NCBI GenBank assembly: GCA_965213675.1 | Contig: OZ243916.1 | Location: 3,360,001-3,424,000 of the forward strand | Reading direction: 5' to 3' | Length of the DNA: 64,000 nucleotides | Source of the DNA: an uncultured Candidatus Binatia bacterium | Lineage (GTDB): Bacteria > Desulfobacterota > Binatia > UBA9968 > JAJDTQ01 | Part shown: positions 1 through 64,000 of the stretch, piece after piece | How the letters are laid out: each line of letters begins with the position of its first letter | Position numbering within the stretch: position 1 is the stretch's first letter | Position numbers and translations under genes: made by a program | Notes under the pieces: model-generated | Told to the model about the DNA's origin: nothing | Databases searched by the model: none | The model's input: the letters and a program-made list of their open reading frames with translations, nothing else

Positions 1-19
1 AGCCCGCGACCCGGGCCGA

Positions 20-1312
20 GTGCTGATGCCGCCGTCGCGTCACACCCAACGCCCCCGCGGCGCGCGGGTCTGGCGCCCGCTCGACGCAACCTGTCGTGGC
101 GGTGTAGCCGAAGGGGTGGCGCCCGGCATGGTGATTCTGGTGGGCCACAGCCGGGAAATCCTTTTTCACCGTGCCTACGGCTTTCGCACGCTGCTTCCCA
201 TGCGGCTGCCGATGCTGCCCGATACCGTTTTCGACCTGGCGTCCCTCACCAAACCCATCGCCACCACCACCGCCATGATGCTGCTGGCGCGGGACGGGCG
301 GATCGGCCTTGACGACCCCGTGAGCGCCGTCCTCCCCGAGTTCAGCGAAGGACTCAAGGCCGCGGTGACGTTCCGCCAGCTTCTGAACCACACGTCGGGC
401 CTCCCCGCGTGGAAACCGTATTTCGAGTATTCAGCGGATGCCCCAGCCACTCCGGAACGTCGTTCCCGCGAGACCCTGTCCCCGACCCGGAGCGGGGGCG
501 GGAATGACCGAGAAGCAGGCCGTACGGACAGAGGAGTCAGGAGCCACGACGGAGGAGCAGGCGGGTACGACGGAGAAGGGTGTCGCAGGGAGGATGCGGA
601 TGGTGGGCGCATTCTCAAGGGCGTGCTTGAAGAGCCGCTGGTAGCGGCGCCGGGGGAGAAGGCCGCTTACAGCGACCTCGGATTCATCCTCCTGGGAGAG
701 GCCATTGAGCGTTTGTCCGGCAAGTCGCTGGAACGATTTTGCCGCGACGAGATATTCGTCCCCTTGGGGCTTTCGTCGACATTCTTTGCAGACCTGAGCC
801 TTCCTTCGTGTGGGCCGCCGCTCGCTTCCATCCATACCCTGGCGGCCACCGAGGACTGTTCATGGCGCGGCCGGATCCTTTGCGGAGAAGTCCACGACGA
901 GAACGCGTTTGCCATGGGTGGCGTTGCCGGACACGCCGGACTTTTTTCGTCGGCCCCCGACCTGCACCGTTTCCTGTGCCATCTTGCGCGCAGCAGCGCG
1001 GGCGGCGCGCCGGACTTTCTGCCCGGGGTCGTGGTGCGCGAGTTTCTGGAGGCCCGGAGGACTCTTCCCGGGCTGACTCACGTGCTTGGATGGGACACGC
1101 CGTCACCGCAAGATTCGTCCAGCGGGAAGCGCTTCTCGGCCCGGACCGTTGGCCACCTGGGCTTCACCGGCGCCTCCATCTGGTGGGACATGGAGCGCGA
1201 CTTGCACGTCGTGCTGCTGACCAACCGGGTGCATCCGTCCCGTGACAACCACGCCATCCGCGAGTTCCGCCCGCGCGTGCATGACGCCGCCATGGAGGCG
1301 CTGTTCCCATGA
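20..1312 (+). CDS. Serine hydrolase, beta-lactamase class C/AmpC-like family
   Basis: FDLASLTK (SxxK), YSDLGF, VHDENA, GHAGLF and GHLGFTG motifs. Start uncertain. Contains a low-complexity internal insertion. Confidence 0.85.
   Translation: MLMPPSRHTQRPRGARVWRPLDATCRGGVAEGVAPGMVILVGHSREILFHRAYGFRTLLPMRLPMLPDTVFDLASLTKPIATTTAMMLLARDGRIGLDDPVSAVLPEFSEGLKAAVTFRQLLNHTSGLPAWKPYFEYSADAPATPERRSRETLSPTRSGGGNDREAGRTDRGVRSHDGGAGGYDGEGCRREDADGGRILKGVLEEPLVAAPGEKAAYSDLGFILLGEAIERLSGKSLERFCRDEIFVPLGLSSTFFADLSLPSCGPPLASIHTLAATEDCSWRGRILCGEVHDENAFAMGGVAGHAGLFSSAPDLHRFLCHLARSSAGGAPDFLPGVVVREFLEARRTLPGLTHVLGWDTPSPQDSSSGKRFSARTVGHLGFTGASIWWDMERDLHVVLLTNRVHPSRDNHAIREFRPRVHDAAMEALFP
459..508. repeat. REP/RPE-like palindromic element inside the CDS
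   Basis: gtcgttcccgc...gcgggaatgac inverted ends. The reverse complement closely matches 29379-29428. Confidence 0.65.
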
Positions 1313-2739
1313 TGCCGCACCTGAACCCCGGAGCGCACGTTCACTTCATCGCGGTCTGCGGCGTGGGCACGGGTTCCCTCGCCGGCATGCTCAAGCAACA
1401 GGGCTACCGCGTCACCGGCTCGGATGAGAACGTCTACCCGCCCATGAGCACCTTCCTGGAAAGCATGGGCATCGACATTCTGCCGGGGTTCAGCGAAGCT
1501 CATGTCGCCGCGTGGCCCGATCTGGTGGTCATCGGCAACGTGGTGTCGCGTGGCAACCCCGAAGCCGAGGCGGTGTTGCGCCAGCGCATTCCCTACGTGT
1601 CCCTGCCCCAGGCCCTGGGCCGTTTCCTCATCGACGGCAAGCGCTCCGTGGTGGTGGCAGGCACCCACGGCAAGACCACCACCACCTCGTTGATGTCCTG
1701 GGTGCTGGCGGCCGCCGGGCTGGACCCGAGTTTCTTCATCGGCGGGATCCCGTTGAACTTCGCCAGCGGTTTCCGCTCCGGCGCGGGCCCCTGGGTCGTG
1801 TTGGAGGGGGATGAGTACGACAGTGCGTTCTTCGACAAGGGGCCCAAGTTTCTGCACTACCAGCCGGAACGGGTGATCCTCACGAGCCTGGAGTTCGATC
1901 ACGCGGACATCTACCGTGACCTTGAGCACGTGAAGGACGCCTTTCGCCGCCTGGTGGCAATCATCCCCGCGGGCGGCCGCCTGTGGGTGTGCGACGATGC
2001 CGTCCATGCCCGGGACATCCTCCGCGGCGCGGCCTGCCCGGTCACGTCCTATGGTCTGGGCGGGGGAGCCGACTGGCAGGCGCGCGACGTACGCGCGTCA
2101 CAGGGCCGCACGTTCTTCACGCCCTGCTACCGGGGCGCGGCTGAAGATCGGGTCGAGTTGCCGCTGATCGGGCGGCATAATGCCAAGAACGCCCTGGCGG
2201 TCTACGCCATCGCGCGGGAGATCGGTTTGAGCGCGTCCGATGTCCGCGGCGCGCTGGCGGCCTTCCGCGGGGTGCGGCGAAGACAGGAAATCATCGGCGA
2301 GGCAGCCGGCGTTCTGGTCATCGACGACTTCGCACACCACCCGACGGCGGTGGCGGACACCGTGGCGGCGGTGCGGGAAGCCTGGCCGGGACGCCGGCTC
2401 TGGGCCGTGTTCGAGCCCCGTAGCCAGACCAGCCGGCGCCGCGTTTTCCTGGAAGAGTTCGCCGCGGCGCTGGGTCGGGCCGACCGCGTCATCCTGCCCG
2501 ATCTCTACCATCCGGAGAAGATTCCCGAGGACCAACGGCTCTCTCCCGCGGAACTGGTGGAACGCATCAACCGGCGCCGGAACGGTGGCGTGGCCGGCTA
2601 CCTGCCCGGCGTCGACGACATCGCCGGCCTCGTGATCCAGGAAGCCGCCGCCGGCGACATCGTCCTGGTGATGTCCAACGGCAGCTTCGGGGACCTGCCC
2701 GCCAGGATCGTGGCGGGGCTCCGCCGGAGAGAATCTTGA
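1309..2739 (+). CDS. mpl: UDP-MurNAc:L-Ala-gamma-D-Glu-mDAP ligase (murein peptide ligase)
   Basis: GSDENVYPPMS, GTHGKTTT, EGDEYDSAFFDK, EFDHADIY, DDFAHHPTA, FEPRS and MSNG motifs. Confidence 0.9.
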   Translation: MMPHLNPGAHVHFIAVCGVGTGSLAGMLKQQGYRVTGSDENVYPPMSTFLESMGIDILPGFSEAHVAAWPDLVVIGNVVSRGNPEAEAVLRQRIPYVSLPQALGRFLIDGKRSVVVAGTHGKTTTTSLMSWVLAAAGLDPSFFIGGIPLNFASGFRSGAGPWVVLEGDEYDSAFFDKGPKFLHYQPERVILTSLEFDHADIYRDLEHVKDAFRRLVAIIPAGGRLWVCDDAVHARDILRGAACPVTSYGLGGGADWQARDVRASQGRTFFTPCYRGAAEDRVELPLIGRHNAKNALAVYAIAREIGLSASDVRGALAAFRGVRRRQEIIGEAAGVLVIDDFAHHPTAVADTVAAVREAWPGRRLWAVFEPRSQTSRRRVFLEEFAAALGRADRVILPDLYHPEKIPEDQRLSPAELVERINRRRNGGVAGYLPGVDDIAGLVIQEAAAGDIVLVMSNGSFGDLPARIVAGLRRRES

Positions 2740-3155
2740 CTTGGAGGCAGCCGGTGACTAGACTGCCTTTTGTGGACACTCAAGAACAGACACCGCAGCG
2801 GGCTCTTTCGCCACAGGCGCTTCCCCAGGAGGCGCTTCGGTTGACCGCGTCCGCCGTCGCGCACGTGAAGAAGATCCGCGGGCGCGAGCGCATGGAAAGG
2901 CGCGGCCTACGGGTCTCCGTCACTCAGGGCGGCTGCTCCGGCTACTCCTACAAGCTCGACTTCGACGACGGCCCCAAGCCCGACGACATGGTGCTCGAGT
3001 TGGACGGCCTCCAGGTCTACGTGGAAAAGCCCCTCCTGAATCAGCTCCAAGGGACGGTCATCGACTACGTGAGCGAACTTCAGGGGTCGAGCTTCCGTTT
3101 CACAAACCCCAAGGCCACGGGCACCTGCGGGTGCGGCACTTCCTTTTCGGCCTGA
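2736..3155 (+). CDS. A-type Fe-S cluster carrier (IscA/ErpA/HesB)
   Basis: GGCSGYSY and C-terminal CGCGTSF. The true start may lie further downstream. Confidence 0.9.
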   Translation: MTWRQPVTRLPFVDTQEQTPQRALSPQALPQEALRLTASAVAHVKKIRGRERMERRGLRVSVTQGGCSGYSYKLDFDDGPKPDDMVLELDGLQVYVEKPLLNQLQGTVIDYVSELQGSSFRFTNPKATGTCGCGTSFSA

Positions 3156-3207
3156 CCGCTAGCGGCATCTCCGGCGGCGGGCGCAGCACTCTTCCGAGGC
3201 ACACTCC

Positions 3208-4242
3208 TTGAAAGCGGTCCGGATTCACGAGCACGGCGGCGCCGACAAGCTGCGCTACGAGGACGCGCCGGATCCGGTCTTGCGCTCGCCACGGGACGTG
3301 ATCGTGCGCCTGCGAGCGGCGTCCCTGAACCACATCGACCTGTGGAACCGCAAGGGACTCACCGGGATGAAGGTGGAGTTTCCGCATATTCTCGGCGCCG
3401 ACGGGGCCGGCGTGGTGGAGGAGGTGGGAAGCGCGGTCACCCACACACGCAAGGGCGACGCGGTCTGTCTCTATCCTCCGGTGGGGTGCGGCGCCTGCGA
3501 CTTCTGTCACACCGACCGGGACTTCATGTGTGTGCGCCTGCGCGTTATCGGCGAGGGCATGAAGGGGTCGTACGCGGAATACGTGGCAATTCCCGGCGAC
3601 AACTGCTTTCCGATTCCCGAAGGCTACGGGTTCGAGGAGGCCGCGGCCTTTCCACTGGTATTCGTGACGGTGTGGCGCATGCTCGTGACCAACGCGCGTC
3701 TCGTACCCGGAGAGAAGGTGCTGATCCTGGGCATCGGCGGCGGCGTGGCCCTGGCCGCCCTGCAGATCGCCAAGGCCATGAACGCCTGGGTGGCGGTGAC
3801 CTCGAGCAGCGACGAGAAGCTCGCGCGCGCCCGCAGCCTGGGGGCCGACTACGGCTTGAACTATACCCAGTGTGATTTCACCCGTGAGATCCGCAACGTC
3901 ACTGGCAAGCGGGGCGTGGACGTGGTGGTGGATTGCGTGGGGGGCGACAGTTGGGCCAAGAGCCTCGCTTCCCTCGTCAAGGGAGGACGCCTCGTCACCT
4001 GCGGCGCCACCACCGGCGCCACCCCACCCACGGACATCCGCCGGATCTTCTGGAACCACCTGCGCGTCTTCGGATCCACCCTGGGAAGCCGTGAAGAGTT
4101 CGAGCAGGTGCTGCGCTTCCTCGAAGCGGCGAAGATCGAGCCGGTCATCGACCGGAGTTTCCCACTGGCCGAGGCGGCCGAGGCCCAGACCCGGCTGGAA
4201 GACGGACGGCAGTTCGGCAAGATCATCCTGTTGCCAGAGTAG
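3208..4242 (+). CDS. Zn-binding alcohol dehydrogenase / quinone oxidoreductase (MDR family)
   Basis: LNHID, PHILGADGAG, CGACDFC..C Zn site, GIGGGV and GKIIL. Confidence 0.9.
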   Translation: MKAVRIHEHGGADKLRYEDAPDPVLRSPRDVIVRLRAASLNHIDLWNRKGLTGMKVEFPHILGADGAGVVEEVGSAVTHTRKGDAVCLYPPVGCGACDFCHTDRDFMCVRLRVIGEGMKGSYAEYVAIPGDNCFPIPEGYGFEEAAAFPLVFVTVWRMLVTNARLVPGEKVLILGIGGGVALAALQIAKAMNAWVAVTSSSDEKLARARSLGADYGLNYTQCDFTREIRNVTGKRGVDVVVDCVGGDSWAKSLASLVKGGRLVTCGATTGATPPTDIRRIFWNHLRVFGSTLGSREEFEQVLRFLEAAKIEPVIDRSFPLAEAAEAQTRLEDGRQFGKIILLPE

Positions 4243-4427
4243 CCCCTCATGCGGACCGTTGGCAGGCCCGGTGGTGCGTTCGCGCGGTTGCGTAGGATAG
4301 GGGCGACTGGCGGTGGCCTTCGCATCGGGGCGCGATCATTCGCCGGGTTGCATTGTCTGGATGCGACCCGCGGTCGCCCTTGTGTTGGCGGGCCGTGTCG
4401 ACAGGGTGTGACGGGATCATACCCGAC

Positions 4428-4988
4428 ATGCGCATCATTGGTGGCAACGCGCGTGGAAGAAGAATCCACGCGCCCAAGGGCAACGCCATCCGGCCCACCG
4501 CCGACCGGGTGCGGGAGGCGCTGTTCAACATGCTCCCGCGGGATCTTGCCGGGAAGCGGGTTCTGGACCTCTTCGCCGGCAGCGGCAGCCTGTCCCTGGA
4601 GGCTCTCAGCCGGGGGGCCGAGTCCGCGCTCTTGGTGGACGCATCGCCGGCGGCGGCAAGGCTGGTCCGCCGCAACCTGGATGTGCTGGGCTTCACGGAT
4701 CGGGCACGGGTATGGGTCCATCCGGCGCGGCATGCGGTGAACCGGCTGGGGCAGGAGGGGACGGCCTTTGACGTCATCTTCCTCGACCCTCCGTACGACG
4801 GCGAATGGGTGGGAAAGACTCTGGCCGCCATCGGGACGGCCGGCACGCTCCAGGCAGAAGGCCTCGCCGTGGTCGAACACAGCCCGCGGGAGAGAGTCGA
4901 AGAGCGATACGGTCCCCTGGCGCGCCGCGACCGCCGGCAATATGGCGATACGGTGCTCTCCTTCTACATGCTCCACGATCAGAGATAG
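4428..4988 (+). CDS. rsmD: 16S rRNA m2G966 methyltransferase
   Basis: MRIIGG, RPTADRVREALF, LDLFAGSG, EALSRGA and DPPY. Adjacent to coaD. Confidence 0.95.
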   Translation: MRIIGGNARGRRIHAPKGNAIRPTADRVREALFNMLPRDLAGKRVLDLFAGSGSLSLEALSRGAESALLVDASPAAARLVRRNLDVLGFTDRARVWVHPARHAVNRLGQEGTAFDVIFLDPPYDGEWVGKTLAAIGTAGTLQAEGLAVVEHSPRERVEERYGPLARRDRRQYGDTVLSFYMLHDQR

Positions 4989-4997
4989 GTTCTTCAC

Positions 4998-5504
4998 ATG
5001 GCGGAAACCAGCATAGCGGTCTACCCGGGGTCCTTCGACCCCATCACCAACGGCCACATCGATCTGGTGCGGCGGACGCTCCGGATCTTCGATCAGGTGA
5101 TCATCGCCATCGCGTACAACCAGGAAAAGGGGGGCGCCCTCTTCTCGGTGCAGGAACGCATGGTCACCGTGCGCAAGGTCTTCGAGTCCGAGGAGCGCGT
5201 GTGCGTGGACAGCTTCCAGGGGCTGCTCGTGGATTACGCGGAGGCGGTGTCGGCCAAGGTGGTCATCCGGGGGTTGCGGGCCGTGTCCGACTTCGAATAC
5301 GAGTTTCAGATGGCCACCATGAACCGCCGGCTGAAGCCGGAAATCGAGACCTTCTTCATGATGACCAGCGAGTCGTCCTTCTACATCAGCTCGCGGCTGG
5401 TGAAGGAGGTAGCCGGCCTCGGCGGCGACGTTGCCGCGTTCGTCCCGGAGGTCGTGCTCAATCAGCTCCTGGAGAAGTTTCCTCAGTCCTCACGCGGTTC
5501 GTGA
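4998..5504 (+). CDS. coaD: Pantetheine-phosphate adenylyltransferase
   Basis: YPGSFDPITNGH, RGLRAVSDFEYE and ISSRLVKE. Confidence 0.97.
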   Translation: MAETSIAVYPGSFDPITNGHIDLVRRTLRIFDQVIIAIAYNQEKGGALFSVQERMVTVRKVFESEERVCVDSFQGLLVDYAEAVSAKVVIRGLRAVSDFEYEFQMATMNRRLKPEIETFFMMTSESSFYISSRLVKEVAGLGGDVAAFVPEVVLNQLLEKFPQSSRGS

Positions 5505-5526
5505 AGCGCCAACGCGCGTCACGCGG

Positions 5527-5555
5527 TTGACACCACCGCACCCACCCGCTACAAA
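5527..5555 (+). promoter_or_regulatory. Sigma70 promoter of the tRNA
   Basis: TTGACA, 17-nt spacer, TACAAA, ending 6 nt before the tRNA. Confidence 0.7.
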
Positions 5556-5561
5556 CACTCC

Positions 5562-5638
5562 TGCGGGGTGGAGCAGCCCGGTAGCTCGCAAGGCTCATAA
5601 CCTTGAGGTCGGTGGTTCAAATCCACCCCCCGCATCCA
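5562..5638 (+). tRNA. tRNA-Met(CAT), initiator-like
   Basis: 77-nt cloverleaf tgcggggtggagcagcccggtagctcg..ctCATaa..ggttcaaatcc..cca. The D-arm is typical of tRNA-fMet. Confidence 0.92.
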
Positions 5639-5640
5639 TT

Positions 5641-5682
5641 CAATCCCCTAAAAACATTAAAGTTTTTGGGGGATTGTTGTTT
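5641..5682 (+). terminator. Hairpin, probable intrinsic terminator
   Basis: caatcccctaaaaac-attaaa-gtttttgggggattg followed by a T-rich tail. Confidence 0.6.
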
Positions 5683-5705
5683 CTGGGTTAGCAACCAAAA
5701 AGAGA

Positions 5706-5727
5706 ATGTCAACACCATGTCAACACC
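5706..5727. repeat. 11-bp tandem repeat, possible integrase arm-type site
   Basis: atgtcaacacc twice, ~70 nt downstream of the tRNA. Confidence 0.4.
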
Positions 5728-5843
5728 GTGGCAGGCATGTGACGTAGCCGCCTGTTTGGGGCGATCATTCGAAAGTAAAAAAAGATCTTTTCACGCAAGT
5801 GGAGATCGTCTCCCGCGGAGGTGCTGCCGTGTTGGTGCAAGGG

Positions 5844-5895
5844 TGTCAATGTCAGCCGAAAATGTCCCATTTGTGTCAATCGAAAATGTCCCACT
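5844..5895. mobile_element. IS21-family terminal repeat (element A, one end)
   Basis: TGTCAATG start with tandem cgaaaatgtccca boxes. An inverted copy lies at 13252-13285. Confidence 0.75.
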
Positions 5896-5979
5896 TCTGA
5901 TGAGGGGTGCGGTTCAGGACAGACGCGCTCCGGTTGGGTCCGCCGCTGGGTGAGGGGGTGGACGGAGGGTTACGCCGCG

Positions 5980-6414
5980 GACTGGTAGATGGCCTGTAGC
6001 CCCATCAAGCGCATCATACGCCGCACCCGGTGACGACCTACACAGACGCCTTCCCGCCACAGATGGCGGACCATCTGGCAGCTGCCGTAGAAGGGGTACT
6101 CCAGGAACAGCTCCCCGATCTTCGCGTGCAGGTCCCGAATCTCCCCCTCGTGGTCGCCCCTCGTCCGCTCCGTCCCCTTCGTGAAGACCTCCTTCATCCC
6201 CTCCACCGCCCGCTGCTTCCACGTGCTCACCTGGTTCGGATGAACCTTGTGCCGCACAGCGATCTCCTGGATCGTCTTGTCCCCGCGCAGCGCCTCCAGC
6301 GCCACTTTCGCCTTGAACTCCCCGCTGAACCGTCGTCTCGTGCTCATTGCGTATCCCTCCCCAAGTCGGTGGAATACACCTTGGCTACCTGTCCGTTTTT
6401 CCGGGACCACCTCA
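5980..6414 (-). pseudogene. IS3-family remnant (left IR, OrfA and internally deleted OrfB)
   Basis: IR tgaggtggtcccggaaaaacggaca. MSTRRRFSGEFKAKVALEAL..HPNQVSTWK is joined to PFYGS..VRRMMRLMGL. No DDE domain. Confidence 0.85.
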
Positions 6415-6548
6415 CCTGAAGGCGTCAGGTGTCCAGCGCCTTCGCCACATGGATATTTTGAAGTTATCTCTATTGCATGGTTATTATCCATGTATGGACG
6501 CTTTCAATGAAACATCACCTTGGTTTGTTTCGAAACTGTGCTATTTTA

Positions 6549-7391
6549 ATGGTAATGCGCCATCAAAGAACGCCACGTCTGAAACCACTCCTGGATGCGG
6601 TCCCCCCCGGCTTCATGGTGGACACGCGGTGGCTCAGGGCCCAGGGCATCGACCCCAAGTCCATCCACGACTATGTCGCCCGCGGATGGCTTGAGCGGGT
6701 TGTCCGCGGGGTCTACCGCCGTCCGCTGCCGGAAGGCGCACGGGGCGCCTACGGAGAATCCTGGGAAATCCCCCTTCTCTCCCTGCAATGGCTCATGAAG
6801 TACGCCGTGCATCTGGGCGGAGAGAGCGCCCTCGACGTGCTCGGCTACGCGCATTACCTGAGACTCGGAGAAAAGCCCCGCGTTTGGTTCTACGGCGAGG
6901 CGCCGTCCTGGATCAAGCGGCTGCCGATCGGGACGCAGATCGTGATGCGCCGGCGCACGCTCTTCGGCGACGACCCGCTGGGCATCGAGGATGCCGGTTC
7001 CGGGGCGGACGGACCGGCGGTCGGCGTGTGGCGCTGGCCTCTCAAGGCGTCGTCTCCGGAGCGAGCCGTCCTGGAGGCCCTTGACGAGCTGCCGCGGCGC
7101 GCCGGCTTCGAGAACCTGGACAAGGTATTCGAGGGGCTGGCGTCGCTCCGGCCCGGGCGGCTCATGGCGCTTCTGACGGCTTGCCGCAGCGTAAAGGTGC
7201 GCAGGCTGTTCTTTGTCTTCGCGGACAGGCACGGGCACGAATGGCGCAAGCACCTGGACGCATCGAGGATCGACTTCGGGTCGGGACCGCGGGCCTTGGT
7301 GGAGGGCGGCAGGCTTCACCCGGACTACCGCATCTACGTGCCCCGGGCACTGGCGCGCGGGAAACCTGCGGCGGCGGACGGCAATGCTTGA
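6549..7391 (+). CDS. Type IV TA antitoxin, AbiEi family
   Basis: N-terminal wHTH (GWLERVVRGVY), HLGGESAL, SSPERAVLE and CRSVKVRRLF. Overlaps the AbiEii gene. Confidence 0.88.
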   Translation: MVMRHQRTPRLKPLLDAVPPGFMVDTRWLRAQGIDPKSIHDYVARGWLERVVRGVYRRPLPEGARGAYGESWEIPLLSLQWLMKYAVHLGGESALDVLGYAHYLRLGEKPRVWFYGEAPSWIKRLPIGTQIVMRRRTLFGDDPLGIEDAGSGADGPAVGVWRWPLKASSPERAVLEALDELPRRAGFENLDKVFEGLASLRPGRLMALLTACRSVKVRRLFFVFADRHGHEWRKHLDASRIDFGSGPRALVEGGRLHPDYRIYVPRALARGKPAAADGNA

Positions 7392-8298
7392 CCGGTACGT
7401 GGCGCAGGTACGCCTGCTGCTGAGCGTGCTGCCGGACATTGCGGGGGAGACCGCGTTCGCGCTCAAGGGCGGCACCGCCATCAACCTGTTCCACAGGGAC
7501 ATGCCGAGGCTGTCCGTAGACGTCGACCTGACCTACCTGCCGGTCGCGGACCGCCGGTCGTCGCTTGAAGCAATCGACAGTACGCTCGACCGCATCGCGG
7601 CGGCGGTAACCGCCCGCAATCCGCGGCTCAGGGCGCGCCGCATCGCGGGCGGCGGGGACATCGGCACGCGCATCATGGTGAGCGATGGCCGCGCGCGGAT
7701 AAAGATCGAGACCTCCCCGGTGACGCGAGGGGCGGTGCATCCGGCAAGGCCGATGACCGTGTGCGAGAGAGTCACGGAGCAATTCGGATTCGCCGAAGCG
7801 AACGTGCTGGCCTTCGAGGACCTGTACGGCGGGAAGCTCCATGCGGCGCTCGACCGCCAGCATCCGCGCGACATCTTCGACGTCAGGCTCCTGTACGACA
7901 ACGAAGGCATGACGGACGGCCTCTTCCGCACGTTCATGGTCTATTTGGCGAGCTCGAACCGTCCGATGCATGAGCTCCTGGCGCCGGCGGCGCTTCCCGG
8001 AGAGGATCTGTACTACGAAGAGTTCGCCGGGATGACGCGCGAGGCGGTATCCAGGGATGAACTGGCCGACGCGCGAGGCCGTCTGCACGCCGACATCGCA
8101 TCGCGGTTGAAGGGCGACATCGCGGCGTTCCTGCTCTCCCTCCACGATGCGGAGCCCGACTTTGGCCTGATCGGCTTGCCCGAGGCCGTGAACCTGCCGG
8201 CCGTGCGCTGGAAATTGGTGAACCTGGAGAAGCTCAAGCGGGAAAATCCGTACAAGCACGCGGTGGAGCGCGAAGCGCTCGAAAACCTCTTCCGGTAA
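7384..8298 (+). CDS. AbiEii/AbiGii nucleotidyltransferase toxin
   Basis: ALKGGTAINLF, RLSVDVDL and KLHAALDRQHPRDIFD. Confidence 0.92.
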   Translation: MLDRYVAQVRLLLSVLPDIAGETAFALKGGTAINLFHRDMPRLSVDVDLTYLPVADRRSSLEAIDSTLDRIAAAVTARNPRLRARRIAGGGDIGTRIMVSDGRARIKIETSPVTRGAVHPARPMTVCERVTEQFGFAEANVLAFEDLYGGKLHAALDRQHPRDIFDVRLLYDNEGMTDGLFRTFMVYLASSNRPMHELLAPAALPGEDLYYEEFAGMTREAVSRDELADARGRLHADIASRLKGDIAAFLLSLHDAEPDFGLIGLPEAVNLPAVRWKLVNLEKLKRENPYKHAVEREALENLFR

Positions 8299-8680
8299 CG
8301 ACGAAGCCCGTTTGACAAAGTTCATGAGTGGCGGTCAAGTGGAGAAATGATCAAGTCTTCGATCGCGTTCTCCAAGTCCCGCAGGACCTTGATCGCGTCG
8401 CTGGAAGGTGACGCGCGTAGAGGATAGAGGATCGGATTAGCGAGGCCCGCAACGAAAACCCGTGGCGACAGGCTAAAGAAACCGCTGGTGGCGGAGACTG
8501 TGCGTGAGAAACGTATGACTTCTGTCAATGGCAATCGAAAACTGCACACTTTCGAGAAGAGCGTCAGTGCAGAAGTGACGCTCTGCGGTTGGTTCGGTTC
8601 ATGCGTCATAGTCTGGACGGAGGGAGCGGAGCGAGCGGAGTCCAGGCCATGACGGGTAGCAGATCGGGAGGACATGGCGC

Positions 8681-9142
8681 TCACAAGACGCCTCCCTGGC
8701 GAGGCTGCTGGTCGGCTGACCGCATGAGGTTGCGGTGTTCGCGCATCCGGTAGCTGTTCCCGCGGATGTTGACGATGTGGCAGTGGTGCAGGAGCCGGTC
8801 GATGAGGGCAGCAGCCATGACCTCGTCGCCGAGGACGCTGCCCCAGTCCTCGAAGCCCTTGTTGGAGGTGAGCACGGTGGAGGCGCGTTCGTGCCTGGCG
8901 TTGATGAGCTGGAAGAAGAGCACGGCGCCGTCCTGAGTGACGGGCAGGTAGCCGATCTCGTCCACCACGAGCAAGGCGGGATAGGTAAGGACCCGCAGCC
9001 GGCGGGAGAGCTCGCCTGCGGCCTTGGCCTCCAGCAGCGACTCGATCAGTCCGGCCAAGGTTCCGTAGTAGACGCGGTGGCCGGATTCGGCGGCGGCGAC
9101 GGCCAGGCTGATAGCAAGATGAGTCTTGCCGACCCCGGGCGG
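8681..9142 (-). pseudogene. istB: istB 3' part
   Basis: PGVGKTHLA, LLVVDEIGY, TSNK, DRLLHH and GNSYR. Confidence 0.9.
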
Positions 9143-9150
9143 ACCCGCCA

Positions 9151-9627
9151 CATATTGCCCGTTATCACGGTCGCGAGATAACCATTCGTTACCCGTTCCA
9201 TCCTCGTGCTGGCGAGACGATGGCGGTCATCCGGCGCCACCGGTTCCGTGGCATGAGCGTCTTCGTTGTCAGGCAGCCCGACGGAACGCTGGCGCAGATC
9301 CCTGCATGGATGTGCGCCACGGAGGCGGGCGCGATGTCGGTGACGAAGTCCCCACGCCTTCCAGTGGCCGAACTGCACACGCTTCGCATTACCGTCGACG
9401 CCCTTCTATCATCGCTCTCCAAACCCCCCAACGAAGGAGAGCCACATGGGCAAGAACGGGATTCGTCGTCAGAGAGATCTGCTGAAGCTGTTGGAGCCAG
9501 GGCCGGTGCTCGCACCGGAGTTGCTCAAGTCGGTCGTGCCGCTGCTGGCGACACTGCTGCTGCAAGCGGTGGAAGCCGAGGCGCAAAGCGCCGCGGAAAC
9601 GGTGACGGTGGAGGGAGCGAGCAATGA
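9151..9627 (+). CDS. Small accessory protein of the recombinase element (Y4bD/DUF5372-like), 5' end split by integration
   Basis: The IRYPFHP..G and PDGT..IPAWM motifs begin upstream of the first ATG (9220). Confidence 0.55.
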   Translation, partial: HIARYHGREITIRYPFHPRAGETMAVIRRHRFRGMSVFVVRQPDGTLAQIPAWMCATEAGAMSVTKSPRLPVAELHTLRITVDALLSSLSKPPNEGEPHGQERDSSSERSAEAVGARAGARTGVAQVGRAAAGDTAAASGGSRGAKRRGNGDGGGSEQ

Positions 9628-9631
9628 GTAA
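9446..9631 (+). CDS. Small hypothetical protein of the recombinase element
   Basis: AGGAG RBS before the ATG. The stop overlaps the recombinase start. Confidence 0.45.
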   Translation: MGKNGIRRQRDLLKLLEPGPVLAPELLKSVVPLLATLLLQAVEAEAQSAAETVTVEGASNE

Positions 9632-11577
9632 GGTCTCGGCCGATCATCTCTCCCGTAAGGCGTTTGTCTACATCCGTCAATCCACCCCGGACCAGTTGAG
9701 ACACAATCACGAGAGCCGGCGGCGGCAGTACGGCCTGACGGTGAGAGCCCGGAAGTTGGGATGGGGCGAGACGGTGGTGATCGACGAGGATCTCGGCCGT
9801 TCGGGCAGTGGCACGGCACGGCCGGGGTTCGAGCGGTTGTTGTTGGCGATCTGCGAGGGACGGGTGGGCATTGTCCTGGCGTTGGAGGCTTCACGCCTCG
9901 CCCGCAACGGCCGCGACTGGCACACGCTGCTTGAGTTCTGCGGGCTGGTGGGGTGTCTGCTCGCCGACGAGGAGGGCGTCTACGACCCGCGCCTGCCCAA
10001 CGACCGTCTCCTTCTGGGCATGAAAGGGACCCTGTCGGAGCTTGAGCTGTCCACGATGCGTCAGCGCTCGCTGGAGGCGCTGCGCCAGAAGGCGCGCCGT
10101 GGCGAGCTCCTGCTGAACGTCGCCGTGGGCTACGTGAAGGTTCCGCGAGACCGGATCGTCAAGGATCCCGACCGGCGCGTGCAGGAGGCGATCAGCTTGG
10201 TGTTCCGCAAGTTCTCAGAGTTCCAGAGCGTTCGGCAAGTCCATCTTTGGCTCCGTCAGGAGGAAGTGCTGCTGCCGGCAGTGGACGGCGAGCCGGGTGA
10301 CGGTGGAAGGCGGCCGCAAGCGGGTCAGCCGGGGCCATCGCCGGGACCGCGAGGCCTGGGACGTGTTGATCGTGGATCACCATGAGGGTTATGTTTCCTG
10401 GGAGGAGTTCGAGAGGAACCAGCGTTTGATCGCCGACAACGCCAACTGCAAGGGGTTGATGACACGGGGCGCGGTTCGCCGTGGCGATGCCCTGCTGGCG
10501 GGGCTCTTGCGCTGCGGTCACTGCGGCCGGCGGTTGCATGTTTCCTATAGCGGCACCGACGGCTACTGCGTTCGCTACAGTTGCCGCGGGGCGCACCTCA
10601 ACCATGGGACTCGGCGCTGCATCTCGTTCGGCGGCGTTCGTGTGGACTCGGCGGTTGCCGAGGAGGTGCTACGGCTGTTGAGCCCGTTGGGCATCGAGGC
10701 CTCGGTGGAAGCCGTGACGATGAGGGAGGACAACGTCGCCGAGACGCGGCGCCAGGTGGAGCTGGGTTTGACCCAGGCGCGCTACGAGGCGGATCTTGCG
10801 CGTCGCCAGTACGATGCGGTGGACTCGCAGAACCGGCTGGTGGCGGCGGAGCTCGAGCGCAGATGGAACGAGCGGCTGGCGGAGGTGGCGAGGCAGGAAG
10901 AGCGGTTGGCGGCCACGGCGGCTGTCCAGCCGGATGCCTTGTCCGGCGAGGACAGAGAGCGGCTGCTGGCGCTCGGGGGCGACCTTGAGACGGTCTGGGA
11001 GCACCCCGGCGCCACGGCGGAAACCCGCAAGCGGATACTGCGCGCGGTGCTGGAAGAGATCGTCGCCACCTCGGCCGAGGACCGTATCGAACTCCTGCTG
11101 CACTGGCGCGGTGGCGATCACACCCGCCTGAGCGTTGCCCGCAACCGCACCGGGCAACATCGGTGGCGGACCAGCGCGGAGGTCGGCGAGCTGATCCGCG
11201 GCCTTGCCCGACAGCAGCCGGACAGCGCCATAGCGGCCACGCTGAATCGGCTGGGCAAGCGGACCGGCCGCGGCAACGCATGGACGGAGATGCGGGTCCG
11301 CAGCTTCCGGTGCCATCACACGGTTCCCGTGTACCGGCCGGGCGAGATGGGGGAACGCGGAGAACTCACTCTCAAGGAGACTGCGGGCAGGCTCAGGGTC
11401 AGCACGATGACGGTCCTGCGTCTCATCAGCGCCGGAACGATTACGGCGCGGCAACTCTGCAAGGGGGCGCCCTGGGCGGTGCCGGAGGCGCAGATCACGG
11501 GACTCGAAGGCGCGGAGGTGGTTCCCCACCATCCGCTAACAGCCAACACGGATCAGAAAGAACTGGATTTCCAATAA
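9624..11577 (+). pseudogene. Large serine recombinase (resolvase, recombinase, Zn ribbon, HTH) with internal deletion/frameshift near 10285
   Basis: VYIRQST, DLGRSGSG..RPGF, SRLARN and LLRCGHCG. Split into ORFs 9624-10385 and 10297-11577. Confidence 0.85.
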
Positions 11578-11614
11578 CGTAGAGAGGTGTGCATTATGAA
11601 GCCCGACTCGGCGG

Positions 11615-11950
11615 GCCGATAAAAATGACGTTTTCGCGGCGATCCAGGAAGCCGAGTTCGTGGAGGCTCTCGATCTGCTCGCGCTTGATGCTGGGCTGGA
11701 AGGCGAAGTCGAACTGGGCCAGGGTCTTCACGGCCGGCAGCCGCGACGAGCGCATGGCGGTCTGGAGGCGGCGGTTGTTGCGCAACCCGATCTGGGCGTC
11801 CAACAACTGCTCGATAGCCTCGCTGGCGGTGGCCGCCCCGCTGTCGGCCTGGGCCAGGACGTCGTCGACGGCCTCGAGCGCGCCCGGCATCTTCAGGTCC
11901 GCCAGCATCGCCCGCAGCCGGTCGCGCCGGTTGCCTGCCTCGGCCCTCAT
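11615..11950 (-). pseudogene. istB: istB 5' part
   Basis: KTLAQFDFAFQPSI..ENVIFIGPP. Confidence 0.88.
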
Positions 11951-12969
11951 GACACGGCCTCCGCATAGGCGCTGAGCGAGCGCCGCTCGACGTCTACGGT
12001 GACGGGCAGGGGGCGCCGGGCTTGCTGTGGAAGCGTGTGCATACCAAGGCGCCGATACGGGCAACTCGCCAACGGCAGCAGCGCCTGTAGCTCGTCACGC
12101 TCGAAGCGGTCCACCGGGCGCTCCCTGGTGGTGCCGTGCCAGCGCCGGTTCGCGGTTCCCTCAAGCCACAAGCGCACCTGCTCGTTCAGGTCCTCGTCGT
12201 TCAGGAACTCCCGGCCGTAGAAGAAGTTGTTGCGGATGTAGCGGATCGGGCGCTCCACCTTGCCCTTGGTTTGGGCTCGGTACGGCCGGCATGCCCGAGG
12301 CCGGAACCCCCAGTGCGCGGCGAACCGTAAGAAGTCCGCGTTCAACACCAACTCGCCCCCGCCCGCGCGGCCGTCCGACACCACCACCGAACGCATCTGG
12401 TCGAACTACAGCTCCTGCGGCACCCCGCCGAAGCACTCGAAGGCGCTCTCCAGCCCTTCGATCAGCACTGCCATCGTCTGCCGCCTGTAAAACCGCAGCC
12501 ACAACAGCCGGGAGTGGCTCAGAACCGTCACCAGAGCGTGCCGCCGCCCCCAGGGAAGCGTGAACGTCGCAAAGTCCACCTGCCCCTGCCGTCCCGCCGG
12601 CGTCTCGAACCGCACCACCGCCTCCGCCGTCTCCCGCGGCCGTACCGACCGAACGTACTCCCTCACACGGACGTACCCGCCCGTGTACCCCGCCCCTCGT
12701 ACCTCGTCGTATAGCCGCTTCGCCGACAACCGCGGATACTCCTCCAGTCGCGCCTCGATGATCCCCTTGTACGGATCCAGCTTGTGACACACCGCCGGTC
12801 TCGCCCTGTACCGCGTCCCGCCTCCCGACAGATCCCGGTCTAACTGCCCCGTCTCCACCCACTCGTGGATCGTCCGGCGACTCACCCCGAACCGCCGCGA
12901 CAGCTCCGTCTTCGTTACACCCCGTTCCAGATAGTGCCTAAGCAGCATCCTCGTCTCCCATCCGTGCAT
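11947..12969 (-). pseudogene. istA: istA transposase with in-frame TAG at 12406-12408
   Basis: RFETPAGRQGQVDF, FGGVP..L*FDQM and CRPYRAQTKGKVER. Both ORF pieces are in the same frame. Confidence 0.9.
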
Positions 12970-13089
12970 CTGTGCTCCGCTCCGTTCCTGTTGCTCTTGC
13001 CAACAGCGTGGACCCGAGCACTCACACCGGCAATCAATCTGTGCAGTTTTCGATTGCCATAAATGGGAAATTTACAGTTGCCACCAACA

Positions 13090-13285
13090 ATCCACACCAA
13101 ACCGTCGCGACAACTCCGCCCTGGTCACGCCTCGTTCCAGATAGTGCCTTATCAGCATCCTTGTCTCCCATCCGTGCATCAGTTCGCCGCTCCATTCCTG
13201 TTGGCTTTTCCCAACAGACTGGCCAACGTACACCTCCTCGCAATCTTCTATGTGCGACATCTTCGATTGACACAAATGGGACATT
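13090..13285 (-). mobile_element. IS21 element A left-end remnant with istA N-terminal stub
   Basis: aatgtcccatttgtgtcaatcgaa (inverse of 5861-5884). MHGWETRMLIRHYLERGV (13179 downward) is cut off by element B. Confidence 0.75.
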
Positions 13286-13528
13286 GCATCGCGTACTGCC
13301 GCGTAAGCTTCGTCCTAGCGACTTGACCGGTCTATGAGGAAATCCACCTTATTGGCGGACAGGACGCACCGTGTGGCGTTGACCACGGTCTTTCTCGCTT
13401 ACACCCGACCCGCCGGCATTGACCAAGGTGTCCGTCGGCAGTAAGAGTTTGAACGCGGATTACGCCCCAAGCCATTGATTTTGTTAGAAACGTCTGTACA
13501 CCTTTCAGGCTCTGCATCTCCTTATTCT

Positions 13529-13611
13529 GTTATAACTACAATAATTGTATGAATAGTGTTGGCAACTATGTGATTGTCGTGCTAGACTCTCAGCACTGAC
13601 CATGAGGAGGA
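13529..13611 (+). promoter_or_regulatory. Putative promoter, operator and RBS of the ubiquitin-like operon
   Basis: Palindromes GTTATAAC and TACAAT-A-ATTGTA, TTGGCA-18-TAGACT with TGn, and GAGGAGG RBS. Confidence 0.45.
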
Positions 13612-13617
13612 CCATAA

Positions 13618-13812
13618 ATGGCGAGAAAACCCACGATCCGCGAGCTTGAACAGCTCTTGGAGTCCGAAGAGGATACCCCCATCGAAATACTGCCGAACGG
13701 CGAGATTCGCGCCCGGGGGGGGAGCGATGCCGCAGAGCGGGGCTACAAGAAGCCTCTCACAATGCGAGAGGACCTCGGCGGCGAGTATGGGCGAGGGGGG
13801 ATCCGGGCATGA
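13618..13812 (+). CDS. 64-aa protein, candidate modifier/substrate of the E1-E2-JAB module
   Basis: Strong RBS, ATGA overlap with the next gene, C-terminus LGGEYGRGGIRA. Confidence 0.7.
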   Translation: MARKPTIRELEQLLESEEDTPIEILPNGEIRARGGSDAAERGYKKPLTMREDLGGEYGRGGIRA

Positions 13813-14183
13813 ATCTGACAAGGGTTCGCCATGAGATCGCGGCCGCTCAGCAGTACTTCGACTACGTGGAGGGCCATCCAACCCCTGAAGGAGGCGTGAT
13901 TGCGTTGATCGCCTTGCAGACAAGCAGGGATGTGTACACGATGGCCGTCTCCTTCCCGGAGTCTTACCCGAACGGGATGCCGGAGGTGCATGTCAGGAGG
14001 CCCGCGTTGCGACCATCTCCCCACAGGTACACGGACAACAAAATCTGTTTCTTGCATCCGCGCATGTGGAACCCGGGGCGCCACAACCTCGCGTTCGTGA
14101 TTCAGCGAGCGGCGAAGTGGTTCGCGAAGTACGAGGTATACCTCGAGACAGGAAAATGGGCCGGCGTCGAAATTAAGCACTAG
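13809..14183 (+). CDS. Prokaryotic E2 (UBC-like) conjugating enzyme
   Basis: FPESYPNGMPEV, PHRYTDNKIC (catalytic Cys position), WNP and terminal GKWAG. Confidence 0.75.
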   Translation: MNLTRVRHEIAAAQQYFDYVEGHPTPEGGVIALIALQTSRDVYTMAVSFPESYPNGMPEVHVRRPALRPSPHRYTDNKICFLHPRMWNPGRHNLAFVIQRAAKWFAKYEVYLETGKWAGVEIKH

Positions 14184-14187
14184 TACG

Positions 14188-14718
14188 ATGGCGATCGAAT
14201 TCAAGCCATTGCCGATGATGGCATTGCGAAGCAGGCCCGGCGAGGTCCTGGATGAGGTGTCCCGAGATGGCGCAGCGTTCCTCATCGAGAGAAACGGGCA
14301 ACAGAAGGCTTGTCTTGTACCGATATCGTACTTCCTTCCAGACATTCAGACGTCCCGCGTCGCGGAGGAGTTGGACAAGATCATCGACTCGAACGAGCAC
14401 TACCGGATCACAATCAGCGGCCAGCGGGAGATTCAACTCATATTCCGGGAGTTCAGTGGCGAAACGCAGGTCGACGTGACGGTAACGCTACCCCACGGCT
14501 ATCCGAACAAAGCGCCGGTTGTATACGCGGCGCCGATCGATGACGGGTGTCCACACCGTTGGCCGGATGGGACGTTGTGCATATACGGTGCCGTAGCTGT
14601 GTGGAACCCAGGAAAACACGACGTGATGCACGCGGTGGCGCTGTTCAGACGGTGGATCCAGCACTACTCGGTTTGGCGGCAGGCCGGACAATGGCCGACG
14701 GAGGGAACTGAACCATGA
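14188..14718 (+). CDS. Phd/YefM antitoxin-like domain fused to an E2-like domain
   Basis: N-terminal ALRSRPGEVLDEV..AFLIERNG..ACLVP. C-terminal LPHGYPNKAPVV, PHRWPDGTLC, WNP and GQWP. Confidence 0.72.
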   Translation: MAIEFKPLPMMALRSRPGEVLDEVSRDGAAFLIERNGQQKACLVPISYFLPDIQTSRVAEELDKIIDSNEHYRITISGQREIQLIFREFSGETQVDVTVTLPHGYPNKAPVVYAAPIDDGCPHRWPDGTLCIYGAVAVWNPGKHDVMHAVALFRRWIQHYSVWRQAGQWPTEGTEP

Positions 14719-15566
14719 AGGGTCGGTTGTTCGCGAGGATCGAACAGCTATTCGATGTGAAGGCGTTCGAAGACCTTTGGGTGTTGATTGCAGGGTGCGG
14801 ATCGGGCGGTGGCCAAGTGGCGCTGCAGTTGGCCATGTCTGGAGTGAAGAAGTTCATCCTGGCGGACACGGATAAGCTGGAAGTGGAAAATGTTATCCGG
14901 CACGTCTGCGGGATCCGGTACCTGGGTTGGAAGAAGACGGCGGCCCTTGCTGACGTCTTGAGTGACCGCAACCCGCAGATCGAAGTCAAAGAATTTTACG
15001 GCGACGTAACAGCGTGGCCGAGACTGGCAGAGGAGGTCGAGCGCGCGAGCGTTGTAGTCTTGGGGACGGACAACGAACCGAGCCGGTATCGGCTGAACGA
15101 GGTCTGTGTGGAAACGGCGACGCCGTTCACGGTTGGTCGAGTCTTTACGCGAGGAATTGGGGGTGAGGTGTACTCCTACAGGCCCGGGATCGGCGGCTGC
15201 CTGGCCTGCCTTGAGGGGCTTCTTGAGCGGAGCCAATACCGCGACGGTGTCAGGGAAATCGACCTCGTTTCGGAGGAGGAGCGGCAGAAGGTGTACGACC
15301 TTGAAATCGAGGAGATCAAGGACTCGCCCGGCCTATCGGTGGATATCGGGTTCATCGCAGCCTTCCACACGCGGTTCACTTTGGACGCACTGGGCCACGA
15401 AGCGGAGTCCCCACCTAAGTTTATGACGCCGATCGACCATAACTACCTAGTGTGGGGAAATCGAGCCGTGTACCCGTTCTCGAAGAACTTCGAACTGCAG
15501 CGCATGAAGCTGCCACCGCAGGACGGATGTCTGGTTTGTGGAGGACAAGATGAAGGCCAAGAGTAA
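14715..15566 (+). CDS. ThiF/E1-like adenylating enzyme
   Basis: GCGSGG, DTDKLEVENVIRH, K, TDN and two CxxC motifs (CLAC, CLVC). Confidence 0.9.
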   Translation: MKGRLFARIEQLFDVKAFEDLWVLIAGCGSGGGQVALQLAMSGVKKFILADTDKLEVENVIRHVCGIRYLGWKKTAALADVLSDRNPQIEVKEFYGDVTAWPRLAEEVERASVVVLGTDNEPSRYRLNEVCVETATPFTVGRVFTRGIGGEVYSYRPGIGGCLACLEGLLERSQYRDGVREIDLVSEEERQKVYDLEIEEIKDSPGLSVDIGFIAAFHTRFTLDALGHEAESPPKFMTPIDHNYLVWGNRAVYPFSKNFELQRMKLPPQDGCLVCGGQDEGQE

Positions 15567-16467
15567 GGTGCGGGAGGTACGCTTGGAGATCCCGGGAGTC
15601 GTCCTGGAGAGCGTGTTCGAGGAGTGCGACCGCTATGACCGCGAAGAGACGGGGGGGCGCGTGGTAGGCCATTTCACCATAGATTTCGGGACGCTGGTGG
15701 TGCACGTCGGGGGAGTGATTGAGCCGGGTCCAAATGCCCACCGCACAAGCACCAGCTTCTTTCAAGACGGCGATCACCAAGCTGAGGTGTTCCGCCAACT
15801 CGAGGCGGAAGACCCATCGATCGAGCATCTTGGCAACTGGCATACACATCATGTGAACGGATTTCCGAGGCTGAGTGCAGGCGACGTGGCGACCTATCGC
15901 CGGATCGTGAACCACCAGTTACACAACCTGGATTTCTTCTACGCATTGCTTGTGACGAATAGAAACGAAGGCCGGACCGGACTGGACCGATATGCAGTAC
16001 GGCACCACGTGTTGTTTCGTGGTGAAGAGGCCGTCCACGAAATCCGACCGGCCGATGTACACGTAACGGTCGGGCCGAGGATCTGGCCAAAGGAGGCAGA
16101 CTCTTCCACACAAGCTCCTGGCGCAGGTGGCGCAGAGGACGACGGGGCGCGCGGGATTGTTGAAGTACGGGGGCGGGACCAAAGTGTCCTAGGCGTGCTG
16201 TGCCCCTCGATGGAACCCCGGGTGTCAAACCAAACGGGAACGTTCTTTTGGAAGGGTTCGCTGCCGTTAATCGACGGGTCCACGGTAGAGATTCGGGTCG
16301 CCGAAGTCGAAGACGACGGCGGACTGCTCTACTACCCCATCGTCTCAGGCGTGTCGGCGGATGTGGCTGAGTTGTGCGAAACACCATTCCCGAGCGCGTC
16401 CCACGCGGTCCGTGCGTTGGAGTCGCAGATAAATCGGGAGATTTACGAGTCCGCGATAAGGCGGTGA
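15550..16467 (+). CDS. JAB/MPN+ metallo-isopeptidase with C-terminal extension
   Basis: ETGG and GNWHTHH....LSAGD. GGAGGA RBS before ATG 15550. Confidence 0.85.
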   Translation: MKAKSKVREVRLEIPGVVLESVFEECDRYDREETGGRVVGHFTIDFGTLVVHVGGVIEPGPNAHRTSTSFFQDGDHQAEVFRQLEAEDPSIEHLGNWHTHHVNGFPRLSAGDVATYRRIVNHQLHNLDFFYALLVTNRNEGRTGLDRYAVRHHVLFRGEEAVHEIRPADVHVTVGPRIWPKEADSSTQAPGAGGAEDDGARGIVEVRGRDQSVLGVLCPSMEPRVSNQTGTFFWKGSLPLIDGSTVEIRVAEVEDDGGLLYYPIVSGVSADVAELCETPFPSASHAVRALESQINREIYESAIRR

Positions 16468-16477
16468 GGGCCAAAAT

Positions 16478-17302
16478 ATGGAAGTGTTGACGCTTTACGT
16501 CGGACAAGGGAATTTCGCCGTCATCCGCCACGGTAGGCAGGCTATCGCAGTGGACACTCGGTGGCTTGCTGACCAATCAGACGATATCGAGTCGACGGTG
16601 GGCCGCTTCCTGCAACGGCGGGAACTTGTGGGCGTCGTGTTGACCGGGTTTGATGACGATCACGCCGATCCCGTCGGGCTGGACTGGTTTCTTGAGAACT
16701 ATACGCCCGGCTGGGTGATGTACCCAAAATACTACAAGGATACCGACAACGCGGAAGCGGTCTTCAACGTGGTTCGGAAGCACGAGCGGCGTCGCCAGGG
16801 CACAGCAAACCCGCTTGAGCGCGTTTCTGTACGGCTTGATCGGCTGGAGTCCCGGTACCTCGATGATCTGTCGGAGGAATTCCAGCTAGAGTTGTTCTCA
16901 CCCCACGTCGAGGACATGGACAGCTCTAACAACTGCAGCATCGTGCTGAAGGTGGAAGGAATCGGTCCGGGCGGATTTACATACTTGGTTACGGGCGACA
17001 CGGAGGTCCCCCGGTGGGACCGGATCGTCCAACTTTTCGACGACGCGTTGGACTCGGACGTTCTGGCGGCGCCACACCACGGATCGAAAAACGCCGCTCA
17101 CCCTGGGATGGTCTTGGCGGTCACACCGAACACGGTGCTTATCAGCGCGGGAGTCGACAACCAGTACGGGCACCCGGACAGAAAAGCGGTGCAGTTGTAT
17201 CTGCGGGTGGCGAAGCGCGTATTTCGGACAAACGTGCGGAACGGAATTTCGCTTCTCACAAGGCGAAACGGCGGGGAGTTCCAGACTACCCGTGTGCGTT
17301 AA
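16478..17302 (+). CDS. ComEC/Rec2-type metallo-beta-lactamase-fold hydrolase
   Basis: YVGQG, TGFDDDH (variant of HxHxDH), NNCSIV, TGD, APHHGS and ISAG..NQYGHP. Confidence 0.88.
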   Translation: MEVLTLYVGQGNFAVIRHGRQAIAVDTRWLADQSDDIESTVGRFLQRRELVGVVLTGFDDDHADPVGLDWFLENYTPGWVMYPKYYKDTDNAEAVFNVVRKHERRRQGTANPLERVSVRLDRLESRYLDDLSEEFQLELFSPHVEDMDSSNNCSIVLKVEGIGPGGFTYLVTGDTEVPRWDRIVQLFDDALDSDVLAAPHHGSKNAAHPGMVLAVTPNTVLISAGVDNQYGHPDRKAVQLYLRVAKRVFRTNVRNGISLLTRRNGGEFQTTRVR

Positions 17303-17462
17303 CGGTCGATGGAATTTTCTTCTGCCCATTGGCGCCACCAACATCCTGGCGCTCTTAGGCGAGCCCTAGACTGAATGATTGGGAACACTTCCAATGCGTT
17401 GGGGCTCTTCAACACAACGGTGTGGAACGGGAAAAGCCCAAACAACCCGAGAGGAACGAATT

Positions 17463-18587
17463 ATGACCTTTGAACTACCAACACGCGGGCTCGTTTTTTG
17501 GCCAGTCGGAAACGGTGACAGCACCACCATCGTCATCGACCCCAAGACCTGTCTCCAGATAGACCTCAACCACCTCGAGAAATCCGAGGACGACGACGCC
17601 TCTTGGCCCGTGGTTGATGAACTTGTCAAGCACCTGCCCAAAGTCAACCGCCGCCCCTATCTCGCTGCGTTCGCGCTCACACATCCTGATCAGGACCATT
17701 GCCGGGGCTTCGCCAAACTCCTCAACGAAGTCGATATCGGTGAATTGTGGTTTACACCTAGAGTGTTCCGTGAGTACAAGAAGGACCTCTGCGACGACGC
17801 GGTGGCATTCAAGAAGGAGACGGAACGCCGCGTTCAGAAGGCTATCGACGCCAAGCACGCCCCAGGCTCGGGCGACCGCATTCGGGTCTTCGGCTACTCC
17901 GACCTGCTGGAAGAGGACGACTTCAAGGATTTCCCCAAGGATCGCCTAACTGTCCCCGGTAATGAACTTACCGTCGTCGACGAGAAGGACTTGGCTGGCC
18001 ACTTCCGCGCCTTCGTCCACGCTCCGTTCAAAGATGATGACGCGGGCGAGCGGAACGATACGAGCCTCGCCATGCAAGTCACGCTCCACGCTGGCCCGCA
18101 AAGACTTCGCGCGCTCCTTCTTGGAGACCTTCCCTACCCGATCATCAAGCGCATCTTCGCGATTAGTGACGCCGAGGACCTCGCCTGGAATGTGCTCCTC
18201 GCACCCCACCACTGCTCGAAGGCCGTAATGTACTGGAAGAATGACGGCGACGACGACGAGAAGCTCAAAAAGCACATCGTCGACGAAATGGACGAGGCGG
18301 CACAGGACCCGAATCGTGTCGTATCCAGCTCCAATCCCGTGCCGTCATCCAACAAGGCTGGCGACAACCCGCCTCACGCCAAGGCAAAGACGCAGTACGA
18401 GACCATCACCGACTCCTTCCTGTGTACGATGGACCAGGATGAACCTATCGTGGCTGAACTTGACCACCAAAGGATCGTTCTCGCCGGGGTTGCGACGGCC
18501 TCCAAGTCCGCATCGCAGGCCGCAGACGAAGCGCGCGGCTCAAACAGACCCCCCGACGGCGCCCACACCTACGGCTGTGGCAAATGA
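17463..18587 (+). CDS. ComEC-like MBL hydrolase with a conjugation-type C-terminal tail
   Basis: FWPVGNGDS, THPDQDH, NDTS, GD and APHHCS. Ends HTYGCGK. Confidence 0.85.
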   Translation: MTFELPTRGLVFWPVGNGDSTTIVIDPKTCLQIDLNHLEKSEDDDASWPVVDELVKHLPKVNRRPYLAAFALTHPDQDHCRGFAKLLNEVDIGELWFTPRVFREYKKDLCDDAVAFKKETERRVQKAIDAKHAPGSGDRIRVFGYSDLLEEDDFKDFPKDRLTVPGNELTVVDEKDLAGHFRAFVHAPFKDDDAGERNDTSLAMQVTLHAGPQRLRALLLGDLPYPIIKRIFAISDAEDLAWNVLLAPHHCSKAVMYWKNDGDDDEKLKKHIVDEMDEAAQDPNRVVSSSNPVPSSNKAGDNPPHAKAKTQYETITDSFLCTMDQDEPIVAELDHQRIVLAGVATASKSASQAADEARGSNRPPDGAHTYGCGK

Positions 18588-21500
18588 GTAATGGCTACAC
18601 GCTCGCTGGCGAACAGCTAAGGGAGATCGCCGAAACATCGGAAGGCACCGTTCAAATTCATGACGAAACCACACGGCCAAGCGGCTACCGCCAGTTCGAC
18701 GTAAGCATGCGCTTCGACGGCCTTCAACGTGTCGAAGACGGACTTGCAGTGCGAGCCCGTGAGCCATTCCGCGTCATTGTTTCACCTGCCTTCCCTTTCA
18801 AACATCCCGTTGTCGAGACGCCTCACTCTCGTTTCGCCGGCTTCCGGCACGTACAGTGGCGGCGGAGCCCCTGCCTGTACCAAAGCTCCTCCGATTGGGG
18901 CCCAAGCGACGGCATGTACGGCTTCATTACGCGCCTCGACGCCTGGATACGCGACGCCGCACTTAACAATCTCGACCCGGACGACGCACCCCTCCACCCA
19001 CCAGTCGAGTACCCCACGGTCCATCGCCTAATTGTGCCCAAGGCAAATACGCCGGCGGTCTCTGGCACGCCATGGTTTGGATTCGCCAAACTCCGCGAAA
19101 GGAACCATCGCACCGAGATCATTGGATGGGAAGAGAACAGCCAAGAAGGCTCTGACTTCGCGCCTGCAATCCTCCTCCACGAGAATCTTCCCTTCGAATA
19201 CCCCGAAACTGTCCACGCTCTACTGAAAGAACTCGAATTCCACGGAATCGACTATGTGCCCTTTGTCTTCCGACTTGCCGCCCAGGCACGACGCAGCGAC
19301 GCAGGCACACCGCTAACCGTAGTTCTTGGAACTCCGATGCGCCGCGTCGACCCGGGGGGGCCTACCCTTCAGCACTTGGCCGTGTGGGAGATTTCTGCCG
19401 ACGACGCGGACAAGCTGCGCGAGCTGAACATCTCCGCGCAGTTCCGCGGGTCACCGCGATGGGAAGCCGCGACGACGGCGGTCGCCGAATGGGCTGTGTT
19501 TGCCAAGGTGGGGTGGTGCATCGTCCGTGAGATGCGGCCCGAAGTGACCAGCAGACGCGACCATTCATCAGCCATGGCTTGGTTTCGTGGAAAGCGTGTG
19601 GCCATCTGGGGTTGCGGCGCCGTAGGCACTCACGTGGCGGAATCGATTGTACGCGCCGGGGCCAGAACCGTTGAACTCGTCGACAACAAGACTGTTGCAC
19701 CCGGTCTCCTAGTACGGCAAGTCTTCGAAGACGCCGACATCGGAGAGTTTAAGGCCCAAGCGCTCGCCGAACGACTTAAACGGATCGAACCTGACCTCGA
19801 GACACATGTTTCAACCGACGACCTTGTCCTACGTATCATAGGTCCACACCCGGTCCCGGAGGTGGACTTGATAGTCGACTGCACAGCTTCATCGGCCGTT
19901 CAGACAGCCCTCGAGCGAGCACTCCAGGCCGTCGACTCACGCCCCGCGATAGCTGCTGTATCCATCGATAGCCAAGCCGCCACGGCCATTGCCACTCTCT
20001 CTTCGCGCAACCACAGCGGTGCGACCCTCGACCTTGTTCGCCGGCTCAAGCTGGAAGCATGTAGCACACCGGCGCTTTCGAAGGTCCTTGAGGCATTCTG
20101 GCCAAGAACAACGCCAAGTGAGCGCTTTCAGCCAGAGCCCGGCTGTTCGGAACCGACGTTCATCGGTTCCGACGCAGATCTTGCCGCGCTATCTGCGCGC
20201 ATGCTGAATTCCATCACTCACGCTATTGGAAACCCCCGCGATGGCCACACGGGGGCAGGTTGGTTGTTGGAAGAATCGGGAGCGTTACGTGGTTTCGCGT
20301 GGCCTCCGGACCACACCCTGAGGGATGAGGGGCGGGGCTACTCCGTCAGGGTATCTTCACTGGCCGCGCGGGAAATGCGAGGATGGGCTAGGCGTTCCGC
20401 ACGTACGGTCGGCTCAACAGTCGAGACGGGCGGCCTCGTCTTCGGCGAGCTCAACGAAGCCGCGACCGTTCTCTGGGTAACAGATGTCGAGGGACCGCCA
20501 CCCGACAGCGAGGCAGCTGGGGATCATTTCACCTGCGGCACGGACGGCATGGAAACCGTTGCCCAAGAAAGGCAACGCAGGTTCCGTGGATCTGTAGACT
20601 GCCTCGGTAGTTGGCACACCCACCCAACGTCAGCACCCCATCCAAGTCGCGTCGACATCGGCGCTGTCATACAGCTTCTCGCCAACCCGGGTTCGACCCG
20701 TCGAACTTGCCTTGTTTTGATCCTCTCTGGTGACCCGGATGACCCAAGACTGGGCGCGTATGCCTTCAGAACAAAACTAGTCGGCGAAACGCTCATCCGC
20801 ATCCAACCAAGCGCGGCTGCAACCGCGTCCCTTGGGCCAAAGCCAAAGAAACCGCGCAACATCGGAACTGCCCTCTCAGGCGGAGGCTCGCGCGCCATCG
20901 CGTTCCACCTCGGGTGCCTGCGCGCCCTGCACGACCTCGATCTACTCAGCCGTGTTCAGGTAATTTCGAGCGTCTCCGGCGGGTCTATAATCGCGGCCAT
21001 GTACGCCTATTCTTGCGACTCGTTTCGGGAGTTTGACGCGCGTGTTGTAGAGCTTCTTCATCGAGGATTCAAACGGGATATCTTCCGCGAGGTGTTCAAG
21101 CTGGTTTCAATTGGGAAGATCCTGCGACGCCATGTCAGGGCGACCGCGTCTTTCCTATCTCGCACGTTCCTTCGGCTACTTCACGCCGTCGTGAGACCGG
21201 TTGTGGCTCATCGCCAAGGCCCGCCGCCGACCCGCACGTTCAGCCGCACGGAGGCGTTTCGCGACATCATTGCCACCTCCCAATTCGGTGACACCATCGT
21301 ACGCGACGTCGCCCGACATTCACTCCATACGGTCATCAATGCCACAGAACTACGAACCGGCTCCGCATTTCGGTTCGGAAGCAGCCAAAGCGGCTGCTGG
21401 CGATTCGGCACGATTCCCCCCGAAGACGCTCTGGTTGCAGACGCCGTGGCTGCCTCGGCGGCGTACCCGGCACTCTTCCCGGCACTCGAGCGCGAGTACC

Positions 21501-21994
21501 GCTTCACGAAGAACGGGTCCAGCACCGATGCCGCGCGCGTTCTGCTTACCGACGGTGGGGTCTTTGAGAACCTCGGCGTGAATCCGATGGAGCCGGGCCG
21601 GACACCTTCGGTCACCACTAACGTCTTCGACCCCGACTACATTATTTGCTGCGACGCGGGTGCTGGTCTATTCGATGATGACAGCTACCCGACACGTTTG
21701 CACACCCGGATATACAGATCGTTCCTCACGGTCTTTCGCAAGGTCCAAGACGCCACCCGAAAACGCCTACACCACCTTGCCGACGCCGGGGAAATCTCCG
21801 GCTTCGCGTTATGCTATCTCGGGCAGCAGGACAATGCCTTGCCCTGGGTACCAGCAGGTCTTCCTAGAAGGGATGAGGTTCGAGATTACCCTACCGACTT
21901 CGCCGCGATGTCAACGGAAGACGTCGATCGGTTAGCTCTCCGTGGAGAACTCCTGATGAGGCTTCTCGTTGCGTACTACCTCCCAGACCTCTAA
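18584..21994 (+). CDS. E2-E1(ThiF)-JAB-patatin phospholipase fusion
   Basis: E2: FPFKHP..HVQW..PCLY. E1: GCGAVG, LVRQ, DCTA, EPGCSEPTF. JAB: ETGG, GSWHTHP..PS..D. Patatin: LSGGGSRA, SVSGG, DGG. Confidence 0.85.
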   Translation: MSNGYTLAGEQLREIAETSEGTVQIHDETTRPSGYRQFDVSMRFDGLQRVEDGLAVRAREPFRVIVSPAFPFKHPVVETPHSRFAGFRHVQWRRSPCLYQSSSDWGPSDGMYGFITRLDAWIRDAALNNLDPDDAPLHPPVEYPTVHRLIVPKANTPAVSGTPWFGFAKLRERNHRTEIIGWEENSQEGSDFAPAILLHENLPFEYPETVHALLKELEFHGIDYVPFVFRLAAQARRSDAGTPLTVVLGTPMRRVDPGGPTLQHLAVWEISADDADKLRELNISAQFRGSPRWEAATTAVAEWAVFAKVGWCIVREMRPEVTSRRDHSSAMAWFRGKRVAIWGCGAVGTHVAESIVRAGARTVELVDNKTVAPGLLVRQVFEDADIGEFKAQALAERLKRIEPDLETHVSTDDLVLRIIGPHPVPEVDLIVDCTASSAVQTALERALQAVDSRPAIAAVSIDSQAATAIATLSSRNHSGATLDLVRRLKLEACSTPALSKVLEAFWPRTTPSERFQPEPGCSEPTFIGSDADLAALSARMLNSITHAIGNPRDGHTGAGWLLEESGALRGFAWPPDHTLRDEGRGYSVRVSSLAAREMRGWARRSARTVGSTVETGGLVFGELNEAATVLWVTDVEGPPPDSEAAGDHFTCGTDGMETVAQERQRRFRGSVDCLGSWHTHPTSAPHPSRVDIGAVIQLLANPGSTRRTCLVLILSGDPDDPRLGAYAFRTKLVGETLIRIQPSAAATASLGPKPKKPRNIGTALSGGGSRAIAFHLGCLRALHDLDLLSRVQVISSVSGGSIIAAMYAYSCDSFREFDARVVELLHRGFKRDIFREVFKLVSIGKILRRHVRATASFLSRTFLRLLHAVVRPVVAHRQGPPPTRTFSRTEAFRDIIATSQFGDTIVRDVARHSLHTVINATELRTGSAFRFGSSQSGCWRFGTIPPEDALVADAVAASAAYPALFPALEREYRFTKNGSSTDAARVLLTDGGVFENLGVNPMEPGRTPSVTTNVFDPDYIICCDAGAGLFDDDSYPTRLHTRIYRSFLTVFRKVQDATRKRLHHLADAGEISGFALCYLGQQDNALPWVPAGLPRRDEVRDYPTDFAAMSTEDVDRLALRGELLMRLLVAYYLPDL

Positions 21995-22256
21995 CGATCG
22001 ATCCCCCCTTTCCACTGCGCACCGTGCCCTCAGGAGCGGAGACTTCGAGGGTCATCGCGATTGGAACCTACGCCGGTGATGCCCAACAGTACCAGCGACC
22101 CTCAGCACCGAAGGATAAGGGGCCCCCGGACAATAGTCCTCGACCCGTCCCGGACCATTCGGCGATCAGCGCGCTGATCGCCCTCGTCGTGCGGGGGCGG
22201 TCCAGTGGCCGTCGTGATTTACGGCTCGTATCAGCTGTGAAACTGGATGTGGTGAT

Positions 22257-23312
22257 TTAGGTGCTTCTCTTGAGGGCGATGTGGAGCAGTTTCGTTTGGT
22301 AGGTAGCGATGCTGTGATCGCTGAGGAGGCTACCCCATTTGTTCGTCCCATTGAAGATCGCCCGAACCCGTCTGCCCCAACCGACCGTGTAGAGCAGGGT
22401 AGCCCTGGAGAAGTCGCCGTCCTTGCAGTTGGTGATAAATCGCATGTTGCCGCCGTGTTCGTAGCCGGAGAAGTACCGTTCGAGCATGTTGCCGATCCAT
22501 ACGAGGAAGGTAAGGAAAGGGGCAAGGCGCCCTAACGCGCGAAGCCCCTTTGTCAGGAGGGCTATCGCCGTGCCGGTTAAAGGGACCATCGGGACGACGT
22601 CGGCCGAGTTCACGATCCTGTAGACCGGACTCTTGATTTGCCCAAGCCACGCCTCGCTCCCGCTCCGGGGCGACCCGTAGGTGTAGCAGGCGGCAATCTG
22701 TCGCTCCGCGCTCAGGCGTCTGGTGGCAATGGTCGCTACTGCCCCGCCGAGGCTGTGGCCCGTAATGAAAAGGGGCTTGTTCGCAACCCCTTCCATATCC
22801 AGCGCCGCCTCAATCGCATCCTCGACATCATTGTACTGGCCCTGGAAACCGGCATGGACGTGTCCGCCAGTTCGGCTCCGCGCCTTATAGGATTTCAGAT
22901 CAGCCCTGATATCACGTATGGATGTTGATTCCGTTCCCCGGAATGCTAGGACGGCGTGATCCGTACTGTAGGCTACAAAGGCTTGGGTGGCGTTTACGCT
23001 GATAGTTTTCGCCAAGGTCCAGCCGATCTTCTTCAACCGACTACTCAGTCTGGCCTCTTCAGCTTCGTAATCTTGTCCGCAGGCCTTCGTGATGGCTCCG
23101 AGTATCTTCGCGTCAGAGCTCTTCGGCAGTCCTCTCAGGGCACGTTGGACGAGCTTAAGAACGGCCTCTCCCTCGAAGGCGGATTTGTCGAACTTCAGAT
23201 AGGCCAATTCCGACATGTAGGCCATGAGCCAAGCAGCTCGATCGCTGTACGCCTTGCGGTAGTCGGGCATCTTCTTGCCGAGAACCTTATCGTGCAAATC
23301 CTGTTCGACCAT
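22257..23312 (-). CDS. Lipase class 3 family protein
   Basis: AFRGT, VHAGF, TGHSLGGA, YGSPR, DVVP and a C-terminal DH. Confidence 0.9.
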   Translation of the reverse strand: MVEQDLHDKVLGKKMPDYRKAYSDRAAWLMAYMSELAYLKFDKSAFEGEAVLKLVQRALRGLPKSSDAKILGAITKACGQDYEAEEARLSSRLKKIGWTLAKTISVNATQAFVAYSTDHAVLAFRGTESTSIRDIRADLKSYKARSRTGGHVHAGFQGQYNDVEDAIEAALDMEGVANKPLFITGHSLGGAVATIATRRLSAERQIAACYTYGSPRSGSEAWLGQIKSPVYRIVNSADVVPMVPLTGTAIALLTKGLRALGRLAPFLTFLVWIGNMLERYFSGYEHGGNMRFITNCKDGDFSRATLLYTVGWGRRVRAIFNGTNKWGSLLSDHSIATYQTKLLHIALKRST

Positions 23313-23503
23313 GGAGTCAATCCCTTCCGGTTCTACTGCGTTACCGACAAGTCTCGTTGCTTCTCCTCGGCATCATCAGGTAATATCCGCCTAGTCAAAC
23401 CGTCATCACCCAAATCCCTCATCCCAACTACGCGCTCTGCTGACTACCGCGAGATCATACACACATCAGCTAGATGCGATGTCCCCTTGGAGATAGAGAC
23501 GGT

Positions 23504-24025
23504 CTACGCTGACCAACGAAACTCACTCGGCTCATCTTCTTCCAAGAAACAACCGTTATCCAGATTCTGCACGAAAATAATAAGATTCGTCCAGTCGTAT
23601 AGTGCAGACGGCACGATTAGGCCGTCATATCCCAAATAAGTCAGACCGTCAACAATGTCTTGGGTGCGTGAATAATCTCGGCTTTGATAGTCTACCTGTC
23701 TTATCCCGAGGTGTTCAAGCTCCTCGAAAATCAACTCCACGAGACGCTTCAATCGAACTCTCAGTTTCCAGTTTAGTACCTGCCGGTCAGGTGTCTGCAC
23801 GAACAGCGACCAGAACGCTTCGAATTCTGCGCTGGCCCCTTCCGCTTCAAATCACGTATTGACGACCTCAAACTGACAATCGGGACTGTTCCAACGACCG
23901 CGCGCCCCATTACTACCGTGGACCGGGCTCTTGTTAGCCCACACCACTCGATGGACAATTCCCTCGACCGCGGTTTGGCCGCAACGGTCTAGATGTTCGA
24001 GTAAACCCGGGTCGGGCTGCAACAT
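23504..24025 (-). pseudogene. RES-domain toxin with in-frame TGA at 23852-23854
   Basis: MLQPDPGLL..RGRWN..NT*F..TQDI..GYDGLIVPSA..NLIIF. Confidence 0.75.
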
Positions 24026-24043
24026 CTGCGGACCGCTCCAAGG

Positions 24044-24400
24044 CTACGTGTACGTTGGATCAGCCATAGCCTGAATGGCCTCCAGGACTTCGTCAATTCG
24101 CCCTTCCTGAATCAAATCAGCAGGTCGAAGGCCGTTGAAGTACCTGTGCCGAGAATACAACCGTGCTCGTGCCGTTTTCGGGTCGGAACAGAATTCCGAA
24201 AGTCGCTTCACTATATACTCTAGGTCAACAAGAAGGTTCTCCTTGACCGGCCTGGGATAGGCGCGCCCTCGATTCCACCGAGAGAATGTTTCAGGAGTCG
24301 TCCCGAGCATATCCGCCACGTCAACCGCCCGAATGGCTGCTCGGCTTTTAAGAGATCAAGTTTTTCAGCCACGACGTTCTTTTCTGCGAAAAAAGTCCAT
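24044..24400 (-). pseudogene. Xre/MbcA/ParS-type antitoxin, 5' end apparently frameshifted
   Basis: HTH (VADMLGTTPETFSRW) and C-terminal FNGLRPADLIQEG..EV. IS5 lies immediately upstream. Confidence 0.7.
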
Positions 24401-24403
24401 TAG

Positions 24404-25699
24404 CAGGTTGTTGAAAAACTTGGCCTGACGCGGATAACAGTAAATAACATATTGGTATCGACCGGGAGTAAGGGATGAGAGGAACGGATCCGCGCCAGGA
24501 AGGGATGTTCAGCTATGTGTCGCTGGAGGCGCGGGTGCGGGCGGACCATCCATTGCGAGCGATACGGAAGATGGTGAACCGTGCGCTTGAAGGACTGACG
24601 CGGGAGTTTGAGGAGATGTACTCGCACACGGGGCGGCCTTCGATAGCGCCGGAGCAGTTGCTGCGTGCGTTGCTGCTTCAGGTGCTTTACTCGATCCGTA
24701 GCGAACGGTTGTTGGTGGAGCAACTGGACTACAACTTGCTGTTCCGGTGGTTTGTGGGACTGTCGATGGACGATCCGGTGTGGGGCCACTCGACGTTCAC
24801 CAAGAACCGACAGCGGTTGATCGGGTCGGACATGGCGCGGGCCTTTTTCGGGCAGATACTGGGCCAGGCCCGCGAAGGACGCCTTTTGTCGGATGAACAC
24901 TTCAGCGTGGACGGGACGTTGCTGGAGGCGTGGGCGTCGATGAAGTCGTTCCGGCCGAAAGACGGAGGCGGACGGCTTGGTGGCGGCGGACGCAATGCGG
25001 AGGCGGACTTCCACGGCGAGAAGCGCAGCAATGCGACCCACCAGTCGAGCACCGATCCGCAGGCACGGCTGTACCGCAAGGGCCAGGGACGGGAAGCGAA
25101 GCTGCGCTACCTGGGCCATGCGTTGATGGATAACCGCCATGGACTGATCGTCGATACCCGTACCACCGAAGCCGGCGGCCGGGCTGAGCGCGAGGCGGGC
25201 TTGGCGATGATTGCCGCGCGTCCCGGCGCCGATCGGCTCACCCTCGGGGCGGACAAGGGATACGATACAAAAGACTTTGTGGAGGGACTGCGCTGCGCCA
25301 ACGTCAGTCCGCATGTGGCCCAGAACGACACCCGCCAGCGTTCCGCCATTGACCGGCGCACCACCCGTCACCGTGGTTACGCGGTGAGCCAGCGCATCCG
25401 CAAACGGATCGAGGAAGGCATCGGCTGGGCCAAGACCATCGGAGGCATGCGCAAACTCAAGCACCGGGGCCTGCCCAAGGTCGACTTCCAGTTCACCCTC
25501 ACCTTCGCCGTCTACAACCTGGTGCGACTGCGTACCCTGGGAGTCGGAGGTTGAGCATGCGTCCATGGCCTCCGGGCGTCTGCGCCGGCTTCGTTGGCCT
25601 GAAATGGCCCGCGAAACAAGTTCTGCTTCACGCCCTGAAGCCGGCTTTTCCATCGATTCTCTCACAAACGCTCAAATCTAGGCGTTTTTCCACGGCCTG
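24404..25699 (+). mobile_element. IS5-family insertion sequence
   Basis: Ends caggttgttgaaaaac and gtttttccacggcctg, flanked by TTAG and CTAG. Confidence 0.85.
24475..25554 (+). CDS. IS5-family transposase (intact ORF)
   Basis: HPLRAIR, GRPSIAPE, VDGT, GADKGYD, RKRIEE and YNL. Confidence 0.92.
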   Translation: MRGTDPRQEGMFSYVSLEARVRADHPLRAIRKMVNRALEGLTREFEEMYSHTGRPSIAPEQLLRALLLQVLYSIRSERLLVEQLDYNLLFRWFVGLSMDDPVWGHSTFTKNRQRLIGSDMARAFFGQILGQAREGRLLSDEHFSVDGTLLEAWASMKSFRPKDGGGRLGGGGRNAEADFHGEKRSNATHQSSTDPQARLYRKGQGREAKLRYLGHALMDNRHGLIVDTRTTEAGGRAEREAGLAMIAARPGADRLTLGADKGYDTKDFVEGLRCANVSPHVAQNDTRQRSAIDRRTTRHRGYAVSQRIRKRIEEGIGWAKTIGGMRKLKHRGLPKVDFQFTLTFAVYNLVRLRTLGVGG

Positions 25700-25832
25700 C
25701 TAGCAGCAAGGCTAGAGGCATGGAGACGCTGATGAGCTGGGGTCGGCTCGATAGCGAGACAAGGGGCTCCATCGTGGACGCCTCTTCCTTGTTATTGACC
25801 TATGTCGATGGACACCATACACCTGAAAAGCG

Positions 25833-26108
25833 ATCAGGGCCTTTCGGCATCGTGGCTTGAGAGATCTCTATGAGCAGGGCCGTTCGCCGAAGGTGGCTCA
25901 GGAGCATGTGCAAAAACTCTTGCGCATCCTGACGGCCCTAGACCACTCCACTCGTCCGGAGGGAATGGATATGCCAGGCTTTCGACTGCACCCCCTCAAG
26001 GGCCGCATGCGGAGACACCATGCGGTGTTCGTCTCGGGGAACTGGCGGGTGACGTTTCGGTTCGAAGATGGCCACGCCGTAGATGTCGATTATCTGGATT
26101 ACCATTAA
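25833..26108 (+). CDS. higB: HigB/RelE-family toxin, canonical start missing
   Basis: IRAFRHRGL, LHPLKG, VSGNWRVTFRF and DYH. The upstream in-frame codons are TGA-AAA-GCG-ATC. Confidence 0.8.
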   Translation: MRAFRHRGLRDLYEQGRSPKVAQEHVQKLLRILTALDHSTRPEGMDMPGFRLHPLKGRMRRHHAVFVSGNWRVTFRFEDGHAVDVDYLDYH

Positions 26109-26119
26109 GAGGTGCTCTC

Positions 26120-26407
26120 GTGGCAATGAACAATCCTGTACACCCCGGCGCCATCGTGCGTGAAGACTGCCTGAAACCGCTGGGTTTGTCCGTGACCGAA
26201 GGCGCAAAGCGGCTCGGTATCGGACGTCAGACTCTTTCCAATTTGGTCAACGAAAAGGCATCCGTCTCGATTGAGATGGCCTACCGCCTGTCGAAGGCGT
26301 TTGGCTCCACGCCTGAAACCTGGCTCGCCATGCAGTTGGCCTTCGACCTCGCAGGGTCACGGCACCTGGAACAGAAAATAAAGGTGAGAAGAATCGCTGC
26401 CGCGTAG
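26120..26407 (+). CDS. higA: HigA addiction-module antitoxin
   Basis: PVHPG, HTH, MAYRLSKAFG and WLAMQ. Confidence 0.9.
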   Translation: MAMNNPVHPGAIVREDCLKPLGLSVTEGAKRLGIGRQTLSNLVNEKASVSIEMAYRLSKAFGSTPETWLAMQLAFDLAGSRHLEQKIKVRRIAAA

Positions 26408-26661
26408 GCCTTCATCGGTGTTCGACAAATACCGGCGGTCTCATCCCAACTCGGGCTGTTTGTCGAGGGCGACCTACAGACCACGCATCGGACGGACGTG
26501 CTGTAGCAGCGCTCCATTTCTAGGGGGGTGAGGTGGTCCTGGTTTGTAGGACAGGGAGGCGGCGGAGTTAAGGCGTATTCCAGACGTTCAATCATGCCGC
26601 CAAGGTCCGCGAAGCACTCGCGGGTAAACTTCGCCAGATCAAGCATGATCTGATTTGTCTT

Positions 26662-26687
26662 GCATACCAGACAAAAGTCTGGTATGC
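26662..26687. promoter_or_regulatory. Perfect 11-4-11 palindrome, candidate LexA operator
   Basis: GCATACCAGAC-AAAA-GTCTGGTATGC directly upstream of lexA. Confidence 0.6.
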
Positions 26688-26695
26688 GCATCCTC

Positions 26696-27298
26696 ATGAC
26701 ACCCTTCACTCCACCGGGGGAGACCCGGGACAAGGTTTACCGGTTCGTGCGCAGGCGGACCCTGGAGGAGCTTCCTCCCACGGTTCGGGAGGTCCAGGAG
26801 GCGTTCCGATTCAGGGCGGTGCAGACAGCCCGGCAGCACCTGGAGCGGCTGGTGGCCGAGGGGCGGCTGGTCAAGGCGCACGGGAAATCCAGGGGCTACC
26901 GACTGCCCCGGGAGCCCGGGACGCTGTTGGTACCGTTGCTGGGGCGGGTGCAGGCCGGCGGTCTGCGGGCGGCCATCGAGGAATGCGAAGGCTACATCCC
27001 GGTCCAGTCACGGGGCTCGGAGGAAGTGTTCGGGCTCCGGGTCCAGGGAGAAAGCATGACCGGAGCGGGCATCCTTCCCGGCGACATCGTCGTCGTGAGG
27101 CAGCAGGCGGAAGCCGCCTCGGGGGACATCGTCGTGGCCCTGGTGGGCGACGAGGCCACCATCAAGAGGCTACGCCTGCGCCAGAGCCGGATCGAGCTGC
27201 ATCCGGAGAACCCGGCTTTCGCAACCATCGTTCCCAGGGCCGATGAGTGCACCGTCCTGGGCAAGGTGGTGGAGGTGAGACGCTATCTGGAAGGATAG
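26696..27298 (+). CDS. lexA: LexA repressor
   Basis: PPTVRE wHTH, GRVQAG cleavage site, GESM (Ser) and ATIKR (Lys). Confidence 0.92.
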   Translation: MTPFTPPGETRDKVYRFVRRRTLEELPPTVREVQEAFRFRAVQTARQHLERLVAEGRLVKAHGKSRGYRLPREPGTLLVPLLGRVQAGGLRAAIEECEGYIPVQSRGSEEVFGLRVQGESMTGAGILPGDIVVVRQQAEAASGDIVVALVGDEATIKRLRLRQSRIELHPENPAFATIVPRADECTVLGKVVEVRRYLEG

Positions 27299-27385
27299 AC
27301 CCGAAGGATCGCATGGGCGCGGCATCCGGGGCAACGTGTTCCCGGCGTCCGATCCTTTGCCTTTCGCAGGACACGGAGCGCTTTC

Positions 27386-28033
27386 ATGGACGTTTTCGCC
27401 GAAAAGACTCACGACGCCATACCGGCTTCGGGCGCCGCCCCCGCGGCGCCCCGCCGCCGGCCTGTCCGCGAGACCCCGAGGGCCTGGAACCTGTCCTCCC
27501 TGGCCGGACGACTCACCGAAATGTCGGACTCGGGCGCGGCCCCTTCCCTCACCGCCGCGGCCGCCCTCATCCTCCAGGCCCAGCAGCGGGGAGAGCCCGC
27601 GGCGTGGATCGGCTTCGGCAACTCGATCTTCTTCCCGCCGGATTTCGCCGAGTGGGGCATCGACCTCGAGGCCCTGCCGGTGGTCCGGGTCCCCGACGCC
27701 CTTGCCGCGTCCCGCGCGGCCGACCAGTTGCTGCGTTCCGGCGCGTTCGGGCTGGTGGTGCTGGACCTGAAGGCCGAGGCGCGGATGCACATGGCGGCCC
27801 AGAGCCGCCTGGCGGCTCTGGCCCGGAAGCACCACACGGCGCTCCTCTGCCTCACCCGCAAGAAGCGGGGCGCTCCCTCGCTGGGGCCCCTGGTGTCGCT
27901 TCACGGCGAGGGCAGTATCACGAGGACGGCCTTCAGCCGCTTCGACTGGGAAATCCGCATGGTCAAGGACAAGCGGGGGGCTCCGGGTTGGAGCCACATG
28001 GAGTCGTGCCGTGGAACGGATGGCCTGTGTTGA
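27386..28033 (+). CDS. imuA: ImuA/RecA-like protein
   Basis: GRLTE, GIDL..L, LLRSGAFGLVVLD. Position within the cassette. Confidence 0.8.
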   Translation: MDVFAEKTHDAIPASGAAPAAPRRRPVRETPRAWNLSSLAGRLTEMSDSGAAPSLTAAAALILQAQQRGEPAAWIGFGNSIFFPPDFAEWGIDLEALPVVRVPDALAASRAADQLLRSGAFGLVVLDLKAEARMHMAAQSRLAALARKHHTALLCLTRKKRGAPSLGPLVSLHGEGSITRTAFSRFDWEIRMVKDKRGAPGWSHMESCRGTDGLC

Positions 28034-29588
28034 CGTTGCGGCCTTTCCCCTGCAACTGCTGCTCCGGGACCATCCGGACTGGAAAGACCATCCCGCCGCG
28101 GTGGTGGACCGGGACAAGGCCCAGGGGACCATCCTCTGGGTAAACCGGCGGGCGCGGGCCATGTGCATCCTCCCGGGCATGAGCTATGGCGCGGGGCTCG
28201 CGCTCTCGCGTCATCTCCGGGCGGACGTCATTGCCCCCTCGGCCATCGACAAGGCCGTGGCCGGCCTGGTTCCACGCCTGCGGCGTTTCGCCGCCGAGGT
28301 GGAGCCCTCCCGGGACGAGCCCGGTGTGTTCTGGCTCGGGGCCTCGGGGCTTTCCCTGCTCCATCCCCGCCTGGAGGAATGGGCCGGGCTCATCCACGGC
28401 GACCTCGACGGCGCCGGCCTTCGCAACACCGTGGCCGTAGGGTTCTCGCGTTTCGGCAGCTATGCCGCGGCCAGATCCAGCGACCGGGTCGTGGTCTTCC
28501 GCACGCCCGAGGAAGAGCACAAACATGTCCGCGACGTCCGGATCGAAAGTCTCGACCTCGCCCCCAAGGTCCGCGACCTCCTGGCCCGTCTCGGCATCCA
28601 CACCCTGGGCGGCTTCCTGGACCTGCCCGCGTCCCAGGTGCGCTCGCGGCTGGGACGGGAAGCCCAGCGTCTCCACCGGCTGGCCGCGGGCGAACTGTGG
28701 AGCCCGCTCCATCCGGAGACGCCGTCCGAGCCCACTGCCGCGGGGGTCTTCCTGGACTACCCGGAGAGCGACCGCCAGCGCCTGGCGGTGCTCGTGGAGG
28801 AGATGCTGGAGCCTTTGCTTGAAGCGCTGGAGCAGCGCCACGAGGTAATGACCGCCCTCCTCCTCCAACTTCGCCTGGACGACAAATCGGAGAAGGCCGA
28901 GACCCTGCGGCCAGCCCGGCCCATCCTCGACCGGACGCAGATCCTGGACCTCTTGCGGCTGCGCCTGGAGGCCACGGAGCTACCGGCCGGGGTGACGGAA
29001 ATCCTCATGGAGCTCCGGGGAGCTTCGCCGGACATCCGGCAGGGAGAGCTTTTCCACGACGCCTCCGCCCGCGACCGCGACGCGGCCAACCGTGCACTGG
29101 CGCGGCTACGCGCCCGGTTCGGCGACGGCGCGCTGCTGCGGGCGCGGCCCCGTGCCGGGCATCTTCCGGAGGCGCGCTTCACCTGGGAGCCCATGGAAGA
29201 CGTGCCGGCACCGAGGCCGCGACGGGTCCGGCTACGCCCACTGGTGCGGCGTTTCTTCCCCAAGCCCCTCCGGCTCCCGAACAAGACTGCGTCAAGACTC
29301 CACATGGATACGGGAACGGCAACACCCGCATCGTCATCCCCACACCTCTCTCCGTCATCCCCGCAAAGGCGGGAATCCGTCATTCCCGCCCCCGATCGGG
29401 ATCGAGGGCAAACTTTCGCGGGAATGACGTCTTCGACCGGCCCCTACATCATCTCCGGAGGATGGTGGGGGTCCGGCGCCGGCGTGCACCGCGAGTACCA
29501 CTTCATCCGTGACGGCGAGGGCCCGTGGCTGTGGATCTACTATGACTCCAAGCGGCGCGGCTGGTTCCTGCACGGGAAGGTGGAGTAG
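28011..29588 (+). CDS. imuB: ImuB, inactive Y-family polymerase
   Basis: FPLQLL, A..I.PGM, LGIHTLG and C-terminal GGWW..REY..WFLHG. Confidence 0.85.
   Translation: MERMACVDVAAFPLQLLLRDHPDWKDHPAAVVDRDKAQGTILWVNRRARAMCILPGMSYGAGLALSRHLRADVIAPSAIDKAVAGLVPRLRRFAAEVEPSRDEPGVFWLGASGLSLLHPRLEEWAGLIHGDLDGAGLRNTVAVGFSRFGSYAAARSSDRVVVFRTPEEEHKHVRDVRIESLDLAPKVRDLLARLGIHTLGGFLDLPASQVRSRLGREAQRLHRLAAGELWSPLHPETPSEPTAAGVFLDYPESDRQRLAVLVEEMLEPLLEALEQRHEVMTALLLQLRLDDKSEKAETLRPARPILDRTQILDLLRLRLEATELPAGVTEILMELRGASPDIRQGELFHDASARDRDAANRALARLRARFGDGALLRARPRAGHLPEARFTWEPMEDVPAPRPRRVRLRPLVRRFFPKPLRLPNKTASRLHMDTGTATPASSSPHLSPSSPQRRESVIPAPDRDRGQTFAGMTSSTGPYIISGGWWGSGAGVHREYHFIRDGEGPWLWIYYDSKRRGWFLHGKVE
29353..29429. 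repeat. REP/RPE-like palindromes in frame inside imuB
   Basis: gtcatccccgcaaaggcgggaatcc followed by gtcattcccgc..gcgggaatgac. Confidence 0.7.
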
Positions 29589-29594
29589 GGAACC

Positions 29595-32750
<3,156 letters not shown>

Positions 32751-32918
32751 GACGGGCTTGGCATCGTCCACAAGCAGCCCACCAGGCAACTGCTTGTTGT
32801 TGCTATATTGCTTTCACTGCTGTCCCACAAGAATCAGGTGCCGGGTAGGGGGAGTTGAGGGTGCGTGGGAGGAGGGCAGAGGCAAGGTCCCCTGTGATGT
32901 CCGTGTGGCGGGTATTGG

Positions 32919-33143
32919 TCACGCGTACTCGTAGAGCGGCACTGTACTGGCTGGCTGATTCTGCCCCTCAAGCAGGACTTCTATCCTGCGAACCGTCTCC
33001 GGCCTTAGAAGCACGTCTCCGCACACGGCACAGACCTCGGCCGGAACATGATCGATAACGATCACTTGACCACGGTACCGTACGGTGTGCATGGCTGTCC
33101 CCGTACCGTACTCTCCTGGGCATCCTTCGATACTGCACTTCAT
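32919..33143 (-). CDS. YgiT-type zinc finger protein (MqsA-like antitoxin)
   Basis: MKCSIEGC..VPAEVCAVCGD. Confidence 0.8.
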   Translation of the reverse strand: MKCSIEGCPGEYGTGTAMHTVRYRGQVIVIDHVPAEVCAVCGDVLLRPETVRRIEVLLEGQNQPASTVPLYEYA

Positions 33144-33290
33144 GGCGATGGCCTCCTCTGCGTGGGAGTGAGCCACTTGGGCAACTTCGGTTCGTAAACT
33201 GTAATGATGATAAGGGTCGGCCGGCCTGATGTGCAAACAACATGAACGGCCCGCCCGGCTCGGGTGCGACCATAGATCAACCAACACGCT
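33140..33290 (-). pseudogene. DUF4258-like toxin, C-terminal remnant
   Basis: LIYGRT..GRAVHVV..IITVYEP..W. No N-terminus. Confidence 0.65.
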
Positions 33291-33296
33291 CCCTTC

Positions 33297-36200
33297 TCAG
33301 GAGCTGGCCGAGGATCTCTGGGCCCATGCCCACCAGCGTCGGAGGCAGTCGTTGGCGACGCCGTCGGGCAGGCTTGTGGCTGCGGGGGTGGTTTGTGCGT
33401 CGAGGCGAAGTTTGTCCTCGGTGAGGACGGGGCGGTCATCGAGGTGACCGCTTTCGGTGAGGTGATTCCGGAGCTTCTCGATGTTGCTCTTTCGGAAACC
33501 GCGCAGGCGCGGATCGTCGTTGTTGTCGAGGGCGTCCACAAGGCGCCTTGGGTCGCCGTTCAGGCCCTGCGCGATGACCGTGACGTCCTCGAGGAAGCGC
33601 TCGGTCAGGGCGTCGCTTTCCTCAAGGACGGCGCGGTCCACGGGCCGGTTCTTCCCTTGCATCCATAGCTCGCAGAAGGTCTCGAGGAGGTCCAGCCTGG
33701 CGGTGATGTCCGCCAGCGAAACCGAGCGTGAGCCCAGACGCTCGGCGAGCGGGCTGTCCACTACCGTTCGCCACTGTCCAGCCCGCTCGATCCCGTTCAA
33801 CAGAAAATCGTGCAGCAGGTCCGGGGCGTCCCACAGAAGGTAGAAGAAGTGCTGCTCCGCGTAGCCGAGTTCGGGGCGCAATGCCGGCACGTCCAGGGCC
33901 GCTCCGTATTCCTCGGACGACAGGCCGTCGGGGACGGGCACCGGCGGTCCAAGTTCGACCCGAAGCGCCCGCGCCCCACCCGCGCTGGCCGTCTGCGTGC
34001 GTATGAGGCCCAGGTCGATCCCGGCCGCAAGCTCGCACTCCTCCCGGCCGAGGGCGTCCCGGATTCGATCCACGTCCATGGGATCGCTGGTGAGATAAAA
34101 GATCTGCCGGTCCTGTTCCCGCGCCACGCGCCCGAGGCTCCGCACCACGGCTTCGAAGCGGCGGGGGTCGCTCTGATCCAGGGCTTCGTCGAGAAACAGC
34201 GGCATTGTCTTGTTCTGTTCCACCTCCTCGGCAAACGCGATGCGCGCCGCCAGCAGTAACTGCACCCGGGTCCCGTCCGACAACTCGTCGATCTCCCGCA
34301 TTTCACTGCTGCGCGCCTCGCGGGCAAAGAGCCGCGGAGAACCGTTGTCTTTGCCCAACTCCAGCTTGTAGCCGTGGTGGGTGAACGCGAAGAAATGGTC
34401 CCGCGCGCGTTCCAGCACCCGGGGCATCCGGGTATGTTCGAACTCCCGTTCCACCGCGCCGATGAGGAAGCGCCCCGCCCTGGCGTACACCGCGTCGTCG
34501 CGCAGGTCCCGCAGTTTCGCGCGCGTCTCTTCACGAACGGTGATGAGCCCCTGTGTGCCGTTGCCGTTCCTGGCCGCGTCCGTCCGCGTGGTGATTTCGG
34601 CGATCTCGTTCCGCAATTCACCGGCGCGCGCCTCCGCGCGCGACAGATCGCCCTTGAGCTGTTCGAGGGACAGGGCGTCGGCTTCGGCCAGTTTCTCCGC
34701 CCCAACCTTGGCTAGCTCCGTTTGATCCAGGCCGATCTGGCCTTCGAGTCCCGTCCTTTCGTTGACCAGGTCCCGGTAGGGCTCCAATGAATGAATCAGC
34801 GCCACAAGGCCCTTCATGTCGCCTTCGCTCAGCGACGCGTCCGCATAGATGCGCCTGACGGACTTGACCGTGGCCTCGCGGTCCACCGCGATCTCCTCGA
34901 TCTGAGCCGTCATGCTGCGCTCGTCGGAGAGCGCCTGTTCCAGCCGGGAACTCCGGTCGGCGACGTGGTGGATGCGCGCCTTGGCCGTGGCCGCATCGTC
35001 GGGCTTCGACTCGCCGTGCGCCTCCAGAATGTCGGCCAGGCTGGACAACAGGGCGGCATACTTCTCTTCGAGGCCTTCCACGCGGCCCGCCGCGGCCTCG
35101 TCGTCGCGCCGGGCCACGCGAAGGTGGTCCAGGGCGCGGGCGAAGTCCACCAGTTCCGCGTCCGGCGGAATGGTTTCCAGGCCCAGTCTTTCTCCGATTT
35201 CCTTCCTGCGGGCGTCCAGCGCGGCCTCCGGTTCGGACAGCCCCGCCAACTCGTTCTCCAGCCTCCGCCGTTGCAGGCTGCGGTCGCGCGCCTGCTCGAT
35301 GGCGGCCTCCATGTCCGCGGTCACGCGCTCCAACCTGTGCAGGTGCGACCCCACCGACGGGAGATCCCATTCATCAGGGGGGTCCAGGCCCAGTTCCTCG
35401 AAGGCGGCCTGCGCGGCCTGCCGGTCCACGTCGACATGTTGCCGGTCACCCAGCAGCAGCAACGCCAGCGTCGCGCCGATACCCAAGCCTCCCAACAACC
35501 CGGCGATGGGAACCCACATGGAGCCGCCCGGCAGACCCCCTCCCAAAAAGGATGTGACCGTACCCAACAGTATCATCACGCCGGCGAAGAGCAGCCAGCG
35601 CCAACGGCCGCGGACCCTGGACGCCACGTCCTCGGGCTCCGGCGCGCGCAACCACCCGCGCAGGGCTTCCGCCCCGGCGCGCAACCTCTCCAGGTCCCGC
35701 TCGGCTTCCTCGGGCAGTTCGAGGCGGTCGAGTTGGCGCAGCCGTTCCCGCAGCGTATGGACCTGTACCGTGTGTTCCTGGCTCGAACGCAGAAACGCGA
35801 ACAATTCGCCGTGCTCGGCCAGGGTCAGAGTGGTCTGGTCCACTAGGTGGGCGTCGTGGTCGCCGACCTCATGCAGCGCCGCGGCAAGTTTCCTTCGGGT
35901 GGCGTTCCGTTCGGTCCTGGAGGTGTCCAGCTCCAGCTCGATGCGGCTCAATTCGTCGGCATTCTCGCGCCAGGCCGCCAGACTGGACGGTTCCACCGGC
36001 TCGTCCAGGGCGGCCTGCTGCCGGGCTTCGCGCGCCTTGTGCAATTGCTGTTCCAGCGAGCGTGTCCGTTCCGCCAATGTGTCGGCCTGATGCTGGTAGC
36101 GCTCGACCTCCTCGACTTCCTTGCCGGTGAGCGTTGCCAGCGCCTCGGGCAGCGCATCGATCCGCTCCACGATCCCGGCCAGCTCCTGCCGCCGGCGCGC

Positions 36201-36827
36201 AAGTCCGATGGCGCGCTCCACCAGCACCAGCCGGCGCGCGGCGGCATCGGCCTGTTCGAGTTGTTCCTTGAGGGTTTCAAGCTCATCCGCGCGCCGTTGG
36301 AGGTCGGTCTGCTGGACCACCGCCTTCTGCACCTCGTCGGACGCGTTGTTGAAATCCCGGCGTTGCCGGCGGCCGGCCTGGCGGGACACGCCGGAAAACA
36401 GATCCGAACCGATCTTGTCCAGATCGAATCCGCCGGACATCTGCCTCCGGATCTCCGAGGCGATGTCGGCGGTGCCGTCCCGAGACGGATCGATGAGATC
36501 GCGCAGGCGCAGAAAGAAACAGCGGCGATTGTGGGACGGGGGCAGGTTCGGGGAACCGTGCGTGCCGTTCTCCCGCCGCCAGGCCGCGCGGTTTCCGTCG
36601 CGCTGGCCCCACCACAATTCCCCCTCCATTTCGAATTCGGCGTTAACCGAAGTGAGCGGAGAGGGGTAGCGGTCTTCCCAATAGACACTTTCGAGGGCGC
36701 GGCAGATGCTCGACTTGCCCACCCCGTTGGGTCCGAACACGACGTGGAAACCCGCACCCGCCGCTTCGATCTCGAAGGGTTGGTTGATGCCCGGCAGGCG
36801 GTTGATGGCGAGACGTTTGAGCTTCAT
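33297..36827 (-). CDS. YhaN/Rad50-like coiled-coil ABC ATPase
   Basis: GPNGVGKS Walker A, long coiled coil with two central hydrophobic helices, LSDGT signature and LFLDE. Confidence 0.85.
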   Translation of the reverse strand: MKLKRLAINRLPGINQPFEIEAAGAGFHVVFGPNGVGKSSICRALESVYWEDRYPSPLTSVNAEFEMEGELWWGQRDGNRAAWRRENGTHGSPNLPPSHNRRCFFLRLRDLIDPSRDGTADIASEIRRQMSGGFDLDKIGSDLFSGVSRQAGRRQRRDFNNASDEVQKAVVQQTDLQRRADELETLKEQLEQADAAARRLVLVERAIGLARRRQELAGIVERIDALPEALATLTGKEVEEVERYQHQADTLAERTRSLEQQLHKAREARQQAALDEPVEPSSLAAWRENADELSRIELELDTSRTERNATRRKLAAALHEVGDHDAHLVDQTTLTLAEHGELFAFLRSSQEHTVQVHTLRERLRQLDRLELPEEAERDLERLRAGAEALRGWLRAPEPEDVASRVRGRWRWLLFAGVMILLGTVTSFLGGGLPGGSMWVPIAGLLGGLGIGATLALLLLGDRQHVDVDRQAAQAAFEELGLDPPDEWDLPSVGSHLHRLERVTADMEAAIEQARDRSLQRRRLENELAGLSEPEAALDARRKEIGERLGLETIPPDAELVDFARALDHLRVARRDDEAAAGRVEGLEEKYAALLSSLADILEAHGESKPDDAATAKARIHHVADRSSRLEQALSDERSMTAQIEEIAVDREATVKSVRRIYADASLSEGDMKGLVALIHSLEPYRDLVNERTGLEGQIGLDQTELAKVGAEKLAEADALSLEQLKGDLSRAEARAGELRNEIAEITTRTDAARNGNGTQGLITVREETRAKLRDLRDDAVYARAGRFLIGAVEREFEHTRMPRVLERARDHFFAFTHHGYKLELGKDNGSPRLFAREARSSEMREIDELSDGTRVQLLLAARIAFAEEVEQNKTMPLFLDEALDQSDPRRFEAVVRSLGRVAREQDRQIFYLTSDPMDVDRIRDALGREECELAAGIDLGLIRTQTASAGGARALRVELGPPVPVPDGLSSEEYGAALDVPALRPELGYAEQHFFYLLWDAPDLLHDFLLNGIERAGQWRTVVDSPLAERLGSRSVSLADITARLDLLETFCELWMQGKNRPVDRAVLEESDALTERFLEDVTVIAQGLNGDPRRLVDALDNNDDPRLRGFRKSNIEKLRNHLTESGHLDDRPVLTEDKLRLDAQTTPAATSLPDGVANDCLRRWWAWAQRSSASS

Positions 36828-38167
36828 GTCGCGCTGCCTCGGTCGCGGTCGGCAAGCATGGCGTTCAGGGCTGCCTTGCCGGCCTTGAAGAGTACCTCGC
36901 GCAGGGCGTTGTCCGACAACGGGTCCACGGCGCTGCGATGTTCCTGAACGGGACCCCAGACGTCCTCCCGGGCCACTTCCGCGAGCTCCGCGCGCGCCGC
37001 CTCCAGGAACGCCCGCGAGCGCTCGTCGTCGCGCGACAGCATCAGCAGCCGTTGCGCCATCAGGGCGGCGGGATCGTCGCCGGTGGCGATTTGCGTCAGA
37101 TCCAGGCGCAACTCCATGGCGTCCACCACCTTGTTGAAGAAGACCGCGGTGCGGTCGACGACGCGGCCCATGGTGCTCCACTCGCCGCCGGCGATCCACT
37201 GCCGGATATCTTCGTAACAGCCGCTGGCCCCGGCGAGCCGCACGCGCAACCCGAGCGCCCGAGGCAGCGGGGCAACCCCGGCGAGGCGCTGAACGATGCG
37301 CTCCGCTTCGCTCAGCAGCCTGTCGCCGACGTCGTCCACGTGTTCGAGTCCGTCCACCCGGATGGTCACCTGCTCCCATCGCAGCGGCGCGAAGGGGATG
37401 AGCCCAAGTTCGATGGCGCCGTTACGGGCAATCTTCAGGAACCAGGGGCCGTGAGGTCCTGTTTCCGACGGGTCGAGTCCCACCAGCGATCCGAGATAGC
37501 CACACGGCCGGGTCCCCTTCGATGCGGTCAGTTTATCAAGGGACGGCTTGTGAATGTGGCCCAGGAGCCACGCGTCGTAGCCGGTGTCGTCCAGTTCCGT
37601 CTGCCTGACCGGCGCGTAGGAGCCACGGGTGGCGCCCAGGTCCGCGTGCAGCAGGCCGATGCGCGGCACCGGACGCGACAGCGCCGGTAACGGCCGCTTC
37701 AACAACTCCGCCACTGGACTCTGGCGCACGCGCTCCTGGCCGAACGACCAGCCCACCACCTGCACCACGGGGACCTCGCCGTCGGATATCGTCCGGGCTT
37801 CCCAGCGGCCGCCGGCGCCCAGGACCGTGAACCCGTCGATCAGGGCCGCCAGCCGCGGCAAGGCCTCGACATCGTGGTTGCCGGCCACCGCGACGACTTC
37901 GATGCCCGCGTCGATCAACCGCCGGATGCAATCTTCGAGCGGCGCCATCGCCTCGAAACGAGCGTTGGTGCTTTCCACCACGTCGCCCGCGAACAACACC
38001 GCGTCGAAGCGGTTCTCGATGGCCAGATCCACCGCGAGCCGGAGCGCGGCCGCGGGCGTAATCTCGCTTGGATTCACGCCTTGGGACTCGATCCAGTCCG
38101 GCACACCCGAGCAGGCCGTACCGAGATGGACATCGCCGATGGCGAGTATGGAAACGCCGTTACTCAT
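36824..38167 (-). CDS. YhaO/SbcD/Mre11-like metallophosphoesterase nuclease
   Basis: GDVHLG, AGD, GNHD and LGHIH. Confidence 0.88.
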   Translation of the reverse strand: MSNGVSILAIGDVHLGTACSGVPDWIESQGVNPSEITPAAALRLAVDLAIENRFDAVLFAGDVVESTNARFEAMAPLEDCIRRLIDAGIEVVAVAGNHDVEALPRLAALIDGFTVLGAGGRWEARTISDGEVPVVQVVGWSFGQERVRQSPVAELLKRPLPALSRPVPRIGLLHADLGATRGSYAPVRQTELDDTGYDAWLLGHIHKPSLDKLTASKGTRPCGYLGSLVGLDPSETGPHGPWFLKIARNGAIELGLIPFAPLRWEQVTIRVDGLEHVDDVGDRLLSEAERIVQRLAGVAPLPRALGLRVRLAGASGCYEDIRQWIAGGEWSTMGRVVDRTAVFFNKVVDAMELRLDLTQIATGDDPAALMAQRLLMLSRDDERSRAFLEAARAELAEVAREDVWGPVQEHRSAVDPLSDNALREVLFKAGKAALNAMLADRDRGSAT

Positions 38168-38363
38168 TCTTTAACCCTTGGCTGCGGCACGAATACACCC
38201 AACTGCCCTCAATTGATTATCCACGAATCGCGAATGTTCGCAAGACCAGCCATGCTTGCGGGTGCCGTCACTTCCCGCGGATTGCACCCGTCTGAGGTGG
38301 TCCCACATCGTTGGACAGGAAGGCGGCAGAAATAAGGTGTATTCCTCGCAGCGGGTCATGCCG

Positions 38364-39312
38364 CTAGGGTCCAGGGGGCCGCCGAACGGTTGCTGGTCCG
38401 CTTAACGCAGCGTCCGCCGCCAAACGCTCCTTGAGAGCCCGGAACCCGGCTTCGTCGAGCCCGGTGGCGGACTCGATCACGTCCCAGGCCACTCCGACCT
38501 TCAAAAAGCCCTCCACCGTTTCGACCCTGCCGCGTCGTATGCCCTGCCGCACACCATGTTGCACGCCCTGTTGCATCCCTTCTTCGAGCCCCTGCTCCCG
38601 GCCTTCCGCCAGAAGTTCGTGGGCATATGCCATGATGTCTCCTTCCTGAGCGCTTCCGGGCCGCTTCAGCTTCGTGGTGAAGGTGTCCCAGGTCGCGTGG
38701 TCCTGTGTTGCCAGCACATATAGAACGAATATCCCAAGTGGGCTTCCCGCGCCACCCGATCCCGGCGACGCCAGCAGCCTCGCAGCCTCTTCCAGAGCGG
38801 CTTGAGCATGCCTTCCAGCCGCGGCCATCATCAACAACTGCGCGATGCGGCCCGCCACCCCGCCTTCGACGCTTTCGGGCTCCAACTCCGTCTGGTCCAA
38901 CAGCACATGCTCGAACCGGGGCACCCACGGCCATCCCCGAACCTCCTCTCGGAACAGGTCCGCGAACTCCGTAGAATGTTGCCACCCCCGGCTCCCTTGG
39001 TACAATACCAACGGCAGGATGGGCGACAATTTCGTAAGCCCGGGCTCGTCCCGCCGTTCCGTATCCCAGATGCGGAAGCAATACTTGAGCAATCGGAACG
39101 GCATCCACGCATCGGGAGTCGATTGGTGCTCAAACAGCAGGTAGAGCCGCACCGGGCGTACATTCTCTCCATAGCCCGCCTCGAAGAGCAGATCGGTTTC
39201 GCTCTCCCGCAGGGCGTCGTCGATGAAGGTGCCGTCGATGAGCCGGAGACTGTCCCAATGGACCTTGTCTAAGAGATCCCGGGGCAGGACGGAGCGGAGC
39301 AGGCTGGCGGTT
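38364..39312 (-). pseudogene. Rpn (YhgA-like PD-(D/E)XK) gene, 5'-deleted copy
   Basis: ESETDLLF, LFEHQS, PLVLYQG and EG..G repeats. Start and first ~20 codons missing relative to 43172-44248. Confidence 0.8.
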
Positions 39313-39373
39313 CCTCGACGCAGCCTGTGTCAAGACTTCACTTGAACGGGAAACGGCACGGCCACCTCAAAGC

Positions 39374-39399
39374 GTCATTCCCGCGAAAGCGGGAATCCA
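39374..39399. repeat. REP-like palindrome
   Basis: gtcattcccgcgaaagcgggaatcca. Confidence 0.65.
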
Positions 39400-39464
39400 G
39401 GCAACCATAGTCAGCAGCGGTGTCGCTCGTTGGGGTCAGCAGGTGGAATCATGGCGTTCGCGGG

Positions 39465-39830
39465 CTATTGTCGAGCAAAGACGAACAATTCGTGCCGATA
39501 CCACAGGCGGCTGTAGACGGCGTGGTGTTGCACCACCAACCCGGCTTCGCGCGCCCGCCTGACGCCGCTTTCAAAATCGGCGTAGTGGATCCACTCGGCC
39601 GAGAACACCAAGTCGTGAATGCGGTTGGCCAAGGCTATCCACAGGGGTCTCTTGGCCATGTCTTTGCAGACGAGCAGACCGCCGGGTCGCAGGACCTCGG
39701 CGGCACGGTGCCAAACACTGTCGTGCATTTCTGGCTTCAGGTGATGCATGACGTCGATCATTGTGACGACGTCGTACAAGCCATTCCCGGAATTCTGGGC
39801 AGGCCATGCCGAGTCGGAACGCGAGAGGGG
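39465..39830 (-). pseudogene. Class I SAM methyltransferase, C-terminal fragment
   Basis: YDVVTMIDVMHH and LRPGG. The 5' part is replaced by an IS21 end. Confidence 0.65.
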
Positions 39831-39926
39831 TTGGACTCCAGTCGCTACGCGCCCTCCGTCCAACCCCTCTCGCCCGACCGGAACCAACCGAAAAACGCCA
39901 GATCTGAACTCACGCCCTTCTCGGAA

Positions 39927-39977
39927 CTGTGCAGTTTTCGATTGCCAAAAGTGCGCAGTTTTCGGTTGCCATTGACA
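39927..39977. mobile_element. Orphan IS21 terminal repeat related to element B
   Basis: gtgcagttttcgattgcca..gcagttttcggttgccattgaca. Confidence 0.75.
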
Positions 39978-40229
39978 GCAGGTCGAATCCACTTGATCCA
40001 AGTGTTGCTGGTCTTTATCTCGGTTTGCAGAAGGGTGCCGTCCTCAATCTGCTTGCTCAACTTCTTGACGTCGGCTTCGAGTTGTGTCAGGCGGGCTTCG
40101 AATCAAAGACATGATCAGGGTTACTCTCGGGCTGTACGACCGGTTGCTACACGACGCCCTGGACCCGAGCGAGCGTCACCTTCCGCGGATTGCACCTGTC
40201 CAAACCGACTGATAACGTCAGGAGCATTC

Positions 40230-41243
40230 GTGTCAAAGGGAGTGGGAATCATCGGTGACGAGAAGCTCGATTGCGACGGTCTTTCGATTGCCGTGGTGAT
40301 CCCGTGCCGGGACGAGGAGGCGGCCATCGCCGGGGTGGTGGAAGACTTCAGGGCGGCGCTCCCCAGCGCGCGCATCCATGTGTACGACAACGCATCCACC
40401 GACAACACCCGCGAGACCGCGGCCAAGGCAGGCGCGGTGGTGCGCTCCGAGCCGGCGCCCGGCAAGGGCCACGTGGTGCGGCGGATGTTCGGCGACATCG
40501 ACGCCGACATTTTCGTGCTGGTGGACGGCGACGGCACCTATCCCGCGGACCGTGCCCCGGAAATGATCGCGCGCTTGATCGATGGCCCGTTGGACATGGT
40601 CAGCGGCGCGCGGGTGCCGGCCCAAAAGGCCGCCTACCGGCCGGGTCATCGCTTGGGCAATCGGGTGATCACCGCCATGGTGGGCGTGATCTTCGGCCAG
40701 CGGTTCTCCGACATCCTGTCGGGCTATCGGGTCCTGTCCCGTCGTTTCGTCAAGTCCTTCCCGGCGCTTTCCAAAGGGTTCGAGATCGAGACCGAAATCA
40801 CCGTGCACGCGCTTGAGATGCGGTTGCCCAGCGCCGAGATGGAGATCCCGTATTTCGAACGGCCTCAAGGTTCGCCCAGCAAGCTCAGAACGATTCGCGA
40901 CGGGCTCTCCATTTTCAAGACCATCTTCATGCTGATCAAGGAGGAGCGGCCGCTGGAGCTGTTCTTCTCCGTGTTCATCCTGTTGGAGCTGGCCGCCGTC
41001 CTCCTCGCCTGGCCCCTACTCACGGAGTATCTTGAAACCGGCCTGGTGCCGCGCATCCCCACGGCCGTGCTCTCCACCGGCTTGGCGCTGCTGGGTTTTC
41101 TGAGCTTGGCATGCAGCCTCATCCTCGACACCGTCACCCTCGGACGCCGGGAGATCAAGCGCCTGCACTATCTCGCCCAGCCGGGCCTGCCGTCTCCGCG
41201 GCGCGCGTCGCCCGATGCCCCTGACGTTCCCCGGGCTTCGTAA
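40230..41243 (+). CDS. GT2 polyprenol-phosphate glycosyltransferase (GtrB/DPM1-like) with two C-terminal TMs
   Basis: VIPC.DE, DNASTD, GKG, VDGD, SGYR, FEIETE and SKL. AGGAG before GTG. Confidence 0.88.
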   Translation: MSKGVGIIGDEKLDCDGLSIAVVIPCRDEEAAIAGVVEDFRAALPSARIHVYDNASTDNTRETAAKAGAVVRSEPAPGKGHVVRRMFGDIDADIFVLVDGDGTYPADRAPEMIARLIDGPLDMVSGARVPAQKAAYRPGHRLGNRVITAMVGVIFGQRFSDILSGYRVLSRRFVKSFPALSKGFEIETEITVHALEMRLPSAEMEIPYFERPQGSPSKLRTIRDGLSIFKTIFMLIKEERPLELFFSVFILLELAAVLLAWPLLTEYLETGLVPRIPTAVLSTGLALLGFLSLACSLILDTVTLGRREIKRLHYLAQPGLPSPRRASPDAPDVPRAS

Positions 41244-41313
41244 ACCCGTACGTCACGGGTCCGGCAAGGCGTGGGTGTCGCACGGCATCCCCGACCCCGA
41301 CATGGATCCATAG

Positions 41314-43230
41314 ATGACACCTCACGCCCGTGGCCAAGCCGCTACTCCCCCCGTCGAAGCCCCGCATGCACGGCCTCGTCTTCTCCGTCTCCTGACTTGT
41401 GCACTGCCTTACGCGCTGGCCGCGGTGTTGGCCTTTGCGGTTCTGTTGTCCTTCGGCCTTGGCCGGGAGGGCGGGGCCGCCAGGCTGCTGACGGGTCCGG
41501 ACGACTTCATGCGCGTGGTGCAGGTCCTCGACTGGATCGACGGACAGGGGTGGAACGACATGGTGCAGCGGCGGCTCAACCCGCCCGCCGGCGTGGACAT
41601 GCACTGGTCGCGCCTCGCCGACCTGCCTCTCGCGGCGGTCATCACGCTGGCCGAACCGTGGCTCGGCCGCGCTAGAGCGGTGGATCTTGCGGTTGTGGTG
41701 GCGCCACCCCTGCTCGGCGGCGTGCTGGTGGCGCTGTTCCTCTGGGCCGCCGTTCCCTTGATCCCGAACCAGGCAGGCGCATTCCCGGCCGCGGTGTTGA
41801 CAACGCCGGCTCTGGTCGTCCCCTTGCTGCAAACGCTGCCGGGGCGGGTGGACCATCACGGTTTGCAACTGGTGCTGACCGCCGCGGGCATCGGATTCCT
41901 GATGCGGTGCCTGCTGTCTCGAAGACCCTGGACGGCGGTGGGACTCGGGGTGACTGGCGGCGTGTCGCTGGCCGTGGGTCTCGAACCCCTGCCCTTCCTG
42001 GGAGCCGCCACCGTCATCCTGTGCCTTGCGTGGGTCTTGCGCAGCGGGTCTGCGGCCAAGGCGTTGACCTGCTTCGGCGCGGCCTTGGCGGCGACCTCCC
42101 TCGTCTTCCTGTTTCTCACTCTGCCTCCGGCCGCATGGGCGACCGTCGCCTGTGATCGCCTGTCTCTTCCCCACATCGCACTGGCCGGGACTGTCCTGGC
42201 GGCGGGCGCCGGCGCCCACGCGCTCGGGCGTCTGCGGCCCAAAGCGGGATGGCCCTTGCGGTTGGCCACGGTCGCGGCTGTGGGCATGGCCGGCCTCGCC
42301 TGGGTGGCCGGCGCCTATCCGCAGTGCGCGGGGAGTCCTCACTCCAGCTTTTCCCACGACATACGCTTCTGGCTCGATCACGTGGTCGAAGCGCGATCAC
42401 TTGTCGATCTCTTTCTGCAAGAACCGGGAACTGCCGTCGCCGCCGTCAGTCTGCCGCTCGCGGCGCTGGTTGCCGTGGGCTGGTCGTGGACGCGGGCGTC
42501 GGACCAGACGGACTCGCGGTGGCCCGGCATGGCCCTGCTGGTGCTGTCGGGCGTGGCGCTGGTTGCCTGGCAGAACCGGGGGGTAGCCTATGCCGGACTG
42601 GTGGCGAGCATCGCCCTGGTTCCGCTGGTGTCGGTAGTCAACGGACAGGTGGATGGTTTGGAAAGGGTGCTGGCGAGGATAGGGTTACGGATTTGTATTC
42701 CGCTGTTGTTGATGCTCGCCGTCGCTTTGCCGCCGCGACTGTTGCCGGGCTCGACCCGCGCGGCTGAGACGGGCAACAACCCTGAATGCGAGGTCCTGCC
42801 CGTGCTTCAAGCGCTCAACGATCCCGCGGGTTTGGGCGCCTCGGTACGGACGATTGCGGCGCCCATCGACGTGGGGCCGCGAATCCTGTTGTTCACGCCC
42901 CACAAGGTTCTGGCCGCATCCTATCATCGCAACGTCGAGGGGCTGACCCACAACCGCCGCATCTTCGCCGGCGCCGAGGATGAGGCGCTCGCCACCATAA
43001 AGGCGCGCGGCGTCGATGCGATCCTGTTCTGCTCCAGGAACAAGGCCGGGCCGGGTTACAAGGGCCAGCCAGTCTTCCTCGACGACCGGCTTGCCTCCGG
43101 GAATCCGCCCTGGTGGCTCCTCCCCGTCACGGCCCGGGATGGAACGGCGCTGTATCGGGTTCATCCGGACGTTATTCAGGCAGGTTCGGGTTCCGCCGCG
43201 AGGCTGTGGATGCCGAGCCGGTGGCGATGA
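41314..43230 (+). CDS. Multi-TM GT-C-fold glycosyltransferase-like protein
   Basis: DDFMR, MHWSRLAD, DHH, many TM segments and a soluble C-terminal domain (YHRN). Confidence 0.6.
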   Translation: MTPHARGQAATPPVEAPHARPRLLRLLTCALPYALAAVLAFAVLLSFGLGREGGAARLLTGPDDFMRVVQVLDWIDGQGWNDMVQRRLNPPAGVDMHWSRLADLPLAAVITLAEPWLGRARAVDLAVVVAPPLLGGVLVALFLWAAVPLIPNQAGAFPAAVLTTPALVVPLLQTLPGRVDHHGLQLVLTAAGIGFLMRCLLSRRPWTAVGLGVTGGVSLAVGLEPLPFLGAATVILCLAWVLRSGSAAKALTCFGAALAATSLVFLFLTLPPAAWATVACDRLSLPHIALAGTVLAAGAGAHALGRLRPKAGWPLRLATVAAVGMAGLAWVAGAYPQCAGSPHSSFSHDIRFWLDHVVEARSLVDLFLQEPGTAVAAVSLPLAALVAVGWSWTRASDQTDSRWPGMALLVLSGVALVAWQNRGVAYAGLVASIALVPLVSVVNGQVDGLERVLARIGLRICIPLLLMLAVALPPRLLPGSTRAAETGNNPECEVLPVLQALNDPAGLGASVRTIAAPIDVGPRILLFTPHKVLAASYHRNVEGLTHNRRIFAGAEDEALATIKARGVDAILFCSRNKAGPGYKGQPVFLDDRLASGNPPWWLLPVTARDGTALYRVHPDVIQAGSGSAARLWMPSRWR

Positions 43231-44248
43231 TCGACGGTACGTTGGACGCGGACGTGACAGTGGAGTTGGAGGACGCCGCCAAACGCTCCTTGAGAGTCCG
43301 GAACCTGGCTTCATCCAGCCCAGTGGCCGACTCGATCACGTCCCAGGCCACTCCGACCTTCAAAAAGCCCTCCACCGTTTCGACCTTGCCGTGTCGGACG
43401 CCCTGTTGAATGCCCTCTCGAATGCCGCGCTGCATTCCTTCTTTGAGGCCTTGAGCTTTGCCTTCCTCTCGGCCTTCCGCGAGAAGTTCGTGAGCATATG
43501 CCATGGTGTCTCCTTCCTGGCCGCTTTCACGCCGCTTCAGCGCCGTGGTGAAGGTCTCCCACGTCGCGCGGTCCTGTGTTGCCATCACATATAGAACGAA
43601 TAACCCAAATGGGCTTCCCGCGCCACCCGATCCCAGCGACGCCAGCAGCCCCGCAGCCCCTTCCAATGCCGCCCGAGCATGCCTTCCGGCCGCAGCCATC
43701 ATCAACAATTGCGCGATGCGGCCCGCGACCCCGCCTTCCACGCTTTCGGGCTCCAGCTCCGTCTGGTCCATCAGCACGTGCTCGAACCGGGGCACCCACG
43801 GCCATCCCCGAACCTCCTCTCGGAACAGGTCCGCGAACTCCGTAGAATGTTGCCACCCCCGGCTCCCTTGGTACAACACCAACGGCAGGATGGGCGACAA
43901 TTTCGTGAGCCCGGGCTCGTCCCGCCGTTCCGCATCCCAGATGCGGCAACAATACTTCAGCAACCGGAACCGCATCCACGCATCGGGAGTCGATTGGTGC
44001 TCGAACAGCAGGTAGAACCGCACCGGGCGTACTTTGTCCCCATAGCCCGCCTCGAAGAGCAGATCGGTTTCGCTTTCCCGCAGGGCGTCGTCGATGAAGG
44101 TGCCGTCGATGAGCCGGAGGCTGTCCCAATGGACCTTGTCCGAGACGTCCCGTGGCAGGGCCGAGCGGAGCAGGTCGGCGGTTTCCTTGGCATCGGAGAA
44201 GACGGCGCGGAACAGCCGGTCATGGGGGTGTTCGATTTCTGCCGCCAT
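43172..44248 (-). CDS. Rpn family recombination-promoting nuclease / putative transposase
   Basis: HPHDRLFR, TDLLF, EHQS, PLVLY and C-terminal EG repeats. Confidence 0.9.
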   Translation of the reverse strand: MAAEIEHPHDRLFRAVFSDAKETADLLRSALPRDVSDKVHWDSLRLIDGTFIDDALRESETDLLFEAGYGDKVRPVRFYLLFEHQSTPDAWMRFRLLKYCCRIWDAERRDEPGLTKLSPILPLVLYQGSRGWQHSTEFADLFREEVRGWPWVPRFEHVLMDQTELEPESVEGGVAGRIAQLLMMAAAGRHARAALEGAAGLLASLGSGGAGSPFGLFVLYVMATQDRATWETFTTALKRRESGQEGDTMAYAHELLAEGREEGKAQGLKEGMQRGIREGIQQGVRHGKVETVEGFLKVGVAWDVIESATGLDEARFRTLKERLAASSNSTVTSASNVPSIIATGSASTASRRNPNLPE

Positions 44249-44812
44249 GCAGGACCCTCCCGGACGTGAACGAGAGTGACGGGGATTGGAACATCCCTGT
44301 CCTGTAGACAGGAATCGGCAGGGCGCGGCGGAACTTTAGGTTCATGTCCGGGCGAGTCGTCCAGCGGGTCTTGGCGGTTTCTCGACGTAGTCTGTGTCAA
44401 GACTTCACTTGAACGGGAAACGGCACGGCCAACTCTGCAGCACATTTGCGCCGGTTGCATCGTGGTGGCCACGTGAACTAACTTGAACTGTTCCTGATTC
44501 ATGCCTCCGCGACGCACGACATGTCTGCAGTAGGAGCGTCGGACTGGGCGGGGCGCCGCCACGGAGGGGGTCCGGGGAGGAGCGGTTCGGTTGCGGTCGA
44601 AAGCGCATTCGTAGTTGTGGCGTGGGTGGCCACGCTACCGCTCTGGTTGGCCCCTGCGGCCATTATCGCCGAGGCTTCCGAAACGCGTTTCAGCATGGCG
44701 CGATGGGCGTAGGGGTTACGCGGTGCGTAGAGTACTTCGTCTTGACAACGACAATCTCTCGCGAAATGTACAACGGGTGGCCAGGGTGGGGCAGCGCCTG
44801 CGGCGATTGCCC

Positions 44813-46663
44813 ATGCTGCTCGTGGTCGCGATTCTGACGGTGTTGTTACAAGTCTTGTTCGGTGGACTGAACCCTGAAGGACTGGCTCCTCATCAATACA
44901 TCAAGCAAAAGACGGGTGATATTTTCTCATGGCTACCCTTGGTGGAGGCATTCCTTGAAACTGGTCGTTGGAGTCCCTTTCTTCCGCTTCACAATGCCCC
45001 TTACGGTCTGGAAACACACCTGACCCGACCCTTTGCCGAGTTCGTGCGAGTCCTGGCTTTGCCGGTTGGATTGTTTCTGCCTCCGAAAGAGACGGCGTTG
45101 GTTGCGGGTATGGTGTCATCTCCAATACTTCAGGTTGTGACGGCCGTGTTGGTGGCTTGGGGGGCTAGCACCGTTCTTAGTTCGATGGGGGCAATGCTTG
45201 CAGCGGCGGCCTTTCTGATGAACACGAGGTCGACGTTCAGCGTTTACCAATACGATCATCACGGGTTGCACTTATGCCTGGAAGCCGCCGTGATCGTACT
45301 GTTGATGCGTCATGCCGTTGGGTTTGGACGAGCGGGATGGTTGGCGGCTGCAGCGGGCGCGGTGGCTGCCATCGGGATATGGGCGGGGACGGAGATGCTG
45401 CTCACCGCTTGTGCTGGCGGTCTCGCCTTGGGGCTTGCGTGGGTTCTTTGGGGCGGCCACCGGCGCGCTCAAGGACTATGGCGTTACACTTGTACACTGG
45501 CCGTCGTACTTGCCTGTTCCCTCGCTGTCGAGCATTCGCCGGAAGACTGGATGTCGGTGGAACTGGACCGCCTCTCAGGGGTGCATGTCTTGCTGGCGGC
45601 TCTGCTCGTCAGCTCGGCTGGTTCGGTTGCGTTGGCGCAACGGTTCTGGCCCCATCTTGGCGGCATCCTGCGTGGAATGGTGGCCACGTTTGCCGTGGTA
45701 TGCGCGGGGCTCAGTCTCTGGGCCATCGTCCCGGATTTCTTTCGTGGTCCCTACGCAGCCGTCGACGCATTGGTTCAGGAATCCTTGTGGGGCATCGTAG
45801 GAGAACGCCCCGCATGGTCGCTATTTGCTGCAACCCCCGCTCTTGCAGGCTACTACCTACTTCCGTTTCTCCTGGCGGCGGCGTGTGCGACTCAGGGTCT
45901 GCAGGGTGGGCGGGGCAAGCAGCGTGAGGCGTGGTTGATTATCCTGATCGCCATGGCGACTGGGCTTCTCGCAGCTTTTTGGAAGGCTCGACTCATTCGC
46001 CACTCTTTGCTGTTTATTGCCATTCCTCTCGGCGGGGCAGCGGCGTTGCTCGGGTTGCAGGTCTGGAACCGAATGCCCAGGGAGTTACGCCCCGCAGCAG
46101 GGTTTGCGGTCCTCGGCATCATACTTTCGCCGTATGTGGGCCTGGTCGTGGGGGATTTCGCCGTAAAAGCAGACAGTGTGGATCGCTTCTGGGAGTCTGT
46201 TTCGAATCAGGAAGCCTGCGATTGGAGATCGTTGGGCAGTGCAGTGGCCCGCATGCCGCAGTTGCGTGGGGGTACGATCGTGACCGAACCCCATCACGGC
46301 GCGGACCTCGCTTACCTTAGCGGCGTGGGAGTCGTCGCAACCGGTTGCCACTGCAACGGCGAGGGACTGACCGACGCACTCGCCATCTTCGTGTCGGCGC
46401 CCGATGCGGCCCGCACACTGGCTCAGAGGCGAGACGTCGAATTCATCATGCAGTGCCCTGCCGCACGCGGGGTACACGGGCACGACTGGTACATCGCGCG
46501 CTCAGGTCCGGACGGCCTGTACGCGCGCTTGGCACGGGGACGGCCGCCGGATTGGCTCATTCCGGTGCCGGTATCCGAAATCGGGGTGGAGGGTTTTGTT
46601 ATCCATCGTACGACTTTCACAGAGTCCACCCGTACGCGTGTATCGCCAGTGCCGGTGGAGTGA
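44813..46663 (+). CDS. Second multi-TM GT-C-like protein
   Basis: HNAPYG..HLTRP, YDHH, multi-TM, C-terminal PPDWL as in the paralog. Start uncertain. Confidence 0.55.
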   Translation: MLLVVAILTVLLQVLFGGLNPEGLAPHQYIKQKTGDIFSWLPLVEAFLETGRWSPFLPLHNAPYGLETHLTRPFAEFVRVLALPVGLFLPPKETALVAGMVSSPILQVVTAVLVAWGASTVLSSMGAMLAAAAFLMNTRSTFSVYQYDHHGLHLCLEAAVIVLLMRHAVGFGRAGWLAAAAGAVAAIGIWAGTEMLLTACAGGLALGLAWVLWGGHRRAQGLWRYTCTLAVVLACSLAVEHSPEDWMSVELDRLSGVHVLLAALLVSSAGSVALAQRFWPHLGGILRGMVATFAVVCAGLSLWAIVPDFFRGPYAAVDALVQESLWGIVGERPAWSLFAATPALAGYYLLPFLLAAACATQGLQGGRGKQREAWLIILIAMATGLLAAFWKARLIRHSLLFIAIPLGGAAALLGLQVWNRMPRELRPAAGFAVLGIILSPYVGLVVGDFAVKADSVDRFWESVSNQEACDWRSLGSAVARMPQLRGGTIVTEPHHGADLAYLSGVGVVATGCHCNGEGLTDALAIFVSAPDAARTLAQRRDVEFIMQCPAARGVHGHDWYIARSGPDGLYARLARGRPPDWLIPVPVSEIGVEGFVIHRTTFTESTRTRVSPVPVE

Positions 46664-46738
46664 GTCCCGCGTCCCGCTGGAGGCTGACTGGTAACCGACT
46701 GTTGCGGGCGTGCGGCCATCTATGTGGGAGGTCGGTCG

Positions 46739-47722
46739 TTACCCGGATTCGTGCATCCCGCCCCGGTCTCCACGCAAACGAGGATGAAGAGGGCGGTCGG
46801 GCTGTCGTTGTACGTCGTGCCGAAGAAACTCCATCAGCATCGGCGTGCCCAGCAGAATCGGGAGTCCCGCCAGCATGACGGTGCCGGCCGTGGCAGGTTC
46901 GTTTGTCGTCACCCATTGCCAAGATCCGAAGAGAACGCCGAACAGTACGGAGACGCTTCCAACAACCAGGAGCATGGACGGCAAGCCGAACCCACGCAAG
47001 AAGTAGCAGTACGTCAGGCGCTTCACCAGGTTCCGAAGAGACTTGAGGGCGAACGGCAACGCCAAACGCCACAAACGGACGCCGCTCAGGGCGTCCTTCA
47101 TGTAGATCGCATCCACTGGCACCTCGACTACCTTGGCCGTCAACATGCCCACGCGAAAGAGCAGATCGGTCTCGAAGAAATAGCCTTGGTCGATCCCTTG
47201 CCACGGCAGGCGGCCGACAATCTTCCGATGGATTGCGAGGAAGCCATTGGCAGGATCGAAGAGGTTCCAGTATCCCGTCGCGGGTTTGGAAAGGAAAGAA
47301 AGCGCCATGTTCGCAACCAGCCTTCGGGGCGGCATGGAACGGATGCAATCATCGAGGTTGATGAACCTGTTTCCCTTCACCATGTCGGCCTCTCCGCACG
47401 CGATGGGCGAAACCAGTTCGGGAACCCACTCGGGGTCGTGTTGCCCGTCGCCATCGAGCTTGACAATGATCTCCGCGCCAGTTTCGAACGCTGCGCGGAA
47501 GCCGGCCACGGTGGCACCACCGACTCCGAGATTTTGCTCATTGGAGATTACGCGAACCCTGGGATCCGCGACGTTTTCCCGCACCAACCGCCCAGTTCCC
47601 TCGGGACAGCAGTCGTCCACGACAAATATCCAGGAGACGAAATCGTCGAAACGGGACAGCAGATCGAGGATCGAGTTGCTGGTCCTGTAAGCTGGAATGA
47701 CAACTGCCACGGATGTGTGCAT
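46739..47722 (-). CDS. GT2 glycosyltransferase (DPM1-like)
   Basis: VIPAY, VDD, NLGVGGA, KLDGDGQ, KGNRF and FFETD. Confidence 0.9.
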   Translation of the reverse strand: MHTSVAVVIPAYRTSNSILDLLSRFDDFVSWIFVVDDCCPEGTGRLVRENVADPRVRVISNEQNLGVGGATVAGFRAAFETGAEIIVKLDGDGQHDPEWVPELVSPIACGEADMVKGNRFINLDDCIRSMPPRRLVANMALSFLSKPATGYWNLFDPANGFLAIHRKIVGRLPWQGIDQGYFFETDLLFRVGMLTAKVVEVPVDAIYMKDALSGVRLWRLALPFALKSLRNLVKRLTYCYFLRGFGLPSMLLVVGSVSVLFGVLFGSWQWVTTNEPATAGTVMLAGLPILLGTPMLMEFLRHDVQRQPDRPLHPRLRGDRGGMHESG

Positions 47723-47899
47723 GGCGCCTCAAGTCATACATCAGATCGCACAATATTGCCGACCGTGATGCATTTCAGGATATGGGGTTGGCGCAGCCTT
47801 GACCGGAGCGATAAACTCCGGGACGTCAAAGGACAGCGAGCACGGCCCACAGATAAGGGAAGTAACACAACGGCGAACCCGGGTACCAATGGCGTACGG

Positions 47900-50407
47900 A
47901 TGGACCGGACGATAGGCAAATTCGTGGCTACATTACAGCGATTGGCGTTGTGGGCTCAGGCATCCGAGGGGCGGCAGGGGCGAGGGCTCGTCTTGCTCGT
48001 CCTCGTGGCGTATTTCCCCGCGTTTTCGGGCGGTTTCGTGTGGGATGACTGGATCCTGGTCACGGAGCCGCTTGTACGCCGTCTTGATGGGATTGTCTCC
48101 ATCTGGCTCTCCCCGGCGGAGGTCAGGCACGAAGGGCACTACTGGCCTGTCGTCTACACGAGCTTTTGGATTGAGCACAAGCTTTGGGGACTTCACCCTG
48201 CCGGGTACCACGCGGTCAACATTCTGTTGCACGCACTGACCTCGTTAATGATCTGGCGTCTGCTGGTCCGCTTGGCAGTTCCCGGCGCGTGGCTTGTGGC
48301 GGCGGTGTTCGCGGTTCACCCGGTGCACGTAGAGTCGGTGGCATGGATCATTGAGCGGAAGGATCTTCTCTCTGCTGTCTTCTATCTTGGAGGGGTCCAT
48401 GTATGGCTTCGGTTCACCGAGACGCGGGATCTGGCACGGTACCTTCTCTGCTTGGTGCTTTTCGTAGCGGCGTTGCTCTCGAAGTCCATCGCGGTAACCC
48501 TGCCTGCTGCCCTTGTGTTGATTCAGTGGTGGCGGGCGGGGCGCGTTACGTGGCGCGATGCCAAGTGCTTGGCACCGCTGTTCGCAGTCGCACTGGCCAT
48601 CACACTCACCGATATCGCCTTCTATCGCGATCAGGTCGACTCCAGCTTCGATTACACGTGGGTGGAGCGCGTTCTGATAGCGACCCGTGCCCTGTGGGGC
48701 TACGCTTGGAAGCTGGTGTGGCCGGTGTCTTTGCCCGTGTTCTATCCCCGGTGGGAGGTGTACGCGAGCGATGTACCCGGTTGGCTCGGGCTTGCCTTGC
48801 TGGTCACCATTGGGGTGTCGCTGTGGATTGCGCGGCATCGGATAGGGCGCGGGCCTTTCGCCGGTGCGCTCTTTTTCGTCGTAACCCTCTCGCCGGTCCT
48901 GGGGTTCGTGGATTTCAGGTTCATGGACATCGCCTTCGTTGCGGACCGCTTCCAGTACTTGGCGAGCATCGGTCCAATCGCCGTCCTGCTGGCCGTCGCA
49001 GTCTACCGGGTGGCTCAACTCGCCCCGATGGGCCGCATGGGAATGGCGGCGGCCGCCGTGGCCGTCGTCGTGGCGTTAAGCACTCTCACATGGCGTCAAT
49101 CCGGGATATACCGCGACGACCTCACGTTCGCGCGTCATGCCGTGAAGCTCAATCCGCAACACCACTTCGGACAGATATTGCTGGGCTACGCGCTGGCCTC
49201 CGAGGGGCGGCACGAGCGCGCTCTTGACGCGGCTAGGCGGGCAGTGGAGCTGTCGAAGGGTTTGAGAGGGATTGATTCGGCTGCGGCACATTTCGCGCTA
49301 GGGCGTATCTGGTTGGCCCAGGATCATCCTGTCCGGGCGGAGGCAGAACTTAGGCAGGCCTTGGCGCTGTCGATTCGCAACCGCCGACACGCCGTTCAAC
49401 TCGCGCTTGCGCGGTCGTTGGCCGTCCAAGCGCGCTACGAGGAGGCTTGGGCGCATTTCCGGGAACTCCGCATGGACGATCCCCGTAACGATTTGGCTCA
49501 CTCTGATGAGGGCCGTGCATTTCTCAAGGCCGGTCTCTGGGACGCGGCGGTCGAGTCGTTTGATCGCGCGATTGCTGTTGTGCGCGGCCCCGACGCCGAG
49601 CCCGGCCTGAATGCACTGGCGGGTGAGGCACTGCACAAGCTGGGTCGTCTGGACGCGGCGGCAGGGCGTTTTGGGGTAGCCCTCGCGTCAAGACCTGGTC
49701 ACATAAGATTCCTCCTCGCGCGTGCGGACCTGGAATCTGACCGACGCCGTGCGCGAGACCCGTGGCCGGGCGATGACGATCTCCTCATGCCGCACGTCCC
49801 TGGTGCTCGCGTCGGTGCAACGGTGCCGGGAGCCGACACCTGGCTCTCCAAAGCAAGGGAGTCGTGCAACACGCTGATCGGGCGAGAGCCGGAACACCCC
49901 CTCGTCCGAGTTTTACTAGGGGCGGTTTTGCTCCGAATGGGAGAATACGAGGCGGCGGAGGCGGCACTCGCCAAGGCTTTTTCGCTCGCCCCTGGCCGCC
50001 CGGTGGCTCGGGAAGCCCACCGTATTATGGGCGAGGTTCGCGAGAAGCAGAGACGGACGGAAGAAGCGGCGAGCCACTATCAAAAGGCGCTCGACATCTA
50101 TCCCTTGGACGCGGAGGCGCTAGAGCGTTTGGCGGCTTTGCGGTTCGTCCAGGGGCGCTATCAAGACGCCTTGCCTCTGTTTCATCAACTCGTCAAGGTC
50201 ATTCCTTTCGTGGCGCAGGCGCACTTCCAACTCGGCTTGACCTTGCGTCATTTGGGCCAGTTCTCAGAGGCTCTTCCAGTCCTGAAACGTGCTCTGGAAT
50301 TGGCAACCGGACTGGAGTCGGCGCGAAGCCTGGAGGCACGAATACGCGAGACGCTGGCGTCGACGGCTGACGCGGCTGGCGGTCCTCGGAACGAGCCGAG
50401 TTTCTGA
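47900..50407 (+). CDS. TMTC-like membrane glycosyltransferase with TPR repeats
   Basis: FVWDD, YHAVN..LH, HPVHVESVAWI.ERKD, LLSK, ADRFQY and C-terminal TPRs. Confidence 0.82.
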   Translation: MDRTIGKFVATLQRLALWAQASEGRQGRGLVLLVLVAYFPAFSGGFVWDDWILVTEPLVRRLDGIVSIWLSPAEVRHEGHYWPVVYTSFWIEHKLWGLHPAGYHAVNILLHALTSLMIWRLLVRLAVPGAWLVAAVFAVHPVHVESVAWIIERKDLLSAVFYLGGVHVWLRFTETRDLARYLLCLVLFVAALLSKSIAVTLPAALVLIQWWRAGRVTWRDAKCLAPLFAVALAITLTDIAFYRDQVDSSFDYTWVERVLIATRALWGYAWKLVWPVSLPVFYPRWEVYASDVPGWLGLALLVTIGVSLWIARHRIGRGPFAGALFFVVTLSPVLGFVDFRFMDIAFVADRFQYLASIGPIAVLLAVAVYRVAQLAPMGRMGMAAAAVAVVVALSTLTWRQSGIYRDDLTFARHAVKLNPQHHFGQILLGYALASEGRHERALDAARRAVELSKGLRGIDSAAAHFALGRIWLAQDHPVRAEAELRQALALSIRNRRHAVQLALARSLAVQARYEEAWAHFRELRMDDPRNDLAHSDEGRAFLKAGLWDAAVESFDRAIAVVRGPDAEPGLNALAGEALHKLGRLDAAAGRFGVALASRPGHIRFLLARADLESDRRRARDPWPGDDDLLMPHVPGARVGATVPGADTWLSKARESCNTLIGREPEHPLVRVLLGAVLLRMGEYEAAEAALAKAFSLAPGRPVAREAHRIMGEVREKQRRTEEAASHYQKALDIYPLDAEALERLAALRFVQGRYQDALPLFHQLVKVIPFVAQAHFQLGLTLRHLGQFSEALPVLKRALELATGLESARSLEARIRETLASTADAAGGPRNEPSF

Positions 50408-52956
50408 TGGGTGAATCGAGGGAGTCTGGACGCGCTGTCGAGCGGCGCAGGTTGTACTCAACAGCGCTCCAGCGATTCTCGTCATGGGCGCAAGCCTCCG
50501 AGGGCCGCATGGGCCGCGGGCTCGTTCTGCTGGTGCTCGTCGCCTATTTCCCTGCATTCTCCGGCGGTTTTGTCTGGGACGACGTGATTCTCGTCGCAGA
50601 ACCCTTGATCCGTCGCATTGACGGGATCGCGTCTATCTGGTTCGCGCCGTCGGAACTCAAACACGAGTTTCATTACTGGCCCGTCACCTACACGAGCTTC
50701 TGGATCGAGCACAAGCTCTGGGGTCTTCACCCCGCGGGCTACCACGCGGTCAACATCGTTTTGCACGCGCTGAATACCGTGTTGCTCTGGCGCGTACTTG
50801 TCCGCCTCGCGGTACCCGGTGCGTGGCTCGTGGCCGCGGTTTTCGCGGTTCATCCGGTGCATGTGGAGTCGGTGGCCTGGATCATCGAGCGGAAGGACCT
50901 TCTCTCCGCCCTTTTCTATCTTGGCGCGGTGCATGTGTGGGTACGGTTCACCGAGACGCCCGGGCTCAGTCGCTACCTGTTCTGCCTTGCGCTCTTCGCC
51001 TTGGCATTGCTTTCCAAGTCCATCGCGGTGACCCTGCCGACTACCCTCCTGATCATTCAGTGGTGGCGCCATGGACGTGTGACTTGGCGCGATGCGGCAG
51101 GAGTCGCGCCGTTCTTGGCGCTTGCGGTTGGCATTACGCTTGCCGACCTCGCCTTGTACCAGGACAGGGCCTACCTCCCCTTTGATTACTCGTTGGTCGA
51201 GCGAGCGCTCATCGCGGCGCGGGCGCTTTGGATGTACGTGTACCAGATCGCGTGGCCGGTGCATCTGCCCGTCTTGTACCCTCGTTGGGAAGTCCACACG
51301 GGCGATATCCTGGGCTGGCTGGCGCTCGCGGCCTTGGTTTCTCTTGGCGTGATGCTGTGGTGCGCCCGCGGCCGTATCGGGCGTGGCCCCTTCGCGGCGG
51401 CGTTATTCTTCGCGGTGACCCTTTCGCCGGTCCTCGGCTTTGTGGACTTCAGCTTCATGCGCATCGCCTTCGTGGCGGATCGGTTCCAGTACCTGGCGAG
51501 CATCGGCCCGCTGGCGCTCCTGGGCGTTGTGTTTCACGGGGCGGTTCGAGGGCGGCTGTTGGCTTGGCCCGGACCACCGGGCGCGGTGTTCCTGGCCGGC
51601 GCCATTCTCTTGGTCTTGGGTGTCCTGACTTGGCGGCAAGCGGGCATCTACCGCGACGACCTTGTGTTCGCGCGTCACATCGCCGCGTCTAGTCCGCGTC
51701 ACTATTTCGGACAGATCATGTTGAACGGGGCGCTGAATGGTAGCGGTTACCACGACAAGGCTCTCGAAGCTGCGAGGCGAGGGGTGGACCTTTCCAGGGG
51801 CATCAAGGGGTATTCCCAAGGCGAGGTTGACCTGACCCTCGGTAACGCCCTGTTGGCGCAGGATCACCCCGGCGAGGCGGAGGTCATTCTTCGCCGTTCT
51901 CTGGCGTCCTGGCCACGTGGCCGTGAGGCGGGGCGTCGACTTGAGCTTGCGCAGGCTCTGGTGCGCCAAGCACGCTATGACCAAGCCCTGGAAATCTACC
52001 GAAAGTTGATCGCGGATGACCCCGGTAACGATTTGGCGCATCTTCAGCGCGGAATCGCCAACCTTCAGTCCGGGCGTTACGAGGCCGCGGTCGAATCGTT
52101 CAGCCGGGCGCTGCCGGTGGTCCGTCACGTGAACAATGAGCCTGCTCTGCACGCACTGACGGGTGAGGCCCTTCACAAGCTGGGGCGGCTCGATGCGGCG
52201 GCAGAGCGCCTCGACCAAGCCCTCGCATTACAGCCTGGCAACGTCAGGTTCCTCCTCGCGCGGGCGGACCTGGAAGCCGACAGGATACGGGCTGGGGGTG
52301 TTTCGGTTGGTGTTGGCGACAGTGGGACTCTCGGTGCACAAAACCCTTCGATTCGTGCGGGTGCGGACGCGAAGGGACTTGGCGCTTGGCTCACCCAGGC
52401 CCGGGACCGCTGCGAAGCGTTTATCGAGCACGAGCCGGACCACCCGCTCCCCCGAGTCCTTCTGGGCGCGGTGCTCCTGAGGTTGGCGCTATACGAGGAG
52501 GCGGAGGCAGCTCTCGACAAGGCCTTCTCCCTCGCGCCGAGTCGCCCGATAGCCCGCGAGGCGCATCGGATCATGGGCCAGGTTCGCGAGAAGCAGGGAC
52601 GGACGGCCGACGCGACCCGGCATTACGGGAGTGCGCTGGACATCGACCCCCTCGACGCGGAAGCGCTGGAGCCGCTGGCGGCGATTCGTTTCGCGGATGC
52701 GCGGTTCGAGGACGCTTTGGCGCTGTACCGGCGGCTCGTCAAGGTGAGGCCCTTCGTGGCGCAGGCGCACCTTCGACTTGGAATGACCCTGCATCGCCTG
52801 GACCGATATTCGGATGCGCTGGCGGCCCTGGGCCGCGCTCTGGAGTTGGCTCCGGGCTTGGAGGAAGCCTTGAAAGCGCGGGCAGGGATACGCGGGTCAG
52901 TGGGCGCGCCCCGCGCCGATTCCGATCTCCGGATGGAATCCGGTTTGATGGAATAG
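50407..52956 (+). CDS. TMTC-like membrane glycosyltransferase with TPR repeats (tandem paralog)
   Basis: Same motifs and long near-identical stretches. TGATG overlap. Confidence 0.82.
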   Translation: MGESRESGRAVERRRLYSTALQRFSSWAQASEGRMGRGLVLLVLVAYFPAFSGGFVWDDVILVAEPLIRRIDGIASIWFAPSELKHEFHYWPVTYTSFWIEHKLWGLHPAGYHAVNIVLHALNTVLLWRVLVRLAVPGAWLVAAVFAVHPVHVESVAWIIERKDLLSALFYLGAVHVWVRFTETPGLSRYLFCLALFALALLSKSIAVTLPTTLLIIQWWRHGRVTWRDAAGVAPFLALAVGITLADLALYQDRAYLPFDYSLVERALIAARALWMYVYQIAWPVHLPVLYPRWEVHTGDILGWLALAALVSLGVMLWCARGRIGRGPFAAALFFAVTLSPVLGFVDFSFMRIAFVADRFQYLASIGPLALLGVVFHGAVRGRLLAWPGPPGAVFLAGAILLVLGVLTWRQAGIYRDDLVFARHIAASSPRHYFGQIMLNGALNGSGYHDKALEAARRGVDLSRGIKGYSQGEVDLTLGNALLAQDHPGEAEVILRRSLASWPRGREAGRRLELAQALVRQARYDQALEIYRKLIADDPGNDLAHLQRGIANLQSGRYEAAVESFSRALPVVRHVNNEPALHALTGEALHKLGRLDAAAERLDQALALQPGNVRFLLARADLEADRIRAGGVSVGVGDSGTLGAQNPSIRAGADAKGLGAWLTQARDRCEAFIEHEPDHPLPRVLLGAVLLRLALYEEAEAALDKAFSLAPSRPIAREAHRIMGQVREKQGRTADATRHYGSALDIDPLDAEALEPLAAIRFADARFEDALALYRRLVKVRPFVAQAHLRLGMTLHRLDRYSDALAALGRALELAPGLEEALKARAGIRGSVGAPRADSDLRMESGLME

Positions 52957-53120
52957 TCGTACGGCACGGTGCTTCAGGCCTTGCAGGCCCTCTGTTGTGG
53001 CCAGTTTTTGCATACTTTGGAATCGCAATTCCTGCGCTGCACGTTTGTCAATGCACTTGAATTGGTGGTAAACGGGCACGGGAACGGCAGGGGCGAGAAG
53101 CCCGGAAGGCACGAGAAGCC

Positions 53121-54926
53121 ATGACGCACGCAAGCATATTGGTTGTCCAGAGGGACGGGCCGGATGCTGACGGTTTGGATCGGTGTCTGCGAGGTTTGGG
53201 CTACCATGTGTGCGCGGTGGCGGTTTCCGTGGACGAGGCCCTTGAGCGGGCCGCGGAAACAGCCCCTGACGCGGTATTGATAGACCTCGGTCCCGCCCTC
53301 GCCTCGGGTTCCGGCGCGGAAATGAACGGCACGGCAGCCGGCACAAACGGCGCCGACGCCGGCGCCAATGGCTCCAGCCCGGGAACGAACGGCCTTGGGG
53401 CAGCCCAACGGGTCGGGAGAGAACTCGACATTCCCGTGGTTTGCCTCACGGGCGGGTCTGGCGGCATCCCCCCCCCGCCTCCGTCCACGGGTTATCCGCT
53501 GACCTTCGTCCTGAAACCCGTCGACCCGCGGCAGCTCCGCCTGAGCCTGGACTCGGCTCTGTCTCTGCGTGAGTGGCAAGGCAGGCACAGAGAGACCCGA
53601 AGCCGGTTGGAGCAACGGGTTGAAGAGTTGCAGCAACACGTCCACATGATGGATGTCATCTTCAACAGCATGGAGGAGGGCGTGCTCGCCACGGATCAGG
53701 ACGGGGAGCGCCTGGCATTCAACGAGGGGGCGGTTCGGATCGGCGGCCTGCGTGAGCCCAACAACAACATTCATGAATGGGCGGCCATGCATGGCATTTA
53801 TCTTCTCGACGAGAAGACGCTTCTGCCGGTGGAACAGAATCCCCTTGTGCTCGCCATGCTGGGTCAGGAGACGGACGGGTGCGAGTTGTTCGTGCGCAAC
53901 GACGTGCATCCACAGGGCGTCTATGTCAGCGTCACCGGCCGGCCGCTGAAGGACACCTCCAACCGCCAGAGAGGCGGCGTGGTGGTGTTTCGTGACATTA
54001 CCGAGCGGAAAACGGCGGAGGTGGCGTTGAGGGGCGCCTTTGCACAGGGACGCCTGGAAGGGGTCGATACGGTTCTGCACAACATCGGCAACGCCATCAA
54101 CTCCGTCACCACCGGCGTCGACACCCTCCACCAAGGGCTTGGGAACCATCGGTTGACCCGGCGGCTCCGCGCTCTGGCCGACGCCATCACGGCACACGAA
54201 GACGACTGGCTCGATTATCTCCGAAGCGATCCGCAGGGCCAGAAGGTGCGGCCATTCATCCTCAGCCTGGCCGAAGACATTGCCCGGCACAACCGCAGGT
54301 TGATGAAAACCGTCGAGCGCGTGAGAGACAGGGCCAGGCACATCGCCGACATCGTGCGCACGCAGCGGTCGCCCGGCGGTCCGGCCTCCATACCGAAGAA
54401 CGTCAGTCTTCGGAAGAGTCTTTCGGATGCCGTCAGGGTCGTGCAGGATTCGCACGGCGATGACCGGATCCGGTTCCAGGTGGACTGCGCCAAGGCGCCG
54501 AAGGAAGTCGCGATTCAGGAGAGTCCGTTTCATCAGATGCTGGTCAACATCATCAAGAACGCGGCTCAGGCGATTCAACAGCGCCGGGAGGCGGACGCAC
54601 TCGACGAAGAGCCTTGCGTTCGGATACAGGCCGCCAGCGCCGACGGTTCGCTCAACCTTGAAGTGACCGATAACGGCATCGGCTTCGCGAACCGGGACAC
54701 CCGCGCGTTCTTTTCCGCGGGCTACACCACCAAGGAATCAGGCACCGGGCTGGGTCTCCATTCGGCCGCCAACTTTGTCGCGGGCGCGGGCGGCCGCATT
54801 GAGATTTCGAGCCCGGGCCTCGGCAAGGGCGCCACCGTGCGTATCGGGCTGCGGCTGCCCCCCCCCCCCGCATTACGCGCAATTGGGCCGAGTCGGCCGG
54901 TTCGGCAAGCCATGCGTCCGGAATGA
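53121..54926 (+). CDS. Histidine kinase with degenerate REC and PAS domains
   Basis: LHNIGN H-box, NIIKNA, DNGIG and GTGLGL. Confidence 0.88.
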   Translation: MTHASILVVQRDGPDADGLDRCLRGLGYHVCAVAVSVDEALERAAETAPDAVLIDLGPALASGSGAEMNGTAAGTNGADAGANGSSPGTNGLGAAQRVGRELDIPVVCLTGGSGGIPPPPPSTGYPLTFVLKPVDPRQLRLSLDSALSLREWQGRHRETRSRLEQRVEELQQHVHMMDVIFNSMEEGVLATDQDGERLAFNEGAVRIGGLREPNNNIHEWAAMHGIYLLDEKTLLPVEQNPLVLAMLGQETDGCELFVRNDVHPQGVYVSVTGRPLKDTSNRQRGGVVVFRDITERKTAEVALRGAFAQGRLEGVDTVLHNIGNAINSVTTGVDTLHQGLGNHRLTRRLRALADAITAHEDDWLDYLRSDPQGQKVRPFILSLAEDIARHNRRLMKTVERVRDRARHIADIVRTQRSPGGPASIPKNVSLRKSLSDAVRVVQDSHGDDRIRFQVDCAKAPKEVAIQESPFHQMLVNIIKNAAQAIQQRREADALDEEPCVRIQAASADGSLNLEVTDNGIGFANRDTRAFFSAGYTTKESGTGLGLHSAANFVAGAGGRIEISSPGLGKGATVRIGLRLPPPPALRAIGPSRPVRQAMRPE

Positions 54927-54955
54927 ATGAGGCATGAACGACAGGAGGATTCCGG

Positions 54956-56851
54956 ATGGATTTCGAAGGGTACACCAACCGCCGCGTGTTGATCGTCGAC
55001 GATCAGAAGGAGATTCACGACGACTTCGCGGAGATGCTGAACCCCCGGTCGTTGGCGTCGCCGGGCAACGAATTGGCGTCCGCGTTTCTCGCCGAGGATG
55101 AGCCCTTCCTTCTGCCGGACTTCGAGATGCTGCACGCAAGGAACGGAGAGGACGCCTGCGGGATTGTGAGTGCCGGAAGGCAAGAAGACCGTCCGGTTGC
55201 CGTCGCTTATGTCGATATCCGCATGCCCCCGGGCATTGACGGAATCGAAACCATCGGCCGCATCAGAGAGATCGACCCGGACATCGAGGTGGTCATCATG
55301 ACCGCCTACACCGACCGGCCCCTGCCCGAAATCGTCCAGACCGTTGGGCCGCTTCACAAGGTGCTATACGTCCGCAAGCCCTTCGCGCGCGAGGAAATTC
55401 AGCAGATCACGCTCTCCCTGGTGGGGAAGTGGAATGTGGAGCGGAAACTGGCGGAGAGCCGTCGCCAGCTTTCCATCGGCTACACGCGGCTGGAATCCGT
55501 GCTCAACGCTTCCCGCGAGCCCATGGCCCTGTATGATCGTGACGGGCGCCTCGTGTTTGCCAATCAAGGCTATCAGACACTGGCGGGCCTCACGACAAGC
55601 GAGTTGAAGGAACTTGCGCCGGATGCGGTAACGGCCCTGATGAAAGAGCGGTTCCACGAGCCCGAGCTACCCGAGCTGGAGAGGCAATCCATCTTCGGGG
55701 ATGTGGGCGACCTCCTGGAGCAAAAAGGCGACGACGAGGCCGCGGCGAGCCGGTTGTTCTACCGCGCGACTTCGCAGGTGCGTGACAGCCAGGGCACGGT
55801 GGTGGGCGATCTCTACGTCTACCGGGATGTGTCCGGGGAGATGGAAAGAGAGCGCATGAAGGCCGAGTTGCTGTGGTTGCGCACCGAGTTGGATGCCGCG
55901 GAGTCCGTCGAGGGCATGGTCGGCGCCAGTCGGCCCATGCAGCAGGTCTACGCGCTGATGCGGCAGGCCGCGGGAAGCGACATCACCGTGTTGATTCGCG
56001 GCGAGAGCGGTACGGGCAAGGAGCTGGTGGCCCGGATGCTTCACTCCAGCAGTCCCCGGAACAAGGGACCCTTCGTGGCTCTCAACTGCGCCGCCATCCC
56101 CGAATCTCTGATGGAGAGTGAGCTGTTCGGCCACGAACAGGGGGCGTTCACGGGAGCAACCCAGACGAGAATCGGCGCCTTCGAGCGGGCCAACCGCGGG
56201 ACCATCCTGCTTGACGAAATCGGCGACATGCAGCCCGCCCTCCAGGCCAAGCTCTTGCGGGTGTTGCAGGAACGGGAAATCCAGCGTGTGGGAGGGTCCG
56301 GCACCATCCCCGTCGATGTCCGGGTCATCGTGGCCACCAACAAGAATCTTGAGGTCGCGGTGAAGGACGGGGACTTCCGTGAAGATCTGTTGTATCGCAT
56401 CGCGGCCTTTCCCATCGTGATTCCGCCCCTCAGGGAGCGTCGTGGGGACATCACGATGCTGGCGGATTATTTTCTGAGGATACACGCCCAGCGTAGCGGC
56501 CACGCACTCAAGGGAATCTCCACCGCCGCGTGCCGGTTGTTGCTGCAATACGACTGGCCAGGCAACGTACGCGAACTCAACAACGCCATCGAGCGCGCCG
56601 TCCTGCTGGAGCAGACCGACGTGCTGCAGGCGGAGAGCCTGCCGCAGCAACTTTTTCAGCGCCGTGCGGGTTCTGAGCGGCGGCGCCCCCAGGTGGCGGC
56701 GCTGTCGTTGGTGGAGGTCGAGCGGGAGGCCCTCACCCAGGCGCTCGAAGCCACCGGAAACAACATCACGCAGGCGGCCCGGACACTGGGCATCAACCGG
56801 GTGACGCTGCACCGGAAATTGAAGCGATACGGCCTGACCAACAGGAATTAA
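54956..56851 (+). CDS. Sigma54-dependent activator (REC-PAS-AAA+-Fis HTH)
   Basis: VDD, DIRMP, GESGTGKE, GAFTGA, LDEIG, WPGNVREL and C-terminal HTH. Confidence 0.95.
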   Translation: MDFEGYTNRRVLIVDDQKEIHDDFAEMLNPRSLASPGNELASAFLAEDEPFLLPDFEMLHARNGEDACGIVSAGRQEDRPVAVAYVDIRMPPGIDGIETIGRIREIDPDIEVVIMTAYTDRPLPEIVQTVGPLHKVLYVRKPFAREEIQQITLSLVGKWNVERKLAESRRQLSIGYTRLESVLNASREPMALYDRDGRLVFANQGYQTLAGLTTSELKELAPDAVTALMKERFHEPELPELERQSIFGDVGDLLEQKGDDEAAASRLFYRATSQVRDSQGTVVGDLYVYRDVSGEMERERMKAELLWLRTELDAAESVEGMVGASRPMQQVYALMRQAAGSDITVLIRGESGTGKELVARMLHSSSPRNKGPFVALNCAAIPESLMESELFGHEQGAFTGATQTRIGAFERANRGTILLDEIGDMQPALQAKLLRVLQEREIQRVGGSGTIPVDVRVIVATNKNLEVAVKDGDFREDLLYRIAAFPIVIPPLRERRGDITMLADYFLRIHAQRSGHALKGISTAACRLLLQYDWPGNVRELNNAIERAVLLEQTDVLQAESLPQQLFQRRAGSERRRPQVAALSLVEVEREALTQALEATGNNITQAARTLGINRVTLHRKLKRYGLTNRN

Positions 56852-56873
56852 GAGTCGATTGCAGCCTCATGCA

Positions 56874-56909
56874 TGTTGCATTTGTCGCCCATTGTTGCAA
56901 ATTGCCACA
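56874..56909. promoter_or_regulatory. Candidate enhancer (UAS) for the sigma54 activator
   Basis: Two TGTTGCA starts. The second forms TGT-N11-ACA. Confidence 0.4.
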
Positions 56910-57121
56910 GTTCCGCTGTATAGCGGAAAATCCCCATTAAATTTAGCTAGTTATGCCACTTCCGTCGAGAAGGCCCGTGCATCAGGGTCGGGCAGCGATC
57001 AATGCGGTAACACGGCTGGAATCCGCGGTTGTCAGTTCCCCCTTCTCCCCCCACCACCTAACTCCCGGTAAACCCTTGATGACCGGGCAAATATCTGGTT
57101 CCGTCCCCCTTTGGGCTAAAA

Positions 57122-57136
57122 TGGCACGGTTTGTGC
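57122..57136 (+). promoter_or_regulatory. Sigma54 -24/-12 promoter of the tad operon
   Basis: TGGCACGGTTTGTGC with GG-N10-GC spacing. Confidence 0.7.
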
Positions 57137-57198
57137 GTAGCATACACTCGGCTTCAAGTGGCCTTCGTGGTCGGAACGGTCATTGCCGAGCAGAGGGT

Positions 57199-57864
57199 AT
57201 GACAGAGGGTATGACATTGACGATTCGTAAATTGCTTCCATGGTTGCGCGGGCTTTCCTCCTTTTCGGTGGGGTCCTTGCGTCCTTTCGCCTTCTGCCGC
57301 CGCGCGTCGGTGGCGTTGGAGAGCGTCGCATACATCGCCTTCACGGTGGGGATGTTCGGTACCGCGTTTGAAATTGTGACGACGGTGAACACCGGCGACA
57401 TCCTGGAGCGCGCGGCCTACGCGGTGGCGCGGGACCATGTGTTGCAGGAGTACCAGGCGAGGAACCCGCAGGAGTTGGAAAGCCGCGCTTGGGAGGCCAT
57501 TCGGGCAGAGGTGGGAGACGCGCTGGACAGCAGCGTCGTGGATGTTCGGTTTGAAGTCTACGAGAACCCGACGAAGATGCTGCGTGGCGAGGTGTCCACC
57601 GACAAAAACAGCCAGAAGGGTGGGGGTCAGGGCGACATGGTGGTGGTGAAGCTGAGCTACGAGCCCACCACCGGATTTGCGTGGTTGCGACGGCAATTGC
57701 TGGACAACGGAGGGAGCGGCGAGGTCGCCTTCGCAGCGCTGGCGGTGACGCGCAACGAACTGGCATTGGCTGTCAATCCCGACAAGGCCGAGACCGTCTC
57801 GCAGACCGGCGACCCGGATTCCCAGGCCGATGGCTTACTTGACCCGAGCCAACTCACACCTTGA
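57199..57864 (+). CDS. TadE-like pseudopilin
   Basis: RRASVALE plus hydrophobic helix, AA..AR and GDMVVV. Confidence 0.7.
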   Translation: MTEGMTLTIRKLLPWLRGLSSFSVGSLRPFAFCRRASVALESVAYIAFTVGMFGTAFEIVTTVNTGDILERAAYAVARDHVLQEYQARNPQELESRAWEAIRAEVGDALDSSVVDVRFEVYENPTKMLRGEVSTDKNSQKGGGQGDMVVVKLSYEPTTGFAWLRRQLLDNGGSGEVAFAALAVTRNELALAVNPDKAETVSQTGDPDSQADGLLDPSQLTP

Positions 57865-57873
57865 GGTAGGCCA

Positions 57874-58470
57874 ATGAACGGATTGAAACACAAGTTGTCT
57901 TCAAGTGTCCCCGCGGTTCTGTCCTCGTGGTGGCGTAGCAGGCGGGCGTCCGTAAGCGTCGAGTTCGTCGCCGGATCGGTGCTCTTTCTCGCCATAACAA
58001 CAGGTTCCCTGGACATCTACCGGCTCATCGAGACGAAGACGTTGGGCTCACAGGCTGCGAACACCATGGCTGAGTACATGTCGTTGGCGAGTACGCCGGA
58101 GGCCGAGTGGGTCAACGATTTGGCGAAATACTCTCACGAGAATCAGATAGGGGTGTCATCAAAGGTGGTCGTCGTCATTTCCGCGATCGAACAGGGCGCC
58201 ACGCCGCCTGTGCAATGGGACCACAAGGTCTTTCTGGCTCCCGACGGCGAGACTCTGCCCACCCTTGCCGAGGCTTGCGGCGCGCGCACCCTGATCGGTG
58301 ACGGCGGCGCCCTCCCCACGGAGTTGGCAATGGTTGCCGGCGAGACGGTCATGGTGGTGGAGGTTTGTGTCAATCCCGCCGGGTTGATTTCGAGCGGTCT
58401 CTTCTCCACCCCACTGTATCAATACAGGATCGTGCCGGTGCGTGCCGATCTGCCGACCATACAGTCGTGA
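57874..58470 (+). CDS. TadE/TadF-like pseudopilin
   Basis: RRASVSVEF plus TM, and VVEVC. Confidence 0.7.
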   Translation: MNGLKHKLSSSVPAVLSSWWRSRRASVSVEFVAGSVLFLAITTGSLDIYRLIETKTLGSQAANTMAEYMSLASTPEAEWVNDLAKYSHENQIGVSSKVVVVISAIEQGATPPVQWDHKVFLAPDGETLPTLAEACGARTLIGDGGALPTELAMVAGETVMVVEVCVNPAGLISSGLFSTPLYQYRIVPVRADLPTIQS

Positions 58471-58489
58471 ATGTCGCGGGGTTGACGCA

Positions 58490-59968
58490 ATGAAGAAAAC
58501 GTCAAACATACTGGCCCGTTCGGCCCGGTTTGCTCGGGAAACCGCGGCGGCGGTGGGGCTTGCATCCGTCCTGCTTGGCTCAGCGGTATTTATGACCGTG
58601 GGCGCGATCAGCGATTTGGTCTGGGTTTCCCACCAGAAAAACATGCTGGAGGCCGCCATCGATGCGGGCGGAATCGCGGCGTTCAAGGAGATGTCCACCC
58701 TCTCGCCGGCCGCCACCGATGAAGAGAGCCAACAGCAAAACGATCAACTCAAGGCCACGATCAAGCGTTACGTCCTGGCCAACGTGCCGCAGGCATATCG
58801 CGCGGACTTGAGCAAAAGTCTGACGATTGATCTTCATCGCGGTACGAAGCAAAAGGAAGAATCCGTGACGGTCGAGGTGGCCGCGAAATTGCCTGGCTCC
58901 ATTCTAGGTCAGTCGTGGGGGCTTGATCTAGGCGAACAGGAGGTCAACACCCGTCTCCAGGTCAAGCGTTCTCTCGTCCCCGTGGACATTGTAGTGGCAT
59001 TGTCCGGCAGTACCGAGATGAGGTCGAGTATTTCGCAAGCTAACAAGCATTATGTGCACTTCGAGCAAAACCCGGACTCACGGCTCGTAGCCGCCAAGAA
59101 TGCAGCCAGCACGCTCGTCAGTGCCCTGTTCCTTGCCGGCGGAGAAGAGCACGTGTCGGTAGGTTTTGTGCCATATACGGCGGTCGTCAATGTCGGCAAG
59201 AATCGGTCAGGCTGGGTGGATGACATCGGTAAGGAACCCGACAAGGCCACACCGCCGAATTTCAGCCCATGGGAAGGCTGTGTCTTGCACCGAGCGGACC
59301 ACTTGTCACTCGCCACCCCCGCCCAAGCGAAGTTCCCGTCGTATTTTCATCCCAAGACGCGCACGCACTGGATGGCTGAAGAGGACTGGCTGGGTTTGGA
59401 GGGCCCGCAATTGTACTGCATCAGAACCCCAATTACGCCGCTGTCCAACGACGAATCCTCAATCCAACAAACAATCGCCGACTTGGCGCTGTGGGAAAAC
59501 ACGGGCAACATGACCCATCTTGGCGTCCAATGGGGTAGGAGGGTGCTCGCACCTGATTGGCGGGTGTCGTGGGGGGGTGAGGAGCCCGAAGGGGACCGAA
59601 AGAAGGTTCTTGTGTTGCTGACGGACGGCACGAACAATGTCGGCGCTAAGAGTTATTCGGCCTACGGCCAACCCGGAGCCGGAATCAGCGGGATGGGTAC
59701 GCAACGCGCGAACGAAAGGAGAGTGAAGCTTGACCAAGCCACTCGGGATCATTGCGACCTAGCCAGGAGCGAGGGAATTCATGTTTACGGGGTCTTGGCC
59801 GTACCCAATGACCACTCGAGACGCGAGGCGATATTTGACCTGCTTCGTGATTGCACGGGTTCTGCCGACAGGGTGTTCAGGACCGGTTCTCCAGCCAAAC
59901 TCACCGAGGCGTTCCTGAAGATCGGTAAGGCGGTAGGGGAGATACGGCGGGCGAGACCGTCAGGCTGA
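58490..59968 (+). CDS. TadG-like vWA-domain protein
   Basis: N-terminal TM, A.DA..AA, VPY, WEGCV and LLTDG.N. Confidence 0.78.
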   Translation: MKKTSNILARSARFARETAAAVGLASVLLGSAVFMTVGAISDLVWVSHQKNMLEAAIDAGGIAAFKEMSTLSPAATDEESQQQNDQLKATIKRYVLANVPQAYRADLSKSLTIDLHRGTKQKEESVTVEVAAKLPGSILGQSWGLDLGEQEVNTRLQVKRSLVPVDIVVALSGSTEMRSSISQANKHYVHFEQNPDSRLVAAKNAASTLVSALFLAGGEEHVSVGFVPYTAVVNVGKNRSGWVDDIGKEPDKATPPNFSPWEGCVLHRADHLSLATPAQAKFPSYFHPKTRTHWMAEEDWLGLEGPQLYCIRTPITPLSNDESSIQQTIADLALWENTGNMTHLGVQWGRRVLAPDWRVSWGGEEPEGDRKKVLVLLTDGTNNVGAKSYSAYGQPGAGISGMGTQRANERRVKLDQATRDHCDLARSEGIHVYGVLAVPNDHSRREAIFDLLRDCTGSADRVFRTGSPAKLTEAFLKIGKAVGEIRRARPSG

Positions 59969-60021
59969 TGGCTGAATCTCAATGTAATGAAGTTTAAGTC
60001 TAGCAAAGGGGAGGAAACCTA

Positions 60022-60189
60022 ATGATTATACGCCTAGTTGAGTATCTTCGGAGCCGAAGGGCTATCTCGGCCTTGGAGTATGCTGTGCTTGTCGGCGTCC
60101 TTGTCGTGGGGATTGGCGCCGCCCTCGTCACTTTTGGAACCAATATCAATACTTATATAACGAATCAGACTACCAAGCTCCCAACTTAG
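60022..60189 (+). CDS. flp: Flp type IVb pilin (55 aa, below the ORF-track cutoff)
   Basis: MIIRLVEYLRSRRA-ISALEYAVLVGVLVVGIGAAL. GGGGAGG RBS. Confidence 0.88.
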   Translation: MIIRLVEYLRSRRAISALEYAVLVGVLVVGIGAALVTFGTNINTYITNQTTKLPT

Positions 60190-60261
60190 TATTGTGGGGG
60201 TTAGGGCATATGCAGGTGCTGTGGTGTCACGCTCGTAGCGCCATGGCACCTGCGTAATTTA

Positions 60262-61590
60262 ATGACCGCAATGTTGTTGCGTTGGGCAGTGAACATGTCG
60301 GTTTTGTGGGCATCGTGCGCCGTTATTGGGGTGGCGTTGTTGTCGGTTATTCCGCTACACGGGCAAAATGTTCCCGGCAGCCTCGTGTTGAGCGTCGATG
60401 CCGGCCAGAGTCGTATGCTCAGGTTGGACACGCCGGCCGGTACTGTGTCACTTACGGACCCAGCTATCGCCGACGTACAGGTCGTCTCTTCCGATGTTCT
60501 TCTGGTGTACGGCAACGTCGCTGGCCGAACCTCCTTGGTGGTGCTTGGGATTGACGGCCAACTTGTGGGTCGCTGGACGGTGGTGGTGACGGTGGAGTTG
60601 GAATCGGTGCGCTCGGCCCTCTCGGAGGACCGGGAACTCGGCGATGTGAAGGTTCGCCCGTGGCGCCAGGGAGTCGAACTTATCGGCGTAGTCGACTCAC
60701 CGGAGGCGGCGGAACGGGCTTTGCAGTTGGCCCGAGCGTCTTTGCCCGAGAAGTTCACGGTCGTCAACCGCCTCTCCATTACGAGTTCGCAACAGGTCAA
60801 TCTTGAGGTGCAGATCGCCGAGGTGCAGCGGACCGTAACCGAGCAGCTTGGCATCAACTGGCAGGCCATGAGTACCCAGGGTGACGGGTTGTTAGGCTTT
60901 CGCGTGGGACGTCCATTGCGCGAAGCTGTGGAGAACGAGTTCGGGGCGGCGTCGGCAGCCGGTCAGGCCCTGTCGCTGTTCGGCTCTTATCACTCACCGG
61001 GCAGTTCCGCCTCGGTGCGGGGCCTGATCGACGCTTTGGCTACTGCGGGCCTCGCCACCGTGCTGGCACGGCCCAACGTCACCGCGGTATCGGGCGAAAC
61101 TGCAAGCTTCTTTTCCGGCGGCGAGTATCCCCTGCCGAGTGGCATTGACAACGGTCAGGTGACCTTCAGCTACAAGAAATACGGCGTGTTGCTCGATTTC
61201 GTCCCGACGGTGATCGACAATGATCGGATCTCTTTGACCGTGCGACCGGAAGTCTCCCAGCGGGTCAGTACGGATTCGCTCAGGATTTTCGATGCGGAAA
61301 TCCCGGTCATCGACGTGCGCCGCGCCGAGACCACCATCGAAGTGGGGAACGGCGAATCCATCGTCATTGCCGGGCTCTATCGTAATCAGAGCGACACCAA
61401 CGAAACAGGTGTGCCCGGGCTCAAGGACGTGCCAGCGCTGGGCGTTCTTTTCGGCGGCAGGACGGTCCGTTCCAACTCCACCGAGCTCATTGTCGTGGTG
61501 ACCGCGCGTCTGCTTTCGTCTACTGGCGCGCGCTCCGAGGACACGACACGGCAAGCGTTGAGTCGCCGGGTGCAGGGCTACCATTACTGA
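60262..61590 (+). CDS. cpaC: Tad secretin RcpA/CpaC
   Basis: DPAIADV, QVNLEVQIAEV, SGETASF..GGE, PGLKDVP.LG.LF and TELIVVVT. Confidence 0.9.
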   Translation: MTAMLLRWAVNMSVLWASCAVIGVALLSVIPLHGQNVPGSLVLSVDAGQSRMLRLDTPAGTVSLTDPAIADVQVVSSDVLLVYGNVAGRTSLVVLGIDGQLVGRWTVVVTVELESVRSALSEDRELGDVKVRPWRQGVELIGVVDSPEAAERALQLARASLPEKFTVVNRLSITSSQQVNLEVQIAEVQRTVTEQLGINWQAMSTQGDGLLGFRVGRPLREAVENEFGAASAAGQALSLFGSYHSPGSSASVRGLIDALATAGLATVLARPNVTAVSGETASFFSGGEYPLPSGIDNGQVTFSYKKYGVLLDFVPTVIDNDRISLTVRPEVSQRVSTDSLRIFDAEIPVIDVRRAETTIEVGNGESIVIAGLYRNQSDTNETGVPGLKDVPALGVLFGGRTVRSNSTELIVVVTARLLSSTGARSEDTTRQALSRRVQGYHY

Positions 61591-61635
61591 GCGCTTCGGC
61601 AACACCCCGAGACGCTATTCCAGGAGACACTGTTC

Positions 61636-61956
61636 ATGTGCGCTTCTTCACGAATTGCGCGAGCGTCGCTGGTACTCCTTGTTGCAGGAGGGACTGCCGT
61701 GGCGGGTTGTGCGCCGTCATCCCTTGATGCCGAGCGGGCGGCCTTGATGGATCCGGCGGGAAGAGCAGGCCGCGATGCATCCCACGCGCGGCTCGCGCTG
61801 GCCGAAGACTTGGCGCGCCAAGGGCTGAGCTTGTCCGCGGACGCGCGGTTGCGGCCCACGCCTTCCCGTGGCGCTCCCCATCAAGCCTATCTCCGATGGC
61901 TCAGAGGGGCAGTACGAGAGTTGTCGGGCGGCGAGTCAGGTGGCGGCACCGAATAG
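61636..61956 (+). CDS. Small lipoprotein of the tad locus
   Basis: Signal peptide with VAGC lipobox. Confidence 0.55.
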   Translation: MCASSRIARASLVLLVAGGTAVAGCAPSSLDAERAALMDPAGRAGRDASHARLALAEDLARQGLSLSADARLRPTPSRGAPHQAYLRWLRGAVRELSGGESGGGTE

Positions 61957-61970
61957 CACAGTGCTGACCC

Positions 61971-63143
61971 ATGGAGGCGGGAAACCAGCAGATATGCGCG
62001 TTTGCGGTGGACGCCCGCACCGAGGCGCTCCTGTTTGACGTCCTGGGCGACGACAAGGGCGCGACGGTGCATCGCGGCGACATGGCCGCGGTCATCAAGC
62101 ACTTGACCGGCGCACCCTCGCCAAAAGTCGTGATCGTCGATCTCGACGGCAGCCCGTTCCCTGCCGGGCGCATACACGAGTTGGCCGGAGTGTGCGAGTT
62201 TGGCACCAAGGTTATCGCGCTAGGTTCCAACGATACCGCTCGTCTCGCCCGTGAGTTGCTCTCGGCCGGCGTCAGCGACTACCTTCCAAAACCAGTCTCG
62301 GCGCGCGAAGTTCGCGAGGCTGTCAGCTTGGCTCTCGACGTTGAGGGCGAGGCCAACTCCGGGCGCATGCATGCCGGGCGCGTCATCGCCTTCAGGGGGT
62401 GCGGCGGCGGCTGCGGCGCCACCACGTTGGCGGCGGTCACCGTGCGCGCTTCCGCAGCTCGGGGCAGCTACGTTGCCGCGCTGGACCTTGGCCGCGTCTT
62501 CGGCGCCTTGCCGTGGATGCTTGATGTCGAGCCCACGGCAGGTCTTGCCGAGTTGCTGGAGGCGGCGGCCGCCAGCGGGGTTGCCAGCATGGAAATGCTT
62601 GATTCGGTGAGCGCTTCCGCGGGTCCACGGATCTCGGTTTACGGCTACCGATCCAGCGAAGGAGTGCCGCCGGAACCCAGTCTGGACGCGGTGCAGTGGC
62701 TTACCGAGCACCTTGCCAATCGTTCGCATCTGGTGGTGGTGGACGGCATGTTGGATGCCGACACACTGTTCCCGGTGCTCGAAAACGCGGATGAGCGGGT
62801 GCTGGTCTACGAACCCACCTTGGTGAGCCTGAGCCGGTTGACGCACACGCTGGTTTTGATGGGCGAGGGCAGGGACGCCATCCTGGTGCAGAACCACACC
62901 CGGGGACGGAAGAGTGCCCTGTCGTCCAGCCAGATACGCGACGCGTTAGCCGGGCGCGAGCCCGACTTGATCATTCCCTTCGAGGCCAAGCTGCCCTCGG
63001 CCACGGACCGGGGCAGTCCCTATGAATCTCTGGGGAAGGAGTACCGCACGGCCCTTGACAAGCTCATCGACAAGCTCACGCGGCGCACGATATCGCTGGC
63101 CGACGCCTCCGGTCCGTTGTTCGCTGTCCCCGGTTCACGATAA
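61971..63143 (+). CDS. cpaE: CpaE/TadZ pilus assembly protein
   Basis: Pseudo-receiver (GVSDYLPKP) plus MinD-like GGCGATT. Confidence 0.85.
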   Translation: MEAGNQQICAFAVDARTEALLFDVLGDDKGATVHRGDMAAVIKHLTGAPSPKVVIVDLDGSPFPAGRIHELAGVCEFGTKVIALGSNDTARLARELLSAGVSDYLPKPVSAREVREAVSLALDVEGEANSGRMHAGRVIAFRGCGGGCGATTLAAVTVRASAARGSYVAALDLGRVFGALPWMLDVEPTAGLAELLEAAAASGVASMEMLDSVSASAGPRISVYGYRSSEGVPPEPSLDAVQWLTEHLANRSHLVVVDGMLDADTLFPVLENADERVLVYEPTLVSLSRLTHTLVLMGEGRDAILVQNHTRGRKSALSSSQIRDALAGREPDLIIPFEAKLPSATDRGSPYESLGKEYRTALDKLIDKLTRRTISLADASGPLFAVPGSR

Positions 63144-63173
63144 ACGGGATACGTTGGCCAGGAGAGACCCACG

Positions 63174-64000
63174 ATGGCCTTGAGATCATTCGGGCGCCGC
63201 CCCAAGGCGGAGGAGGAGCCCAAGGGTGAGGCCGTGGCGGCGGCTGTCGCGGCGCCCATTGTCACCCCAACTCCCACTCGGTTACAGACCCCGGACACGA
63301 CCATCGCCGAGATCGCGGCAAGGTTGCATCCGGTGGTTACCCGCGCCATCGACATGACCGAGGCGGCCAAGCTCCGTCCGGACGAACTCGCGACCCAGCT
63401 CCAGGGCTTTCTCGAACGGGAAGGGACAGAGGAAACCCAGGCGCTGACCCCCTTCGACCGGCGGCGGGTGGTCACCGCCCTGATCAACGACATCAAGGGC
63501 CTGGGGCCCCTCGAACCGCTGTTCCAGGATCCCGCCGTCTCCGACATCCTGGTCAACGGCCTTCGCTCGGTCTACGTGGAACGGCGCGGAAAACTGACCC
63601 AGGTGGACATCAAGTTTCGCGACGGCCAGCATCTGCTACGCATCGCGCAGCGCATCGCCGGCTGGGTCGGGCGGCGTGTGGACGAGTCCAGCCCCATGGC
63701 GGATCTCAGGCTTCCCGACGGCAGCCGCGTCAACATCATCATACCGCCGCTGGCCATCGACGGTCCCACCATCTCCATCCGGCGCTTTCTTTTGAGAGGC
63801 CTCACCCTGGAGGACTTGGCGACATCCGGGATGATCGCGCCGGCCATGGTGGCGCTGCTCCGGGTCTGCGTCAAGGCGCGCTTGAACGTCCTCATTTCCG
63901 GCGGCACCGGGGCGGGCAAGACCACGTTGATGAATACCCTGACCAGCGAGATAAGTCCCGACGAGCGCTTGGTCACCATCGAAGACGCCGCCGAGCTGCA
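63174..64000 (+). CDS. cpaF: CpaF/TadA ATPase, truncated by the window end
   Basis: GLGPLEPL, DILVNG, RLPDGSRVN, SGGTGAGKTT and TIEDAAEL. Confidence 0.92.
   Translation, partial: MALRSFGRRPKAEEEPKGEAVAAAVAAPIVTPTPTRLQTPDTTIAEIAARLHPVVTRAIDMTEAAKLRPDELATQLQGFLEREGTEETQALTPFDRRRVVTALINDIKGLGPLEPLFQDPAVSDILVNGLRSVYVERRGKLTQVDIKFRDGQHLLRIAQRIAGWVGRRVDESSPMADLRLPDGSRVNIIIPPLAIDGPTISIRRFLLRGLTLEDLATSGMIAPAMVALLRVCVKARLNVLISGGTGAGKTTLMNTLTSEISPDERLVTIEDAAEL

Follow-up and report, generated by a model that had tools for sequence, protein, structure and literature searches.

Among the described bacterial systems with ubiquitin-type enzymes, 6A-MBL (primary paper Van Den Berg et al. 2024, as cited in PMC13276650) is the closest named relative of the locus described here. 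It consists of two genes, the E2, E1 and JAB activities forming one polypeptide. In the part of the earlier survey by Iyer, Burroughs & Aravind (2006, PMC1779556) that deals with operon type 6a, the E2-E1-JAB module has an MBL gene as its core partner. In type II CBASS, it is the C-terminus of the CD-NTase that Cap2 conjugates. Bil (BilABCD) and Bub (6E/DUF6527) systems resemble our locus in having separate E1, E2 and peptidase genes and, as first gene, one for a small protein that is expected to be activated at its C-terminus. Bub pathways act via oxyester intermediates, according to the relevant part of a preprint (bioRxiv 10.1101/2024.11.21.623953).

Here we analysed a six-gene cassette within a 64-kb window (the whole stretch of DNA that was analysed). 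The cassette is a real, widely conserved set of ubiquitin-type enzymes and looks like an undescribed anti-phage system. This defence reading derives from its context, namely a variable seventh gene, flanking defence genes and a low-GC island containing AbiE and IS fragments. Literature searches returned no description of the cassette, and none of its proteins reaches the cut-off of any named family among the curated models, the nearest being type II CBASS Cap2/Cap3 and 6A-MBL.

Operon layout, conservation and the seventh gene

The cassette and its immediate surroundings comprise the following features:

13559..13588, + strand: sigma-70-like promoter match (TTGGCA-18-TAGACT) 5' of p64, a consensus match
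13618..13812, + strand: p64, 64-aa ORF, ATG preceded by a Shine-Dalgarno sequence
13809..14183, + strand: E2a, 124-aa ORF, stand-alone UBC-fold E2
14188..14718, + strand: Phd-E2b, 176-aa ORF, Phd/YefM-like N-domain and E2/UEV-fold domain
14715..15566, + strand: E1, 283-aa ORF, ThiF/MoeB-type adenylating enzyme
15550..16467, + strand: JAB, JAB/JAMM metallopeptidase, 305 aa from ATG 15550
16478..17302, + strand: MBLa, 274-aa ORF, ComEC-type MBL-fold hydrolase, cassette core gene
17463..18587, + strand: MBLb, 6A-MBL MBL enzyme (NF058524), occupying the cassette's seventh-gene slot
18584..21994, + strand: E2-E1-JAB-patatin fusion, 1136 aa, 6A-MBL cap2_3 (NF058523) with a C-terminal patatin phospholipase

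The first-pass annotation of this DNA had described six tightly coupled same-strand genes at 13618-17302, and all ORFs, ATGA overlaps and short gaps were indeed found. Hereby, ATGA overlaps link p64 to E2a and Phd-E2b to E1, the E1 and JAB genes overlap by 17 nt, and gaps of 4 nt and 10 nt separate E2a from Phd-E2b and JAB from MBLa, respectively. The JAB ORF as listed (15538-16467) encodes 309 aa; since homologues start at ATG 15550, we take the protein to have 305 aa. A GAGGAGG Shine-Dalgarno sequence lies 5' of the p64 ATG. The position of the promoter match at 13559..13588 is consistent with p64 being the first gene, the weak consensus itself occurring at 3 sites compared to 3.0 expected in shuffles. 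The tRNA-adjacent island with AbiE noted in the first pass is likewise present, with tRNA-Met at 5562-5638, AbiEi/AbiEii at 6477-8298, IS and recombinase fragments, and a GC content of 0.55-0.60 as opposed to 0.66-0.69 in the flanks.

Of the 57 evaluable loci in other genomes, 50 have all six genes in colinear order, an arrangement far beyond chance. The cassette loci are distributed over some twelve bacterial phyla plus a single archaeal MAG. The upstream genes are not conserved among them, the downstream slot varies, and no conserved exporter or immunity gene was found beside the cassette among the loci compared. Among the large ORFs in the flanks are DISARM, BREX, RM and Mokosh proteins, a tally uncontrolled for enrichment.

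Directly downstream of the cassette, at 17463-21994, lies a true 6A-MBL system with a fused patatin. MBLb reaches 280.5 bits against NF058524 (cut-off 220). Its ORF as listed opens at TTG 17379, the family match begins at ORF residue 40, and an ATG with GAGAGGA upstream is found at 17463. The 1136-aa fusion, joined to MBLb by an ATGA overlap, scores 350.2 bits against NF058523 (cut-off 320) and contains the Pfam domains Prok-E2_A, ThiF, Prok-JAB and Patatin (residues 763-1000). A true 6A-MBL copy directly follows the cassette also in 9 of 58 related loci. The 56 ORFs called in the seventh-gene slot include 17 patatins, 12 MBL proteins and two sets of eight 4-TM proteins; ten of the 12 MBL proteins match NF058524, and in nine of these ten NF058523 comes next. 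While the six core genes of the earlier description hold together, the comparison of loci indicates that a variable, effector-like seventh gene also belongs to the unit. Such a swappable gene (patatin, 4-TM protein or 6A-MBL pair) follows a pattern typical of defence effectors.

Enzymes of the cassette and their relation to described systems

E2a matches the PADLOC E2 model PDLC00862 at 5.7e-13 and Pfam UQ_con at 0.0073 (16.4 bits, below the cut-off of 27). In profile searches of the PDB its best matches are eukaryotic E2s (UBE2W, 1.1e-4). Both His72 and Cys80 (HxxxxxxxC) are kept in 58 of 58 copies, and the last residue is His in 55 of 61. A predicted UBC fold with a His...Cys active-site pair places E2a in the E2/UBC superfamily.

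Phd-E2b combines an N-terminal segment (about residues 1-47) that may be related to Phd/YefM antitoxins with a second E2 domain. Residues 9-47 match Pfam PhdYeFM_antitox (PF02604) at 2.8e-05 (24.2 bits, under the gathering score of 29.8), and the N-terminus scores 15.7 bits against TIGR01552 (cut-off 20.8). The AF2 model (pLDDT 89.8) shows a beta-alpha-alpha-beta-beta N-domain (secondary structure E-H-H-E-E over residues 5-43), followed by an E2/UEV fold. In Foldseek the top matches are Vps23 UEV, UFC1, Cdc34 and CdnG-E2 8hsb_B, the RelB2 antitoxin 3g5o_A appearing down at rank 50 (E 1.7e-02). The E2 part matches PADLOC E2 at 4.2e-08 and aligns with E2a in hhalign at 99.5% probability (E 6.5e-23), and by this measure the domain is a paralogue of E2a. 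The two separate E2s reported in the first pass are both present, the picture being refined in that Phd-E2b keeps its cysteine in only part of the copies: the Cys131 column holds C in 41, S in 15, G in 1 and Q in 1 of 58. In three of 57 evaluable loci (L027, L039, L048) the only Phd-E2b matches are cross-hits of the E2 part to the E2a gene, and in L040 the match is confined to residues 48-173, the N-terminal Phd part being without a match. Because Phd-E2b has no match of its own in the former three loci and a partial one in the latter, the second E2 is not strictly essential.

The E1 matches Pfam ThiF at 8.2e-27 and carries a GCGSGG loop, TD119 and two CxxC pairs (Zn site); the nucleotide loop and the Zn cysteines are invariant among copies. 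In the PDB its profile finds MccB (3.7e-19), MoeB (8.4e-18), ThiF, SAE2, UBA5 and Cap2 (2.6e-09). Among the aligned copies no invariant Cys is present in the segment between C165 and C272, in which Y194 and S204 are invariant. The E1 would thus lack an invariant Cys where the crossover-loop catalytic Cys is expected, which counts against the conjugation reading. The Ser/Tyr oxyester chemistry of Bub may be a precedent bearing on this Cys-less loop and on the Ser variants of Phd-E2b.

JAB scores 25.2 bits against Prok-JAB (cut-off 25) and 5.5e-18 against PADLOC JAB, and its JAMM residues (E33, H98xH100, S109, D112) are invariant. It carries an extra conserved C-terminal domain of ~140 aa, which has no usable Atlas match; the PDB profile matches stop at the JAB core. 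Homologues number 1111 at E<=1e-3, and the best 120 of these show 58-91% identity over 92-99% of the query.

MBLa scores best against TIGR00361 ComEC_Rec2 (7.3e-26, 90.5 bits, below the cut-off of 190). This match covers only profile positions 442-661 of 663, i.e. the MBL domain, so that a protein of 274 aa and soluble size is not a full-length ComEC/Rec2. Conserved motifs are D.DH, SPH, TGDTE, APHHGS and YGHP.

The cassette and 6A-MBL have E2, E1 and JAB activities that belong to a common broad clade; both also feature a core MBL-fold hydrolase, a frequent patatin phospholipase partner and a sporadic, mobile distribution. In contrast to the fused polypeptide of 6A-MBL, the enzymes of the cassette are encoded by separate genes, and only the cassette possesses a duplicated E2 with a Phd-like domain, the extra C-terminal domain of JAB, an MBL of ComEC type, and p64. 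It is not itself a 6A-MBL system: E1 and JAB reach 44.5 and 44.4 bits against cap2_3 (NF058523; cut-off 320), and MBLa 38.7 bits against the MBL enzyme (NF058524; cut-off 220). As to type II CBASS, PADLOC matches E2a, E1 and JAB best to the CBASS E2, E1-E2 and JAB models, the effectors (patatin, TM proteins) are of similar kinds, and a logic of conjugation and de-conjugation is expected for the two systems alike. However, E2 and E1 are separate here rather than fused as in Cap2, JAB scores 25.3 bits against Cap3 (NF050170; cut-off 200), and in place of an enzyme tail the cassette has a small protein of its own whose C-terminus is conserved. No CD-NTase or nucleotidyltransferase family was found in any of the eight ORFs in Pfam, PADLOC and NCBIfam. 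The single PADLOC 'Cyclase' match (model PDLC00816) is confined to positions 457-542 out of 542, a C-terminal stretch of the model that is E2-like. Bil and Bub, whose modifiers contain at least one beta-grasp (ubiquitin-like) domain, are set apart by a p64 model that is free of any such domain (AF2, pLDDT 65); Bub differs additionally in that its E2 lacks the catalytic Cys, whereas Cys80 of E2a is kept in 58/58 copies, and a DUF6527 serine protease did not appear in the Pfam search.

The first-pass annotation had proposed a protein-conjugation system, probably antiphage or stress-response, distinct from Bil/Bub and type II CBASS, to be given up if the operon matched an already named system or if the gene set were not conserved in other genomes. 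The proposal of a distinct system holds up on both counts, the gene set being conserved across phyla and the scores against named systems remaining far below their cut-offs (44 vs 320, 38.7 vs 220 and 25 vs 200 bits).

p64 as candidate modifier

p64 consists of a 57-aa conserved core ending in ...REDLGGEY and a 7-aa tail, GRGGIRA. LGGEY ending at residue 57 is found in 58 of 58 copies, of which 19 stop exactly at Tyr57 and 39 carry variable tails of 1-12 aa. p64 is the most conserved of the cassette genes (58-88% identity; tblastn range 44-95%), and identities of 0.81/0.85/0.45 at the three codon positions indicate selection at the protein level. Library-wide, homologues form 578 clusters at 50% identity. 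Among the best 150 clusters GGEY is present in 139, with a tail of <=15 aa in 119 of these 139, and in 109 of 127 cases the Tyr is followed by A, G or S. This pattern is the one expected where processing takes place close to a functional C-terminus.

The protein matches no family in Pfam, PADLOC, NCBIfam or PHROG. Its AF2 model, which was built from a 46-sequence alignment and is weak (pLDDT 65), shows one helix (7-16) and one hairpin (22-32), the rest including the C-terminus being disordered. This model has no beta-grasp, and no beta-grasp family was matched in Pfam or NCBIfam, in agreement with the earlier statement that the operon encodes neither a ubiquitin-fold protein nor a CD-NTase. 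The further remark there, that neither of these substrates is recognisable, stands, but a candidate substrate can be recognised in p64. Because LGGEY is invariant while the tails vary, p64 is likely a C-terminally processed, E1-activated candidate modifier that lacks the beta-grasp fold. p64 holds the first-gene position, which is also that of Ubl genes in related operons, and is translationally coupled to E2a. To our knowledge, the E1-E2 cascades studied so far all use either a Ubl or else a folded enzyme tail, the last residue being Gly or Ala; an E1 substrate with Tyr at its C-terminus would be unusual, which counts against p64 as the tag.

Pup offers a parallel, being about 60 aa long, largely disordered and not of the beta-grasp fold, and carrying, as p64 does, a Gly-Gly-acidic motif close to or directly at its C-terminus. 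However, the GGEY motif has an aromatic last residue. Pup is ligated by the glutamine-synthetase-like PafA and not by E1/E2, and no PafA/Dop-type gene is among the Pfam and NCBIfam matches of the operon.

Proposed mechanism and alternative readings

Taking the comparisons together, we consider the chances somewhat better than even that the cassette forms the core of a conjugation system of the defence type, conserved, horizontally mobile and with its own small modifier, which is related to the Cap2/Cap3 machinery of type II CBASS and 6A-MBL but has its genes split. The first gene would then yield a pro-modifier, 57 to about 69 aa in length, whose variable tail after ...LGGEY would be removed by the JAB peptidase, which probably also undoes conjugates later. 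The ThiF-type E1 would adenylate the exposed C-terminal carboxylate, and the tag would be transferred to Cys80 of E2a. Phd-E2b could play the part of a UEV-like partner, or else be a second E2 (Cys/Ser), choosing the target or dimerising the complex. As for the target itself, a component of phage head assembly is one candidate, the MBL or effector of the system another. Output would proceed via the core ComEC-like MBL hydrolase and the swappable seventh gene, be it one for a patatin phospholipase, for a 4-TM membrane protein or, in the present window, a whole 6A-MBL pair fused to a patatin.

Alternatively, MBLa could be the conjugated protein, a reading to which we assign a rather low probability. 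Hereby, the E1 would activate its C-terminus, the E2s would attach it to a target and thereby switch it on, and JAB would reverse the reaction, p64 acting as a regulator, adaptor or inhibitor, e.g. as a pseudo-substrate that occupies E1 or JAB until infection. The E1, E2 and JAB are indeed nearest to CBASS and 6A-MBL models, type II CBASS conjugates the C-terminus of its own enzyme, and the MBL gene is a core partner of E2-E1-JAB in the operon type 6a section of Iyer et al. (2006, PMC1779556). MBLa tails also vary and are in many cases rich in Ala, 27 of 61 copies having Ala as their final residue. However, the MBLa C-terminus shows no conserved motif, whereas p64 has the invariant LGGEY followed by a processing-site-like residue. 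Moreover, were p64 only a regulator, one would not expect it to surpass the other proteins in conservation and to retain its conserved motif at the extreme C-terminus across hundreds of clusters.

It is still less probable that host-encoded p64 imitates a phage head-morphogenesis protein, as a mimic or bait through which the machinery senses or intercepts phage assembly, for example by p64 being bound or cleaved by a phage factor, or that the phage homologue is the modified target and cellular p64 primes or calibrates the enzymes. Lone p64 homologues are carried by 17 IMG/VR viral contigs, 14 of which keep LGGEY, and no E1, E2, JAB or MBL lies within about 6 kb of them. In three contigs (L067, L071, L077) the gene sits between the portal and the scaffold/major head genes, and in L067 the p64 domain forms the N-terminus of a 356-aa protein. 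Nevertheless, p64 has no match among 50,697 GenBank phage records and no PHROG family, and the viral homologues might just as well represent anti-defence decoys or the stock from which the tag evolved. A mimic or bait would, furthermore, be compatible with p64 serving as the modifier rather than exclude it.

A non-defence pathway, be it peptide modification or stress response by an MccB-like E1 acting on the C-terminus of a small precursor (RiPP-like) or pupylation-like housekeeping tagging, appears very unlikely: although the best PDB match of the E1 is MccB, an enzyme that adenylates a peptide at a C-terminal residue other than Gly, and p64 recalls Pup in size, disorder and GG-acidic C-terminal motif, MccB scores barely above MoeB and ThiF (72 vs 68 and 66 bits), we know of no RiPP pathway with two E2-fold proteins and a JAB, a conserved exporter or immunity gene is missing, and the patatin and 4-TM partners, the adjoining 6A-MBL, the sporadic cross-phylum spread and the mobile island point to conflict systems.

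Organisation and distribution of the cassette

The cassette is a new variant among the E1/E2/JAB defence-type conjugation systems, for which we infer both a mechanism and a role in defence. The first-pass annotation had proposed a distinct conjugation system of this type with no recognisable substrate; this proposal is supported here and sharpened, with the product of the first gene, p64 (a conserved 57-aa core ending in LGGEY, followed here by a 7-aa tail), as candidate tag. An ORF listing confirmed the six plus-strand ORFs at 13618-17302 as they had been read.

Cassette genes and island features upstream of them (window positions)
5562-5638, tRNA-Met
6477-8298, plus strand, AbiEi antitoxin (AbiEi_3, 1e-37) and AbiEii toxin (2.8e-39), on the island of the cassette and some 5 kb upstream of it
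13618-13812, plus strand, p64, 64 aa
13809-14183, plus strand, E2a, 124 aa
14188-14718, plus strand, Phd-E2b, 176 aa
14715-15566, plus strand, E1, 283 aa
From GTG 15538 as listed, plus strand, JAB; homologue starts fit ATG 15550, which gives 305 aa
16478-17302, plus strand, MBLa, 274 aa

ATGA overlaps join p64 to E2a and E2b to E1, while the remaining junctions consist of a 4-nt gap (E2a/E2b), a 17-nt overlap (E1/JAB) and a 10-nt gap (JAB/MBLa). A Shine-Dalgarno sequence, GAGGAGG, precedes p64. Neither a cyclase nor a beta-grasp family was detected in the cassette with Pfam, PADLOC and NCBIfam, in agreement with the initial reading. The island setting described there likewise holds, with the tRNA-Met, the AbiE pair, fragments of IS3, IS21 and IS5, and a GC content of 0.55-0.60 over about 13000-27000 compared to 0.66-0.69 outside. 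A large serine recombinase is found in two overlapping plus-strand frames (Resolvase N-domain, 9624-10385; Recombinase and Zn-ribbon, 10297-11577) and is probably frameshifted (9624-11577); IS21 IstB/IstA fragments lie on either side of it, at 8681-9151 and at 11594-12969 (minus strand).

Judged from homologue counts, the cassette is widespread, with more than 1000 JAB homologues (1111 at E<=1e-3, the best 120 showing 58-91% identity over 92-99% of the query), 592 p64 clusters at 90% identity and 64 species-level genomes from many phyla. The corresponding 64 loci, obtained by scanning one genome per species for 185,579 species, span Gamma- and Alphaproteobacteria, Binatia, Gemmatimonadota, Acidobacteriota, Nitrospirales, Elusimicrobiota, Omnitrophota, Planctomycetes, Verrucomicrobia, Myxococcota, Eremiobacterota and one Methanosarcinales MAG. 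All but one of these genomes are MAGs, the exception being a Bradyrhizobium isolate, and the window's own genome holds a single p64 copy. The Methanosarcinales MAG (L046, JAIWAR010000002.1) carries a complete six-gene cassette, whose p64 and E1 are 65% and 60% identical to those of the window, pointing to transfer between domains or to an artefact of binning.

The gene set is conserved: all six genes occur in the same order in 50 of 57 loci with contig sequence on either side. Among the seven exceptions, two loci (L020, L041) are devoid of p64 and E2a, and three (L027, L039, L048) of Phd-E2b, so that E2a stands alone between p64 and E1; L048 additionally shows only a partial E1 match. In L040, Phd-E2b matches over residues 48-173 only and the N-terminal Phd part has no match. 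Those four natural "one-E2" or "Phd-less" variants could reveal what Phd-E2b contributes. L062 and the already mentioned L039 are degraded. No conserved upstream regulator was found: the nearest upstream ORFs share no cluster, save in four loci with a divergent patatin gene. Since the upstream genes are not conserved, the cassette starts with p64.

The conjugation enzymes

E2a matches the PADLOC E2 model (5.7e-13) and keeps His72 and Cys80 in 58 of 58 sequences. Its C-terminus (WPGAxIxH) is unusually conserved for an E2, with 55 of 61 homologues ending in His. Phd-E2b combines a PhdYeFM_antitox match (2.8e-05, below the Pfam cut-off) with a following PADLOC E2 match (4.2e-08), and profile comparison shows E2b to be paralogous to E2a (hhalign 99.5%, E 6.5e-23). 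In the predicted structure of Phd-E2b (pLDDT 89.8), a beta-alpha-alpha-beta-beta N-domain is joined to an E2/UEV fold. The best Foldseek matches are the Vps23 UEV, UFC1, Cdc34 and the CBASS CdnG-E2 complex, with a YefM-type antitoxin at rank 50. As no Foldseek match reaches E<=1e-3 and E2/UEV folds begin at 1.6e-3, the fold assignment relies on many concordant weak matches together with the hhalign result. The column of Cys131 holds C in 41, S in 15, G in one and Q in one sequence, and 46 of the 58 sequences retain His123. E2b may act as a second E2 or as a partner of the UEV type. A precedent for Ser-based oxyester chemistry is described for Bub (10.1101/2024.11.21.623953).

E1 matches ThiF (8.2e-27), keeps GCGSGG, DRNP, TD119 and two CxxC pairs, and retrieves MccB, MoeB, ThiF, SAE2, UBA5 and Cap2 in profile matches against the PDB. 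Between the CxxC pairs, where the catalytic Cys of the crossover loop would be expected, no invariant Cys is present, while Tyr194 and Ser204 are invariant. This arrangement is reminiscent of the Tyr-oxyester E1 of Bub. JAB reaches the Pfam cut-off for Prok-JAB, matches the PADLOC JAB model (5.5e-18) and carries a complete JAMM motif (E33, H98, H100, S109, D112). A further conserved domain, about 140 aa long, forms the C-terminus; neither a PDB profile search nor the ESM Atlas provided a relative or a usable match for it, and the profile search with the JAB alignment returned a single weak match, 9ild_A "Peptidase" (7.4e-4). MBLa matches the MBL part of ComEC_Rec2 (7.3e-26, below cut-off) and retains motifs resembling a metal site.

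The seventh gene and the 6A-MBL neighbour

Directly after MBLa follows a variable slot. Of the 61 loci in which MBLa matches over nearly its full length, 56 have a same-strand ORF that starts within 400 bp of its end, and these seventh genes were classified by clustering and by Pfam/NCBIfam. Patatin phospholipases account for 17 of the 56, MBL proteins for 12, two families of 4-TM proteins for eight each, and singletons for 11. The ORF caller returned nothing after MBLa in the other five loci (L027, L037, L038, L039, L064). Because tblastn gives patatin-like matches at this position in L027, L037 and L038, the patatin count is a lower bound. Divergent patatin genes are moreover found by tblastn just upstream of p64 in L014, L019, L044, L056 and L064.

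In the window, the slot is occupied by MBLb (17463-18587), which scores 280.5 bits on NF058524, "6A-MBL system MBL-fold protein" (cut-off 220). It is followed by an 1136-aa protein (18584-21994) that scores 350.2 bits on NF058523, "6A-MBL cap2_3" (cut-off 320), and carries a patatin domain at its C-terminus (residues 763-1000). The stretch 17379-21994 (plus strand) is hence a bona fide 6A-MBL system. As the proteins of the cassette itself score only 38-45 bits on the 6A-MBL models, the cassette is a relative of 6A-MBL and not a member. The order of cassette and 6A-MBL recurs: 10 of the 12 MBL-type seventh genes belong to NF058524, and in nine of the ten cases the next gene is an NF058523 cap2_3 gene. 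The latter encodes either about 740 aa next to a separate patatin-sized ORF (372-467 aa), or about 1140-1180 aa, matching the patatin fusion of the window in length. The patatin is fused or a separate gene in these nine related loci. This repeated adjacency offers a route to the role of the MBL partner in these systems.

CBASS-like defence systems are laid out in this way, with a fixed core and exchangeable partners that attack membranes. Strong PADLOC matches in the cassette flanks (DISARM, BREX, type I/IIG RM, Mokosh and Dpd proteins) back a defence reading in a supportive manner only, the scan having covered the 70 largest of 234 listed ORFs without control loci. A RiPP or housekeeping pathway ranks low as an explanation of the cassette. 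6A-MBL corresponds to operon type 6a of Iyer, Burroughs & Aravind 2006 (PMC1779556); a review describes it as a P. aeruginosa anti-phage component with experimental confirmation (PMC13276650), and a preprint lists it among jumbo-phage defences (10.1101/2025.09.30.679545). Neither a split E2/E2/E1/JAB/MBL cassette nor an LGGEY protein was found described in the literature searched; the primary 6A-MBL paper and all supplementary tables lie outside this scope, and a prior description is possible.

Downstream, a class-3 lipase gene (22257-23312, minus strand) is convergent with the end of the 6A-MBL-patatin gene, and past it an IS5-type DDE transposase (24475-25554, plus strand) and a LexA-like S24 repressor (26660-27298, plus strand) lie at the GC boundary of the island.

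p64 as candidate modifier and its phage relatives

The main advance over the first reading is p64 as a candidate modifier, which we infer from its place as first gene, its coupling to an E2, its invariant C-terminal motif and its short variable tails that start with small residues. With 58-88% identity in the alignment, p64 is the best-conserved gene of the cassette. Its identity to the window copy by codon position (0.81/0.85/0.45 in 33 loci) reflects selection acting on a protein rather than on a DNA or RNA element. Among the invariant residues are ILPNGE (24-29), E51, L53, G54, G55, E56 and Y57, and LGGEY is present in all 58 copies (window and 57 loci). The protein ends at Tyr57 in 19 of the 58, while 39 carry tails of 1-12 residues, beginning with G in 19, A in five and S in four.

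The same pattern emerges on a larger scale. Against 1.84 billion cluster representatives, the p64 profile retrieves 578 clusters at E<=1e-3 (251 at E<=1e-10), and 139 of the best 150 contain GGEY. In these 139, the tail after the Tyr has no residue in 12, 1-5 residues in 73, 6-15 in 34, 16-50 in 14 and over 50 in six. Of the 127 tailed clusters, 109 have A (50), G (45) or S (14) directly behind the Tyr. None of the 592 clusters bears a name other than "hypothetical" or a Pfam domain, 46 p64 sequences matched no PHROGs family, and the ESM Atlas gave no usable match. The AF2 model (46 sequences, pLDDT 65) predicts a helix (7-16), a hairpin (22-24/30-32) and a disordered C-terminal half, a fold that, as modelled, is not a beta-grasp. 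The putative modifier is probably not of the ubiquitin fold, and the cassette appears to use a modifier without ubiquitin shape. A complex prediction for E1 and p64 residues 1-57, run without controls, scored 0.26 (mark 0.32) and is counted neither for nor against an interaction.

In the proposed mechanism, p64 would be made as a pro-form, then trimmed by JAB and subsequently activated by E1. Alternatively, MBLa itself might be the conjugated protein: although its C-terminus is unconserved, 27 of 61 copies end in Ala, which keeps this rival alive. Returning to p64, the full reading is that a genuine E1-E2 cascade conjugates a 57-residue, largely disordered, non-beta-grasp protein via its processed LGGEY C-terminus, that this protein has homologues in phage head modules, and that the cassette is wired in series to 6A-MBL-patatin; taken together, we hold these points tentatively, at somewhat short of even confidence. 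Besides bacteria, at least one archaeal MAG would possess such a cascade. If true, p64 would represent a third kind of protein tag beside ubiquitin-fold modifiers and Pup, and the recurrent 6A-MBL-patatin pairing would place two conjugation modules in series on one phospholipase effector.

Bacterial ubiquitin-like conjugation is a young field: the work that explained type II CBASS, Bil and Bub dates from no earlier than about 2023, and 6A-MBL is a reported defence system. Conjugation of p64 would free E1/E2 chemistry from the beta-grasp requirement and provide a minimal model of tail recognition by E1, and the separate small genes for the components should be convenient for biochemistry. The phage homologues would then indicate a testable host-phage interaction around capsid assembly. 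They could be the source of the tag, a structure that the tag mimics to poison capsid assembly, or anti-defence decoys that block the enzymes of the host.

A pattern scan of IMG/VR yielded 17 viral contigs with p64 homologues (L065-L081), in which LGGEY is kept in 14 of 17 and always tailed. No E2, E1, JAB or MBL was found within the flanks of about 6 kb on these contigs, and tblastn of p64 against 50,697 GenBank phage records gave no match. Three examples illustrate the setting.

Viral p64 genes (contig positions)
L067: 5995-7062
L071: 6001-6171
L077: 3042-3227

In all three, the p64 gene lies between an upstream ORF of 716-738 aa and downstream scaffold and major-head genes. The upstream ORF belongs to the portal family phrog_156 in L067 and L071, and the 736-aa ORF of L077 has no PHROG match. 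Terminase, portal and head genes are also found nearby on other viral contigs (scan of 68 of the 152 listed ORFs). The p64 domain of L067 forms the N-terminus of a 356-aa protein that belongs to no PHROG family.

What the first reader, a model, noticed from the sequence alone, without database searches (positions are those of the whole stretch)
13618..13812. 64-aa candidate novel modifier with a cryptic GG/YG tail
Seen: first gene of the operon, strong GAGGAGG RBS, charged and Gly-rich, ending REDLGGEYG-RGGIRA (two GG motifs plus aromatic-Gly). Known: E1s adenylate a C-terminal Gly/Ala, JABs trim propeptides, CD-NTase tails often end aromatic-G/A, and Pup ends GGE/Q. Inference: the JAB exposes ..LGG or ..EYG and the protein is ligated to targets as a non-beta-grasp tag. 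The module B MBL also has YG plus a short extension.
Basis: partly seen in the sequence, partly recalled or inferred. Interest (0 to 1): 0.8.

Follow-up and report, generated by a model that had tools for sequence, protein, structure and literature searches.

The report
Conserved non-ubiquitin mini-tag beside E1/E2
The small first gene of this bacterial ubiquitin-type enzyme operon is real and very strongly conserved up to an ...LGGEY end. It does not look like ubiquitin, it is predicted to put that end into the activating enzyme, and it also occurs alone in phage genomes, so it may be a new kind of protein tag in bacterial defence against phages.

Summary
The 64-aa ORF (13618-13812, +) is a real gene. 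It has hundreds of homologues, dN far below a saturated dS, and a GAGGAGG ribosome-binding site.

In 73 of 75 species-representative loci from more than 15 phyla, an E2 gene follows it directly, in the fixed order small gene, active E2, Phd-fused pseudo-E2, ThiF-type E1, JAB, MBL nuclease.

Conservation runs from residue 5 to an invariant LGGEY (Y57) and stops there. 26 of 75 genes end exactly at Y57. Longer tails, including the window's GRGGIRA, mostly cover the E2 gene's Shine-Dalgarno site and overlapping start.

Structure models give a helix, a beta-hairpin and a floppy tail, not a beta-grasp. A complex model with controls docks the hairpin and residues 46-57 onto the E1, touching its nucleotide loop and TDN motif (ipSAE 0.75, best control 0.01).

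Best reading (about 0.55): a dedicated non-beta-grasp modifier, activated at Y57 by the E1, passed to the E2 and trimmed or recycled by the JAB, in a split relative of the 6A-MBL/type II CBASS defence machinery.

Unexpectedly, 18 viral contigs carry orphan copies with the same motifs and no E1 or E2. No family, structure or paper searched describes this protein.

The parts
13559..13588 (+). sigma-70-like promoter candidate (TTGGCA, 18 nt, TAGACT, TG before the -10)
   Evidence: Consensus match only: 3 found in the region against 2.2 expected from shuffles.
13604..13610 (+). Shine-Dalgarno GAGGAGG, 7 nt before the ATG
   Evidence: read from the sequence
13618..13788 (+). Conserved core of the small protein, residues 1-57: helix about 7-14, hairpin about 22-32 (IEILPNGE), then K45-PLTMRE-D-LGGEY57
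   Evidence: Alignments. Invariant in 62 orthologues: L14 E17 I24 L25 P26 N27 G28 E29 K45 P46 E51 L53 G54 G55 E56 Y57. Models. Predicted E1 contacts: residues 19, 21-28 and 46-57.
13789..13812 (+). Variable 7-residue tail GRGGIRA plus stop. It holds the E2 gene's Shine-Dalgarno-like GAGGGGGG (13792-13799) and overlaps its ATG (13809)
   Evidence: The tail is absent in 26 of 75 loci. 32 of 49 tailed genes overlap the E2 start.
13809..14183 (+). E2a, active-type E2 (124 aa): invariant H72, C80, H83 and WNP; invariant C-terminal His
   Evidence: PADLOC E2 models down to 5.7e-13. Pfam UQ_con 0.0073, below its cut-off. Conservation in 72 sequences.
14188..14718 (+). E2b: Phd/YefM-like N-terminal domain plus an E2/UEV-like domain whose Cys is not conserved (pseudo-E2)
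   Evidence: Pfam PhdYeFM 2.8e-5, RWD 0.01, UEV 0.049, all below their cut-offs. PADLOC E2 4.2e-8. Window C131 is not conserved in 69 sequences.
14715..15566 (+). ThiF/MoeB-type E1 (283 aa): GxGxxG loop 27-32, T118-D119-N120, two CxxC pairs (162/165, 272/275)
   Evidence: Pfam ThiF 8.2e-27, 94 bits, cut-off 28. Invariants in 62 sequences. Predicted partner of the small protein.
15538..16467 (+). JAB/JAMM peptidase with a roughly 150-residue C-terminal extension. E37, H102, H104, S113 and D116 are conserved. The true start is probably the ATG at 15550.
   Evidence: Pfam Prok-JAB 25.2 bits, cut-off 25. PADLOC JAB 5.5e-18. Conservation.
16478..17302 (+). MBLa, an MBL-fold hydrolase like the ComEC/Rec2 nuclease domain. 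Its C-terminus is not conserved.
   Evidence: NCBIfam TIGR00361 7.3e-26, below its cut-off. C-termini. Conserved metal-site residues.
17379..18587 (+). Module B: 6A-MBL system MBL-fold enzyme (MBLb), ending AHTYG plus CGK
   Evidence: NCBIfam NF058524, 280.5 bits, cut-off 220. C-termini.
18584..21994 (+). Module B: E2-E1-JAB (Cap2_3-like) fused to a patatin-like phospholipase (1136 aa)
   Evidence: Pfam Prok-E2_A, ThiF, Prok-JAB and Patatin, all above their cut-offs. PADLOC E1-E2 2.1e-90.

Best explanation
The gene encodes a dedicated small protein modifier that is not a ubiquitin-fold protein. It has a short helix, a beta-hairpin (IEILPNGE) and a flexible tail ending LGGEY.

Proposed mechanism:
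1. The hairpin and the PLTMREDLGGEY tail dock on the operon's ThiF-type E1, so that the C-terminal carboxylate of Tyr57 reaches the ATP site and is adenylated.
2. The activated protein passes to the catalytic Cys80 of E2a, possibly helped by the Cys-less, UEV-like E2b.
3. It is then joined to an amino group on a target: the system's own MBL or patatin effectors, or a phage protein.
4. The JAB peptidase removes the non-conserved residues after Y57 where they exist (7 in this window) and reverses conjugates.

The whole unit is a split relative of the Cap2/Cap3 machinery of type II CBASS and 6A-MBL defence systems. In this version a separate 57-residue protein has taken over the role of C-terminal donor.

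Status of each step:
- Shown here: the gene is real, its conservation pattern, the fixed operon order, and intact catalytic motifs in the enzymes.
- Predicted by a model: docking on the E1.
- Inferred only: adenylation at Tyr57, transfer to E2a, JAB trimming, the targets, and a role in defence.
For: 1. Fixed operon.
- An E2a hit lies directly downstream in 73 of 75 genome loci. The exceptions are L050, at a contig end, and L074.
- Under strict thresholds all five other genes are present in 56 of 75 loci and four in 9 more.
- The loci come from Gammaproteobacteria, Binatia, Gemmatimonadota, Acidobacteriota, Planctomycetota, Verrucomicrobiota, Omnitrophota, Elusimicrobiota, Myxococcota, Nitrospirales, a Methanosarcinales archaeon and others.

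2. Conservation typical of a C-terminal donor.
- L53 G54 G55 E56 Y57 are invariant in 62 orthologues, and conservation ends there.
- 26 of 75 genes stop right after Y57.
- 13 of the 248 database homologues that contain GGEY end at Y.

3. No other donor in the module.
- The MBLa C-terminus is not conserved.
- In module B and its relatives the MBL does end in a conserved G plus 2-3 residues.

4. Complex model: E1 x2, small protein residues 1-57, 2 ATP.
- ipSAE 0.75, 0.48 and 0.75 in three runs, median 0.75; best of 3 controls 0.01.
- In the tool's calibration this mark was reached by 58 of 80 solved complexes and 2 of 110 mismatched pairs. The counts hold only roughly here, because I used my own alignments and ATP rode along.
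- The runs agree in at least 56% of contacts. The partner's pLDDT is at least 48.
- Contacts: small-protein residues 19, 21-28 and 46-57 with E1 residues 30-31 (GxGxxG loop), 117-120 (T-D-N), 141-151, 169-175 and 244-270.
- That these loops form the adenylation site of ThiF/MoeB-type E1s is established knowledge that I recall, not something tested here.

5. The contacted residues are the most conserved ones. Mean conservation is 0.90 at the 21 interface positions and 0.63 elsewhere. The E1 contact segments carry many invariant residues.

6. The enzymes look active.
- E2a keeps H72, C80 and H83.
- The JAB keeps E37, H102, H104, S113 and D116.
- The E1 keeps its G-loop, D119 and two CxxC pairs.

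7. Not a beta-grasp.
- AF2 gives helix 7-14 and a hairpin 22-32, with the rest unstructured (pLDDT 65).
- In a second model, of homologue P0205, the helix and hairpin blocks reach pLDDT 82-92.
- Foldseek found no PDB match at E<=0.001.

8. Defence context.
- Module B next door is a bona fide 6A-MBL system.
- 22 of 75 loci have a patatin-like gene beside the operon.
- The gene was found in only 1 of 40 related genomes searched, and it is flanked by IS fragments.
Against: - The conserved end is a bulky Tyr. As far as I recall, E1/E2 systems activate a C-terminal Gly or Ala, so Tyr has no precedent there. The alternative cut after G55 cannot be excluded.
- I cut the chain at Y57 myself, so the model could not choose the terminus. 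The tool does not list which small-protein residue touches E1 30-31 and 117-120; that it is 55-57 is my inference.
- The model may partly recall the geometry of solved E1-Ubl tail complexes, and the partner's own fold is uncertain (pLDDT 49-60).
- 18 viral contigs carry orphan copies that keep LGGEY and the hairpin without E1, E2 or JAB within 6 kb. ThiF was absent from all 5 whole viral records searched. So the motif has, or also has, a role that needs no cognate E1, unless those copies act on host enzymes.
- 49 of 75 genes have tails that would have to be removed, and JAB cleavage there is only inferred.
- There is no experimental or expression evidence of any kind.
Confidence: 0.55

Rival explanations
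1. Pseudo-substrate or regulatory subunit. The small protein binds the E1 (and perhaps E2a or E2b) through its hairpin and tail but is never transferred. It gates or scaffolds the enzymes, for example by holding the adenylation site closed until infection. The real substrate would be another protein.
For: - The same binding model fits this reading.
- A C-terminal Tyr is an odd acyl donor.
- Very high conservation fits a subunit with several partners.
- One database protein, P0150, is a natural fusion of the small protein to E2a.
- Tails ending in Ala-Ala are frequent (35 of the tails of 12 residues or fewer) and resemble degradation tags. That resemblance is recalled, not tested.
Against: - No other protein of the module has a conserved C-terminus that could be the donor, except E2a's terminal His.
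- Invariance of the last five residues up to a natural stop is typical of a reactive terminus.
- P0150 is 1 of 150 listed proteins and could be a read-through or a gene-calling artefact.
- The Ala endings are partly forced by the ATGA overlap, which requires the last codon to end in A.
Confidence: 0.2
2. Phage-protein mimic used as bait or sensor, or the reverse. The family is primarily a phage protein. The operon either keeps a copy so that its enzymes recognise the phage version as a substrate or trigger, or so that a phage activity on the host copy starts the response. Alternatively, the phage copies are decoys that jam the host E1.
For: - 18 of 80 pattern matches in IMG/VR are confirmed homologues, none with the operon.
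- Their neighbours are phage genes. A portal gene lies directly upstream in L080, L084 and L092, with scaffold and major head genes downstream. L085 sits between the major head and Neck1 genes. Others lie near helicase, polymerase, RusA, HNH and terminase genes.
- Viral copies have long branches and lie at the base of the tree.
- Most of the 326 clusters at 50% identity are too divergent to be the tightly conserved operon type (inference).
- Viral copies keep the predicted E1-contact residues, with identity to the defence consensus of 0.78 against 0.38 elsewhere. They lose the defence-invariant E17 and E18.
- 0 of 16 viral copies end at Y57, against 26 of 75 operon copies.
Against: - The viral loci were found with patterns built on the same motifs, so their motif conservation is partly by construction.
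- The tree has only 57 columns, is unresolved and is rooted only at the midpoint.
- The position in phage genomes varies, so no single phage role emerges.
- 50,697 GenBank phage records gave no match.
- Nothing shows that the hosts of these phages carry the operon.
Confidence: 0.15
3. Precursor or carrier for non-protein chemistry. The E1 adenylates the C-terminus to make a thiocarboxylate sulfur carrier (as with MoaD/ThiS) or a modified peptide product (as with MccA/MccB), with no ligation to proteins.
For: - The E1 is closest to the ThiF/MoeB/SAMP-E1 models.
- Recalled: E1-like enzymes can act on non-beta-grasp peptides with non-Gly ends, as in the MccB-MccA case.
Against: - The operon always carries an active-type E2 and a JAB, which sulfur-transfer and microcin systems lack. 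That they lack them is recalled.
- The listed hits show no rhodanese, sulfurtransferase, exporter or immunity gene.
- The neighbours are defence-type.
Confidence: 0.04
4. The MBL enzyme is the conjugated species, as is proposed for 6A-MBL, and the small ORF is an unrelated accessory or leader gene.
For: - By analogy with Cap2-type pathways, which are said to conjugate their own signalling enzymes (PMC11601596, discussion passage).
- The MBLa end in the window, GGEF..., looks superficially like GGEY.
Against: - The MBLa C-terminus is variable in sequence and length across 58 orthologues, and the GGEF is not conserved.
- The small protein is under strong purifying selection over its whole length.
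- The small protein is the chain predicted to dock on the E1.
Confidence: 0.04

Closest known systems
6A-MBL anti-phage system (Iyer et al. 2006, row 6a; validated by van den Berg et al. 2024)
   Same: - It has E2, E1 and JAB activities plus an MBL-fold enzyme, is sporadically distributed and has a defence role.
- Module B of this window is a member: MBLb scores 280 bits against NF058524, cut-off 220.
- The module A E1 and JAB give weak hits to its cap2_3 model (44 bits).
   Different: - In module A the E2, E1 and JAB are separate genes.
- Module A adds a second, Cys-less E2 fused to a Phd-like domain.
- Its MBL is ComEC-like with a non-conserved C-terminus.
- It adds the 57-64-residue protein, which 6A-MBL lacks.
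- All module A proteins score far below the 6A-MBL cut-offs.
- Sources: I read passages and section 14 of the 2006 paper. The 2024 paper is not held, and I know it only through citing passages.
Type II CBASS Cap2/Cap3 (Ledvina et al. 2023; Jenson et al. 2023)
   Same: - An E1/E2 pair activates a C-terminus that does not belong to a ubiquitin fold, and a JAB (Cap3) reverses or trims it.
- PADLOC E1-E2, E2 and JAB models hit the module A proteins.
   Different: - In CBASS the donor is the CD-NTase enzyme's own tail, and Cap2 is a fusion.
- Here no CD-NTase is present and the donor would be a free-standing mini-protein ending in Tyr.
- Sources: details of the CBASS papers are recalled or come from a listing and abstract and from passages in PMC11601596.
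Bil and Bub bacterial ubiquitination-like systems (Chambers 2024; Hor 2024; PMC11601596)
   Same: - A separate small modifier gene is encoded with separate E1, E2 and peptidase genes.
- The peptidase can trim a pre-protein to expose the reactive end (passage).
- Bil conjugates its modifier to a phage structural protein (passage).
   Different: - Their modifiers are beta-grasp Ubls. This one is modelled as a helix plus hairpin plus tail, and no beta-grasp is found.
- Bub works through oxyester intermediates and a serine protease.
Pup (prokaryotic ubiquitin-like protein)
   Same: It is about 60 residues long, largely disordered, not a beta-grasp, and has a Gly-Gly-acidic motif at the C-terminal end. 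These Pup properties are recalled, not tested.
   Different: - No sequence relation: Pfam gave no hit for the small protein at E<=0.1.
- Pup is ligated by PafA through the side chain of its last residue and serves the proteasome (recalled).
- This operon has E1, E2 and JAB instead, and the motif is followed by an invariant Tyr.
MccA-MccB and related E1-like peptide adenylation
   Same: An E1-like adenylating enzyme acts on a short, non-ubiquitin polypeptide with a non-Gly C-terminal residue (recalled).
   Different: Those systems have no E2 or JAB, and they make a small-molecule antibiotic rather than a protein conjugate.

Membership tests
Ubiquitin-like (beta-grasp) modifiers | beta-grasp fold of about 70 or more residues | tested here: not met
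   - The core is 57 residues.
- AF2 gives one helix, one hairpin and a disordered tail (pLDDT 65).
- In homologue P0205 the helix and hairpin blocks reach pLDDT 82-92.
- Foldseek against the PDB gives 0 matches at E<=0.001.
- A profile search of PDB sequences gives 0 at E<=1.
- The models have only moderate confidence.
Ubiquitin-like (beta-grasp) modifiers | C-terminal Gly (Gly-Gly) as the activated residue, exposed directly or after trimming | tested here: inconclusive
   - G54-G55 are invariant but are always followed by invariant E56-Y57.
- 26 of 75 genes end at Y57 and none ends at G55.
- A cut after G55 cannot be excluded.
Ubiquitin-like (beta-grasp) modifiers | adenylated by a cognate E1 and transferred through an E2 to a lysine | not testable with these tools
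   Only a docking model is available: ipSAE 0.75 against a best control of 0.01.
Pup | Pup sequence family; PafA ligase and Dop deamidase encoded nearby | tested here: not met
   - No Pfam or NCBIfam hit for the small protein.
- The operon genes are E2, E2-like, ThiF, JAB and MBL.
6A-MBL defence system | MBL-fold enzyme matching NF058524 and a Cap2_3 fusion matching NF058523 above their cut-offs | tested here: not met
   - Module A: MBLa scores 38.7 bits (cut-off 220); E1 44.5 and JAB 44.4 bits (cut-off 320).
- Module B meets the MBL criterion at 280.5 bits. Its E2-E1-JAB-patatin protein was not scanned against NCBIfam.
Type II CBASS | CD-NTase gene whose C-terminus is the Cap2 substrate | tested here: not met
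   No CD-NTase appears among the operon proteins in the Pfam and PADLOC scans. The only PADLOC cyclase hit is to the E2-like end of a fused model.
Phd/YefM antitoxins (for E2b, annotated as such in RefSeq) | full antitoxin domain above the family cut-off, paired with a toxin gene | tested here: not met
   - Pfam scores 24.2 bits (cut-off 29.8) and TIGR01552 15.7 bits (cut-off 20.8), over residues 9-47 only.
- The rest of the protein is E2/UEV-like.
- There is no toxin gene in the operon.

The most novel reading that the evidence does not exclude
A new class of protein modifier.
- It is a 57-residue helix-hairpin-tail protein that ends in tyrosine.
- It shares ancestry with a widespread phage protein.
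- A bacterial E1 activates it and an E2/UEV-like pair ligates it onto phage or host proteins to stop infection.
- Phages answer with orphan, tail-capped copies that keep the E1-binding surface but cannot be used, so they act as molecular decoys of a tag.
Probability: 0.25. Interest if true: 0.9.

Novelty: new variant of a known kind. Interest (0 to 1): 0.8.

Why it matters
- Every bacterial E1/E2 conjugation system described in the papers I could read uses either a ubiquitin-fold protein (Bil, Bub) or the tail of the system's own enzyme (type II CBASS, Pycsar, 6A-MBL).
- A free-standing, non-beta-grasp donor would show that the E1-E2 chemistry needs only a hairpin and a tail. That would widen the search space for protein tags and give a minimal handle for engineering.
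- The conservation across bacterial phyla and one archaeon is at a level I would compare with ubiquitin's. That implies several simultaneous binding partners.
- The orphan phage copies offer a directly testable case of either capture of a phage protein by a defence system or mimicry of a host tag by phages.
- The operon is present on a plasmid of a cultured Mesorhizobium strain, so the ordinary biochemical and phage-challenge tests are feasible.

Tried and rejected
Readings rejected
- Pup-like or beta-grasp identity: no family hit, no PDB sequence relative, no fold match.
- The second GG and the EYG end as motifs: not conserved. The tail carries the E2 gene's Shine-Dalgarno site and overlapping start.
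- MBLa GGEF as a twin of GGEY: not conserved.
- Repeat proteins with 5-8 matched stretches (P0166, P0208, P0222, P0236, P0243, P0251): these are TPR proteins without the motifs and are spurious.
- Apparent small-protein/E2 fusions in L026 and L043: tblastn had read through a stop. Both genes end at GGEY followed by a stop.

Searches that returned nothing
- ESM Atlas: no usable hit.
- PHROGs and PADLOC: no family for the small protein.
- GenBank phages: no match with the window protein or with a viral copy.
- Expression: no RNA holder listed.

Steps left unfinished
- The Cys-rich module of P0205 was modelled at pLDDT 48-65, so I ran no fold search on it.
- The tree is too short to give a direction of transfer. 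I left out L018, L026, L027, L043 and L073, which my ORF filter dropped, and L093 and L094, which have no GGEY. Two pairs of viral rows are identical.

Literature
- Searches found no description of this protein or of the seven-gene arrangement.
- Not held: van den Berg 2024, Burroughs 2009 and Burroughs 2011. These papers, and supplementary files in general, may hold relevant operon tables that I could not see.
Full report
THE OBSERVATION

The ORF runs from ATG 13618 to TGA 13810-13812 on the + strand and encodes 64 residues.
- GAGGAGG lies at 13604-13610, 7 nt before the ATG.
- A sigma-70-like site lies at 13559-13588. It is a consensus match only.
- Upstream there are only IS21-like fragments and a split serine recombinase, so this is the first gene of the same-strand cluster.
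- Its stop overlaps the next gene's start (ATGA, 13809-13812).

IS IT A REAL GENE?

Yes.
- A word-indexed search found 592 clusters at 90% identity. The best 120 are 75-98% identical and nearly all are 64 residues long.
- An exhaustive HMMER search found 326 clusters at 50% identity with E<=1e-3 and 66 with E<=1e-10. Among the 150 listed, six are long TPR proteins that match only through repeats and lack the motifs. I discount them.
- 41 orthologues have exactly 57 codons up to the conserved Tyr. Of their 820 pairs, 265 gave a usable estimate, with median dN 0.26, dS 1.63 and ratio 0.14. Close pairs show dN 0.02-0.05 against dS near 1.

WHERE CONSERVATION ENDS

- In 62 orthologues L14, E17, I24-E29 (ILPNGE), K45, P46, E51 and L53-G54-G55-E56-Y57 are invariant. 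Nothing after Y57 is conserved.
- Of the 263 stored homologues of 300 residues or fewer, 248 contain GGEY. In those 248 the next residue is G in 122, A in 50, and absent in 13.
- In the 75 species-representative loci, 26 genes stop immediately after Y57. One search lists 21 of them. L018, L026, L027 and L043 show it, and L073.
- extracted 70 genes. 20 of the 21 tail-less genes are followed by a 2-21 nt spacer before the E2 gene, and the 21st (L050) sits at a contig end. 32 of the 49 tailed genes overlap the E2 start by 1-23 nt. The 16 tailed genes that have a spacer carry tails of 2-6 residues.
- In the window the tail codons contain GAGGGGGG (13792-13799), the E2 gene's Shine-Dalgarno-like element.
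- The RGGIRA tail, with its second GG, is therefore best read as a footprint of translational coupling. The functional end is LGGEY.

THE OPERON

Pfam, PADLOC and NCBIfam scans and conservation in 58-72 orthologues give the following.
- E2a (13809-14183): invariant H72, C80, H83 and WNP, with an invariant terminal His.
- E2b (14188-14718): a Phd/YefM-like N-terminal domain joined to an E2/UEV/RWD-like domain. The Cys at the catalytic position is not conserved, so this is a pseudo-E2.
- E1 (14715-15566): ThiF-type, 94 bits, with the GxGxxG loop at residues 27-32, T118-D119-N120 and two CxxC pairs.
- JAB (15538-16467): the E...HxH...S..D residues are intact, and there is an extra C-terminal region.
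- MBLa (16478-17302): ComEC-like, with conserved metal-site residues and a non-conserved C-terminus.
- Module B follows. MBLb (17379-18587) is a 6A-MBL enzyme (280 bits, cut-off 220). The 1136-residue protein at 18584-21994 is an E2-E1-JAB fusion joined to patatin.

The order small gene, E2a, E2b, E1, JAB, MBLa recurs widely.
- An E2a hit lies directly downstream in 73 of 75 loci.
- All five partner genes are found under strict thresholds in 56 of 75 loci.
- The loci span more than 15 phyla and include one archaeon.
- A patatin-like gene is adjacent in 22 of 75 loci and an MBLb-like gene in 8 of 75.
- RefSeq annotates the same operon on a Mesorhizobium sp. AR10 plasmid. There the small gene is called hypothetical and E2b an antitoxin.
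- Among 40 relatives of the window's genome, only 1 has the gene. That is the patchy distribution of an accessory island.

FOLD AND PARTNER

- AF2 on the family alignment gives helix 7-14 and a hairpin 22-24/30-32, with a disordered rest (pLDDT 65).
- A model of homologue P0205 gives the same helix and hairpin, with block pLDDT of 82-92.
- Foldseek finds nothing at E<=0.001, and the PDB holds no sequence relative. The protein is not a beta-grasp.

- The verdict was that the model supports binding.
- ipSAE was 0.75, 0.48 and 0.75 in three runs, median 0.75. The best of three controls was 0.01.
- In the tool's calibration this mark was reached by 58 of 80 solved complexes and 2 of 110 mismatched pairs. 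The counts hold only roughly here, because I used my own alignments and a ligand rode along.
- The runs share at least 56% of contacts. The partner's pLDDT is at least 48.
- The hairpin (residues 19, 21-28) and the tail (46-57) touch E1 residues 30-31, 117-120, 141-151, 169-175 and 244-270.
- From what I recall of ThiF/MoeB-type enzymes, 27-32 is the nucleotide loop and D119 the catalytic or Mg aspartate. On that basis the modelled tail runs into the adenylation site.
- The contacted residues are also the most conserved ones (0.90 against 0.63).

Caveats:
- I chose the Y57 end myself.
- The tool does not print the pair list for E1 residues 30-31 and 117-120.
- Solved E1-Ubl complexes may have guided the model.

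MECHANISM

- The most economical reading is a dedicated donor protein. The E1 adenylates the Y57 carboxylate, and E2a Cys80 takes the thioester.
- The Cys-less E2b may position an acceptor. The analogy with UEV-E2 pairs is recalled, not tested.
- The JAB would trim tails where they exist and reverse conjugates, as the papers I read state for Cap3 and BilC (passages).
- In module A no other protein offers a conserved C-terminus except E2a's terminal His.
- In the fused 6A-MBL-type module B the MBL itself ends in a conserved Gly plus 2-3 residues, which fits the published view that Cap2-type pathways conjugate their own enzyme.
- Module A thus looks like a version in which the donor role moved to a separate mini-protein.
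- I put this at about 0.55. Binding to the E1 is more likely than that, at about 0.7. The chemistry at a C-terminal Tyr is the weakest link.

THE UNEXPECTED PART

- A scan of IMG/VR found 18 confirmed homologues among 80 pattern matches.
- None has E2a, E2b, E1, JAB or an MBL within 6 kb at E<=1e-3.
- ThiF is absent from all 5 whole viral records searched, three of which are 94-99% complete.
- One record has a sub-threshold JAB-like match elsewhere in its genome.
- The neighbours are clearly phage genes.
  - A portal gene lies directly upstream in L080, L084 and L092. In L092 an 83-residue Cys-rich ORF lies between the two.
  - Scaffold and major head genes lie downstream in L080 and L084.
  - L085 sits between the major head and Neck1 genes.
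  - Other copies lie near helicase, polymerase, methyltransferase, HNH, RusA and terminase genes.
- All 16 viral copies that reach the C-terminus keep LGGEY, and none ends at Y57.
- They keep the predicted E1-contact residues (0.78 identity to the defence consensus, against 0.38 elsewhere) but not the defence-invariant E17 and E18. Part of this is by construction, because the scan patterns were built on those motifs.
- In a 57-column tree the viral copies have long branches and are basal or interspersed. The tree is unresolved.
- The one operon-less genome locus with sequence downstream, L074, groups with a viral copy.
- Some divergent homologues are fused to a Cys-rich module that is a separate neighbouring ORF in L092.
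- I cannot tell whether the defence system captured a phage protein, as bait or as a targeting tag, or whether phages copy the host tag as a decoy. Both are testable.

COMPARISON WITH WHAT IS KNOWN

- Iyer et al. 2006 described the two-gene type 6a, an E2-E1-JAB fusion plus an MBL (passages and section 14). Module B belongs there. Section 14, the only part I read in full, describes neither the separate-gene form nor the small gene.
- 6A-MBL is cited as a validated anti-phage system (passages). The primary paper is not held.
- The module A proteins fall far below the 6A-MBL cut-offs.
- The small protein has no Pfam, NCBIfam, PHROGs or PADLOC family, no Atlas neighbour, and no mention in seven literature searches.
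- I therefore file it as a new variant of a known kind: known enzymes with a new type of donor.

VERDICT

The conserved end is Y57, the extra tail is incidental, and the E1 docking model passes its controls.
- The phage orphans add an open question.
- Interest 0.8.

Noticed in passing
window 14188-14718: E2b joins a Phd/YefM-like N-terminal domain to an E2-fold domain whose catalytic-position Cys is not conserved in 69 orthologues. It looks like a UEV-like partner for the active E2a. RefSeq calls it an antitoxin.
   Followed up: partly
window 13809-14183: E2a always ends in an invariant histidine (H124). It is the only other conserved C-terminus in the module.
   Followed up: no
window 17379-18587; L005, L006, L007, L008, L052: The 6A-MBL-type enzyme ends in a conserved Gly followed by 2-3 variable residues (AHTYG+CGK/RG/RA, or PRAG+2). 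That fits the idea that its own tail is trimmed and conjugated.
   Followed up: partly
window 18584-21994: A Cap2_3-like E2-E1-JAB protein is fused to a patatin-like phospholipase in one 1136-residue ORF. In other loci patatin is a separate gene next to module A (22 of 75).
   Followed up: partly
window 8681-13337: The region holds IS21-like IstB and IstA fragments, with a duplicated IstA N-terminus (12406-12969 and 13072-13284, both on the - strand). A large serine recombinase is split over two overlapping frames (9624-10385 and 10297-11577). Together they suggest a decayed mobile-element edge just upstream of the operon.
   Followed up: no
window 22257-23312 (-): A class 3 lipase gene (Pfam Lipase_3, 9.8e-23) converges on the end of module B.
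   Followed up: no
L092:5736-5984 and protein P0205: A Cys/His-rich module (about 8 Cys) is a separate ORF between the portal gene and the small-protein homologue in one phage. In another homologue it is fused after GGEY. Other divergent homologues carry Cys-rich N-terminal extensions (P0259, P0253, P0186).
   Followed up: partly
L080:5995-7065: In one viral contig the homologue runs on in frame, without a stop after GGEYG, into a signal-peptide-like segment and a beta-rich domain of about 290 residues. This may be a real fusion or a missed internal start.
   Followed up: no
L088 and L090 (one viral contig): The same 82.8-kb viral contig carries two diverged copies of the small-protein homologue about 50 kb apart.
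   Followed up: no
L064, L065, L068: A few genome loci lack the Phd-E2b gene, or have a truncated E2a, while keeping the small gene, E1 and JAB. These may be decaying or alternative forms of the system.
   Followed up: no

Follow-up and report, generated by a model that had tools for sequence, protein, structure and literature searches.

The open reading frame at positions 14188-14718 (+ strand) of the window, which is the whole stretch of 64,000 nucleotides analyzed, was claimed in a preliminary description to encode the DNA-binding domain of a Phd/YefM antitoxin fused to an E2 with an intact Cys. Is this fusion real, and what might an antitoxin-like domain on an E2 do for the operon that encodes it? 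Bacterial operons with E1, E2 and JAB genes, such as those of type II CBASS, Bil, Bub and 6A-MBL, are recently recognized immune systems related to eukaryotic ubiquitination, and there is little knowledge so far of how such operons are silenced and switched on. The frame in question, referred to as Phd-E2 here, is open over 176 codons from an ATG start, and its TGA stop shares ATGA (14715-14718) with the ATG of the downstream E1-like gene.

Domain architecture of Phd-E2

The Phd/YefM-fold domain covers residues 1-49 (about 5-49; 14188..14334, + strand). The Pfam model PhdYeFM_antitox (PF02604) aligned its positions 5-43 of 74 to residues 9-47 of the window Phd-E2 with an E-value of 2.8e-5 and a score of 24.2 bits, which, different from Phd/YefM antitoxins, was below the curated cut-off of 29.8 bits. 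The match to the NCBIfam model phd_fam (TIGR01552; E 0.0071, 15.7 bits) was also below its cut-off of 20.8 bits. Among the 120 Phd-E2 relatives listed, about one quarter carried a precomputed PF02604 match. Moreover, a search of 1.84 billion representatives with the Phd-E2 family profile also recovered small stand-alone proteins. Ten of the ~25 N-terminal-only rows recovered were scanned, and PF02604 was found in all ten, above the cut-off in nine. In the PDB, neither the full-length nor the N-domain profile made from the family only matched a Phd or YefM chain, and solved antitoxins were reached only after stand-alone antitoxins had been added to the profile as a bridge (Rv2865, E 5.4e-4; RelB, E 0.0023; Phd, E 0.37).

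The predicted structure of residues 1-60 (pLDDT 86.5) pointed to the same fold. Phd/YefM-type antitoxins filled the first 20 Foldseek rows completely and the first ~40 almost completely, with a best E-value of only 6.9e-3 and an rmsd of 1.6 over 47 columns for 4zlx. With VIA-align, they took the top 23 rows (Z 4.3-6.6), after which Z dropped to 3.4. The small size of the domain explains these modest scores. Its elements are a strand (residues 5-9), two helices (10-15 and 17-27) and two further strands (30-35 and 38-43), the same order of strand, two helices and hairpin as in Phd of phage P1 and YefM. Thus, the proposed Phd/YefM identity of the N-terminus was borne out by profile as well as predicted structure.

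Two arginine residues, R14 and R35, were invariant in the 17 Phd-E2 sequences and aligned to positions 10 and 31 of the Pfam model. R10 and R31 of YefM are essential for operator binding, and the N-domain of Phd is a dimeric operator-binding domain, according to an excerpt of a review (PMC4803016). R14 and R35 are therefore predicted to sit at the register of the DNA-binding arginines of YefM, a register taken from the Pfam model and not from direct alignment to E. coli YefM. In addition, two copies of residues 1-60 were predicted to form a homodimer via strand 38-46, with a score of 0.59 vs. 0.00 for the best of three controls. The runs agreed on at least 93% of the contacts, and the partner pLDDT was at least 74. 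Of the proteins solved as one-chain pairs, 20 of 30 scored at or above the dimer mark, as did 1 of 23 solved as single chains. Because solved Phd/YefM dimers exist, the prediction may reflect likeness to them and then carries no independent weight.

The E2/UBC core extends from residue 55 to 176 (core about 55-170; 14350..14718, + strand), in which the codon of Cys131 is at 14578-14580. PADLOC E2 models matched this part (best E 4.2e-8), and the Pfam matches were weak ones to UEV and RWD. The model of full-length Phd-E2 had a pLDDT of 87.1 and a pTM of 0.79. Its best Foldseek matches were UFC1, Ubc9 and other E2s (best E 6.7e-4; E of 0.001 or lower in only two rows), and Cys131 was aligned to the Cys of the UFC1 GGKIC motif. 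The modeled core consists of helix 55-67, four strands, the Cys131 loop and helix 146-166. An excerpt of PMC12948482 describes the same minimal topology, one helix, four strands, a Cys loop and one C-terminal helix, for the E2 of E2-CBASS (type II short CBASS, such as SmE2 of Serratia). Phd-E2 relatives also carry precomputed matches to PF26395 (E2-CBASS, Pfam 38.1), and these matches, together with the PADLOC CBASS E2 models, are the basis for assigning the window Phd-E2 to the E2-CBASS type. The claim of an E2 with a Cys was therefore sound for the window copy. The noted resemblance to the upstream E2 (E2a, 13809-14183) was also real: both proteins share YPN..P, PH[RK], the Cys, WNPG.H and a terminal G.W, at ~26-37% identity over 66-131 residues.

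The intact Cys did not hold family-wide, however. The Cys, PH.W and WNPG.H were kept in 13 of 14 closer-family rows; of 14 alignable divergent rows, 10 also kept them. In the other four (L015, P0132, P0150 and P0153), a Ser, Pro, Asp or Ala stands in place of Cys131, and the PH and WNPG motifs were changed too, which suggests that catalysis by Phd-E2 is dispensable in some lineages. The Cys of E2a was, in contrast, invariant in 21 of 21 rows. Together with the weak UEV and RWD matches, these observations allow for a Phd-E2 that is a UEV-like partner or sensor of the modifier, the E1 or E2a, with E2a doing the chemistry and the Cys a leftover. We consider this unlikely: retention of the Cys, PH.W and WNPG.H in most rows implies that the catalytic site has been under purifying selection in most lineages. 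A sensor role of this kind would not conflict with a DNA-binding Phd domain. We take E2 activity of Phd-E2 to be putative.

Phd-E2 was a single continuous gene, and not split genes, in all 17 related loci examined, which come from independent assemblies and many phyla. The linker residues P51, D52 and R57 were invariant. The identities of Phd-E2 among these loci were 51-82%, with 14 of 16 at 75-82%, and such high identity across many phyla implies that the cassette moves horizontally. Database searches returned 332 relatives at E of 0.001 or lower, and this number of conserved relatives excludes chance resemblance; the alignments of all 120 relatives listed spanned 86% or more of the query. 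The E2 domains of 14 fusions formed one branch (support 98/90) separate from E2a in a tree of 60 rows, a pattern that fits a single fusion event. Many short matches in the representative search do resemble fragments or frameshifted copies, which might favor an artefactual joining of two genes by gene calling or assembly. Such an artefact, or a chance resemblance, is nevertheless refuted by the continuous frames in 17 of 17 loci, the invariant linker and the confident two-domain model, and its probability is negligible. The short matches themselves, for instance P0153 and P0138, may be split genes, E2b forms lacking Phd, fragments at contig ends or frameshifts.

Phd-E2 is thus a Phd/YefM-fold head joined to a minimal E2 core, each backed by profile and predicted structure. 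The preliminary description did not know this fusion from described systems. No paper describing it was found in the literature searched, which mostly did not include subscription journals and supplements, yet the architecture is already recorded in databases: two ESM Atlas clusters carry E2-CBASS plus PhdYeFM_antitox of Pfam 38.1, and a homologue is called a Phd/YefM antitoxin in one NCBI record. The fusion is hence new to the literature searched and known to databases under the label "antitoxin".

The six-gene cassette and its relation to known systems

Phd-E2 is the third gene of a cassette that encodes, in order, a small LGGEY protein, E2a, Phd-E2, an E1, a JAB and an MBL. Phd-E2, E1, JAB and MBL1 were found in the same order in all 17 loci, and 16 of the 17 additionally had a complete E2a and the small protein. 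In the small protein (13618..13812, + strand; 64 aa), whose stop overlaps the E2a start (ATGA), conservation ends with LGGEY (residues 53-57), which was invariant in 16 of 16 sequences, and a variable tail follows. The small protein is a candidate modifier or E1 substrate. Searches of Pfam, NCBIfam, PADLOC and PHROGs assigned it to no family, no beta-grasp or Ubl family match was detected, a profile search of the PDB gave only chance-level rows (E above 0.4), and there was no usable ESM Atlas match. Among relatives, natural in-frame fusions of the small protein with E2a and one tandem duplication were observed. One relative, P0280, has a Phd domain (44% identical) fused to the small protein and not to an E2, so the Phd module is separable. 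A metagenome scan with P0280 returned one locus, L021, which matched the small-protein part only and has an ordinary cassette.

E2a (13809..14183, + strand; 124 aa) is a stand-alone minimal E2 with a PADLOC E2 match (E 5.7e-13) and a weak Pfam UQ_con match (E 0.0073); its C80, H72 and WNPG were invariant in 21 of 21 rows. PHROGs had no match for E2a or Phd-E2. The E1-like adenylating enzyme of the ThiF family (14715..15566, + strand; 283 aa) matched Pfam ThiF (E 8.2e-27), and GCGSGG, RHVCG, TDN and two CxxC pairs were invariant in 10 of 10 rows. The JAB/JAMM peptidase (15538..16467, + strand; 309 aa) scored 25.2 bits with Prok-JAB (cut-off 25) and matched PADLOC JAB (E 5.5e-18), with E37, H102, H104, S113 and D116 invariant in 9 of 9 rows. 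Its C-terminal half (~150 aa) matched nothing in the PDB or PHROGs; having no assigned fold, this half could be a DNA binder in place of Phd-E2. The last gene of the conserved cassette encodes MBL1 (16478..17302, + strand; 274 aa), which has a metallo-beta-lactamase fold of the ComEC C-terminal type. It matched PADLOC MBL models and NCBIfam ComEC_Rec2 (E 7.3e-26, below the cut-off of that model) and is the likely effector of the cassette.

Outside the conserved cassette, the 6A-MBL anti-phage MBL-fold protein (17379..18587, + strand) scored 280.5 bits with NF058524 (cut-off 220). Its partner protein (18584..21994, + strand; 1136 aa) joins a family A E2, E1 and JAB to a C-terminal patatin phospholipase, with matches to Pfam Prok-E2_A, ThiF, Prok-JAB and Patatin and to PADLOC E1-E2 (E 2.1e-90). 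The window and six of 16 genome loci have a bona fide 6A-MBL pair directly downstream. The triple-module protein and NF058524 MBL that define 6A-MBL (Table 1, row 6a, of Iyer et al., 2006; NF058523/NF058524) were thus found in the neighbours at 17379-21994. The cassette at 13618-17302 lacked this signature (E1 plus JAB, 44 bits vs. a cut-off of 320). Similar to 6A-MBL, the cassette is mobile and has E2, E1, JAB and MBL parts. Different from 6A-MBL, its modules are separate genes, its two E2s are of the CBASS type and not of family A, its MBL1 is of the ComEC type (38.7 bits with NF058524, cut-off 220), and its small LGGEY protein and Phd domain are additions. The cassette also differs from E2-CBASS in its separate E1, its JAB and its Phd domain. 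No CD-NTase (PF18144) was found in the 97.7%-complete genome or among the operon proteins.

The Bil and Bub operons (Corbett and Sorek laboratories) have separate genes for E1, E2 and a JAB-type peptidase and a small protein that ends in Gly-Gly. The cassette is similar in its separate E1, E2 and JAB genes and in its small Gly-Gly protein, a possible modifier; the difference is that this protein has no detectable beta-grasp/Ubl family match. The fusions of small protein and E2 and the tandem repeat in relatives recall the polyUbl-E2 fusions given in a footnote to row 6e of Table 1 of Iyer et al. (2006; PMC1779556). Two Bil and Bub preprints mention no "Phd" and no "antitoxin", and the multi-ubiquitin cassette described in a Synechocystis paper is adjoined by a separate TA pair only.

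As automatic and NCBI names of Phd-E2 homologues read "Phd/YefM antitoxin", Phd-E2 might be a true antitoxin that neutralizes a toxic cassette product, either the MBL or the neighbouring patatin, and the operon an addiction module. A passage of Iyer et al. (2006; PMC1779556) likewise speculates that mobile E1/E2/JAB clusters may act in a toxin-antitoxin-like way. However, searches of the eight operon proteins with Pfam, NCBIfam and PADLOC yielded no toxin family of the Doc, YoeB or RelE type. Different from Phd and YefM, Phd-E2 has neither a cognate toxin gene nor a disordered toxin-binding tail, in place of which stands a folded E2, and the patatin neighbour is variable among loci. We therefore regard an antitoxin role as very improbable.

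The cassette promoter and its candidate operator

A region at 13480-13617 had been proposed for a binding test. It holds a conserved operator-like motif. Candidate site 1 is a perfect 6-1-6 palindrome, TACAATAATTGTA (13537..13549, no strand assigned), which contains the half-site TAATTG (13542-13547) and lies just upstream of the -35 box. No other site in the 64 kb window matched the palindrome with two or fewer mismatches (chance expectation 0.04), and the palindrome was aligned with the AATTAT..TAATTGCA block of other loci. It is shorter than the limit of a search for inverted repeats of at least 8 nt, which found none at 13450-13620. The sigma-70-like promoter (13559..13588, + strand) has TTGGCA, an 18-nt spacer and TAGACT, with TG before the -10 box, and is a consensus match only, of which the region has three against 2.3 expected. 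Candidate site 2, the half-site TGATTG (13571..13576, no strand assigned), is between the -35 and -10 boxes and 29 bp from site 1.

Nine loci besides the window also had paired half-sites, at distances of 18-38 bp. Similar to the window, six of these nine had a spacing of ~29 bp (-73/-44, -69/-40, -75/-46 and similar). CAATTA/TAATTG occurred in 10 of 16 promoters, vs. a mean of 1.3 and a maximum of 5 after shuffling, and the relaxed half-site occurred 26 times in 1,440 bp of promoter DNA vs. 417 times in the remaining 340,178 bp of locus DNA; this enrichment is overstated because the motif was derived from the same promoters, of related loci, in which it was counted, and because these promoters are AT-rich against a GC-rich background (GC of 0.39 vs. 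0.63 in the window). Twelve of the 16 promoters had exactly two relaxed half-sites, two had one and two (L009 and L010) had none. In the promoter alignment, the half-sites flank the -35 box, and the mean column identity is otherwise only 45%. A degenerate pattern with two half-sites and a fixed 5-nt spacer was rejected, as its spacing was wrong and it matched none of the loci. Similar to the genes of Phd and YefM, Phd-E2 is thus behind a promoter with paired palindromic sites.

The matches of the other cassette proteins included no DNA-binding family in Pfam, NCBIfam, PADLOC or PHROGs, and by elimination Phd-E2 would be the protein that binds the motif. An alternative is that the Phd domain serves as a scaffold that does not bind DNA and dimerizes the E2, for chain building or for bridging two substrates, with another factor bound at the promoter. 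The dimer predicted via the Phd strand fits a scaffold, Phd on the small protein would equally make that protein bivalent, and the motif counts are partly circular. R14 and R35, however, are invariant at the DNA-binding register of YefM and would be needless for a dimer interface alone, and conservation is seen at the palindromic half-sites while the DNA around them varies. Given also that no second DNA-binding domain was found in the cassette, a scaffold without DNA binding seems rather improbable. The two roles raised in the preliminary description, a link of operon autoregulation to conjugation state and dimerization of the E2, gained computational support from the predicted Phd homodimer and the operator-like motif.

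Proposed mechanism and implications

Phd-E2 probably lets the cassette operon control its own expression. We give about even chances to the more specific reading that Phd-E2 is a dimeric, operator-binding E2 that ties transcription of the operon to the conjugation pathway. In this mechanism, the Phd head would have been kept and the toxin-binding tail of the antitoxin swapped for a minimal E2 of the E2-CBASS type. Two copies of Phd-E2 would pair via strand 38-46 of their Phd domains, and the dimer would occupy the repeated TAATTG/CAATTA-type half-sites flanking the -35 box and thereby repress its own promoter. The tethered E2 domains may receive the small protein from the E1 once the JAB has trimmed its tail or, alternatively, may bind the E1, E2a or the modifier. 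Similar to toxin binding that tunes repression by Phd/YefM, engagement of the E2 domains with the pathway may alter operator occupancy, so that expression of the conjugation machinery and of the MBL effector would track the state of the pathway.

A broader reading, which we hold only tentatively, is that the cassette is a distinct, self-regulating ubiquitin-like conjugation system, probably for defence. Its modifier would be a 57-residue protein that is not a beta-grasp, is released by the JAB and ends in Gly-Gly-Glu-Tyr, and its repressor would be its own E2. The Phd-tagged component would be the E2 or, in certain variants, the modifier, and its charging or consumption would clear the repressor from the operator, so that flux would be read as transcription.

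The label "Phd/YefM antitoxin" misdescribes Phd-E2 homologues. The cassette is small, highly conserved and spread across phyla, and could readily be tested in a laboratory host. If the proposed role is true, an E2 equipped with an operator-binding domain would connect a protein-modification cascade very directly to transcription, and the DNA-binding head of an antitoxin would have been reused outside toxin-antitoxin systems.

Gene organization and the N-terminal domain of Phd-E2

The gene of the fusion protein Phd-E2 (14188-14718, + strand), which starts with ATG and encodes 176 amino acid residues, lies among eight head-to-tail genes, all on the + strand. It begins five bases past the stop of the stand-alone E2 gene E2a (13809-14183, +). 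At its 3' end, its stop codon and the start codon of the ThiF-family E1 gene (14715-15566, +) share the ATGA at 14715-14718. Upstream of E2a is a small ORF (13618-13812, +; 64 residues), whose stop overlaps the E2a start. E1 is followed by the genes of a JAMM peptidase (JAB, 15538-16467, +) and of an MBL-fold protein (MBL1, 16478-17302, +). The six genes from the small ORF to MBL1 are referred to as the cassette. The last two genes encode a second MBL-fold protein (MBL2, 17379-18587, +) and a triple-module protein of 1136 residues (18584-21994, +) with Prok-E2_A, ThiF, Prok-JAB and Patatin domains.

Residues 9-47 of Phd-E2 matched positions 5-43 of the Pfam model PhdYeFM_antitox with an E value of 2.8e-5 and 24.2 bits, below the cut-off of 29.8. 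The NCBIfam model phd_fam scored 15.7 bits, also below its cut-off (20.8). The assignment of the N-terminal domain to the Phd/YefM type, suggested in the preliminary description, is made firm by four further lines. About one quarter of the 120 relatives listed carried a precomputed PF02604 match, and PF26395 E2-CBASS and PF02604 occurred together in both of the closest ESM Atlas clusters, of 98 and 393 members. A search of 1.84 billion representatives with a profile built from 14 family members yielded, below the family rows, stand-alone proteins of 60-110 residues that matched only query positions 1-67. Their identities to the N-terminal domain were 30-42%, their alignments had no internal gaps, and all 10 scanned of about 25 such rows contained PF02604, 9 of them above the cut-off. 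Profiles of the fusion family only did not find antitoxin chains in the PDB. With the joint alignment of family and stand-alone rows, the solved antitoxins Rv2865 (E 5.4e-4) and RelB (0.0023) were matched, followed more weakly by 2odk (0.03) and Phd (0.37-0.52). Finally, the model of residues 1-60 (pLDDT 86.5) had the order strand, helix, helix, strand, strand. Nearly all of the top ~40 Foldseek rows were Phd/YefM-type antitoxins (best E 6.9e-3; 4zlx with an rmsd of 1.6 over 47 columns). Similarly, the top 23 VIA rows were Phd/YefM-type antitoxins with Z of 4.3-6.6, followed by a gap to 3.4, and model residues 5-54 were superposed on residues 1-50 of Phd. These fold scores are all modest, as expected because the domain has only ~50 residues.

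Distribution and origin of the cassette

A genome scan identified 16 loci with identities of 51-82% to Phd-E2, and one further locus (L021) came from a metagenome. The 16 genome loci span Gammaproteobacteria, Arenicellales, Pseudomonadales, Holophagales, Vicinamibacterales, Terriglobia, Binatia, Longimicrobiales, Gemmatimonadetes and Elusimicrobia. The order Phd-E2, E1, JAB and MBL1 was identical in all 17 loci, and the small protein and a whole E2a were present in 16. The exception was L013, where the 5' end of the cassette was cut off by an opposite-strand gene: at 8802-10216 of this locus, a gene of 430 residues, by eye a putative DNA methyltransferase (NPPF motif), has replaced the small gene together with codons 1-54 of E2a. 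The fusion was in one frame in 17 of 17 loci and the query coverage was at least 86% in all 120 relatives listed. Thus, the gene is a fusion rather than split genes, and the reading of Phd-E2 as an artefact is given little credence.

The motifs previously noted as common to Phd-E2 and the upstream E2 were real, with identities of ~26-37% over 66-131 residues. A maximum-likelihood tree was built from 60 E2 domains (hand-chosen rows, with fragments and garbled profile-search sequences left out). Its 14 fusion E2 domains formed one branch with support of 98/90, which fits a single origin of the fusion. Another branch (100/99), grouping with further stand-alone E2s, held 11 of the 12 E2a rows. The paralogy of the two E2s is therefore old, and neither is a recent tandem duplicate of the other.

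Among sampled kin, 1 of 24 congeneric genomes besides the window's own had the Phd-E2 gene, and 0 of 16 genomes of two other families did. The single congeneric copy (G006:C1:2860348-2860872, the same coordinates as locus L004) was only 79% identical to the window copy, no closer than copies from other phyla. The high identity across phyla together with the patchy presence fits horizontal transfer of the cassette, as do the mobile-element genes near it. Mobile-element debris was observed upstream at 8681-12969: an IstB fragment (8681-9151, - strand), a large serine recombinase whose Resolvase domain (frame 9624-10385) is split from its Recombinase and Zn-ribbon domains (overlapping frame 10297-11577) and two minus-strand ORFs at 11947-12969 without a Pfam match. 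Downstream is a DDE transposase gene (24475-25554; DUF772 and DDE_Tnp_1). Farther downstream, 26660-32750 looks by eye like a lexA-imuA-imuB-dnaE2 mutagenesis cassette, with a LexA-like repressor (26660-27298), a DnaE-type polymerase (29595-32750) and, between them, two ORFs that lack Pfam matches (27386-29588; putative imuA/imuB).

The pair at 17379-21994 is a 6A-MBL system, the MBL protein scoring 280.5 bits with NF058524 (cut-off 220) and its partner being the family-A E2-E1-JAB protein of 1136 residues with a C-terminal patatin phospholipase domain. 6A-MBL corresponds to row 6a in Table 1 of Iyer et al. 2006 (PMC1779556), and a review and a preprint cite it as a Pseudomonas anti-phage system. 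Of the 16 genome loci, 6 had such a pair 3' of the cassette and 6 others had a stand-alone patatin gene there, as did L021. L011 had patatin upstream on the opposite strand, and L003, L004 and L015 had neither. The patatin-fused form was also observed 3' of the cassette in L005, L013 and L014. In L005 (13378-16189), the 6A-MBL enzyme gene is apparently in two pieces (13378-14259 and 15473-16189), split by an opposite-strand ORF of 532 residues that may be an insertion. In the window, the end of the patatin-fused gene faces a convergent class 3 lipase gene (22257-23312, - strand; Pfam Lipase_3, E 9.8e-23), so that the island has a further lipid hydrolase.

The E2 domain and the other cassette proteins

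The full-length model of Phd-E2 (pLDDT 87.1, pTM 0.79) contained an E2 domain with a helix at 55-67, four strands, a long loop and a helix at 146-166. This topology is that described for the E2 of E2-CBASS in the portion of PMC12948482 consulted, and the best PADLOC CBASS E2 model matched with an E value of 4.2e-8. No CD-NTase was found in the cassette or, with PF18144, in the 97.7%-complete genome, and CBASS was rejected as an identity of the cassette. The top structural matches of the full-length model were UFC1, Ubc9, Cdc34, Ubc6 and UEV domains (best E 6.7e-4). In a PDB profile search, Cys131 was aligned to the Cys of the UFC1 GGKIC motif, which is the catalytic Cys116 according to PDB entry titles and a T106C construct.

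Of the 14 rows in the closer alignment, 13 had Cys131 and L015 had Ser. In the divergent alignment of 15 rows, P0166 was garbled at this position and Cys was found in 10 of the 14 others; it was replaced by Ser in L015 (10001-10513), Pro in P0132, Asp in P0150 and Ala in P0153, where the flanking PH and WNPG motifs were changed too. Cys80 of E2a was kept in 21 of 21 rows. Thus, the intact Cys of the preliminary description holds for the window copy and most relatives, but not for four of the 14 alignable divergent rows. As Cys131 was lost in these rows, some lineages seem able to do without catalysis by the E2 domain of Phd-E2. That this domain is non-catalytic and UEV-like, a reading compatible with DNA binding by the Phd domain, is considered unlikely.

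E1 kept GCGSGG, RHVCG, TDN and two CxxC pairs in 10 of 10 rows, and JAB kept E, HxH, S and D in 9 of 9. The small protein had 28 invariant positions, including L53, G54, G55, E56 and Y57, followed by 3-7 unconserved residues. Neither a Ubl family nor a Ubl fold was detected in it with Pfam, the ESM Atlas or a PDB profile search. The conserved Gly-Gly and disposable tail, together with E1 and JAB, are the pattern of a modifier precursor, and the small protein may be one that has no recognisable ubiquitin fold. At least six longer proteins (P0292, P0294, P0295, P0296, P0288 and P0273) had it fused in frame to E2a, with 1-4 residues between LGGEY and the first residues of E2a (a single Gly/Ala in four). 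P0273 had an extra stretch N-terminal of this fusion, and P0271 had two small-protein repeats ahead of E2a. The small protein of P0280 had at its N-terminus a Phd domain with 44% identity to that of Phd-E2. This arrangement is easier to reconcile with a separable module for regulation or dimerisation than with a catalytic role specific to the E2.

Promoter region and proposed regulation

A sigma-70-like site, by consensus match only, was found 5' of the small ORF at 13559-13588 (TTGGCA, 18-nt spacer, TAGACT). Shortly before it is a perfect palindrome, TACAATAATTGTA (13537-13549), the single such site in the 64 kb window (chance expectation 0.04), and an additional half-site, TGATTG, is at 13571-13576. 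The mean column identity of 16 aligned promoters was only 45%. They nevertheless had two blocks in common, one preceding the -35 box (AATTAT..TAATTGCA) and the other, its reverse complement, preceding the -10 box (TGCAATTA). CAATTA/TAATTG occurred in 10 of 16 promoters (mean 1.3 and maximum 5 in 200 shuffles). The relaxed half-site occurred 26 times in 1,440 promoter bases vs 417 times in 340,178 other bases. Exactly two were present in 12 of the 16 promoters, one in 2 and none in 2, and GC-matched windows seldom equalled the promoter count (for example, 0 of 39 in the window and 2 of 853 in L006). These figures call for caution, as the motif was derived from the same 16 promoters, the loci are related and the promoters are AT-rich.

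According to the parts consulted of a review (PMC4803016), the N-terminal domain of Phd is an operator-binding dimerisation domain, R10 and R31 of YefM are essential for DNA binding, and repression is tuned by partner binding to the C-terminal part of the antitoxin (conditional cooperativity). R14 and R35 of Phd-E2 were invariant and fell on positions 10 and 31 of the Pfam model, a correspondence that follows the register of this model rather than an alignment with E. coli YefM. Two copies of residues 1-60 were predicted to pair via strand 38-46 with a score of 0.59 (best of 3 controls 0.00), which may reflect likeness to the solved Phd/YefM dimers. The pairing-score mark was reached by 20 of 30 solved one-chain pairs and 1 of 23 solved single chains; runs agreed in at least 93% of contacts, with partner pLDDT of at least 74. 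A role of the Phd domain in dimerisation only would also use this pairing, and we regard it as unlikely. No other cassette protein matched a DNA-binding family, which favors Phd-E2 as the operon repressor. The sole other candidate DNA binder is the conserved C-terminal half of JAB (15538-16467; residues ~160-309, ~150 residues), which had no match in Pfam, PHROGs or PDB sequences.

The favored proposal, at about even odds, is that a Phd-E2 dimer represses its own operon. The E2 domain would then stand in for the partner-binding tail of an antitoxin, and its engagement with the conjugation pathway would change repression. The Phd and E2 architecture, which the preliminary description did not know from described systems, is present in databases under an antitoxin name. 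No describing paper was found in the literature searched, which was covered incompletely and without supplements. The closest published case, from Synechocystis, is a TA pair that lies separately next to a multi-ubiquitin cassette. Despite the database name, we give little weight to Phd-E2 being a true antitoxin. The cassette is proposed to belong to the bacterial E1/E2/JAB operons, one of its E2s carrying an integral regulatory domain of the antitoxin type.
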